A stretch of 32,000 nucleotides of DNA from Trichodesmium erythraeum IMS101 (GTDB lineage Bacteria; Cyanobacteriota; Cyanobacteriia; Cyanobacteriales; Microcoleaceae), in assembly GCF_000014265.1 (NCBI RefSeq), contig NC_008312.1, positions 5,340,001 to 5,372,000 on the forward strand, given 5' to 3'. A program made the position numbers and the translations under genes. The notes under the pieces were generated by a model, which saw only the letters and a list, made by a program, of their open reading frames with translations, did no database searches and was not told the DNA's origin. Below, one piece after another: positions 1 through 32,000 of the stretch (within the stretch, counting starts at the first letter, position 1; each line of letters starts with the position of its first letter).

Positions 1-1880
1 GTTGCTATCATCTACATCTGTGATACTAACATCGCTGTCTCCTATGTTTACTGCCGTTCCTTCTGTGAAAGTTGTTATGTAGTCACTGCCTGTTGTCGTA
101 CTATTATCCCCATCTAAGTCTAATACGGGAGCATCATTGACTCTAGCAATATTTATTGTTGTTGTGGCTGTACTACTATCAGCATCACCATCGTTCACCA
201 CTACGGTCACTATCCTATCGGTGGTATTAGGGTTTTCCGAGGTGTTGTTATATTGTATTTGGGCTATGGCTGTCTGATACTCAGCTAATGTAGCGCTGCC
301 TGTGAGTGTTATGACTCCTGTACTACTGTTATAACTGCTCGCTGTTATTCCTGTTGGTAGTGTACCGTTGACTAATAAGCTTTCTACTGTATCTCCGTCT
401 GGTCGACTGCCTAATGTTATTGTGGCTGACTCTATGTTGCTATCATCTTCATCTGTGATACTAACATCGCTGTCTCCTATGTTTACTGCCGTTCCTTCTG
501 TGAAAGTTGTTGTGTAGTTGTTCCCTGTAGCGGTACTACTATCATCGTCATCTAAGTCTAATGTGGGAGGGTCATTTACTGCAACAACACTTATTGTTGT
601 TGTGGCTGTGTTACTATTAGCATCACCATCGTTCACCACTACGGTTACTGTCCGAGCTGTCGTGGTGTCTGGGTTGTCCGAGGTGTTGTCATATTGTATT
701 TGGGCTATGGCTGTCTGATACTCAGCTAATGTAGCGGGGCCTGTGAGTGTTATGACTCCTGTACTACTGTTATAACTGCTCGCTGTTATTCCTGTTGGCA
801 GTGTACTGCTGACTGATAAGCTTTCTACTGTATCTCCGTCTGGTCGACTACTTAATGTTATTGTGGCTGACTGTATGTCGCTATCATCTACATCTGTGAT
901 ACTAACATCGTTGTCTGCTATGGCTACTGCTGCTCCATCTTCCGTGAAGGTTGTTATATAGTTGCTGCCTGTAAGTCTACCACTACTATCATTCTCATCT
1001 AAGTCTAATATGGGAGGGTCATTGACTGAAACAACACTTATTGTTGTTGTGGCTATATTACTATTAGCTTCACCATCATTCACCACTACGGTTACGCTCC
1101 GAGCCGTGGTGTTTGGGCTTTCCGAGGTGTTGTTGTATTGTATTTGGGCTATGGCTGTCTGATACTGAGATAATGTAGCGCTGCCTGTCAGTGTTATGAC
1201 TCCTGTACTACTAGTACTGTCATAAGTATAAGTACCGGCTGTTATTCCTGATGGCAGTGTACCGTTGACTAATAAGCTTTCTAATGTTCCGTCTTGTATG
1301 TTCGTTAATGTTATTGTGGCTGAGTCTATGTTGATATCATCTGCATCTGTTATACCAACATTGTTTCCTATAGGTACTGCTCCTCCGCCTTCTGTGAAAG
1401 TTTTTGTGTAGTCATTCCCTGTGTTATCCCCATCTAAGTCTAATGTGGGAGGGTCATTTACTGGAACAACACTTATTGTTGTTGTGGCTGTGTTACTATT
1501 AGCTTCACCATCATTCACCACTACAGTCACAGTCCGAGCCCTGCTGTCTGGGTTGTCCGAGGTGTTGTTATATTGTATTTGGGCTATGGCTGTCTGATAC
1601 TCAGCTAATGTAGCGGGGCCTGTGAGTGTTATGACTCCTGTACTACTGTCATAACTGCTCGCTGTTATTCCTGTTGGCAGTGTACCGGCGGATAAGCTTT
1701 CTAATGTTCCGTCTTGTATGTTCGATAATGTTATTGTGGCTGACTCTATGTTGATATCATCTGTATCTGTGATTCTAACATCGTTGTCTCCTATGGCTAC
1801 TGCTACTCCGCCTTCTGTGAAATTTGTTATGTAGTCGTTGCCTGTAGCGGTACTACTATTATTCCCATCTAAGTCTAACC
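1..1880 (-). repeat. In-frame tandem coding repeats, period 435-447 nt, four full copies plus a partial copy that continues off-window
   Basis: The anchor word CATCTAAGTC recurs at 111, 549, 996, 1431 and 1866. Long stretches are nearly identical between copies, for example 1-75 versus 437-512. Confidence 0.9.
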
Positions 1881-4512
1881 TCGGTTTAATTTTTACGACA
1901 ATAGAGCCAGACGCTTCTAAGGCTCCTCCTGTTCCTTGGTCTGTATCGCTTGTATTCCCATCATTAATTGTGTAGTTGATAGTTATTGGATCTGAGTTAA
2001 TAGCCGCGTTATTACCCTGGTTACTATAAGCAATATTTTGTAACGCTTTATCAACTAAATCTCCTGTTGCACTACCATTAAATGTTAGTACTAATGTGCC
2101 GCCACTATTGGTAGTGACTGTACCAATATTTGTCCCATCTACTGTGACATTTCCATTCTCGACTAAGTCTCCTAATATGATATTATTACCACTACTAAAT
2201 GTATCGTCAGTGTTTACTCCACCATTTCTTACCAACGTTAGGATAGCTTGGTTATAATTGTCTCTTAAGTCTAATTCAGCATCAGTAATAATAGCATCAC
2301 CATCTAAAATAACTGCACTACCACCTATCTCATAAGTTGGGGTATTATCTAAGTTTTCTAAAGTAGGATCGTCATTGACTGCCTGAACAGCGACTGTTGT
2401 AGTATGCTTCCGACCGCCGCTATCTGGGCCGAAAATTTCATCTGATGTGTTACCATCTGCATCTGTGAGGACAAACTGTATAGTTCTGTTTGTCGTGTTT
2501 GGGTTCTCGCTATCGTTTTTAAACTGAATAGCTATAATTGCTGCCTCAAAGTCATCTACACTAGCTGTAGTTCCTGTTGCTGTTGTAGGTGTAAGAGTCA
2601 GAGCTATATTATTGGTTCCCGCCGTATTTCCTGTACCTACACGTGCAATAGTTATATTTCCTACGGTTGCTGATGCTCCATCTGCCACGGTAGCACCACG
2701 AACTAACAGCTCGTCGCCATCATAGGCATTAGTCAAGGTAACAGTTGCTGTAGTTAACCTACTGCCAGCAGAAACAACACCACTGTTATTAGTATTAGTA
2801 GCAGTAGTAATATTATCAGGGTCGCTTATATTTATGTAATCCTTGATAATTAGACCCTTGTGCAAAACAGGGTCGTTAGGATTTTCTGGATCTGGATCCG
2901 TCTCCGTCATTGTGTTGACTATATCAAGCGCAGTACTATCACCTTCTGTAAACGTACCTGCATTATAATCTACATCAGTAACAATGTCCTTATCTGTCTC
3001 CGTGCCATTTAAGTCTATTAGTGGGATATGGAAAACCGAGCTTAGGTCACTCGTCGACATACCATCAGTGGCCTGATCAGTTTGTCCGTCTGTATTAGAA
3101 ACAAGTTCTTCAGCCGCTCGGGGCGTGCTTAACGTATCCTGATCCGGACTAAAGTTAGCCAAGTTATAGGCTTGCCCATTCTTACTAACATATAACCCCC
3201 CTTCAGAACTAGTCCAAGCTGCTTCAAAACTAGTATAAACCGCACCAGTGAGGGGATTAAAACTAACAAAATCGCCCAAAAGCAGATTTGTGTTGCTATT
3301 ATTACCATTAGCGTCCCTTACGAATACGTTTCCAGTCCGGGCGGGCCTAAGTGTGGTTACTTTGCTTACGTCCTGATCAACACCAGCAGCAGTGATATCT
3401 ATGCGGAAAATTAGACCAGTAGTGCCGACACCAAAAAGATAGTCTTTGCTATCAGCGTTAACATAGGCTACGTCTTCCGGTATATCATTCCAGTTCGTGT
3501 CAATCCAATTAGTATCTATCTTACCTGTAGAGACGTGACTTGGATCAGTAAGTTTGATCCGGTACACAGATGAGTTGAACTCAAGCTCATCCTCTGACTT
3601 AAATAACACCCAGAAATAACCCTTGTCGTCTACATCTCCAGCAGCAGGTTTTGAGCTGTTAGTTGTAGTAATAGTAAAAGCATCGGCGCTGTTGCTACTT
3701 ACACCACCACTGCTTGTGACATATTCAACAGTACCCGTTGAGTCTATTCTCACAAGTCTATGACTAGTGCCAGTAACCCTTTCCATGGCATACATGTAAT
3801 TATCAGCACGGTTAAGACCAGCTGCATTTATGTCTTTGCCAGTATCACCAATTTCGATAAACTGTCTTGTTAATGGGTTCAGCTCTTTGAGTATACCTTC
3901 TTTGATTTGATATACTGCTGGTCTGTCGTCAAAAGCTGCAAGAACATAACCCCATGTTCTTTGTATCTGTTTAGTGAAAGGTACAACTACCTGCAACTCA
4001 CCTCTAACAAACCCCAACTCCCAGGTAGCACCAAAAGCAATACTACCAATTAACTTCGCCGAAGCCGCAATATTCGCCCCTGTCAGCTGATGTAGTTTTT
4101 CAATAAATTCCCTACCACAATTTCCCGCAGCTACATAACATCCATAGATCAATATATTATTTACAGAGAGGGCTTCTAACTGAAGCATTATAGTATGACT
4201 ACTCTGAATACTCTTGATATTGAATCTACCATTACCCAAAGATAAACAGCCCGGGGTACCATGACATACTATATGTATAGATAAGACCTGAGGCTGCTCT
4301 TCGAGAGCCCTAAAAATTTGCCCAAAACCATCGGAAGAAGGGTCAATAATAACTACTTTTATTCCTGGTAAAACTCCATTAGCTAACCTCTGGTAGCCTC
4401 CTACACTGGAGTCGATAAATACTATTTCTTCTGGATAATCTATTTCATTTGGGACATAACTAGTTTTGCTGAGTCTTTCAATATATGAGTGAGAGATATT
4501 AAAGCTAGACAT
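1..4512 (-). CDS. Giant surface/secreted repeat protein (5' part only). DUF4347-like N-terminal module, a beta-rich middle region, then tandem ~145-aa cadherin-like/Ig-like repeats. The C-terminal part lies beyond the left window edge.
   Basis: Hand translation of the minus strand. ATG is at 4512-4510, with AGGAG (reverse complement of 4522-4526) 9 nt upstream. The N-terminus reads MSSFNISHSYIERLSKTSYVPNEIDYPEEIVFIDSSVGGYQRLANGVLPGIKVVIIDPSSDGFGQIFRALEEQPQVLSIHIVCHGTPGCLSLGNG...ILIYGCYVAAGNCGREFIEKLHQLTGANIAASAKLIG...WELG, the pattern I know as DUF4347. The frame stays open to base 1 (1504 codons). Repeat units read VNDPPTLDLD..NY.TTFTEG..AV.I.D.DV.ITD.DD..I.SATITL...D..ESL...GTLPTGITASSYNSSTGVITLTG.ATLAEYQTAIAQIQYNNTS.NP.T..R.VTVVVNDG.ANSN.ATTTISV. 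Confidence 0.85.
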   Translation of the reverse strand, partial: MSSFNISHSYIERLSKTSYVPNEIDYPEEIVFIDSSVGGYQRLANGVLPGIKVVIIDPSSDGFGQIFRALEEQPQVLSIHIVCHGTPGCLSLGNGRFNIKSIQSSHTIMLQLEALSVNNILIYGCYVAAGNCGREFIEKLHQLTGANIAASAKLIGSIAFGATWELGFVRGELQVVVPFTKQIQRTWGYVLAAFDDRPAVYQIKEGILKELNPLTRQFIEIGDTGKDINAAGLNRADNYMYAMERVTGTSHRLVRIDSTGTVEYVTSSGGVSSNSADAFTITTTNSSKPAAGDVDDKGYFWVLFKSEDELEFNSSVYRIKLTDPSHVSTGKIDTNWIDTNWNDIPEDVAYVNADSKDYLFGVGTTGLIFRIDITAAGVDQDVSKVTTLRPARTGNVFVRDANGNNSNTNLLLGDFVSFNPLTGAVYTSFEAAWTSSEGGLYVSKNGQAYNLANFSPDQDTLSTPRAAEELVSNTDGQTDQATDGMSTSDLSSVFHIPLIDLNGTETDKDIVTDVDYNAGTFTEGDSTALDIVNTMTETDPDPENPNDPVLHKGLIIKDYINISDPDNITTATNTNNSGVVSAGSRLTTATVTLTNAYDGDELLVRGATVADGASATVGNITIARVGTGNTAGTNNIALTLTPTTATGTTASVDDFEAAIIAIQFKNDSENPNTTNRTIQFVLTDADGNTSDEIFGPDSGGRKHTTTVAVQAVNDDPTLENLDNTPTYEIGGSAVILDGDAIITDAELDLRDNYNQAILTLVRNGGVNTDDTFSSGNNIILGDLVENGNVTVDGTNIGTVTTNSGGTLVLTFNGSATGDLVDKALQNIAYSNQGNNAAINSDPITINYTINDGNTSDTDQGTGGALEASGSIVVKIKPRLDLDGNNSSTATGNDYITNFTEGGVAVAIGDNDVRITDTDDINIESATITLSNIQDGTLESLSAGTLPTGITASSYDSSTGVITLTGPATLAEYQTAIAQIQYNNTSDNPDSRARTVTVVVNDGEANSNTATTTISVVPVNDPPTLDLDGDNTGNDYTKTFTEGGGAVPIGNNVGITDADDINIDSATITLTNIQDGTLESLLVNGTLPSGITAGTYTYDSTSSTGVITLTGSATLSQYQTAIAQIQYNNTSESPNTTARSVTVVVNDGEANSNIATTTISVVSVNDPPILDLDENDSSGRLTGSNYITTFTEDGAAVAIADNDVSITDVDDSDIQSATITLSSRPDGDTVESLSVSSTLPTGITASSYNSSTGVITLTGPATLAEYQTAIAQIQYDNTSDNPDTTTARTVTVVVNDGDANSNTATTTISVVAVNDPPTLDLDDDDSSTATGNNYTTTFTEGTAVNIGDSDVSITDEDDSNIESATITLGSRPDGDTVESLLVNGTLPTGITASSYNSSTGVITLTGSATLAEYQTAIAQIQYNNTSENPNTTDRIVTVVVNDGDADSSTATTTINIARVNDAPVLDLDGDNSTTTGSDYITTFTEGTAVNIGDSDVSITDVDDSN

Positions 4513-4959
4513 TATTGGACACTCCTGATAAGCAACAATAGAGCTTTACTTAAGGTTTTTATATAAAAAGTTTAATAATAATATTAGATTAACTTAACTA
4601 TTGAGAAATACTTAGTTTTCTTCTCAAGAATAATCAAGTCAGATTTTTTTTAAAGTTAATAAGTTTAATTTTCTGAGTCTTAAATAGGCAGGTTTGTTGA
4701 ATGAATATTTAGTCTTCTCAGAGCTAAGTATTCTTAACTAATTTCAGATAGTTTAATTAGAGGATAAGTTACAAGGTCTCGGAGTTAGTAAATCAAAAGA
4801 TGAAACCTTCAAAGTGATTCCTTTGTGATAGTGGGAAAAAACTATTAATAACTAACCAAAGTTGATAACAGGTGTTACCTGAAAAGGAAAATCATCTTCA
4901 CAATGACCAACCGGAAAACCTATAAGAAAATATCAATAAAATAAATCTTAGGGTCTACT

Positions 4960-5600
4960 CCATCTTTTTGAAAGAGAGTCACAGAAATTATTAAATTTTG
5001 CCATGAACCTACTCCTCATCTATCTAATGCTAGGATTAAATGTTTTATTGATAAACCCCCTTTTCCAGCCTATTTAGTCCTCCGAGGATTCCATGAGTTA
5101 GGGATCCACAGTCATAATTATACTTCATATCTCGGAAAATTAAACACCAGTATTTTGATTGACTAAGAAAACCCTGAGTATCCCGAAATATCGATTAATT
5201 TTCATTATGAACCAACTCCTAATCTATCCTATACCAGAATTTAATATTTTATTTAAAGACCCTTTTTCAAAACCTCGTTAATCTTCTGAGTTTTGGGTAA
5301 GTTAGGGATAATCAGAAAAAGAATTATACCCTTCAGTGGAAAAATTTATCTCAAAAACTTGAGCTTACTAAAGAAAAACTTAGTCTCGAGAAATATAGAT
5401 TAATTTTCACCATCAATAGAGTCCTAATATATCCTATGCCAGAATTTAATATTTTTTTTAAGATACCCTCCTTCAAAGTCTAGTTCATCATTTTGGTTTT
5501 AGTCGGTTAGCTAGAGTCAGTTGTTTTTTACCCATAAACTTAACCCTATCCTACAATCAAGATTCAATTTCTTAATCTAACTTACAAGTACTTTTTTAGA
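4960..5600. repeat. Three degenerate direct tandem repeats of ~205 nt in a non-coding spacer
   Basis: Units start near 4989, 5193 and 5398. Shared core: (G)ATTAATTTTCA..ATGAACC.ACTCCTAATCTATCCTATRCCAGAATTTAATATTTT..TTAAAGAYCC...TTAGGGAT. No ORF of 60 aa or more. Confidence 0.75.
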
Positions 5601-5977
5601 CATCAGTATTTTTACTTAAAAAAATAAATTTTCCAAATGTATTATAACAGATAAGATTAAACAAAATTATAGTGCAAATAATCCACCCTATAGCAATTTT
5701 CCCTAAAAAAAAATAAACCCTCACTTCTACCACTTGTCAGATAAAAAATATTTAAAATTTATACTTTTTATTCCCTCCAGCATTTTTCCTATTGCTTTCC
5801 AAAACAGTCAAGCATATAGTCTAAATACTGAAAAACTCAAACAAACAAGCAATAGTATTATTGAGCCCAATATCCCTCAGTACTTTCACTGAAAGCAAAA
5901 AGCAGTAAGTTAATATAAACTATAACATAAGCAAGAATTAACCTAAGCCCAGAAAAAACCCAAGCCCAGAAAAACTT

Positions 5978-6340
5978 ATGGAAATAACCCAAAGTATCCA
6001 TGCCGCTCTATTAGTTTCAGACCTGAAAAAAGCCCAACATTTCTACGGCCAAATTCTCGGTTTATCAAAAGTAGACCGCCCCCTCAACTTTCCGGGGACC
6101 TGGTATCAAGTGGGTAACTTCCAAATACATCTAATAGTATCCTCAGAAATAATTCCCGACATAGTTAACCCAGAGAAACTAGGTAGAAACAGACACTTAG
6201 CATTTTCAATTATTGACTTAGAGAAGGCCAAAACAAAACTCTTAGCAAATAACTGCCCAATTCAAGGAAGTGCTTCCGGCCGCGCCGCCTTATTTACTCA
6301 AGACCCTGATGGTAATATTATAGAGCTAAATCAAAAATAG
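5978..6340 (+). CDS. VOC (glyoxalase/bleomycin-resistance/dioxygenase fold) family protein, 120 aa
   Basis: The ORF-track protein reads IHAALLVSDLKKAQHFYGQILGL...GTWYQVGNFQIHLI...RHLAFSIIDLEKAK...LFTQDPDGNIIEL, a typical single-domain VOC pattern. Confidence 0.8.
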   Translation: MEITQSIHAALLVSDLKKAQHFYGQILGLSKVDRPLNFPGTWYQVGNFQIHLIVSSEIIPDIVNPEKLGRNRHLAFSIIDLEKAKTKLLANNCPIQGSASGRAALFTQDPDGNIIELNQK

Positions 6341-6446
6341 ACAAAACCAAGGTTGAAAAGTTAAAAATAATAGCCTATTAGTCATTCCCTACTTCCCATT
6401 TATACTACTTTAATATAATGTTGTTTCTTCCCTTATGATATAGCCT

Positions 6447-7757
6447 GTGAAAATTATTGCATATTCATACACCGATCCTCTGCAGGGACCAGCACCAGAC
6501 CAAACTATTTGGGGATGGGAAATTGACCAAATATATGAAGACCTAGGCGATCGCCAACAACTTGAAAAACTGCTACAGGACTCCGAAGCCGAACCACCTA
6601 ACTATCTCCTAGTTCAGGAACTAGAGGAACTAGGAAACTCAGTAGAAGAAGTGTGTAACCGCCTGGCTCAACTAGAAAGTCTGAAAATAAAAACGATCCC
6701 CCTAAAATCAGAAATCAAAATAAACCAACCCTGGCCCAGCACATCGAACATAACGAAAGCCGAGCTACTGAAACTCCTGAACGAAATTCGCCAAAAGCAA
6801 CACAGCCGAAAAATTCGTGAAGCCCATGCCCGTAACCGAGTCAAAGGAACACCTCCCCCAGGTAAAGCACCCTATGGTTACCGCCGAGGGAAAGACCGCT
6901 ATACCCTTGATAAAAACACCGCCCCCATCATTAAAGAATTTTTTGAAAGCTTTCTGTTATTCGGGTCTCTCCGTGGAGCCGTCCGTCATATTGAGCAAAA
7001 ATACGGAAAAAAAATCTCAGTCACCACAGGGCGACGTTGGTTAACTAACCCTGTTTATCGGGGAGACCTACAATATCAAAACGGTGAAATTATCTCCAAT
7101 GCCCATGTTCCCATTATTTCCAGAGAAGAAGCCTCTCAAGTAGAACGCTTGCTCCAAAGGAACAGCAAAATGCCACCACGAACCGCAAGCACTCCCCATT
7201 CTTTAGGAGGCTTAGTTGTGTGCAAAGAATGTCAGTCTCAAATGATAACTGCCAAAGTTACCACCTTTCGCAGAAACAAAGAGTACCTTTACCTACGGCC
7301 AAAAAGTTGCCCCCGTACGCAAAAATGTAAAGCCTTAGCCTATGAAGAAATATTAGAGCAAACCATAAAAACAATTTGTCAAGAGTTACCCCTTGCTGTT
7401 GCCTCTTTTGATGCGCCACAGATAGAAGAAGCTAAAGCGAACATCAAAAATAACATTTGTGAAAAAACAGAAATGCTTTCAAGACTACCAAATTTAATAA
7501 CTGAGGGAGTCTTTGACGAAGAAACAGCCAAACTCCGCGCTTACAAACTCAAAACAGAAATTTCTCAATTAGAAAACAAGCTTTATAAATTACCTCCAGT
7601 CAAGTTATTAGAAACAGCAAAAACAGTATCCATACCTCAGTTTTGGTGGGACTTATCTGAGTCAGAACGCAGATTTTACCTGCGGGAATTTATCAGTAGA
7701 ATAGAAATTATTCGTCAAGGTGTAAATTGGAATTTACAAGTAATTTTTGTATTTTAG
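6447..7757 (+). CDS. Large-serine-recombinase-like protein (recombinase domain, zinc ribbon, coiled coil) with a degenerate N-terminal catalytic domain
   Basis: GTG start. PPPGKAPYGYRRGKDRYTLDKNTAPIIKEFFESFLLFGSLRGAVRHIEQKYG...RRWLTNPVYRGDL matches the recombinase domain. CKECQSQM...CPRTQKC matches the Zn ribbon. A C-terminal coiled coil follows. The N-terminus reads IIAYSYTDPLQG where resolvases have GY.RVST..Q, and LEELGNS where they have LDRLGR. Confidence 0.7.
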   Translation: MKIIAYSYTDPLQGPAPDQTIWGWEIDQIYEDLGDRQQLEKLLQDSEAEPPNYLLVQELEELGNSVEEVCNRLAQLESLKIKTIPLKSEIKINQPWPSTSNITKAELLKLLNEIRQKQHSRKIREAHARNRVKGTPPPGKAPYGYRRGKDRYTLDKNTAPIIKEFFESFLLFGSLRGAVRHIEQKYGKKISVTTGRRWLTNPVYRGDLQYQNGEIISNAHVPIISREEASQVERLLQRNSKMPPRTASTPHSLGGLVVCKECQSQMITAKVTTFRRNKEYLYLRPKSCPRTQKCKALAYEEILEQTIKTICQELPLAVASFDAPQIEEAKANIKNNICEKTEMLSRLPNLITEGVFDEETAKLRAYKLKTEISQLENKLYKLPPVKLLETAKTVSIPQFWWDLSESERRFYLREFISRIEIIRQGVNWNLQVIFVF

Positions 7758-8973
7758 GAAGTAAGAAAAAAAGAATAGGTAATATATAGTAATCATATCT
7801 GAACCATAAAAAATCAAATCCATCTAACTCCAAACTAGATCTAGAAAAGAAATAAATTAGAGCTATTTTTTTTACGGCAGTCTAGCCACTAGAAAAGTTA
7901 TTTAGGATAGCTATGAAGATACTATATAACTCCTACTTCCCAAGATTATAAACTAACAACTTATACATTATAAAATTATAGATGTTTTTTTGCATAACCC
8001 CTATTTTTTTTACCTCAATAATATTGTTATCGATATATTCAAGCAAGAACCAACCCCATATACATTAGAACTCAATTAATTATGAACCCCAATAAATGTC
8101 TTAAGAATAATCAATAAGGAAATAATTGATTTTTTTAACCTTATTAGTTAAGATTTGGGGGATTAAATATTAAAGTATCAGGTAACATTGACTTTAGTCT
8201 TTTTTTAGCTTTGAAAAACTATCCAGTTTTCTATCATTCAAGTTAAAAAAGTTATTGTTTTATTTTTGGCCAATAAGGGCAGAAAAAACAAGGGACAACT
8301 CTTAAAATTACCTCCTCTGTAAATTCTCAATTTCTCCTTACTACCCTTGCTCACAGCTCCAATCAGGAAATAAATAAATTAAGATAAGAGCATATTAATC
8401 ACTTAATAATTTAAACTTACCTAAGTTTAGCCTCTTAATATATGGACTATTAGCATAGCAAATTAAAATTGATTTGTGTAAGATAACTTAAGCTTTTTTT
8501 CAGTTTAAGAATTTTTTAAAGTTTTAAGGCCATCTAGAAGAGAAAAATCAAGTCATCCCTCAGTCAGCCCCCAGAAATTTATACAGAGATTTTTTTTAAT
8601 TAATTATAGAATAATTTAACTCTGATCATCAGAAACCTAGTGACTTGTAAAACTTATTCTATTTTTGCATAATATTTAGTTAGTATTTTCGGCATTCCAT
8701 AGCAGAGGGCAACAAAAGATAAGCAGATCCAACTACCTCCCTGATAAATTATTCATTCTCCCCACAAAAACTCTATAAAAAGCCTCTGACTGTAGAACTT
8801 CCAGAGAAAATCTCTATCCATTCCCCTGCATCATAACAAACCAGAAAAAACAAATAATATCTACGAGCAACACCTGTGAAACCTTAATAAATTATTTAGA
8901 CTAATAACATCAATATCTTAATAATATCTCAGTCATTATGGTAAATTCAGCACTAATGTAACCTAACCAATAA

Positions 8974-10791
8974 ATGAAAGAAAATAACATTAAACTACTA
9001 CTTAAAAACCAATGGTTTCACCTAATAATATTATTATTCTGGCTAACAGTTGGCATTATGATCCGGATCACAAACTTAGCCGCAAAACCAGCCTCATCCA
9101 TTGAAATTGCCACATTAGGCTATAGCTTAGGGCATAGCTTTTTTGACCTACCCTTAGATCAAATTATCACCCTAAATGAACTACTCTCACCCTTAAAATT
9201 TGAATCAACCTCTACCGCCATCGACGTAGTTGATCAGTTACTAAGAGAAGATACCCATCCCCCAGTCTACTTTGTATTAAGTCATTTGTGGCTTAAGTTA
9301 TTCAGCACTGACGGAGAAATAGTTTCTCTCTGGGCTGGGCGTTCCCTAAGTGTTATTTTAGGCGTAGCAGCCATTCCAGCAATTTTTAGCTTAGGTAAGC
9401 TAGCATTTTCCCCATTAGTAGGTCATATAGCAGCCGCATTAATGGCTGTTTCTCCTTATGGCATTTACCTCGCCCAAGAATGTCGCCATCATACCCTAAC
9501 CATATTATGGACTATTGCTTCTATAGCTTGCTTAATTAAAATAGCACCCTATATCAAAAAACATAAAGCATTTCCAATTTGGTTAGGCTCCGCCTGGGTT
9601 GCCATCAATAGCTTAGGAGTTGCCACCCATTATATTTTTATTTTAGTGTTAGCTACAGAAGGTTTAGTTATAGGAGTTTTTTGGCTAAAAGATATAGAAA
9701 ACAGACTTCAAAATTATTGGTGGCGAATTTATCTAGTAGCTTTAGGAACATTTGTTAGTTGTTTAGTTTGGTTACCCGTAGTCACCAGCGCTGCTAATAA
9801 TAAACTTACTGGGTGGATATCAACCAGCTTCGATCTTGATGAAATTTGGCACCCTATCCCCCGTTTGTTAGGTTGGACTCTGACAATGGTATGGCTTTTG
9901 CCCGTTGAAGGAACAAATTTATTTGTAACTATCTTATCCGGAGTCACCCTTTTAGTTGCATTATTGTGGGTTATTCCCAAACTATGGCAAGGAGGGAAAG
10001 CACAGATGAGGGATCTTCCAAACCGTTTATTTTTTCAAATATTTGTGAGTTTTTTAGTAGGAGCGATCGCCTTATTTTTAGTAATTATTTATGGTATGGG
10101 TAGAGACTTATCTCTTGCTGCCCGCTATCAAATTGTTTATTTTCCTGTTGTAATTATTTTATTAGCCGCAATATTAGGGAAATGTTGGAACAGCTCAGAA
10201 AAAGAAACAGAAGTAAAAAAAGTTTTTTCTGACAAACAGACGGGTCAAGTCAAAAAGGAAAGAGTAATAAAAAAAGAGTTAATTATTAGTTCTGCCACAA
10301 GGATAATTGTTTCCAACTTAAAACCAATCAATAAAAGAGTTGTAATTGTAGTTTTGTTAATCAGTTTTTGGGGTGGGTTAACAGTAATTAACAACTATGG
10401 TTATCAAAGGTCAAGGCGTGCAGATATTCTAGTTAAAGAGATGCAAACACAATCTAAAGCAGCGCCATTAATTGCGACAACCTATCAAACCCATGCAGAA
10501 ATTCGTGCTTTAATTGCACTTGGTTTGGAGTTAAAACGCCAAGAAGATAAAAGCAATACATCGGGAAATTTTCAACCTCAATTTATATTAGCTAAAAGAC
10601 AACAAAATAAAAAATTAACCCCAGATTCAACTTTAGCTAAATTTCTATCTCAAAAATCAAAACCAATTGACTTATGGGGAATTAACTTAAAAATAGAAGC
10701 CAGGGAATTAGAAGCTTTTAACTGTCAAAAATATTCTGGGAATCAACCAAAAATTAATGGTTATAGTTATAGGTTGTATCATTGTCGTTAA
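8974..10791 (+). CDS. Multi-pass membrane GT-C fold glycosyltransferase (PMT_2/ArnT-like, GT39/83-type), 605 aa
   Basis: About 12 hydrophobic segments. HPPVYFVLSHLW, AGRSLSVILGVAAIPAIF and SPYGIYLAQECRHHTL resemble PMT_2-family signatures. The C-terminal part is soluble and Lys-rich. Confidence 0.6.
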   Translation: MKENNIKLLLKNQWFHLIILLFWLTVGIMIRITNLAAKPASSIEIATLGYSLGHSFFDLPLDQIITLNELLSPLKFESTSTAIDVVDQLLREDTHPPVYFVLSHLWLKLFSTDGEIVSLWAGRSLSVILGVAAIPAIFSLGKLAFSPLVGHIAAALMAVSPYGIYLAQECRHHTLTILWTIASIACLIKIAPYIKKHKAFPIWLGSAWVAINSLGVATHYIFILVLATEGLVIGVFWLKDIENRLQNYWWRIYLVALGTFVSCLVWLPVVTSAANNKLTGWISTSFDLDEIWHPIPRLLGWTLTMVWLLPVEGTNLFVTILSGVTLLVALLWVIPKLWQGGKAQMRDLPNRLFFQIFVSFLVGAIALFLVIIYGMGRDLSLAARYQIVYFPVVIILLAAILGKCWNSSEKETEVKKVFSDKQTGQVKKERVIKKELIISSATRIIVSNLKPINKRVVIVVLLISFWGGLTVINNYGYQRSRRADILVKEMQTQSKAAPLIATTYQTHAEIRALIALGLELKRQEDKSNTSGNFQPQFILAKRQQNKKLTPDSTLAKFLSQKSKPIDLWGINLKIEARELEAFNCQKYSGNQPKINGYSYRLYHCR

Positions 10792-10975
10792 TTTTATTCA
10801 GATGAGAATTTTTCCAAGAATCTATCAAACCTAACTTTTTAGCTAGCGCACATAAAATGGTATTATAAAAATCATCACCTAAGATTCAGTTCCTCTGTAA
10901 TAAAAACAGAAAAATATTTGCAAGTGCAAGAGAAAAAAAATCCATTTTACACCCTATTTTTTTTTAAAATTTCAT

Positions 10976-11644
10976 ATGAATAATTTATCTCCAAAACGGG
11001 TAATAAAATTTTTAATCTTTATTATTATCGGCTTAAGTATTACGAGTCTTATCGGACAAATTTTTGAGTATTTTACTCAACCTAGCCATCAAAAAATAAT
11101 TGATAAGATAAACGTAGATGGAGAATATACAATTCCTTCATTATTTTCCTCCTTTAGTTTACTTTATTGCTCCATTATTCTGGGGTGGATTTCCCGGAAA
11201 AAATGGCAAAATCAAGATAAATATACTGGGAAATGGATAGGCTTATCTGTAATATTTTTTTATTTGGCACTTGATGAAACAATTAGCCTGCACGAACAGC
11301 TAATTCATCCTTTGCGAAAACTGCTAAATGCAACAGGAATATTTTATTATACTTGGGTAATTCCAGGATTAATGTTAGTAACTGTAGTTGTATTGATTTA
11401 TTGGAAATTTGTTCAGGAACTACCGCCAAAAATAAAACATCTATTTTTTTTATCTGCAATATTTTATGTTGGAGGTGCAATTGGCATGGAAATGATTAAC
11501 GGATATTACTCTTATTTATATGATAGTGAGATGTTTGTTTATGAAATATTAGTAACAATTGAAGAATTTTTTGAGATGTTAGGAGTTGCTGTATTTATTT
11601 ATGGGCTTTTGTGCTATTTAAAATTAGACTTAATTGATAATTAA
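10976..11644 (+). CDS. Uncharacterised multi-pass membrane protein, paralog A (222 aa)
   Basis: Clear paralogy with 12107-12814. Matching pairs: LALDETISLHEQLI/LAVDEIASIHEILI, WVIPGLMLV/WVIPGTILV, YVGGAIGMEMINGYY/YIGGALGLEMVGSYY, TIEEFFEMLGVAVFIYGLLCYL/TIEEVMEMMGCVVFIYGLLTYL. Confidence 0.7.
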   Translation: MNNLSPKRVIKFLIFIIIGLSITSLIGQIFEYFTQPSHQKIIDKINVDGEYTIPSLFSSFSLLYCSIILGWISRKKWQNQDKYTGKWIGLSVIFFYLALDETISLHEQLIHPLRKLLNATGIFYYTWVIPGLMLVTVVVLIYWKFVQELPPKIKHLFFLSAIFYVGGAIGMEMINGYYSYLYDSEMFVYEILVTIEEFFEMLGVAVFIYGLLCYLKLDLIDN

Positions 11645-12106
11645 TTAATATTTTTTAATATCCAAAATTATATCCATTTGAATAGTTATATAGCTAATTT
11701 TCAGCATCACAAACATAAGCTGTATAGCTATATTTAGTAAAAATAATTTAGTAGGATATTGCCAGGGTGAGGGTAGATTATCATTAGAAATATGCTGTAA
11801 ATAACTAAATAGGAATAGGAGTCATAATTCAGGCATAATTATCTACATATATTTCTGATAGATAACTTTAGATATTAAAGCTAGCAGCAGAAAAATTAGA
11901 GAGAAATTATTACTAATAGTTCCTTTGTAATTGCTATTTATCCGTGATGAGCTGCTGACCTGCAACAAACCTCACCTATCACCACAAAACTTTTTCAGGA
12001 AAACCTATTTACCTTTTTTCCTAACCTCGTAATAACCAACTCAAGATATAAGCTAAAAAATTTTTTGAGAAATGGTATAAACTTTTTATAATTCAGGTTT
12101 TTTTCA

Positions 12107-12814
12107 ATGAAATTTCAAATCACAATTTCTCCTTATAATGTTGCTAAATACTTAACCTTTGGTATAATATTTTTAACTATATGCAGCATTGCTATTCAGA
12201 TAGGTAAATACATTTTTGATTACCGCGAACCCTGGACAAGAATATTTAATCTTGACCGAGAAATGAATATTCCCACTTGGTATTCAGGCTTAATGTTAGT
12301 ATCTTGTGGATTAATTACTAGAGGTATTTTTTCCATCAAAAAACTAGAATCTGACCGTTGGTGGCGACAATGGCGGACCCTCTCAATTATCTTTTTTATA
12401 TTAGCAGTTGACGAAATAGCTAGTATCCATGAAATTCTGATTATTGATGACTTAGCAGATGCTTTAAATCTTCCTAGTTTCTGGCATTCTGTGTGGGTAA
12501 TTCCAGGAACAATTTTAGTTGGTATTTTTATCTGGAAATATTGGAAATTTATTCTAGATTTACCAAAAGAATTAAAACGAAATTTCCTAATTTCTCTTAG
12601 TTTATATATAGGTGGTGCATTGGGTCTAGAAATGGTCGGAAGTTACTATGATGGAATTGATGGTCAGCAAAACTTAGTTTATGCAATGTTAGCCACTATA
12701 GAAGAAGTAATGGAAATGATGGGATGTGTAGTTTTTATCTATGGGTTATTAACTTATTTAGGCAAGTTAAACTCAAGAATACAAGTTAACTTTAACATTA
12801 AAAATCAGGAGTAA
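12107..12814 (+). CDS. Uncharacterised multi-pass membrane protein, paralog B (235 aa)
   Basis: See paralog A. Same motif order and spacing. Confidence 0.7.
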   Translation: MKFQITISPYNVAKYLTFGIIFLTICSIAIQIGKYIFDYREPWTRIFNLDREMNIPTWYSGLMLVSCGLITRGIFSIKKLESDRWWRQWRTLSIIFFILAVDEIASIHEILIIDDLADALNLPSFWHSVWVIPGTILVGIFIWKYWKFILDLPKELKRNFLISLSLYIGGALGLEMVGSYYDGIDGQQNLVYAMLATIEEVMEMMGCVVFIYGLLTYLGKLNSRIQVNFNIKNQE

Positions 12815-13044
12815 ACTTACTTGCTAGCCATAGATTTTTTTTAGGGTTTAGACTAACTACCCAAATAAATTAAACCCTAAAGTTTAGTCTAGTATTATTT
12901 TATCTAAGTTCCCTATTCAGCACCAAAAAAGTTGATGATTAACCAAAATTTAGAAATTCAATTTCAGATCCTTGATTCCTAACTTAAATTAATCATATAA
13001 AGTAAGTTAATGCTTATAATTTTGGTAGTAAGCATTTAGCCCTT

Positions 13045-13079
13045 AGCTATTAGTTATGAGCTATCAGCTATGAGTTATT
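13045..13079. repeat. Five tandem degenerate heptamers AGYTATN (STRR-like)
   Basis: AGCTATT AGTTATG AGCTATC AGCTATG AGTTATT, read directly. Confidence 0.8.
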
Positions 13080-13426
13080 AATTTATTATATTGGAAGGAG
13101 AAACTAGTCTCCAAGGAGAATTAAAAAGTTATGTTTTCAGAGCATAATTTTTGTGCATAACTCCCTCTATCAGTAAAGGAAAAAAATATTAAGAATGTCA
13201 TGTAATTGTTCATCATTTAACCTTAAGTAATTGCTTGCATAAATTCAAAAATTGAAAGCTGGCTGCTAAAGAGCTAAATGTTTACCAAAGATTTATTATC
13301 AATATTTATCAATATTTATAGAGAGATAGGTAAAAGGTCTCAGGAGAAAGCCCATAAGCAGCACAATTTTTGATATTTGATATAACTTCTAAATAATAGC
13401 TAACAGCGAAATGGATAAGATTTCAA

Positions 13427-14902
13427 TTATTTTTTCACATTTTTTACTTCAATAATCTTTTTCAATAAATTAAACCAAAAATCAGCCCCCATAGATATTG
13501 CTATTCCACTAATTATCCAACCCAATAATCTTTTTAACCATTTCAAGTAATCAGATGATTGATTTTCTACTGCTTGATCAGTTAGTACATCATTCCCCCA
13601 ACCAATAGGTAATTTCACATCATCTAATGCAACATTAACCTGATTTTGAATATTCTCTATATCCATCTCATCAGAATTAGAACTATTATTAATTAACTCC
13701 TGAGAATAATAATTAATAGTTGCTCGCATCAACGAATCTTTTGATAAATGGTCGATTAAATTTAACGTATCAAGATTAGTAGCTATAGCAATAGTAATAC
13801 CAAGCAAAAAAGCAACTCCCCTAGCATTACGCTTGTAAACATTAGCAGCTCTTTCCATCCCATTATCAAACCATTGCTCAACTTCTTTTTGAAATTGATT
13901 TAAAGTATCACCTGTTGTAGTAATTTTAGTTGTAGCTTGTTGAGCTAAAATATATAAACTATTTTGTAAAGATTCAGGTAGCTGTTCCAGGGTTTCCTCA
14001 ACTTTTTTATATATTTTCCCCTTTCTACTTTGCAAATCTACTTGAGAAACTTTTGCCATTTCGGTCCACCTTCTCCAGAACTCTAGTAAATTAGAGAAAC
14101 TTGGTTCAATCTCACTGACTAAAACTTCTCTCTCTTGGGGATTTGTTAATACTTGCTTAACTAAAATCATTTTCTCCTCAAATTTACAATGGGTTATTTG
14201 TGGCAAATCTTGTAAAGATTTTTTTATAAATAAATTTAACCGATTTAATATTCTGTCTAAAGTCAGGTTTATATTTGCTAAATCATTTTTTTTATATTTA
14301 TTATATATAACATTTAACTCTTGATATAAATGATTTAAATTAGCTTTCATTTCATTTTTGGTAGCATCTTTTAAATCCAGATCATTTAAAATACTATTAA
14401 TTTGTATCAATTTTTTATTGATAAAATCTTCGAGTTGATAATTACTAATTGTTTTAATTAAATCTGGAATTTTTAAAGTATCAATTAAACTAGCAGCAAA
14501 TGTATTTGATGGAATCTGAGACGGAGCTGTTGTTTCCCCGTCAAAATTTTTTTTAACTCTAGTTAAACCACTAATTAAATCACTAATTCTATTGGTAAAT
14601 TTTCTAAATATTCTTTCTAATCCAATTTTGCCACCACTGTAATTAAGATCTTTAATTAATGGATTTTTATATATAGAATTAGTTAGTTGCTGTACCTTTT
14701 TGATGTGTAAATCTGATTCTAAATTATCATTATCAATATAAGTTTGACCACTTATTAATTCTTCAATTGATTGTTTTAAATGGACTGCTCTCCATTGCAA
14801 AATAGTTGTCAAAATTGATTGAATTTCACTAGCTAGTAAACTGAAAGTAAGGTAAACAAAGATTAAGCCAATGACTATATCTAAAATAACAGGCAAGTTC
14901 AT
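13427..14902 (-). CDS. Conserved-type membrane protein with N- and C-terminal TM segments and a long Asn/Lys/Leu-rich coiled-coil middle (491 aa), function unknown
   Basis: The N-terminus (ILDIVIGLIFVYLTFSLLASEIQSILTTILQWRAVHLKQSIEELI) and C-terminus (LLGWIISGIAISMGADFWFNLLKKII) match a widespread uncharacterised family pattern (LL.S.I.E....L..R...L and GA.FWFDLL) that I recall but cannot name. Confidence 0.6.
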   Translation of the reverse strand: MNLPVILDIVIGLIFVYLTFSLLASEIQSILTTILQWRAVHLKQSIEELISGQTYIDNDNLESDLHIKKVQQLTNSIYKNPLIKDLNYSGGKIGLERIFRKFTNRISDLISGLTRVKKNFDGETTAPSQIPSNTFAASLIDTLKIPDLIKTISNYQLEDFINKKLIQINSILNDLDLKDATKNEMKANLNHLYQELNVIYNKYKKNDLANINLTLDRILNRLNLFIKKSLQDLPQITHCKFEEKMILVKQVLTNPQEREVLVSEIEPSFSNLLEFWRRWTEMAKVSQVDLQSRKGKIYKKVEETLEQLPESLQNSLYILAQQATTKITTTGDTLNQFQKEVEQWFDNGMERAANVYKRNARGVAFLLGITIAIATNLDTLNLIDHLSKDSLMRATINYYSQELINNSSNSDEMDIENIQNQVNVALDDVKLPIGWGNDVLTDQAVENQSSDYLKWLKRLLGWIISGIAISMGADFWFNLLKKIIEVKNVKK

Positions 14903-15115
14903 ATTAAATAGTTAGTTTGAATATAGAACAAATATAAGTCTACCTCATTAGCTTGAGAAACGCTATATATTAAATTAATACAGGGCTAATACACCAAAAC
15001 AATATAACTGGTTCATTGCTGTGATTATTGTATTTTGTACTTAAGGAAAATTTTGTTTGATCAACAAATTTCTAGATAAGCCCTACTCAGATAAACTTAC
15101 TAATCAGATAATTGG

Positions 15116-16810
15116 ATGCTTAACAAAATATTAACAAAGAAAAACTTACATTCTCATATAGATTTACTGCTAACGCTAGGCTTATTGCTAGCAGCAGTAG
15201 TACTTTTTTCTACTAATTTAGGAACATTGCCTTTACGAGACTGGGATGAAGGAATAGTTGCCCAAGTAGCCAGAGAAATCAGCCGAGACAAGTGGAATTG
15301 GCTTTATCCTACTATCAATAATACTCCTTATTTTAATAAACCACCATTGATACATTGGTTGATCGCTTTTATCTATAGTATTGCAGGAGTCAATGAATTC
15401 AATGCCCGTTTATTTCCCGCTTTGTTAACAGCATTTTCTGTACCTTTAATCTATGGTATTAGTCGAGAATTATTTCACCCACGCACTCCGGCAATTTTTA
15501 CCGCTTTGGTTTACTTAACTTTACTCCCTGTAGTGCGACATGGGCGTTTAGCAATGTTAGATGGTGCAGTAGTTTGTTTTTTTTTATTAATGATTTGGTG
15601 CGTATTGCGCTCACGGCAAAACCTCCGCTATTCTCTCCCTATTGGTATTAGTTTTGCTTTAGTTTCCCTCAGCAAAGGAATTATTTTAGGATTACTTTTA
15701 GGAGCGATCGCTTTTTTGTTTCTCTGGTGGGATACTCCCCGACTATTAAGCAATAAATATTTTTGGAGTGGTATCCTATTAGGTATGTTACCAGTTTTTC
15801 TATGGTACACAGCTCAATTTTTTCATTACGGCGTTGAATTTTTCTATGCCAACTTTTTCCATCAATCTTTAAAACGTATTTGGCAACAAGTAGGTAATCA
15901 TGATGGACCTATTTGGTATTATTTATTAGAAATTATTAAGTATAGTTTTCCATGGCAGCTATTCTGGTTACCAGGATTATATTTGAGTTGGAAAAATCGT
16001 AGTCTGAGTTGGGGTAAATTAGTTTTGATTTGGACTGGAGTTTATCTGTTTGCTATTTCATTAATGAATACAAAACTTCCTTGGTATGTGTTACCTATTT
16101 ATCCAGCTTTTGCCTTAGCAGTAGGTAGTTATATAACAGAAATCTGGGATCAATTTCCATTAGACTTAGGATGCTTTTGGTTTTCAGGTGATAAATATCT
16201 TCCAACTCACGGAGATCATAAAAAACATCTCTGGAGTCTTCCCACTATTTACCATCGTTTAGTAGTAGCTTTATTTGCACTACTAGCAATAATAGCTTGG
16301 GCTGCTTCTGTTTACTTTAGTGGGATTTTTGATCTAGGGGAGCAAAATTTAGCAAAACCTAACTTACAGTTACAGTTAGTTGCTGTGGCTCTTGCATTGA
16401 CAATGACAATGGTAACTCTACTGTTAAATAAACAACAGCATCAATTTTTATTAATTTTGATTTGGGGAACATATCTTTCACTGCTAATGTTTGTTAGCTC
16501 TCCTTATTGGATATGGGAATTGGAAGAAAATTATCCAGTCAAACCAGTCGCAGAAATGATTCAGAAAGATACCCCCCCGGGTCAGGTTATTTATTCTTTT
16601 GACACTAAAGACCGTCCCTCTTTAAATTTTTATAGCGATCGCCTCATTAAGCGTGTTGGCCCAAAAAAAATTCAACAGCAATGGCAAAAAACAACTCAAC
16701 CCTATTTATTAGTTGAAGCATTAACTCTAAATAATCTCCCCCTAGAAAATTTTCAGGTTTTGAATACTGTCAAAGGATGGTCCTTAGTTACAAGAGAAGG
16801 TAAAAGATAA
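15116..16810 (+). CDS. ArnT/PMT_2-family GT-C glycosyltransferase (undecaprenyl/dolichyl-phosphate-sugar dependent type), 564 aa
   Basis: LPLRDWDEGIVAQVAREI, YFNKPPLIHWLIAFIY and RLFPALLTAFSVPLIYGISRELF are canonical N-terminal motifs of this family. The protein is multi-pass with a C-terminal periplasmic domain. Confidence 0.8.
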   Translation: MLNKILTKKNLHSHIDLLLTLGLLLAAVVLFSTNLGTLPLRDWDEGIVAQVAREISRDKWNWLYPTINNTPYFNKPPLIHWLIAFIYSIAGVNEFNARLFPALLTAFSVPLIYGISRELFHPRTPAIFTALVYLTLLPVVRHGRLAMLDGAVVCFFLLMIWCVLRSRQNLRYSLPIGISFALVSLSKGIILGLLLGAIAFLFLWWDTPRLLSNKYFWSGILLGMLPVFLWYTAQFFHYGVEFFYANFFHQSLKRIWQQVGNHDGPIWYYLLEIIKYSFPWQLFWLPGLYLSWKNRSLSWGKLVLIWTGVYLFAISLMNTKLPWYVLPIYPAFALAVGSYITEIWDQFPLDLGCFWFSGDKYLPTHGDHKKHLWSLPTIYHRLVVALFALLAIIAWAASVYFSGIFDLGEQNLAKPNLQLQLVAVALALTMTMVTLLLNKQQHQFLLILIWGTYLSLLMFVSSPYWIWELEENYPVKPVAEMIQKDTPPGQVIYSFDTKDRPSLNFYSDRLIKRVGPKKIQQQWQKTTQPYLLVEALTLNNLPLENFQVLNTVKGWSLVTREGKR

Positions 16811-16939
16811 ATATCAAGAAAGCAAACAGATAAATGTCATTAAAACACATACTCAATATACTTAGGACAAAGAGCATTGACTTCAACCTTAGAAAAACGA
16901 TTAAATAAGTTTAAGAATTTTTTTCTATCAATAAAAATA

Positions 16940-17350
16940 ATTAGCTCAGAACCATGTAGCTCACACTTGTACTCGCCTCTGTCTTCTAAATTCATAAAAA
17001 CCCATATTAGTAACTACCTCTGCTACTTCTAGAGGTGGGTTATAGTTCGCTATCACAACTGATAGATAATGGTTTTCTATTACTATCCGGCTGTGGTTAA
17101 GAGCCAAGTAAGTAGTTAATTTTTGTTTGACTTTCAAGTTCCCCCATAGGCAGTCTGAAATCAGAAACTGACCCAGAGGTAAGCGATAGGCACCCCAACC
17201 CACTTCTATTTCCTAGGTGGGAGGGGAGCAAGAGTTGGTGCAGCAGCCTGAGTGAAGGGGTAGCTTTGCGCCAGTATCACCTCAACTCACCCTTGGGCTT
17301 CCCCTCGGTAAAGCTCCCTCGATCCCTAAGAACCGGAGAGGGTGTCAAAG
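16940..17350. other. ORF-poor patch, relatively GC-rich, with several local hairpins. Candidate structured RNA, or a diverged solo copy of the GC-rich repeat family seen at 25993-27290.
   Basis: Lies in a convergent spacer between 15116-16810 (+) and 17567-18226 (-). Hairpins: CTACCTCT..AGAGGTGG (~17014-17040), CAGTCTGAAATCAGAAACTG (~17151-17170), CCCCAACCCAC..GTGGGAGGGG (~17193-17225). It shares AGTTGG(C)TGCAGCAG and GCTCCCTCGA with the island, in the same order and orientation. No match to tmRNA, RNase P, SRP, TPP or B12 signatures that I could recognise. Confidence 0.25.
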
Positions 17351-17409
17351 TCGACATTTCCAAAATCAAAATTTGTCTTTAAAGAGTAGATATTTTTTAT
17401 AAGGTAGGA

Positions 17410-17425
17410 ACGTTTCATGAAACGT
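17410..17425. repeat. 16-nt perfect palindrome ACGTTTCATGAAACGT (possible terminator or operator)
   Basis: Read directly. Flanked by GG...CC. Lies 140 nt downstream of the minus-strand GNAT gene. No convincing T-run on either strand. Confidence 0.35.
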
Positions 17426-17566
17426 CCCTAAGTTTTAGTGAAGAAGGAAGACCAAAGTTGGAATAAATATCGCAAAAAAAAACGGACAAATTAAAAATTG
17501 ATGGGAGTAGCTATTTTTAAGCTACCCTTATTGAAATGCACTTCACATTACGTTAGTGGATTCTTT

Positions 17567-18226
17567 TTAGGAAAGTGGTATAAGCAATTTTTCCATTAAA
17601 ATACAACTTTTATGTTCTTTTATTCCCTCAAATATTTTGATTCCTTGATATTCATAGTTCTGGTAATCTATTGAACACTTATCCTTAAACCCATAGTTTC
17701 TAAAAATGTGCTGGGATTTATTGCCAGTAGCTTCTACTTTAACCAATGAAAATTTTTCTTCACTTGCTATTTTGAGATTATGTTCAAGTAATTTCTTACC
17801 AATATTTTTGTTTTTATATTCTTCTCTAACTCCTAATAAAAAAATATAAAATACCTTGCTTATCAGGTTTGTTTTATGTATTTCGTATTGCTCATTTAGC
17901 TCTTTTAAAAATTGAAAAAGAGTATCCATTTTTTGATTTTGACAAATATTATTGTAGATTTCTTCAGATAAGTTATTTGATAAATCCTGTGAAATAATAA
18001 ACCCTACAACTTGATAATTAACCGGTTCTTTAGCAATCACAGATAATTTATCTTCTACAGCTTTTTGGCAAATTATCTTAGCAAAAGGATAAAACTCGTT
18101 AGGAGAAATTTTAAGTTCTTTTGTAATCGGCTCTGCACTAGTAAATACATCAATTAAACAGTTAATTGCTTGCTCTATATCTCTTTCTTGTAAAAGTTGA
18201 TATATAATTCCATTTTGTTTTGACAT
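17567..18226 (-). CDS. GNAT-family N-acetyltransferase, 219 aa
   Basis: VGFIISQD...FLLGVREEYKNKNIGKKLLEHNLKIASEEKFSLVKVEATGNKSQHIFRNYGFK fits the acetyl-CoA binding motif A region. Confidence 0.75.
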   Translation of the reverse strand: MSKQNGIIYQLLQERDIEQAINCLIDVFTSAEPITKELKISPNEFYPFAKIICQKAVEDKLSVIAKEPVNYQVVGFIISQDLSNNLSEEIYNNICQNQKMDTLFQFLKELNEQYEIHKTNLISKVFYIFLLGVREEYKNKNIGKKLLEHNLKIASEEKFSLVKVEATGNKSQHIFRNYGFKDKCSIDYQNYEYQGIKIFEGIKEHKSCILMEKLLIPLS

Positions 18227-18454
18227 AGTTATATTAACTCCTCAAACAATTTTGAACTCTTGAAACAACTTTGATATAAGATTATAGGAATTTTGATTTT
18301 TACTTAATGCTTAAGTATCGTAGTTTAATTATTCAAAAAGAATGGTATAAATCAATTATTTAAAATTAGGTTCAAAACTTTAATTAATGATTATAGCTAA
18401 AGTCATGATTATAAAGTCATTAGATATATCTAGAATTAGGGATATTTGATATGA

Positions 18455-18853
18455 CTACGGATTCTTCTTACTATTCAATAAGTCTTTATCTTTTACCCAC
18501 TCTAATACTCCATCAAATATATTCAACTTCAAATCAAATATACTTAGAGTAGCGATCGCTCCTCCAAATAATATGGCACTACCTATCACCATAGCTATTG
18601 GTAGATACTGACGAGTCAAGTCACGGCGCAACCTGGCCAAAGGTTTACTTTGTCTTCTGAGCATTTGTCCAATATATAGCTGTTGGAGCGCCAACGGGTC
18701 TCTGACATAGTGGCCACTCCAACTTATTACTAGATGGGAATGACAGTATGGACAGGTAAATAGTCCATTCAAAATTCCTACTGGTTGTGCAATACTGGAA
18801 CGATTGCAAATTGGACAAAGTACATAATTACTGTTAGATGTTGGAGCATTCAT
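18455..18853 (-). CDS. Small protein with an N-terminal CxxC...CxxC zinc ribbon and a C-terminal TM segment, 132 aa
   Basis: CPICNRS...CPYCHSHL, followed by the hydrophobic stretch LPIAMVIGSAILFGGAIATLSIF. Confidence 0.55.
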   Translation of the reverse strand: MNAPTSNSNYVLCPICNRSSIAQPVGILNGLFTCPYCHSHLVISWSGHYVRDPLALQQLYIGQMLRRQSKPLARLRRDLTRQYLPIAMVIGSAILFGGAIATLSIFDLKLNIFDGVLEWVKDKDLLNSKKNP

Positions 18854-19217
18854 ATACGTTTTTGAAAAATCAACAAAAATTATTACCAGTTAGACAACTG
18901 AAGTTATTTAATCTGCAATATGAAATGCCTATTGCCTATTATTTATATATTGTAGCCTGATTTGATATTCTTTAGTCTTTTTAAATAAGACTTGAAAATA
19001 CCAGATTTTTTTTTGAGGTTAAGGAAATCTAATAAATTCTAGTAAACTCAAATTTCGAGATTATTCGATTTATTTTCATTCATTTATCAACTGCTCTAAT
19101 TTATTTTTTTTTTGATTTATCCATAATTAGACTAGAAAAATACTCGAAATTCAATTATAGTAAAATAACTGCTACTTATTGTCGCACTTATCACCGCACT
19201 AATAATAAAAAGCTATA

Positions 19218-20024
19218 TTAATTGTAACTAAAATTATCAATTTTCCACTTTTGTAGATAGGTTAATTGCCTACCATAAGTTAGATTGTATTGCAAGGGAG
19301 TAATTGTGATATATTTTTCACGCATTGCTTCAACATCCGTATTATATTTGTCGGGTATTGCTTGATCCTTAGTTTCTTCAGTTTCTTCCAATAATTCTCC
19401 AGCTAGCCAATAGTAAGTTTTACCTCGCGGGTCAACCCGTTTTTTAAATATATCTATGTATCGACAAACTCCTTGACGGGTAATTTTTACTCCTGCTATT
19501 TCTGTTTCCTTAACTGCTGGAATGTTTACATTCAGTAACATTAAATTATCTAAAGGTTGGCTTTCTATTTTCTGCACTAGACTTTGAGCAAAATTGACAG
19601 CAACTTCAAACTCCCTAGAAGTGTAACTGCCAAGACTAAAGGCAATGCTAGGAATATTTTCAACTATCCCTTCCATGGCTGCAGAAACAGTACCAGAATA
19701 GAATATATCAGTGCCTAAATTTGGGCCATGATTAATTCCTGCTAATACTAAGTCTGGTTGAGTTTCTAATAAGCTAAATAGGGCTAATTTTACACAGTCA
19801 GCAGGAGTGCCAGAACAAGCCCAAGCTGTTATCCGATCATCAAAAATTGATTTGACAATTTCAGCCCGAATAGGTTGATGTAATGTTAAGCCATGACCTG
19901 TAGCTGAACGTTCTTTATCAGGACAAACCACAAAAACTTCATGGCCTACTGCTGCTAAACCATTAGCTAAGCTCCGGATACCTTCAGCAAAAATGCCGTC
20001 GTCGTTACTAACCAATATTTTCAT
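19218..20024 (-). CDS. surE: 5'/3'-nucleotidase SurE
   Basis: [20 protein letters not shown]...[16 protein letters not shown]...[24 protein letters not shown] is the canonical SurE signature. Confidence 0.93.
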
Positions 20025-20689
20025 TTTTTTAAGGTAATAGGGAATGGAATAGGTCGAGAAAAATCTTTCCTCAGTTTTAATTTTCTACATATGCAGGAGC
20101 CCAAATTATCCTATTTCTCACTAATAGTTGTCAAACTGACGGTTCTTTTAACTACCAAGGTTTAAGGACATTAGAAATTAGTACGACTAAAGTATAGATA
20201 GGGAAATTTATAGCTAATACCATTTCTGAAAAACTTTTCTATGTTTTGCAACAGTAGGAGAATTAGCCATAACCTCAACCGACCCACCTCTAACCCCTCT
20301 GATGGGGGGGGGAACAAGGAATAACCATAGAAAGTCAATACAGCATAAAAATAATGAACAGAGTTGGGGGGTTGCTAATTATCAAAAAGGTTATTAGTGT
20401 GTTAATTACTTAATAGTTAAAATGTCACCTAGATATGATATATCTGACATTATTTTTGGGAATTGGTGTAACACAATTTCCAGTATTTTATAAAATACGG
20501 TAATTAATGTGGTATGACTAACAAGGGAAATATTTTTTTGCTTGTTTATTATCCTGCAACTAATCTTCCCTATTCCATGCTCCCTTTCTATCTATTAAAA
20601 TGATAAAACTAGACTAAAAATTACAGTTAATACTAAAACCTAGGCAAAAATCAAAAAAATTGTAAATATTATTGACCTATTTATTTATT

Positions 20690-21685
20690 ATGCAAATAAG
20701 TGATATTAAAACCTTATTGGAAGAATTACGCCAAAAAGCAACCGAAGCGATCGCCACAGCAGAAAACCGAGAAAAACTAGAAGACTTACGGATATACTAT
20801 CTGGGTAAAAAAGGTCAAGTATCTAAAATTCTTGGTGCGATGGGTAAACTGAGCCCAGAAGAACGACCAAAAGTAGGAGCGATCGCTAATGAAGTGAAAC
20901 AAGCCATCCAAACTAACCTAGATGAAAAACGTAGTAACTTACAAGCCTTAGAAATTGCAGCCCAGCTTAAAGCCGAAACCGTAGATGTCAGTATGCCAGG
21001 GGTACATCGCTCCCAGGGAAAAATTCACCCTCTGAATGGTCTTATAGACCGTGCCCTTGATATTTTCGTTGGTTTAGGATATACAATTTCCACCGGCCCA
21101 GAATTGGAAAGCGACTACTATAACTTTGAAGCTCTAAACACTCCGCCAGACCACCCGGCAAGAGATATGCAGGATACCTTTTACCTGGCAGACGGAAATT
21201 TAATGCGAACTCATACCTCCTCAGTCCAGATCCGTTACATGGAAAAACATGAACCCCCTATTCGAGTTATTGCTCCTGGTCGTGTTTATCGGCGGGATAC
21301 TGTAGACGCAACTCACGCTGCAGTGTTCCATCAAATTGAACTTTTAGCAGTAGATGAAGGACTGAGATTTTCTGACCTCAAAGGAACTATAAAAGAATTT
21401 CTCCGACAAATCTTTGGAGACTTACCTATTCGTTTCCGCGCTAGCTATTTCCCATTTACCGAGCCTTCAGCAGAAGTAGATTTAGAGTGGAATGGTAAAT
21501 GGTTAGAAGTATTAGGTTGTGGTATGGTAGACCCTAATGTTTTGCAAGCAGTAGGTTATGACCCGGAAAAATATACGGGTTTTGCAGCAGGTTTTGGGGT
21601 AGAAAGATTTGCTATGGTACTACACCAAATTGATGATATTCGGCGTGTTTATGCTAGTGACTTACGCTTTTTGCGGCAGTTTTAA
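20690..21685 (+). CDS. pheS: Phenylalanine--tRNA ligase alpha subunit
   Basis: [56 protein letters not shown] and [10 protein letters not shown] are present. I prefer the ATG at 20690 to the track's TTG at 20672. Confidence 0.93.
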
Positions 21686-21795
21686 CTGGCTTGACTTAAA
21701 CTGAGTGAAGAGTGTATGTAAGAATTTATTAACAATTTATATTGCTTACATAAATTACTTTTGATTTTTGAAATTTAATTTTGGAATTAATAAAT

Positions 21796-22536
21796 ATGCG
21801 TCAGACAGTAACATTATTAGTATTAACATTAATGATAGTTGTTAATTTTGCTAAAAAAGCTACTACAACTATCAAAACTGATCAGGTATCTGAAGAAACT
21901 GTTCAGGTATCTCCAGAAATTAGTCATGTATTCCCAGAAACTACTGAAAGTTCTGAAGACACTGCTAGTTTATGTCGTCAAGTTAATGACCCAGCAGGTT
22001 TAAAAGTTCAAAAAAGACCTACTCCTAATTCTCCTATAGTTGGTAGTGTATATCCTGATCAAGAGGTGAAATTAATTAAAGATTATCGAAAGATTAGAGG
22101 TCCCGCTGGTCGCACCTGGGTACAGATCACTTCTCCTATTGTGGGATTTGTATCTAAGGGTTTTCCAGGAAATGAGACTAATTTAAGAGAATGTTTTGAA
22201 GTTGCAGAAGAAACTTCAGGAGAATTTTCTGGTCAAAATACTTCTGGTGATAATTTGCGGACACAAACATCTCCAAATTCTCCCTATCCCCCAGAAACAG
22301 ATGAAAGTTTATGTCGTGAAATTGATAGAAAAAAAGCACCACGAGGTTTAGCAGTGCGTGGGGATGCTTCTAGACGTTCTGAGTATAGAGGAAAAGTACC
22401 TGTTGATAGCCAGCTTATTTTAGTAGACAATTATCAGTTAATTGGTGATAAAAATGGTGAAAAACGTAAGTGGGTGAAAATTATTTATCCTTTACAGGGG
22501 TTTGTTTCTGCTGGTAATTTGCTTGAGTGCAGGTAG
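21796..22536 (+). CDS. Secreted protein with two SH3b-like repeats, each bracketed by Cys residues
   Basis: ATG at 21796 gives the signal-like N-terminus MRQTVTLLVLTLMIVVNFA. Internal repeat: SLCRQV..GLKVQKRP...W(V)QITSPIVGFVSKGF...LRECF versus SLCREI..GLAVRGDA...KWVKIIYPLQGFVSAGNLLEC. Confidence 0.6.
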   Translation: MRQTVTLLVLTLMIVVNFAKKATTTIKTDQVSEETVQVSPEISHVFPETTESSEDTASLCRQVNDPAGLKVQKRPTPNSPIVGSVYPDQEVKLIKDYRKIRGPAGRTWVQITSPIVGFVSKGFPGNETNLRECFEVAEETSGEFSGQNTSGDNLRTQTSPNSPYPPETDESLCREIDRKKAPRGLAVRGDASRRSEYRGKVPVDSQLILVDNYQLIGDKNGEKRKWVKIIYPLQGFVSAGNLLECR

Positions 22537-22564
22537 TAGTTATTGAATCAAAGTTGAATCAAAG

Positions 22565-22608
22565 TAGGTTGGGTCAAACGAAGTGCAACCCAACCTATGG
22601 TCATTTTT
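22565..22608 (+). terminator. Probable rho-independent terminator of the SH3b-like gene
   Basis: A 10-bp perfect stem, TAGGTTGGGT (22565-22574) with ACCCAACCTA (22588-22597), and a 13-nt loop. A run of five T residues follows 6 nt later. Confidence 0.5.
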
Positions 22609-22873
22609 AATAAGAATGGAACACTTTTGATACTGAAACTTAGTTATAGCAAAAAAGATTTGTTTCAATCTAAATTAAAACGACTACAGACCAAACTCAG
22701 TTTAGTTATCAGCTTTATCCTAATAAAGGTAATAGGCAGTTATCAAAAACAGACTAAATTAAATTGAGAAAAAAAGCTTGATTTTAAAAGTAAGATACTT
22801 CTGCTTAAAGTATAAGAAACATAGGGTTAGAGAGAAATCTGAAAAACATACTTTGCTTATGGGAATTTGATTT

Positions 22874-22894
22874 CAGTTATCAGTTATCAGTTAT
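22874..22894. repeat. Three perfect tandem heptamers CAGTTAT (STRR-like)
   Basis: Read directly. Same heptamer family (AGTTATC rotation) as 13045-13079. Confidence 0.85.
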
Positions 22895-23120
22895 TAGTAC
22901 CTGTGGCTGAAGCTAGAGAGTAAAAAAGACATAAAGCGATGGCGAATATTTTTCTCCCGAACCTTGCAAAAGGAGTCTTGAGATCTAATTTTTTGGTCAT
23001 AGCAAGGAAGCAGAAGCAATCTTATGCTAACCCTGATAGTGCTTTTTTCCACAGAACGAAAAGTAATAATTAGGGTAACTTGACAGTATTGGTTGAATCA
23101 TTCTTGAATCTATAATAAAC

Positions 23121-24986
23121 ATGAGCATTAAAAAGAATTCCAAAAATTCCCGTAACCGTAAAATTGGAACTGTTTTATTAATTTTGGCAGGTGTGTTATT
23201 AGCAGTATACTTCTTCATGCCACGTCGCAAATATCCTCGTGTTCCTTATAGTGTATTTATTCAACAAGTGGAAAAAGGACAAGTGGTGGGAGTTCAAATA
23301 GATAACAAAAAAATTGTATATCGCCTCAAAGGAGAAGAAGATCAACTCGGACCTTTACTTGTCACTACTACAATAAATGATCCTCAATTACTTAAGCGTT
23401 TAGAAGATAATAAAGTTACATTTCAAGCCGCACTCCCGAAAAGTCCTTGGTTTACTATTCTTTTAAATTGGGTAATTCCACCAATTATATTAGTAGCAGC
23501 ATTTCAGTTTTTTATGAACCGTGGAACTCAAGGTTCTCTTTCAATTAGTAAGAGTAAAGCTAAAGCTTATGTGGAGGGAGAATCAGAAAAAATTACTTTT
23601 GCTGATATCGCTGGGGTGGAAGAAGCAAAGACAGAATTAACTGAAATTGTAGATTTCTTAAAAACACCAAAATGTTTTACTGAAATTGGTGCGAGAATTC
23701 CTAAAGGTTTGTTATTAGTCGGACCTCCGGGAACTGGTAAAACTTTATTATCAAAAGCAGTTGCTGGAGAAGCCGGAGTGCCATTTTTTAGTATTTCTGG
23801 TTCGGAGTTTGTGGAACTATTTGTTGGTACTGGTGCTGCTAGAGTTCGTGATTTGTTTAAACAGGCAAAAAAGAAGGCTCCTTGTATTATTTTTATTGAT
23901 GAAATAGATGCAATTGGTAAGTCGAGAACTAGTGGCAATTTTTACAGTGGTGGTAATGATGAACGGGAACAAACTTTAAATCAACTGTTAGCTGAAATGG
24001 ATGGTTTTGGAGCAGGAGATTTAACGGTTATTGTTTTAGCCGCGACTAACAGACCGGAAGCTTTAGATGCTGCTTTATTGCGTCCGGGAAGATTTGATAG
24101 ACAGGTATTAGTAGACCGTCCAGACTTAGTTGGTCGGGAGGCAATTTTAAATATTTATGCTAAAAAAGTTAAGTTGGGAGAAGATGTTGATGTGCATAAA
24201 ATAGCAGTTAGAACTCCTGGTTTTGGAGGGGCAGACTTAGCTAATATTGTGAATGAAGCTGCTTTATTAGCGGCCAGAAATAAACGGGAAACTGTTGCAC
24301 AAGTAGATTTTTCCGAAGCTATTGAAAGAGTGGTTGCTGGTTTGGAAAAAAGGAGTCGGGTTTTGAGCGATCGCGAAAAGAAAATTGTAGCTTATCATGA
24401 AGTTGGTCATGCTTTGGTTGCGGCGTTAATGCCTGGTAGTGGTAAGGTGGAAAAAATTTCAATTGTACCGAGGGGAATGGCTGCTTTGGGGTATACTTTG
24501 CAGTTGCCAACTGAGGAGAGATTTTTAAGAGATGAAACTGAAATTCGAGGGCAAATTGCTACTTTTTTAGGAGGTCGTGCTGCGGAGGAAATTGTCTTTG
24601 GAAGTATTACGACTGGAGCTTCAGGAGATTTACAAAAAGCTACAGATCTTGCTGAACAAATGGTGACAACTTATGGTATGAGTAAGGTTTTAGGACCTTT
24701 GGCTTATGAACGCCGTGGTCAAGGAGGATTTTTAAGCAATGAAGGTGTTAACCCCCGTCGTTTAGTTAGTGAAAAAACTGCCGAAGCAATTGATAATGAA
24801 GTGAAAGAAATTGTGGAAAAGGCTCATCAGCAAGCTAGGGAAATTTTGAATTATAATCAAGGTTTGCTCCAAAAGATTTCTCAGTATATTTTGGAAAAAG
24901 AAGTCATAGAAGGAGGAGAGTTATATGGGTTATTGGAAGAGGTGCGAACGCCACCAAGGAAGGATGTTAAAGAAGTCGAAAGTTAA
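23121..24986 (+). CDS. ftsH: ATP-dependent zinc metalloprotease FtsH
   Basis: N-terminal TM, Walker A GPPGTGKT, Walker B IIFIDEIDA, the SRH region and the HEVGHA zinc motif are present. Confidence 0.95.
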   Translation: MSIKKNSKNSRNRKIGTVLLILAGVLLAVYFFMPRRKYPRVPYSVFIQQVEKGQVVGVQIDNKKIVYRLKGEEDQLGPLLVTTTINDPQLLKRLEDNKVTFQAALPKSPWFTILLNWVIPPIILVAAFQFFMNRGTQGSLSISKSKAKAYVEGESEKITFADIAGVEEAKTELTEIVDFLKTPKCFTEIGARIPKGLLLVGPPGTGKTLLSKAVAGEAGVPFFSISGSEFVELFVGTGAARVRDLFKQAKKKAPCIIFIDEIDAIGKSRTSGNFYSGGNDEREQTLNQLLAEMDGFGAGDLTVIVLAATNRPEALDAALLRPGRFDRQVLVDRPDLVGREAILNIYAKKVKLGEDVDVHKIAVRTPGFGGADLANIVNEAALLAARNKRETVAQVDFSEAIERVVAGLEKRSRVLSDREKKIVAYHEVGHALVAALMPGSGKVEKISIVPRGMAALGYTLQLPTEERFLRDETEIRGQIATFLGGRAAEEIVFGSITTGASGDLQKATDLAEQMVTTYGMSKVLGPLAYERRGQGGFLSNEGVNPRRLVSEKTAEAIDNEVKEIVEKAHQQAREILNYNQGLLQKISQYILEKEVIEGGELYGLLEEVRTPPRKDVKEVES

Positions 24987-25209
24987 AAGTGAAGATAAGT
25001 CAAAACCAAAAGTATAATTTGCTTATTTATCTATTAATACCTCTTCATAAAGTATTTGCCCCTTACTCTGCCATTCCATTCATAGGCATTTTTGGAAAGG
25101 TCAATAAATAAACCAAATTCCTCCTGAAAAAAATCTGGTACCAATAGCACTTGGGGTACATGATGAAGTATATTTGAAGAGTAACCGACCCTACCCCACC
25201 AAATGCATT

Positions 25210-25992
25210 ATGCCCAGAAAACCTCGAAATCTTTTAGCTGGATACTCCTATCACATTACGACTCGTTGCAATAACCGTGAATTTAAACTTTCACGGCGCC
25301 AATGTCGGGAGGTATTTCTTTATGCTATTAAAAAGGTTTCCACAAAATACAATTTTCGGCTTTATGCATTGTGCATTATGTCTAATCATGTTCATTATTT
25401 GATTGAACCCTTACAACCAGAAGATTTACCGAAAATCATGCACTTCCTCAACTGGTATACGGCTATGTGTTTCAACAGAATGTTAAAACGTACAGGGCAT
25501 TTTTGGGAAAAACGATATTACTCTAATGGGTTTCCTTCCTCAGATAAAGAAAGAGCATTGAATACTTTGCGTTACATTCATGGCAACCCTAAAGCTGCCA
25601 AAATGCGTTGCGGCTTTTTCTACGACTTTAGCAACTATGGTAGCTACGAATGTTTGACTAATGATGGCCTAACTCAATGGCATCCTGCTTTCTTGGAGTT
25701 AGCTAACACTCTGGAAGAATGTGCACAAAAATATAAGGGATTTTGTCGTAAATATAAGCCCAAACAAAAAAAAGGAAAAAAGTGTCACTGGGGTAGTAAG
25801 TTTTTAGGGGGTATTGTTCTGTCTTTTGATGGCAGAAATTCTCGTTCTACGAAGAAGAACTCTACAAAAAAGAAGGAGTCAACCCTCTTTGACTTTCCGC
25901 CGACGGTAATGCCGGAGGAAAATAAAGAAATAGCAAGGGTAGTTAGTCAATTTGTTGTAGCCAATAGACCCTCAGTCAGATGGGGGGGGTAA
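25210..25992 (+). CDS. HUH/Y1 single-strand DNA transposase-like protein of the RAYT/IS200 (Y1_Tnp, COG1943) type with a Lys-rich C-terminal tail
   Basis: YHITTRCNNREF is present. The HUH motif SNHVHYLIEP has its first His at 25387-25389. The catalytic-Tyr motif LRYIHGNPKAA has Tyr at 25573-25575. I prefer ATG 25210 (MPRKPRNLL...) to TTG 25174. The gene has host-like AT-rich composition. Confidence 0.8.
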   Translation: MPRKPRNLLAGYSYHITTRCNNREFKLSRRQCREVFLYAIKKVSTKYNFRLYALCIMSNHVHYLIEPLQPEDLPKIMHFLNWYTAMCFNRMLKRTGHFWEKRYYSNGFPSSDKERALNTLRYIHGNPKAAKMRCGFFYDFSNYGSYECLTNDGLTQWHPAFLELANTLEECAQKYKGFCRKYKPKQKKGKKCHWGSKFLGGIVLSFDGRNSRSTKKNSTKKKESTLFDFPPTVMPEENKEIARVVSQFVVANRPSVRWGG

Positions 25993-26434
25993 ACATCCTC
26001 GCCGGCTTCCCTGTTTCCCCCCGCGGCGCTCTATGTAGGCCACATGCTCCCCGCCGGCCGCCGCGGCCGCCGCCGCCGCTGCGCTGCGCTGTCATTTGGC
26101 CACCCCGCGCTCCCTCTCGCCGCGCTGTCCAAAAGTTCCGCTGTCCATCTGGGGTGTCCATCTCTGATGGGCCATTTTGTGTAGTGAGGTCCGCTGTCCA
26201 TCTCTTTTCTTGTCAGACTTAGGGACTTGAAGGTGTCGGGCAAGGGGTCTGGCACGGAGGCAACGGCGCCACCCTGCGCTCCCTCAAGTTGGCTTGTGCT
26301 GAGTTGTCCAAACAAAAAATAACACCATCCATCACCATGAGTAGGGAGTTAGGATGATGGGGAGGAAGGCGCCACCCACCGAAGGCGCCACCCTGCGCTC
26401 CCTCGGGGTGTGCTGGTGCTGAGTTGGTGTCCAT

Positions 26435-26468
26435 TGCGCTCCCTCTGCGCTCCCTCATGCGCTCCCTC
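26435..26468 (+). repeat. Tandem triple TGCGCTCCCTC (iteron-like), copy 1
   Basis: 11-mers start at 26435, 26446 and 26458, so the spacing is 11 and 12 bp. Confidence 0.9.
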
Positions 26469-26854
26469 AGGGGTGATCTGGTTCACGAGCGCCCACGCCA
26501 TTGTGGCCCATGTGGCAAAAAGGCAGTTGGTGGCCCACAAAAGTAAAGGCCGCCACAAGGCCGCCATCGCCATACACATACTAAGGCCACAGGCCACTGG
26601 CGCGGATAACCGATCGGGAGGCGGCGGAACCGGGAAGGATCTAAGAATAAATCGGCGGGGCGCGGACCGGCGGAGGAGGAGGGGGCGCGGAAGAGGGGAA
26701 AACCACCCTGCGCTTTTTCTAGTTGGCTGCAGCAGAGTGGAGTCCATTGCGCTCCCTCGACTTCCGACTGACTTAAAAGACTTAGGTTTTTGCACGGGGG
26801 CGGCTGATCTGGCAGGCTGATCTGTGTGGTGTCTTGTGCTGAGTTGGTGTCCAT

Positions 26855-26888
26855 TGCGCTCCCTCTGCGCTCCCTCATGCGCTCCCTC
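26855..26888 (+). repeat. Tandem triple TGCGCTCCCTC (iteron-like), copy 2
   Basis: Identical to 26435-26468, offset by 420 nt. Confidence 0.9.
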
Positions 26889-27356
26889 AGGGGTGATCTG
26901 GTTCAGGTTCAGGTTCGAACGTCCAAGGGGGACACAGGGGACACGCGTCGAAGGGCCTAGATGGCCACGGCGCTTCCGAGCGCCCTTATGCCATTGTGGC
27001 CCATGTGGCAAGGAGTTGGCAGTTGGTGGCCCACCATAGTTGGTGGCCCACGGCCCAGGGAGGCCGCCACAAGGCAACTTAACGATCAATCGATCCGAAA
27101 TTAGGCACGCGGGCCGGCTGCTCAGGTAGGTATGGTGGCTCATAGTTGCATTGGTTGCAACCACCCTGCACTTTTTCAAGTTGGCTGCAGCAGAGTGGAG
27201 TCCATTCCGCTCCCTCGACTTTGGACTTAAGGGGTGAAGGGGTTGCAGGTGATCTGGGATAAGTGTGGTGTCTCATGTGGTTGGAAGTAGTTTTTTGATT
27301 TTATAATGGATAATTAACATTAGCATAGTTTTTGGATTTATGAACAGGATTTTATT

Positions 27357-30300
27357 ATGAACAGATGTCTTATGGCTTTTCCTTTCCTTTCCATAGCCTT
27401 TCCTTTCCTTTCCGTCTGCACTTTCCTTGTTTTTTCCCCCTTCGCCCTCGCTCAACTCCTGCCAGATAATACATTGGGAGAAGAAAATTCTGTCGTCACA
27501 CCCAATAATATAAAAGGGAAAGATCGCATCATAATAGATGGCGGGGCCCAAAGAGGGGCCAACTTATTCCACAGTTTTCAAGAATTCAACATTCAACAGG
27601 GACGAGGGGTTTACTTTAGCAACCCTGATGGAGTTCAAAATATCCTGACGAGGGTCACAGGAAACAAGGCTTCTCAGATATTTGGCACCTTGGGTGTAGA
27701 TGGAAAAGCTGATTTATTTTTCATTAACCCCAATGGCATAATTTTTGGGCCAGAGGCTAAACTAGATGTCCAAGGTTCATTCTTTGGAGCTACTGCGGAT
27801 AGTATCTTATTTAACAATGGATTTGAATTTGCTAGTTCAGACCCTCAAGCACCCCCACTACTAACAGTTAATGTTCCCATTGGTTTGAGGTTGCCCGAAA
27901 ACCCTGGTAGTATTTTGGTTGAGGGTCTAGGTCATAACATAAATATGTCAGAGTACCTAGAAACGATATTCGACGGAAAGGAAAAAGGCCCTCGAGACGG
28001 AAAAGAGGACCGGAATCTTGGGTTGGAAGTTTCCCAAGGCCAAACCTTGGGGTTAGTTGGTGGTGATATATTCTTAAGGGGGGGAAACCTCACATCAATT
28101 GGAGGACGTGTTGAATTAGGAAGTGTTCACAATGGGGTAGTAGGAATCAGGAAAGACCAAACCCTTAGCTATGATCCCAACCTGAAATTTGGCCAAATAC
28201 AAATATCTAAAGAGAGCTCTATAGATGTAAGTGGAAATGGAAGAGTTGAATTTCAAATTCAAGGAGAAGAGATAAAAGTGCGAGATGCTTCAATAATTAC
28301 AGGAGAGATTAAAGGCGAAGGCGAAGGCGAAGGCGAAAAAGGGGGAAATTCAATTATTAAAGCGTCTAAGTCTATTAAAATAGAAGCCGGAGAGTATTCG
28401 GAACTAACTTTAAGGTTAACTTCCGATAAACTTCCGAAACAAGATTTTAATTTTAATAAGACTTACAGTGCTATTATTCTAAGCACTTTCGGTAAGAGAG
28501 ATGTCGGGGAGTTGAAGGTGGAAACAGAAAGTTTAACGCTGCAAGATGGAGCCTTTATTTCTACGACTACTTCTGGTCAGGGAAATGCAGGGAATATTAC
28601 AGTCTCTGCTAGAGACATAGAAATGAATGGTGGCGGTGACGGTGCTACTTTGGTTACAATGACATTTGCATTTGCAAAAGGTAACGCAGGGAATTTAACG
28701 CTGAAAGCTGCAGAAAGTTTAACGCTGCACGACGCTATCATTTCTACGGGATCTTTTGGTTCAGCTCAGGGAAATACAGGGAAATTAACAGTCTCCGCTA
28801 ATGCTATAGAAATAAATGCCGTAGCGAGCGAGGGGGCTGGTTTTTTTAGCGAGCGAGGCAGTGGCAAAGGTAAGGGAGGGAATTTAACGGTGAAAGCTGC
28901 AGAAAGTTTAACGCTAGTTGGCAATGGATTTATTTCTACCAGTACTTTTGGTGATGGAGATGCAGGGAATTTAACAGTGTCTGCTAGAGATATAGAAATG
29001 AGTGGGACAAGTCGGATGGCGGCACAAACAGGTACAAGGCAAACAGGTGGCAAAGGTAAGGGAGGGACTTTAATGGTGAAAGCTGCAGAAAGTTTAACGC
29101 TGCAAGATAAAGCCTTTATTTCTACCGATACTAAAGGTGATGGAGATGCAGGGAATTTAACAGTGTCTGCTAGAGATATAGAAATGAACAGTGTCTTTGG
29201 TTTGCTTGCACAGACAGAAAACAAAGGTAATGGAGGGAATTTAACGGTGAAAGCTGCAGAAAGTTTAACGCTAGTTGGCAATGGAGTTATTTCTACCAGT
29301 GCTTTTGGTGATGGAGATGCAGGGAATTTAACAGTGTCTGCTAGAGATATAGAAATGAGTGGGAAAAGTCGGATGGTGGCACAAACAGGTAGAAGGCAAA
29401 CAGGTGGCAAAGGTAAGGGAGGGACTTTAATGGTGAAAGCTGCAGAAAGTTTAACGCTGCAAGATGAAGCCTTTATTTCTACCACTACTTTTGGTGATGG
29501 AGATGCAGGGAATTTAACAGTGTCTGCTAGAGATATAGAAATGAGTAGTATTTTTGGTTCTGGTGTGTTTGCACAGACAGAAAACAAAGGTAATGGAGGG
29601 AATTTAACGGTGGAAGTTGCAGAAAGTTTAACACTGCAAGATGGAGCCATTATTTCTACCAGAAGTCTTGGTGATGGAGATGCAGGAAATATAACTATCT
29701 CTGCTAGAGATATAGAAATAATTGGCACATCTCCTGATGGTAAATACTTCAGTAGCTTAACCGCAGAAGGCAGAGCAAAAGGAGCAGCAGGAAGCATAAC
29801 CATCAACAGCAACAACATCCGCCTCGAAAACCAAGCTAACCTCAAAGCTGAAACCCAAGCAGGGGGTGAAGGCAGCATTATCATCAATAATAACAAAGAC
29901 CTCATCCTGCGCAACAAAAGCAAAATAACCACTAGTGCTAAAGGCAGGGCCACTGGAGGTAATATTACTATTAAGACGGAAAACTTAGTCGCCCCAGATA
30001 ACAGCGACATCTCTGCTGACGCTGAAAAAGCATCTGGAGGCCAAGTCGACATCACCGCAGCAGGTATATTCGGCATAAAATTCCGTCCTGAAAAAACAGA
30101 AAGAAGTGATATCACAGTCACCTCAGAATTTGACAGAGATGGAGAAGTCAATATCAACACCCCCGATGTAGATCCTAGTGACGGACTAGTAGAATTTGAC
30201 GATACCATCCCAGATATCTCCAACCTCCTCGACCAAAACCCTTGCCGAAAAGGACAAAACAGCAAATTCATCATTACAGGAAGAGGTGGCTTACCACCAA

Positions 30301-32000
30301 CTCTCGAAGATCCCTTTACTCCCACCCACATCTGGCAAGGCTCAGAAACCTCAGTTACTCCTCCAAAAGCCATCACTCCATCAGAGCAAGAATTCATTGA
30401 AGCACAAGGTTGGATCTCTAATTCTCAAGGTATTGAACTGATCACCAACCCCGAAACTGCTACTCCCACCTCCCCTTGGTTAATACCTCCCAACTGCAAA
30501 CAATTAGACGCCTTTGAACCCCCACCCTATCTACTCGCTAGCAGTAAGGGAAATATTCCCACCTCAACTTCTGAACCTCTAAAAGTTACTATCAAACAAT
30601 TCAACTTTGAGGGTAACACAAAATTTAGCAACCAAGAGCTACAACAACAACTCACACCTTATCTAAATAAACCCATTACCTTTGCTCAACTCATAGCAGC
30701 ACGCACTGCTATTACAAAATATTATACCAAAAACAACTACATCACATCGGGAGCATTTATTCCTCCCCAAACTATGTCTGACAATGGCACAGTTACCCTC
30801 CGAGTAGTAGAAGGAAAAGTTGGTGAAATCAACGTCAATATCCAAGGTAGATTAAATGAAAATTATATCAAAAGTCGGTTAGAAAAAGCTACCACAGCTC
30901 CTCTGAATCAAGAAAAATTGGTGTCTGCCCTACAACTATTACAAATAGACCCTTTAGTCAAAACTATATCTGCGGAACTTTCATCCGGAGTCCGCCCAGA
31001 TACAAGTAGGTTAGACATAAGAATAGAAACAGCTAACCCCTGGCAAATAGAAACTATCAGTAATAATGGCAGGGCACCAAGTGTGGGAACATTCAGGCGA
31101 GGGGTAGAAGTAGGTCATAGGAATGTTACAGGTATTGGAGACAGTTTAAATGCTCTCTACACGAATACTGATGGCAGCGACATGGTAGAAGTATCTTATG
31201 CTATTCCTGTGAACTCCAGTAATGGTCGTATCGAACTATTTTATCGCCACAGAGATAATAAGGTAGTAGAATCACCTTTTGAAAGACTCGATATTGAGTC
31301 AAATTCAAATACTTACAAGTTATCATTTAGTCAACCAATAATGCAAACACCCTGGCAAACTTTAACTTTGGGTTTATCTGCAATAAAGCGAGATAGTCAA
31401 ACTTCCATATTAGGAGAGAATTATCCATTATCTGAGGGTGCAGATGAAAATGGGGAAACGAAATTATCAATTTTGCAGCTTTTCCAAGATTATGAACTAC
31501 GGGGAAAAAATCAAGTTTTGGCGTTTAATTCTCAGTTGAATGTAGGGTTGGGAATATTGGATGCCACAAAGAATAGTAGTGAACCGGATAGTCGATTTTT
31601 GTATTGGCGGGGTCAGGGACAATGGGTGCGTGAGTTAGCCAAAAATACTTTGTTGGTGGTTGGAGCAGATCTACAGTTATCTCCATTTGATTTGGTGCCT
31701 AAAGAGCAGTTTGGTTTAGGAGGTTATCGAAGCGTGAGAGCCTATCGTCAGGATACTCGTTTAACAGATAATGGAGCGTTGGGAACAGTGGAGTTGCGCT
31801 TGCCGCTGCCCTGGATATCTGGAAAAAATAGATTATTTCAGGTAGTGCCGTTTATTGATGGGGGGGTAGCATGGAATAGTGATGATGAAGAGGTAGAAGG
31901 AAGTAAGGCTTTGGCGGCGGCCGGGGTGGGGTTGCAGGTAAATTTATGGGAGAAGATAAATATGCGCTTAGATTATGGAATTCCTTTAGTGGATGTGGAC
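27357..32000 (+). CDS. Single-ORF fusion of a TpsA-like passenger (signal peptide, TPS/haemagglutination-activity domain, FHA-type beta-helix repeats) to a TpsB-like transporter (two POTRA modules and a ShlB/FhaC-type barrel). The 3' end lies beyond the window.
   Basis: Hand translation from ATG 27357 gives MNRCLMAFPFLSIAFPFLSVCTFLVFSPFALAQ, then GAQRGANLFHSFQEFNIQQGRGVYFSNPDGVQNILTRVTGNKASQIFGTLGVDGKADLFFINPNGIIFGPEAKLDVQGSFF (TPS domain). Seven GNAGNLTV.A..IE-type units follow. Next come ...KFIITGRGGLPPTLEDP (~30275) and EAQGWISNSQGIELI. POTRA follows: LKVTIKQFNFEGNTKFSNQELQQQLTPYLNKPITFAQLIAARTAITKYYTKNNYITSGAFIPPQ...VTLRVVEGKVGEINV (from ~30579). The barrel carries FGLGGYRSVRAYRQD (L6 VRGY-type motif). 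I saw no stop in 1548 codons. The ORF track lists no + ORF ending inside this span in this frame, which agrees. Confidence 0.8.
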   Translation, partial: MNRCLMAFPFLSIAFPFLSVCTFLVFSPFALAQLLPDNTLGEENSVVTPNNIKGKDRIIIDGGAQRGANLFHSFQEFNIQQGRGVYFSNPDGVQNILTRVTGNKASQIFGTLGVDGKADLFFINPNGIIFGPEAKLDVQGSFFGATADSILFNNGFEFASSDPQAPPLLTVNVPIGLRLPENPGSILVEGLGHNINMSEYLETIFDGKEKGPRDGKEDRNLGLEVSQGQTLGLVGGDIFLRGGNLTSIGGRVELGSVHNGVVGIRKDQTLSYDPNLKFGQIQISKESSIDVSGNGRVEFQIQGEEIKVRDASIITGEIKGEGEGEGEKGGNSIIKASKSIKIEAGEYSELTLRLTSDKLPKQDFNFNKTYSAIILSTFGKRDVGELKVETESLTLQDGAFISTTTSGQGNAGNITVSARDIEMNGGGDGATLVTMTFAFAKGNAGNLTLKAAESLTLHDAIISTGSFGSAQGNTGKLTVSANAIEINAVASEGAGFFSERGSGKGKGGNLTVKAAESLTLVGNGFISTSTFGDGDAGNLTVSARDIEMSGTSRMAAQTGTRQTGGKGKGGTLMVKAAESLTLQDKAFISTDTKGDGDAGNLTVSARDIEMNSVFGLLAQTENKGNGGNLTVKAAESLTLVGNGVISTSAFGDGDAGNLTVSARDIEMSGKSRMVAQTGRRQTGGKGKGGTLMVKAAESLTLQDEAFISTTTFGDGDAGNLTVSARDIEMSSIFGSGVFAQTENKGNGGNLTVEVAESLTLQDGAIISTRSLGDGDAGNITISARDIEIIGTSPDGKYFSSLTAEGRAKGAAGSITINSNNIRLENQANLKAETQAGGEGSIIINNNKDLILRNKSKITTSAKGRATGGNITIKTENLVAPDNSDISADAEKASGGQVDITAAGIFGIKFRPEKTERSDITVTSEFDRDGEVNINTPDVDPSDGLVEFDDTIPDISNLLDQNPCRKGQNSKFIITGRGGLPPTLEDPFTPTHIWQGSETSVTPPKAITPSEQEFIEAQGWISNSQGIELITNPETATPTSPWLIPPNCKQLDAFEPPPYLLASSKGNIPTSTSEPLKVTIKQFNFEGNTKFSNQELQQQLTPYLNKPITFAQLIAARTAITKYYTKNNYITSGAFIPPQTMSDNGTVTLRVVEGKVGEINVNIQGRLNENYIKSRLEKATTAPLNQEKLVSALQLLQIDPLVKTISAELSSGVRPDTSRLDIRIETANPWQIETISNNGRAPSVGTFRRGVEVGHRNVTGIGDSLNALYTNTDGSDMVEVSYAIPVNSSNGRIELFYRHRDNKVVESPFERLDIESNSNTYKLSFSQPIMQTPWQTLTLGLSAIKRDSQTSILGENYPLSEGADENGETKLSILQLFQDYELRGKNQVLAFNSQLNVGLGILDATKNSSEPDSRFLYWRGQGQWVRELAKNTLLVVGADLQLSPFDLVPKEQFGLGGYRSVRAYRQDTRLTDNGALGTVELRLPLPWISGKNRLFQVVPFIDGGVAWNSDDEEVEGSKALAAAGVGLQVNLWEKINMRLDYGIPLVDVD
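28869..29588 (+). repeat. Two near-identical in-frame super-repeats (357 and 363 nt), each made of two beta-helix units, inside the TPS-fusion gene
   Basis: GGTAA(G/T)GGAGGGAATTTAACGGTGAAAGCTGCAGAAAGTTTAACGCTAGTTGGCAATGGA starts at 28869 and 29226, and a third diverging copy starts at 29589. By eye the two copies differ by only scattered substitutions. Confidence 0.85.

What the first reader, a model, noticed from the sequence alone, without database searches (positions are those of the whole stretch)
25993..27290. 1.3-kb GC-rich, strand-asymmetric modular repeat island between an HUH/Y1 gene and the TPS-fusion gene
Seen: composition jumps exactly at the stop codon of the HUH gene (25992). 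It goes from about 30% GC (18/60 at 25321-25380) to about 57-80% GC (34/60 at 26521-26580, 48/60 at 26041-26100), and returns to AT-rich near 27290. The island is assembled from short words reused in the same order and always on the same strand. GCGCTCCCTC occurs 10 times exactly (26107, 26276, 26395, 26436, 26447, 26459, 26749, 26856, 26867, 26879), with CCGCTCCCTC at 27207, and I saw no reverse-complement copy. A 70-nt block is duplicated identically (26416-26485 and 26836-26905). A 63-nt block differs at 3 positions (26701-26763 versus 27159-27221). GCCATTGTGGCCCATGTGGCAA occurs twice, AGTTGGTGGCCCAC three times (26525, 27021, 27038), GGCGCCACCC three times (26265, 26368, 26384) and GTCCATCT three times (26143, 26156, 26196). 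A purine tract at about 26668-26700 (GGAGGAGGAGGGGGCGCGGAAGAGGGGAAAA) could pair with the CUCCCUC words if transcribed. The ORFs here overlap on both strands and are R/P/G-rich, which is typical of GC artefacts. Inference: this is a non-coding element that is either foreign in origin or held at unusual composition by selection. Candidates are a long structured RNA (a 5' leader of the TPS-fusion gene or a 3' extension of the HUH transcript), a cis-acting DNA substrate of the adjacent HUH enzyme, or a member of a dispersed GC-rich repeat family. I do not recognise it as any described RNA family, IS end, REP/BIME, DGR or retron.
Basis: partly seen in the sequence, partly recalled or inferred. Interest (0 to 1): 0.8.

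Follow-up and report, generated by a model that had tools for sequence, protein, structure and literature searches.

The report
Peptide-gene cassette array facing a transposase
The GC-rich repeat island is a very highly transcribed array of small secreted-peptide gene cassettes (one intact, the rest decayed) lying head-on to a domesticated transposase-like gene, an arrangement that recurs across cyanobacteria and may be how they multiply and vary such peptides.

Summary
Window 25993-27290 is a 60% GC island in a ~35% GC genome, built only of direct repeats.

- **Source:** The window is Trichodesmium erythraeum IMS101, a finished chromosome, so this is not a chimera.
- **Transcription:** The island's long minus-strand ORF is the annotated gene Tery_3486. 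A published primary transcriptome lists it as an 'unusually GC-rich mRNA' with one of the ten strongest start sites in the cell. The island is therefore transcribed from the minus strand, convergent with the HUH/Y1 gene.
- **The annotated ORF is spurious:** Strain variants differ by frameshifts, it has no codon periodicity, and it has no homologs.
- **A real small gene:** About 36 nt after the start site lies a 65-aa ORF (27276-27079). Its 39-aa N-terminus is conserved in other Trichodesmium strains, with indels all multiples of 3 and pN/pS 0.29 only in that frame. It ends in a double-glycine leader motif and is followed by unrelated, hypervariable C-termini.
- **The rest of the island:** It consists of ATG-less, frameshifted or truncated copies of this cassette.
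- **Family context:** In 62 loci of Y1 homologs from other cyanobacteria, 37 of 41 precursor-peptide ORFs (cyanobactin or double-glycine type) face the Y1 gene, often 34 nt stop-to-stop.

Still unexplained: the GC richness, and whether the Y1 enzyme plays any causal role.

The parts
25210..25992 (+). Y1/HUH gene (ABG52575; by gene order Tery_3485), 260 aa. It is a TnpA_REP/RAYT-like tyrosine transposase with a C-terminal extension. HUH is at H60-V-H62 and the catalytic Tyr motif is Y122-IHGNP.
   Evidence: Pfam Y1_Tnp 66.6 bits. NCBIfam REP_Tyr_transpos 64 bits (cutoff 80), against IS200 27 bits. Accession. Motifs. The identical protein occurs in several genomic contexts.
25021..26031 (+). About 1.0 kb Y1 unit that is shared between different genomic contexts: roughly 190 nt upstream, the gene, and 39 nt after the stop.
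   Evidence: BLAST of the window against L004-L010. Alignment of upstream and downstream regions.
25983..26022 (.). Imperfect palindrome spanning the Y1 stop codon (GGGGGG-TAAACA...TGTTT-CCCCCC). It is conserved in every Y1 copy but is not statistically exceptional.
   Evidence: Inverted repeat I1. DNA fold -10.4 kcal/mol, z = -1.07. Conservation shown.
25993..27290 (-). The GC-rich island as a whole. It is a tandem array of peptide-cassette units with a period of about 440-460 nt, transcribed on the minus strand.
25993..26265 (-). Y1-proximal tail (65% GC) with micro-duplications (GTCCATCT x3, CCG/CGGCCGCCG runs). The first ~165 nt are retained in all strain variants. Function unknown.
26268..26310 (-). 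Truncated leader remnant, reading '...QLEGAQGG' on the minus strand.
26388..26485 (-). Truncated cassette remnant. It holds a triple GAGGGAGCGC and an internally deleted leader that ends in CAGGGTGG.
26483..26836 (-). Internal cassette B, a pseudo-cassette. Its leader copy (26836-26702) lacks the ATG (CAAGACACC instead of ATGAGACACC) and is frameshifted. The core-like part (26701-26483) carries a 1-nt deletion relative to strain variant L101, where the core ends ...PPPPDR*.
26837..27078 (-). Inter-cassette spacer (64% GC). It contains GTGGCGGCCT (27070-27061), GGGCCACCAACT x2, CCACATGGGCCACAATGGC, and a triple GAGGGAGCGC (26888-26856). It is conserved as a unit in other strains.
27079..27276 (-). 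ORF-A, the intact promoter-proximal cassette (65 aa). The leader runs 27276-27160 (MRHHTYPRSPATPSPLKSKVEGAEWTPLCCSQLEKVQGG). The core runs 27159-27082 (CNQCNYEPPYLPEQPARVPNFGSIDR). The stop is at 27081-27079.
27277..27356 (-). AT-rich (23-28% GC) promoter and 5'UTR of the minus-strand transcript. -10-like boxes are TATGCT (27327-27322) and TG-n-TAATGT (27322-27317). The inferred TSS is about 27312. The region is conserved in other strains and is shared divergently with the TPS gene.
   Evidence: PMC4143802 Table 1 gives the TSS as 5367312r. The gTSS rule allows a 5'UTR of at most 200 nt. -10 boxes. Conservation.
26349..27179 (-). Annotated ORF Tery_3486 (276 aa). It is judged spurious: wrong frame and wrong extent.
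   Evidence: 100% match to metaclust 203124.Tery_3486. Frameshifts between strains. No 3-periodicity. No Pfam or NCBIfam hit.
27357..32000 (+). Tery_3487, a fused TpsA-TpsB gene (TPS, POTRA, ShlB). It is the divergent neighbour and runs off the end of the window.
   Evidence: PMC2878562 and PMC3297439.

Best explanation
The island is a tandem array of small precursor-peptide gene cassettes on the minus strand, lying head-on to a TnpA_REP-like Y1 gene.

**How it is built and expressed**
- A strong promoter in the 67-nt AT-rich spacer shared with the TPS gene fires leftwards from about window 27312. It makes one of the most abundant primary transcripts in T. erythraeum IMS101.
- The first cassette (27276-27079) encodes a 65-aa peptide. 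It has a 39-aa leader ending in a double-glycine cleavage-type motif (L-x3-Q-L-x2-V-x-G-G) and a 26-aa core.
- Downstream cassette copies have lost the start codon, are frameshifted, or are truncated. Together with their GC-rich spacers they produce the 'same words in the same order on the same strand' pattern.
- The 10-mer GCGCTCCCTC is the reverse complement of GAG-GGA-GCG-C (E-G-A-Q in the leader), plus slipped copies of it.

**Shown**
- The transcribed strand and the strength of transcription.
- That Tery_3486 is spurious.
- Coding constraint on the leader, and hypervariable cores.
- The facing architecture across the Y1 family.

**Inferred**
- That the peptide is translated, cut after GG and exported by a C39-peptidase ABC transporter encoded elsewhere in the genome.
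- That the Y1 enzyme, or recombination it promotes, amplifies and reshuffles the cassettes.
For: **Strand and expression**
- The minus-strand ORF equals Tery_3486.
- Tery_3486 has a gTSS at 5367312r with 833,051 reads, placing it in the top 10 (PMC4143802).
- A gTSS means a 5'UTR of at most 200 nt. All -10-like boxes in that interval lie at 27298-27354, upstream of the ORF-A start codon.

**The annotated ORF is not real**
- 4 of 5 indels are frameshifts, and substitutions by codon position are 4/8/3.
- There is no periodicity.

**ORF-A is real**
- An exhaustive phmmer search found four Trichodesmium-type relatives sharing MRHHTD..EVEGAQWTPLCCSQLEK[AV]QGG, each followed by an unrelated C-terminus.
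- All ATG-initiated first cassettes are intact, with leaders of 117, 132 or 135 nt.
- In a nucleotide alignment the gaps are 3, 6, 6, 6, 6, 6 and 12 nt. pN/pS is 0.29 in frame, against 0.64 and 1.94 out of frame.
- The double-glycine motif occurs once in six frames of 32 kb, in ORF-A, and is expected 0.001 times. The consensus is taken from PMC3140520.

**Family context**
- 37 of 41 precursor-type ORFs lie in the facing zone, which is 10% of the search space.
- The cyanobactin precursors are confirmed by TIGR04446 at 82.8 bits and TIGR03678 at 57.2 bits.
- The stop-to-stop distance is 32-36 nt in 13 loci.
- Extra copies of the Y1 3' end lie downstream in 17 of 62 loci, against 2 upstream.
- The same architecture was reported for procA/tnpA_REP (bioRxiv 10.1101/2020.03.09.984088).
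Against: - No profile HMM recognises ORF-A: Pfam and NCBIfam give nothing, including the GG-leader, Nif11 and NHLP models.
- The leader deviates from the consensus at -8 (Q for E).
- There is no C39 exporter or modification enzyme in the window.
- The coding signal rests on 5 distinct sequences and roughly 35 variable sites.
- ORF-A has no Shine-Dalgarno sequence, and its GC3 is 0.49 against 0.23-0.37 in host genes.
- The spacers are even more GC-rich (64%) and non-coding, so composition is not explained by coding.
- The IMS101 array contains no Y1 3'-end fragments, unlike many other loci.
- The right two-thirds of the island, promoter included, is absent in some Trichodesmium lineages, so it is dispensable.
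- The exact TSS coordinate depends on an inferred window offset of 5,340,000.
- The authors of the precedent preprint themselves state that a causal role for TnpA_REP is unproven.
Confidence: 0.62

Rival explanations
1. It is a purely non-coding, very abundant RNA that is never translated. The repeated GAGGGAGCGC words would act as multivalent binding sites, for example as a sponge for a protein or for a C/U-rich RNA. Alternatively the transcript acts as a convergent antisense or interference RNA against the Y1 gene.
For: - The TSS is very strong.
- There are 11 copies of the 10-mer in all three codon phases, which indicates nucleotide-level rather than peptide-level conservation.
- Most of the island is demonstrably non-coding.
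- No minus-strand terminator is predicted before the Y1 gene.
- No HMM supports the peptide.
Against: - Frame-specific purifying selection and 3n-only indels in the leader.
- A conserved ATG 36 nt after the TSS in all strains.
- The double-glycine motif lies exactly there.
- Neither strand folds better than shuffles.
- The many 10-mer copies are explained by cassette and slippage duplication.
Confidence: 0.17
2. It is a decaying remnant. A foreign GC-rich peptide-cassette array was once acquired and is now neutral junk that happens to sit behind a strong promoter. Its repeats arise from slippage and unequal crossing-over, without any role for the Y1 enzyme.
For: - The island is lineage-specific. 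It is absent in L106-L109 and truncated in L102-L104 and L003.
- The internal cassettes are pseudogenised.
- GC3 and spacer GC are unlike the host.
- Micro-duplications differ between strains.
- No DNA relative was found in plasmids or phages.
Against: - The first cassette is kept intact, and under constraint, in five distinct variants.
- Expression is among the highest in the cell.
- The facing arrangement recurs in 20 or more unrelated cyanobacterial loci.
Confidence: 0.13
3. It is a cis-acting DNA substrate array for the neighbouring HUH/Y1 enzyme: a REP/BIME-like or G-quadruplex-bearing target that the enzyme cuts and copies.
For: - The Y1 protein is closest to REP-associated tyrosine transposases.
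- The island starts at its stop codon.
- The first 39 nt after the stop travel with every Y1 copy.
Against: - No inverted repeats in the island.
- The stop-codon palindrome is not significant, z = -1.07.
- The subgroup motif GGGGWSAS is not enriched, 4 matches against 3.5 expected.
- No G4 motif on either strand.
- Island words are not dispersed.
- Most of the island lies outside the shared Y1 unit.
Confidence: 0.05
4. Tery_3486 is a genuine 276-aa protein, as annotated.
For: - It is annotated in the genome.
- It is treated as an mRNA in PMC4143802.
- It is a 276-codon open frame.
Against: - Frameshifting indels between strains, and no third-position bias.
- No periodicity.
- Only one other hit in 5.8 billion proteins.
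- No domain.
- Long ORFs are expected by chance at 60% GC.
Confidence: 0.02

Closest known systems
[quoted passage not shown]
   Same: - A TnpA_REP-class Y1 gene with a C-terminal extension lies head-on to precursor-peptide genes.
[quoted passage not shown]
- The leader is conserved, ends in GG, and is followed by a hypervariable core.
- The locus differs between close strains.
   Different: - The peptide is not a Nif11-type lanthipeptide precursor; it gets no HMM hit.
- No ProcM/LanM gene is nearby.
- The IMS101 array has no interspersed transposase C-terminal fragments.
- Only one cassette is intact.
- The array is far more GC-rich than its host.
- The preprint states that relatives in other cyanobacteria, naming Trichodesmium, do not colocalise with lanthipeptide genes and that the association is unique to picocyanobacteria. 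The present data extend the association to other peptide classes.
Cyanobactin precursor (PatE/AcyE/PagE) tandem arrays next to a single-copy 'transposase' (e.g. 'ISpagF' in the Planktothrix pag cluster, PMC9366434)
   Same: - Y1 homologs (60-80% identical) face the precursor genes.
- The arrays are tandem, with units of about 370-700 nt.
- Leaders are conserved and cores variable.
- Copy number varies between strains.
   Different: - Those peptides match the curated cyanobactin models and sit 32-36 nt stop-to-stop from the Y1 gene. Their units often include a copy of the Y1 3' end.
- The Trichodesmium cassette is of the double-glycine type and lacks both of these features.
Double-glycine-leader bacteriocin/RiPP precursors exported by C39-peptidase ABC transporters (Dirix et al. 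2004; Wang, Fewer and Sivonen 2011, PMC3140520)
   Same: - The leader register is L-x3-(E)-(I/L)-x2-(I/V)-x-G-(G/A).
- The ORF is short.
- The core is variable.
- The genome has four bacteriocin clusters with such exporters.
   Different: - Q replaces E at -8.
- No profile match.
- No adjacent exporter or modification gene.
- Cleavage and export have not been tested.
REP/BIME clusters flanking RAYT (tnpA_REP) genes in proteobacteria
   Same: GC-rich repetitive DNA lies directly next to a domesticated Y1 transposase gene.
   Different: - There are no palindromic units.
- The repeats lie on one side only and in one orientation.
- The repeats are not dispersed.
- The repeats derive from a gene cassette.
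pilE/pilS-type expressed-locus plus silent-cassette systems
   Same: One promoter-proximal expressed copy is followed by ATG-less partial copies that share conserved segments and differ in a variable segment.
   Different: There is no evidence of gene conversion between copies and no G4 element. The resemblance is only formal.

Membership tests
TnpA_REP-associated precursor-peptide array (procA/tnpA_REP type) | Neighbouring gene is a TnpA_REP/RAYT-class Y1 transposase with HUH and catalytic Tyr | tested here: inconclusive
   The best NCBIfam model is REP_Tyr_transpos at 64 bits, below its 80-bit cutoff; IS200 scores 27 bits. HVH and YIHGNP are present. The preprint names T. erythraeum TnpA_REP as a relative.
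TnpA_REP-associated precursor-peptide array (procA/tnpA_REP type) | Precursor genes face the transposase gene and are in cis with each other | tested here: met
   All cassettes and remnants are on the minus strand and convergent with the plus-strand Y1 gene.
TnpA_REP-associated precursor-peptide array (procA/tnpA_REP type) | Conserved leader, hypervariable core | tested here: met
   Five distinct first cassettes share the leader, and their cores cannot be aligned.
TnpA_REP-associated precursor-peptide array (procA/tnpA_REP type) | Conserved short distance between the tips of the facing genes | tested here: not met
   In other genera the distance is 32-36 nt. In IMS101 the only intact cassette ends 1087 nt from the Y1 stop, and only decayed remnants lie closer.
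TnpA_REP-associated precursor-peptide array (procA/tnpA_REP type) | C-terminal transposase fragments interspersed in the array | tested here: not met
   There are 0 extra copies in the window. The related locus L106 has 2, and 17 of 62 other loci have at least one.
Double-glycine-leader peptide (C39/PCAT substrate) | Leader motif L-x3-E-(I/L)-x2-(I/V)-x-G-(G/A) immediately before the core | tested here: met
   The sequence is LCCSQLEKVQGG, with one conservative deviation (Q at -8). It is unique in six frames of the window and expected 0.001 times. The consensus is quoted in PMC3140520.
Double-glycine-leader peptide (C39/PCAT substrate) | Recognised by curated leader or precursor profile models | tested here: not met
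   No Pfam or NCBIfam hit at E <= 1.
Double-glycine-leader peptide (C39/PCAT substrate) | Cognate C39-peptidase ABC exporter encoded nearby | tested here: not met
   None is encoded in the 32-kb window. The genome has four such clusters elsewhere (PMC3140520). The paralogous Y1 gene lies 1.4 kb from a C39-ABC gene.
Double-glycine-leader peptide (C39/PCAT substrate) | Cleavage after GG and export | not testable with these tools
   This needs biochemistry or peptidomics.
Cyanobactin precursor (PatE/AcyE) | Match to the TIGR03678/TIGR04446 leader and a C-terminal recognition sequence (xAGDDAE / SYDGDDE) | tested here: not met
   ORF-A has no hit, and no such ORF exists in the island.
REP/BIME (REPIN) repeats | Palindromic hairpin-forming units, dispersed in the genome, flanking the RAYT gene in inverted orientation | tested here: not met
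   The island has 0 inverted repeats. Inverted 9-mer pairs are below expectation. Island words are absent from 0.95 Mb of other DNA.
Structured non-coding RNA (Rfam family or novel) | Covariance-model match, or folding stability beyond composition | tested here: not met
   No Rfam hit at gathering thresholds, and only chance hits at E <= 10. z = -0.50 for the minus strand and -0.71 for the plus strand.
Protein-coding gene Tery_3486 as annotated | Reading frame conserved between strains; codon periodicity; homologs | tested here: not met
IS200/IS605 insertion sequence | IS200-type TnpA with subterminal hairpins at both ends, moving as a unit | tested here: inconclusive
   The Y1 unit 25021-26031 is found in at least 2 contexts. 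However, IS200 scores 27 bits against a cutoff of 55, and the end structures are not significant.

The most novel reading that the evidence does not exclude
The TnpA_REP-like Y1 proteins of cyanobacteria may be dedicated engines that amplify and diversify whatever precursor-peptide gene faces them. This would cover cyanobactins, double-glycine peptides and prochlorosins. In Trichodesmium the ATG-less internal cassettes would be silent donors that are recombined into the single expressed, promoter-proximal cassette. That would make the system a pilin-like variation mechanism for a secreted peptide.
Probability: 0.2. Interest if true: 0.85.

Novelty: new variant of a known kind. Interest (0 to 1): 0.62.

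Why it matters
**One of the most abundant transcripts gets a new reading.** This transcript in Trichodesmium, a globally important nitrogen fixer, has been filed as the mRNA of a hypothetical 276-aa protein. The data here re-read it as the mRNA of a 65-aa double-glycine-leader peptide followed by decayed cassette copies. That gives a concrete, testable product: a secreted peptide that could act in allelopathy or signalling within colonies.

**The transposase association is broader than reported.** The head-on pairing of a domesticated Y1 transposase with precursor-peptide genes was proposed only for prochlorosins and was said to be unique to picocyanobacteria. Here it also holds for cyanobactin and double-glycine precursors in at least 20 loci across Nostocales, Oscillatoriales and Chroococcales. 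The spacing is stereotyped at about 34 nt, and the transposase 3' end is co-duplicated in 17 of 62 loci.

**The diversification hypothesis becomes testable.** The idea that a single-strand DNA transposase drives peptide diversification can now be tested in culturable, genetically tractable cyanobacteria.

Tried and rejected
1. **Assembly chimera: rejected.** The locus lies on the finished IMS101 chromosome and was assembled identically in independent assemblies.
2. **Known RNA family or tRNA: none found**.
3. **Large stable RNA structure: rejected.** z = -0.5 and -0.7.
4. **False lead on locus tags.** From memory I guessed the locus was Tery_3253-3257 and pursued ncRNA ncr4997269. This was wrong. 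The protein search showed the locus is Tery_3486.
5. **Foreign DNA from plasmids or phages: no match**.
6. **Viral-contig 16-mer scan:** only single chance hits.
8. **GC-rich tail as a general property of Y1 homologs: rejected**.
9. **REP or IS200-type hairpins: not significant**.
10. **TnpA_REP subgroup motif GGGGWSAS: not enriched**. **G-quadruplexes: none**.
11. **Homology between the island leader and the L106 131-aa ORF: not significant.** BLASTP gave E = 0.92. Only the double-glycine register is shared, so I do not claim homology.
12. **P0162 and P0163 phmmer hits: spurious.** They are low-complexity coiled-coil proteins.
13. **My intermediate conclusion that the transcript is simply non-coding** (after) was revised once the small ORF family was found.
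Full report
**1. The observation.** The feature is real. GC content rises from 0.37-0.41 to 0.60-0.63 exactly at the stop codon of the Y1 gene (25990-25992) and falls again near 27290. GCGCTCCCTC occurs 12 times within one mismatch, against 0.48 expected. The island has 366 direct 9-mer pairs against 5.8 in dinucleotide shuffles, and only 2 inverted pairs against 7.3. No inverted repeat of 14 nt or more exists. The words recur in the same order because the island is a tandem arrangement with a period of about 420-500 nt, overlaid with micro-duplications of 3-12 nt.

**2. Where it is and what was already known.** Exact protein look-ups place the window in Trichodesmium erythraeum IMS101. FtsH is ABG52574, the Y1 protein is ABG52575 and SurE is ABG52571, all on the finished 7.75-Mb chromosome. 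The same 2.6 kb was assembled identically in two other assemblies, so a chimera is excluded.

Searching the island's longest ORF (minus strand, 27179-26349) against 5.8 billion proteins returned only two hits. One is a 100% match named 203124.Tery_3486. Pfreundt et al. 2014 (PMC4143802) list Tery_3486 as 'HP, unusually GC rich 60%'. Its gene-type start site is at 5367312 on the reverse strand with 833,051 primary reads, placing it in the top ten of 6,080 start sites. The neighbour Tery_3487 is the fused TpsA-TpsB protein discussed in PMC2878562 and PMC3297439.

The island is therefore transcribed very strongly from the window's minus strand, convergent with the Y1 gene. A 'gTSS' in that paper means a 5'UTR of at most 200 nt, so the start site lies between 27180 and 27379. 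The only -10-like hexamers in that interval are in the AT-rich spacer at 27298-27354. Also, 5,367,312 minus 27,312 equals exactly 5,340,000. On that basis I infer a start site at about 27312, which TATGCT (27327-27322) and TG-n-TAATGT (27322-27317) bracket. The exact coordinate is an inference.

**3. The annotated protein is not real, and the RNA is not obviously structured.**
- The island shows no three-base periodicity.
- Neither Pfam nor NCBIfam recognises any of its ORFs.
- Against a strain variant (L101, 96.7% identical over 950 nt), four of the five indels inside Tery_3486 shift the frame. Substitutions fall 4/8/3 on codon positions 1/2/3.
- Rfam finds nothing.
- Neither strand folds better than dinucleotide shuffles (z = -0.50 and -0.71).

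**4. The locus is plastic and lineage-specific.** The identical Y1 protein occurs in several contexts. The DNA shared between contexts runs from about 25021 to 26031. Between the Y1 and TPS genes, other Trichodesmium genomes carry islands of different make-up:
- an extra duplication (L101);
- only the left ~420 nt, followed by unrelated AT-rich DNA (L102-L104);
- about 470 nt joined to a truncated TPS gene (L003/L005);
- no island at all (L106-L109), but decayed duplicates of the Y1 3' end and an ordinary-composition 131-aa minus-strand ORF.

Island 12-mers occur nowhere else in 0.95 Mb of fetched cyanobacterial DNA. There is no similar DNA in plasmid or phage collections.

**5. The clue from relatives of the Y1 gene.** The protein scores best against the REP-associated tyrosine transposase model (64 bits, cutoff 80), far above IS200 (27 bits). 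It keeps the HUH motif and the catalytic tyrosine motif. Eighty loci of 60-80% identical homologs were fetched from other cyanobacteria. They lack a GC-rich tail, but many show a large excess of direct repeats just downstream of the stop codon.

Reading these repeats showed tandem units. Each contains a copy of the Y1 3' end, a conserved spacer, and a small minus-strand ORF. Curated models identify these ORFs as cyanobactin precursors (TIGR04446 82.8 bits, cutoff 35; TIGR03678 57.2 bits, cutoff 39.6). With relaxed criteria, 25 of 62 loci have such ORFs facing the Y1 gene, 13 of them at 32-36 nt stop-to-stop.

With strict criteria and the rest of each locus as control, 29 cyanobactin-type ORFs lie in the facing zone and 4 elsewhere. 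All 8 double-glycine-type ORFs (6 loci) lie in the facing zone. That zone is 10% of the search space. Extra copies of the Y1 3' end lie downstream in 17 loci and upstream in 2.

The same picture was described for prochlorosin genes and tnpA_REP in picocyanobacteria: precursors facing the transposase at a fixed distance, interspersed C-terminal fragments, conserved leader and variable core (bioRxiv 10.1101/2020.03.09.984088). The authors considered it unique to that group and later cautioned that causality is unproven. A single-copy 'transposase' of matching size inside the Planktothrix pag cyanobactin cluster has been noted in passing (PMC9366434).

**6. The island contains such a cassette.** On the transcribed strand, 36 nt after the inferred start site, is an ATG-initiated 65-aa ORF (27276-27079): MRHHTYPRSPATPSPLKSKVEGAEWTPLCCSQLEKVQGG followed by CNQCNYEPPYLPEQPARVPNFGSIDR.
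- An exhaustive phmmer search of 1.84 billion representatives found four real relatives. All share MRHHTD..PFKSEVEGAQWTPLCCSQLEK(A/V)QGG and then continue with unrelated sequences. Two further hits were coiled-coil artefacts.
- Their contigs show the same promoter spacer and TPS start upstream, or in one case a different upstream gene, and island-type DNA downstream.
- All ATG-initiated first cassettes are intact ORFs of 62-97 aa, with leaders of 117, 132 or 135 nt.
- In a plain nucleotide alignment every gap is a multiple of three (3, 6, 6, 6, 6, 6, 12). pN/pS is 0.29 in the ATG frame, against 0.64 and 1.94 in the other frames. Variable sites fall 11/9/16 on codon positions 1/2/3.
- The end of the leader fits the double-glycine consensus quoted in PMC3140520, with Q for E at -8. 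The relaxed motif occurs once in all six frames of the 32-kb window, in this ORF. It is expected 0.001 times in shuffles of the island.

**7. Map of the island (minus strand, 5' to 3').**
- Promoter and 5'UTR: 27356-27277.
- Cassette A: 27276-27079.
- Spacer: 27078-26837 (64% GC, with a triple GAGGGAGCGC).
- Cassette B: 26836-26483. Its leader lacks the ATG and is out of frame. Its core carries a 1-nt deletion relative to L101, where it ends ...PPPPDR* like several other cores.
- Truncated cassette: 26485-26388.
- Truncated leader remnant: 26310-26268.
- Y1-proximal tail: 26265-25993.

Its copies fall in all three phases, so most are nucleotide-level duplicates rather than coding copies.

**8. 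Mechanism: shown and inferred.**

Shown:
- strong minus-strand transcription;
- a spurious annotated ORF;
- a constrained small ORF with a double-glycine-type leader and hypervariable core;
- tandem decayed copies;
- a family-wide facing arrangement with Y1 homologs.

Inferred:
- translation of the ORF, cleavage after GG, and export by one of the C39-peptidase ABC transporters that IMS101 encodes elsewhere (PMC3140520). The paralogous Y1 gene lies 1.4 kb from one;
- a role for the Y1 enzyme in duplicating or reshuffling cassettes.

**9. What remains unexplained.**
- Composition. ORF-A has GC3 of 0.49 against 0.23-0.37 in host genes. The non-coding spacers and the tail are 60-65% GC. Coding cannot account for this. 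Foreign origin or a biased repair or recombination process are possibilities I could not test.
- The IMS101 array lacks Y1 3'-end fragments and the 34-nt spacing seen elsewhere.
- No profile model recognises the peptide.
- The coding signal rests on five sequences.
- Some lineages lack the promoter-bearing part altogether.

**10. Verdict.** The island is best read as a highly expressed, rapidly evolving double-glycine peptide cassette array facing a TnpA_REP-like gene. It is a new variant of an arrangement so far proposed only for prochlorosins. It also re-reads a transcript previously known only as an 'unusually GC-rich mRNA' of a hypothetical protein.

Noticed in passing
Loci L012, L013, L016-L021, L023, L025, L027, L029, L032, L035, L037, L039, L041-L043, L045, L048, L050, L072, L078 (downstream of the Y1 homolog at about 6000-6800 in each): Y1 homologs across Nostocales, Oscillatoriales and Chroococcales face tandem cyanobactin precursor genes with hypervariable cores. 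The stop-to-stop distance is typically 32-36 nt. The units often carry a copy of the Y1 3' end. This generalises an association that had been reported as unique to picocyanobacterial prochlorosins.
   Followed up: partly
L031, L034, L055, L061, L067, L073 (minus strand, 126-1044 nt downstream of the Y1 stop): Other Y1 homologs face double-glycine-leader peptide genes, for example ...LSDGELESIVGG and ...DVQLEVVSGG. Some are present as two cassettes with the same leader and different cores. No such ORF was found anywhere else in these loci.
   Followed up: partly
Cyanobactin-type loci, between the Y1 stop and the precursor stop (e.g. L017 6763-6796, L012 9878-9910): The ~34-nt spacer is conserved across genera (TTTGAGGTGAGTGGTAGAATNAGG). 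It contains an extended -10-like TGGTAGAAT on the Y1 strand. This could be an antisense promoter reading into the precursor gene, or a protein recognition site.
   Followed up: no
L093/L094 6001-12753 (second Y1 paralog of IMS101, ABG50303): The 250-aa paralog has no GC-rich tail. It lies 1.4 kb from a gene of more than 1700 aa encoding a C39-peptidase double ABC transporter. The gap holds short GC-rich direct repeats and a called 32-aa minus-strand ORF (7408-7506).
   Followed up: no
L106 1934-2329 (minus strand), the orthologous Y1-TPS interval in a related lineage: In place of the island there is a 131-aa ORF of ordinary composition. Its N-terminus (EWTELNLQELDQIFGS) fits the double-glycine register. 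Two decayed copies of the Y1 3' end precede it. It has no Pfam or NCBIfam hit.
   Followed up: partly
L004 4806-4830, L005 1-25, L102-L104 about 560-600 nt after the Y1 stop: The same sequence (CTTCTCCATAGTTGATTTATA...) marks junctions on different sides of Y1 units in different contigs. This suggests the end of another mobile or recombinogenic element that rearranges this locus.
   Followed up: no
window 27357-32000 (+), especially 28500-29750: The fused TpsA-TpsB gene Tery_3487 contains an internal array of diverged repeats of about 180-360 nt. Its GC skew is strong (+0.3 to +0.4). The repeats create a spurious 543-aa ORF on the opposite strand (28766-30397). The repeat region differs in length from the ortholog in L106.
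   Followed up: no
window 27313-27356: The start codon of the TPS fusion gene (27357) is only about 45 nt from the inferred start site of the divergent peptide transcript. Either the TPS promoter overlaps it or it lies inside the GC-rich island. The two genes may be co-regulated.
   Followed up: no
window 1-4545 (-) and 6447-7757 (+): A protein of more than 1515 aa with a DUF4347 domain runs off the left end of the window. A serine recombinase (Resolvase, Recombinase and Zn-ribbon domains) lies at 6447-7757, inside a stretch of 26-33% GC with several ORFs that have no family match. This may be an integrated element.
   Followed up: no
window 27079-27276 versus 20672-24986: ORF-A has GC3 of 0.49, whereas FtsH and PheS have 0.23 and 0.31. 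The non-coding spacers of the array are 60-65% GC. The composition of the whole array is foreign to its host and is not explained by any result here.
   Followed up: partly

Follow-up and report, generated by a model that had tools for sequence, protein, structure and literature searches.

Type V secretion systems are sorted by whether passenger and transporter are made as one protein or as two. The locus described here raises the question of whether both halves of a two-partner secretion (TPS) system can be encoded as a single chain, and with it a second one: is an Omp85-type transporter able to export a substrate to which it is covalently joined? In the window (the whole stretch of 32,000 nucleotides that was analysed), one + strand frame stays open from the ATG at 27357 to the last position, 32000, giving 1548 codons with zero stops, and the ORF list holds no complete + strand ORF in this frame, as the first-pass annotation had read it. 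The gene runs past the window edge. Judged from the homolog P0002, which is identical over the last 50 aa and continues with SRDKTAQEEGFYFSFSTTPFSF, 22 codons are missing before the stop. The motifs quoted in the first-pass annotation were all located where it had placed them: NLFHSF at 27561, NPNGI at 27726, FIITGRGGLPP at 30267-30299, the start of POTRA1 at 30579 and GGYRSVRAY at 31719-31745. The domain-architecture search that it had suggested was run, and Pfam TPS, POTRA_2 and ShlB families were matched in one chain. Scans of the window for Rfam families and tRNAs were empty. The best database match was the T. erythraeum IMS101 protein ABG52378.1/Q10ZE6 (81% identity across 60% of the query); relative to it, the window protein has more repeats and represents another allele or a paralog. 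All features given below lie on the + strand.

The first half of the protein is a TpsA-type passenger. It begins with a Sec signal peptide (27357..27452, aa 1-32, MNRCLMAFPFLSIAFPFLSVCTFLVFSPFALA|QL), recognised from the sequence by its ALA|QL end; orthologs carry AIAQL ending at the same position. Its maximal Kyte-Doolittle value is 2.2 (15-aa window), and AFPFLS is present twice through an internal duplication. The signal peptide is followed by the TPS domain (27450..28223), previously annotated as a haemagglutination-activity domain, an assignment confirmed by Pfam (PF05860 at aa 32-289, E 4e-53) and by TIGR01901 (NCBIfam adhes_NPXG, E 3e-27). Besides NLFHSF it contains NPNGI at aa 124-128, while the first TPS motif, at the NPNL position, reads NPDG within FSNPDG. 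In an alignment of 55 sequences most invariant columns fall in this domain, whose identity is 44.6% among fused proteins and 46.9% against free TpsAs. The predicted beta-helix shaft (28224..30128) consists of a non-repeat part, a repeat block (aa 388-812, nt 28518-29792) and a conserved C-terminal cap (aa 813-924). The seven units counted earlier in the repeat block were found again: they are Gly-rich, 57-63 aa long, and start at aa 388, 450, 513, 575, 632, 694 and 753. At the DNA level, TRF gave periods of 186 and 357 bp in the shaft, the latter a super-repeat of 91% identity spanning 28865-29719. Identity among fused homologs is 28.6% in the repeats and 44.9% in the cap, and the lengths of the homologs range from 865 to 1974 aa because the repeat number differs.

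The second half is a TpsB-type transporter. Two ShlB-type POTRA domains (30585..31001, aa 1077-1153 and about 1154-1215) are supported by Pfam (POTRA_2, PF08479, at aa 1078-1153, E 8e-21), by phmmer matches of this region to CdiB (6wim) and the TpsB4 POTRA (2mhj), and by an AF2 model of the homolog P0021. They lead into a TpsB/Omp85 16-stranded barrel (31002..32000; ShlB, PF03865, at aa 1216-1527, E 4e-24), which lacks its last 22 aa at the window edge. The P0021 model contains two POTRAs and 16 strands at high pLDDT, and Foldseek gave matches to CdiB 6wim (TMt 0.71) and FhaC 4qky (TMt 0.69). P0021 is a shaft-less protein of 865 aa, so the strands modelled in its passenger are those of the TPS domain only, which is confident at aa 40-170. 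The claim of two POTRAs and a barrel with an L6 motif is thus upheld. Both motifs expected of the family, (V/I)RG(Y/F) in L6 and FxDxG, are found, as GGYRSVRAY with Ala for Gly (31719-31745) and as FIDGG (31851-31865); the L6 motif of P0021 reads VRGY. Some TpsB relatives are 700-1036 aa long and were considered as possible carriers of other passengers. This was rejected, since their extensions are low-complexity and S/P/A-rich or, in one case, duplicated POTRAs.

Between the two halves, the first-pass annotation had described a linker of about 95 aa. This proved incorrect: the region is a conserved, Cys-bracketed TpsA C-terminal tail module (30129..30506, aa ~925-1050), and the same module ends free-standing cyanobacterial TpsAs. 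In the alignments it runs NTPDVDPS...C963...FIITGRGGLPP, then through a P/T-rich variable stretch and an EAQGW hairpin to C1047. C963 and C1047 are the sole Cys of the mature protein; both positions are Cys in 43/43 fused and 68/69 unfused proteins, and the unfused proteins reach their C-terminus at a median of 4 aa past the second Cys. Within the tail motif G(R/K/Q)GG(L/I)P, the G.GG.P residues are invariant and the P1-like residue is R, K or Q. The module matched no Pfam family, and a profile of 25 tails compared with all PDB chain sequences gave no match at E<=10. The true fusion linker is 29 aa long (30498..30584, aa 1048-1076, KQLDAFEPPPYLLASSKGNIPTSTSEP), with a conserved (I/L)(I/L/V)AS motif, and the junction would be bridged by the predicted tryptic peptides QLDAFEPPPYLLASSK and GNIPTSTSEPLK. 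In 56 fused proteins the spacer from the second Cys to POTRA1 is mostly 16-47 aa, being 29 aa in the clade of the window protein, and P0015, P0018 and P0027 have insertions of about 50-65 aa in it.

It had further been proposed that the passenger takes the place of both the signal peptide and the H1 plug helix of TpsB. The part concerning the signal peptide stands: neither an internal Met nor a hydrophobic stretch is present in aa 921-1100, so the transporter half has no signal peptide of its own and can be neither made nor exported alone. The part concerning H1 is not supported, because the unfused cyanobacterial relatives themselves carry, after their signal peptide, a Pro-rich segment before POTRA1 in which no H1 is apparent. 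The linker is modelled without a helix in P0021, at low confidence (pLDDT <50), as is most of the tail.

Is the fusion real? A sequencing or assembly frameshift could in principle have merged two adjacent genes, leaving an artefact or a pseudogene. Split tpsA and tpsB genes overlap by 30-110 nt in different frames, so that a single indel could join them. Against this, at least seven genera share the in-frame junction, in isolates and MAGs that are independent of one another, it is identical in P0002, and the locus L001 preserves it at 96% nucleotide identity. In addition, the TpsB signal peptide has been deleted, which goes beyond mere read-through. The conservation of the junction and the loss of this signal peptide lead us to reject the artefact, a reading which is effectively refuted already. 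Tail and transporter were found in a single chain in 56 proteins of the collected sets, from Trichodesmium, Okeania, Dapis, Lyngbya, Laspinema, Phormidium and Geitlerinema; with the same architecture in several genera, the original description of TpsA-type and TpsB-type parts as one polypeptide is correct. A continuous fused ORF was seen at 11 genomic loci; the scan of genomes yielded no Trichodesmium locus, possibly through masking.

The nearest relatives of the window protein are all fused, and more distant loci are split. The possibility, raised by the first-pass annotation as grounds for abandoning its reading, that orthologs would be consistently split was therefore looked at and does not describe the family. 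Split genes, with a separate signal peptide on TpsB, are found in Crocosphaera (L009), Spirirestis (L029) and 15 cassette loci; the first two had looked like fusions by tblastn, an impression rejected once the genes were seen to be split pairs. At split loci, tpsA stops 3-10 aa after the second Cys. The gene order at the 15 cassette loci is tpsA, tpsB and a gene for a TPR-CHAT protease, and all 11 fused loci have the corresponding order tpsAB, CHAT. The neighbouring CHAT proteins carry signal peptides, and their His/Cys dyad is intact. As read from gene content and order, the fusion is the fused form of a widespread cyanobacterial cassette, tpsA-tpsB-TPR-CHAT. On the transporter tree the fused state requires 4 changes (bootstrap 2-6), versus about 31 with shuffled states.

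The architecture itself has been on record since 2010, when Arnold, Zeth & Linke (PMC2878562) pointed to Tery_3487 of T. erythraeum as a gene fusion of this type; Leo, Grin & Linke did so again two years later (2012, PMC3297439). Both mentions take one or two sentences, come without experiments, and do not deal with junction anatomy, distribution or neighbours. The fusion is unmentioned in Heinz & Lithgow 2014, in the 2017 TPS review and in the Aravind polymorphic-toxin paper, and in the literature searched we found no paper joining CHAT domains with TPS, POTRA or haemagglutinin. The CHAT cassette context is new. The window protein shares its architecture and its genus-level lineage with Tery_3487: one cyanobacterial gene encodes a TPS passenger, haemagglutinin-like and beta-helical, together with two POTRAs and a TpsB barrel.

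Among characterized type V systems, the classical type Vb pairs FhaB/FhaC and CdiA/CdiB share with the protein the TPS domain, the beta-helix shaft that is predicted here, two POTRAs, the 16-strand barrel, an L6-like motif and FxDxG. Those systems are made as two polypeptides, with an N-terminal H1 helix on FhaC and CdiB, whereas here passenger and transporter occupy one frame with no internal start, and the position of H1, both here and in the unfused cyanobacterial relatives, is taken by a Pro-rich segment or the linker, with no predicted helix. The barrel also differs from that of type Va, which has 12 strands and an alpha-helical pore linker. In HMW1 and HxuA, surface-anchored TpsAs of Haemophilus influenzae, a small C-terminal disulfide domain stays in the periplasm and locks the exoprotein to TpsB (PMC5422565), and the TpsBs of cyanobacteria belong to the HMW1B subgroup (PMC4104836). 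The fused protein and the free TpsAs carry a C-terminal Cys pair of this kind, bracketing a loop of about 85 aa that is the exact C-terminus of free TpsAs. In cyanobacteria the loop is longer, contains motifs of its own (GRGGLPP and EAQGW) and matches no solved chain in sequence, a comparison that took in whatever HxuA or other TpsA constructs are among the PDB chains; anchoring in HMW1/HxuA is non-covalent and involves separate proteins, while in the fused protein the linkage is covalent. PlpD and FplA (type Vd, PL-Omp85) show the same order of parts within one chain, a passenger followed by a POTRA and a 16-strand Omp85 barrel. In PlpD the passenger is a patatin, a TPS domain is absent and there is usually a single POTRA, and no patatin-like passenger with a Ser-Asp dyad was matched in the window protein; the two are not products of a homologous fusion event. 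The passenger of PlpD is periplasmic and the protein is dimeric (Hanson 2024, PMC11116518). The type Vd analogy first drawn for this locus therefore holds for the order of parts and is otherwise weaker than thought.

For a member of the Tery_3487-type family, the best reading is probably covalently tethered export with an anchored passenger. The fused gene would have arisen by loss of the tpsA stop codon, of the TpsB signal peptide and of most of the TpsB Pro-rich N-terminus. The sequence shows a single precursor with one N-terminal signal peptide, by which it would cross the inner membrane via Sec, and the C-terminal 16-strand barrel would, as in its family, enter the outer membrane. The TPS domain would then engage the POTRAs, and the passenger would be threaded through the barrel to fold on the surface. 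That the passenger is still exported is suggested by the TPS identities given above and by the concentration of invariant columns in this domain. The Cys963-Cys1047 tail, with a disulfide that we assume to form, would stay in the periplasm like the disulfide anchor of HMW1/HxuA, an analogy drawn solely from the Cys pair and its position. The conservation of the two Cys, the shortness of the linker and the periplasmic site known for POTRAs point the same way, the 16-47-aa spacer to POTRA1 giving indirect support. Besides being retained in the periplasm, the tail would be joined covalently to POTRA1 by the 29-aa tether. The outcome would be a single-use transporter whose beta-helical fibre stays anchored to the cell for good; its most plausible role is that of an adhesin in these filamentous, colony-forming cyanobacteria. 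For the fused family as a whole we infer the topology, export in cis versus in trans, and the processing. Judging by synteny, the neighbouring exported CHAT protease is a candidate factor for maturation or release. Less in line with tethered export are the periplasmic passenger of PlpD, the only studied passenger-POTRA-Omp85 fusion, the VRAY of L6 in place of the VRGY of P0021, and the poor modelling of tail and linker.

The gene order and the conserved junction could also be read in terms of a polyprotein. The fusion would then merely give 1:1 co-expression and co-export, and a periplasmic cut in the linker or tail would restore a classical type Vb pair and release the passenger, with the neighbouring exported CHAT protease as an example of the cutter. 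The gene for an exported, catalytically intact CHAT protease that follows all 11 fused genes would suit this account, as would the invariant G.GG.P motif in the tail, and a conserved (I/L)(I/L/V)AS motif in a linker that tolerates large insertions is what an exposed, cleavable tether is expected to look like. CHAT is equally conserved, however, beside split tpsA/tpsB pairs, where there is no junction, so its role is not specific to the fusion; and a P1-like residue that varies among R, K and Q does not make a uniform caspase-type site. We consider such a polyprotein, and CHAT as its cutter, unlikely, if still worth weighing. In a broader and equally tentative proposal, tpsA-tpsB-CHAT would represent a type V system of a kind not yet described: exported CHAT, a protease of caspase fold, would act on the Cys-loop tail, possibly at G(R/K/Q)GG(L/I)P, to release or activate a surface-anchored beta-helical fibre. 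With PlpD shown not to secrete its passenger, the fused form would then stand alone as a genuine fused two-partner (type Vd-style) autotransporter.

Tethered export as set out above supposes that each passenger uses its own barrel. It might instead pass through the barrel of a neighbour, or the fused barrel might also serve free TpsA paralogs, so that chains or cross-linked arrays would form in place of self-contained units. The TPS domain is under full constraint, as if recognition by the POTRAs were not ensured by the tether, and free TpsA-like proteins that end in this tail are numerous in the genomes concerned. Such export in trans differs from the preferred reading only in the barrel used, and the 29-aa tether places the protein's own POTRAs at far higher local concentration, which makes it rather improbable. 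Finally, the passenger might never leave the periplasm, folding there against the POTRAs while the barrel serves as an anchor or has another function. The precedent is PlpD, the only characterized passenger-POTRA-Omp85 fusion (PMC11116518). Its transporter is of the PL-Omp85 type, though, and here we find two POTRAs with TpsB motifs, joined to a passenger that is homologous over its entire length to free TpsAs whose genes lie next to that of their own TpsB and that has the TPS domain and predicted Gly-rich beta-helix typical of exported type Vb substrates. A PlpD-like fate is accordingly very improbable.

PlpD had been the one protein taken to link the two-partner class with the autotransporters, and its passenger was placed in the periplasm in 2024. 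Since they join an authentic TPS domain and a predicted beta-helix to an authentic TpsB, the fused cyanobacterial proteins now offer the best test left in nature for export of a covalently attached substrate. They also pose the question of how the chain is arranged in the pore when both of its ends start in the periplasm, as a hairpin or with the N-terminus first. Because nature offers the same cassette in both split and fused form, a clean comparison is possible. Trichodesmium and Okeania are bloom- and colony-forming marine nitrogen fixers, in which adhesion between filaments and to epibionts matters. The fused proteins would be large surface fibres of these organisms, and the linked CHAT protease hints at regulated shedding of the fibre.

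The frame that opens at 27357 runs without a stop for 1548 codons to 32000, and the ORF list of the window holds no complete plus-strand ORF in it, as the first-pass annotation had read. On this strand, Pfam recognizes a TPS domain (aa 32-289, E 4e-53), a ShlB-type POTRA (aa 1078-1153, E 8e-21) and a ShlB/FhaC barrel (aa 1216-1527, E 4e-24), and NCBIfam also matches an NPXG adhesin domain. A typical N-terminal Sec signal peptide ends in ALA|QL, and repeat analysis finds seven units of 57-63 aa each, with a 357-bp super-repeat of 91% identity in the DNA. The order initially proposed (signal peptide, TPS domain, seven units, POTRA, barrel) was right in outline, and the motifs quoted for it are all in place. 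The window edge lies 22 codons short of the stop; the homolog P0002, identical across the 50 residues before the edge, then reads SRDKTAQEEGFYFSFSTTPFSF, an ordinary outer-membrane beta-signal of the aromatic type. Within the signal peptide, 27375-27416 is a direct duplication, AFPFLS(I) then AFPFLS(V), with tttcctttcctttcc occurring twice, and atgaacag is present at both 27340 and 27357. A 543-aa antisense ORF (28766-30397, minus strand) lies wholly within the passenger repeats and is most likely a non-gene by-product of repetitive, stop-poor sequence.

A fusion of this kind could be an artefact, a reading which we reject: the one-chain fusion recurs across genera, and the TpsB signal peptide has been deleted. 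The domain-architecture search found PF05860, PF08479 and PF03865 in a single protein in ~45 of the best 120 homologs, from Trichodesmium, Okeania, Dapis, Laspinema, Geitlerinema and Phormidium, and local HMMs placed tail and transporter on one chain in 56 proteins of the collected sets. In a scan of species-representative genomes, Dapis, Okeania, Lyngbya, Laspinema, Phormidium and two uncultured cyanobacteria carried the fusion as an unbroken ORF. Since aa 921-1100 of the window protein lack both Met and any hydrophobic segment, the transporter half is not separately translatable or exportable. In the MAG Cyanobacteria bacterium P01_H01_bin.35 (L003:3673-7680), the fused gene is split into ORFs of 236 and 1099 aa by a break inside the TPS/shaft region, a sign of pseudogenisation by frameshift or of a mistake in the assembly.

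Among database proteins, T. erythraeum IMS101 ABG52378.1/Q10ZE6 is the closest. A T. erythraeum fusion, Tery_3487, was cited by Arnold et al. 2010 (PMC2878562) and again in the type Vd section of Leo, Grin & Linke 2012 (PMC3297439), the only papers in which our literature search found this name; TpsA-TpsB fusion goes unmentioned in a 2014 Omp85/TpsB survey and a 2017 TPS review, and the search found no experimental studies of fused TPS proteins. The fused architecture is real, conserved and previously noted. Apparently not described before are the likely role of the Cys-loop tail as an anchor, the derivation of the fusion from a tpsA-tpsB-CHAT cassette and the CHAT gene that invariably lies next to it.

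The ~95-aa stretch at first taken for a linker is instead the conserved TpsA C-terminal domain, since the whole module with both cysteines is common to free and fused TpsAs; the linker proper spans 29 aa (aa 1048-1076). In free-standing cyanobacterial TpsA-like proteins F.ITGRGGLP sits 84-113 aa from the C-terminus, and alignment shows the entire module retained in fused proteins, with the consensus NTPDVDPS...C...F.ITGRGGLPP...variable P/T-rich stretch...EAQGW..G.V.L...P..C. All 43 fused proteins and 68 of 69 unfused ones keep both cysteines, and C963 and C1047 are the only ones of the mature window protein. Aligned free proteins terminate ~1-10 aa past the second Cys, whose median distance from the end across the free proteins is 4 residues; most fused proteins have a spacer of 16-47 aa from this Cys to POTRA1, and the fusion linker has a conserved (I/L)(I/L/V)AS motif. 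No Pfam family covers the module, and sequence comparison with the PDB gave no relative. Some lineages tolerate linker insertions of ~50-65 aa. Those of P0015 and P0018 (Dapis and relatives), in frame, ~55-65 aa long and reading TRGSRLKLWEKPNPPTP...QIYPHF.ARRP, resemble the translation of a small mobile or repeat element and show that the tether accommodates large insertions.

In unfused transporter relatives the signal peptide is followed by a 30-70-aa Pro-rich stretch (often PPP.ELL.P) and then POTRA1. In the split pairs of Crocosphaera (L009) and Spirirestis (L029), tpsA stops just past the second Cys and is overlapped in a different frame by tpsB with its own signal peptide, a layout from which it follows that fusion did away with the tpsA stop codon and with the signal peptide of TpsB, and left little of the Pro-rich segment. 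The proposal that the passenger replaces the H1 plug is not supported, as no FhaC-like H1 helix is evident in the unfused relatives. An AF2 model of P0021, a natural 865-aa mini-version (overall pLDDT 70.5), recovered with confidence the TPS domain, both POTRAs, 16 barrel strands and a short hairpin at the EAQGW element; the linker is low-confidence, with no helix predicted. Foldseek matched the model to CdiB (TMt 0.71) and FhaC (TMt 0.69). Among the transporter-half relatives, TpsBs of 700-1036 aa (P0123, P0126, P0140, P0142, P0199, P0205 and others) carry long Ser/Pro/Ala-rich low-complexity N-terminal extensions with no recognisable passenger domain, and P0149 has an additional POTRA pair.

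The fused state takes 4 changes (bootstrap 2-6) on a neighbour-joining tree built from 149 transporter halves, 34 of them fused, versus ~31 with states shuffled. Fused clusters crowd the top ranks of an exhaustive transporter-half search: of its first 150 clusters (50% identity), 14 consist wholly of fused proteins and a further 4 do so in part. The fusion originated a few times and was then stably retained. Fused proteins conserve the TPS domain (44.6% identity), tail (44%), POTRAs (49.5%), barrel (49.3%) and the cap between shaft repeats and tail, and drift in the shaft repeats (28.6%) and linker. Equal conservation of the TPS domain relative to free TpsAs (46.9%) indicates that this domain is still needed.

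At every fused locus, the next same-strand gene encodes a ~850-950-aa protein with signal peptide, TPRs and a CHAT domain (PF12770, E 1e-61). It lies 3' of the fused gene in 11/11 loci, including a Trichodesmium MAG in which a partial ORF shares the CHAT-protein N-terminus, and follows split tpsA-tpsB pairs at 15 loci (Nostocales, Pleurocapsales and others). Across the fused and split loci, copies of this gene include L002:8375-10951, L006:7681-10281, L027:7593-10454 and L029:7852-10665. Both residues of the caspase-fold dyad, His and Cys, are invariant. Our literature search found no published link between CHAT and TPS, nor a description of the tpsA-tpsB-CHAT cassette.

POTRAs are periplasmic, and TPS domains dock onto them. 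The window gene yields one chain with one signal peptide, a short tether to POTRA1 and a Cys pair bracketing the tail. In HMW1 and HxuA, a C-terminal disulfide-containing domain remains periplasmic and locks TpsA to TpsB (PMC5422565), and cyanobacterial TpsBs cluster with HMW1B (PMC4104836, the 2014 survey). We propose that the beta-helix would pass out through the barrel and the Cys-loop tail would remain in the periplasm; whereas in HMW1/HxuA the C-terminal domain holds TpsA to a separate TpsB, the tie of tail to POTRA1 would here be covalent. The outcome would be a single-use transporter bearing a permanently anchored fibre, which the CHAT protease may mature or release. Alternatively, the fused precursor could be cleaved in the periplasm into a normal TpsA/TpsB pair, the passenger could be exported in trans, or it could be retained in the periplasm, for which PlpD is a precedent (PMC11116518). 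With this type Vd archetype fallen, the fused family is left as the natural setting in which to test a fused two-partner system.

Upstream of the fused gene lie FtsH, an IS200-like transposase and housekeeping genes; the window holds no other TpsA or TpsB gene. The window's FtsH and the ORF that precedes the Dapis fused gene (L002) share 89% identity, so the two loci are syntenic. The gap from FtsH to the fused gene is 2370 nt in the window versus ~1 kb in Dapis, which suggests an insertion in the window's lineage; the gap contains the IS200-like Y1 transposase ORF (25174-25992, plus strand). A 276-aa ORF at 26349-27179 (minus strand) has no Pfam match. A large serine recombinase is encoded at 6447-7757 (plus strand; Resolvase, Recombinase and Zn_ribbon_recom); this gene and the IS200-like one jointly suggest mobile-element activity in the window. 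At the left edge, a minus-strand frame of at least 1515 aa (1-4545, running off the edge) with an N-terminal DUF4347 (E 2e-44) and tandem repeats of ~441 nt (147 aa) encodes another giant repetitive protein, probably a surface one.
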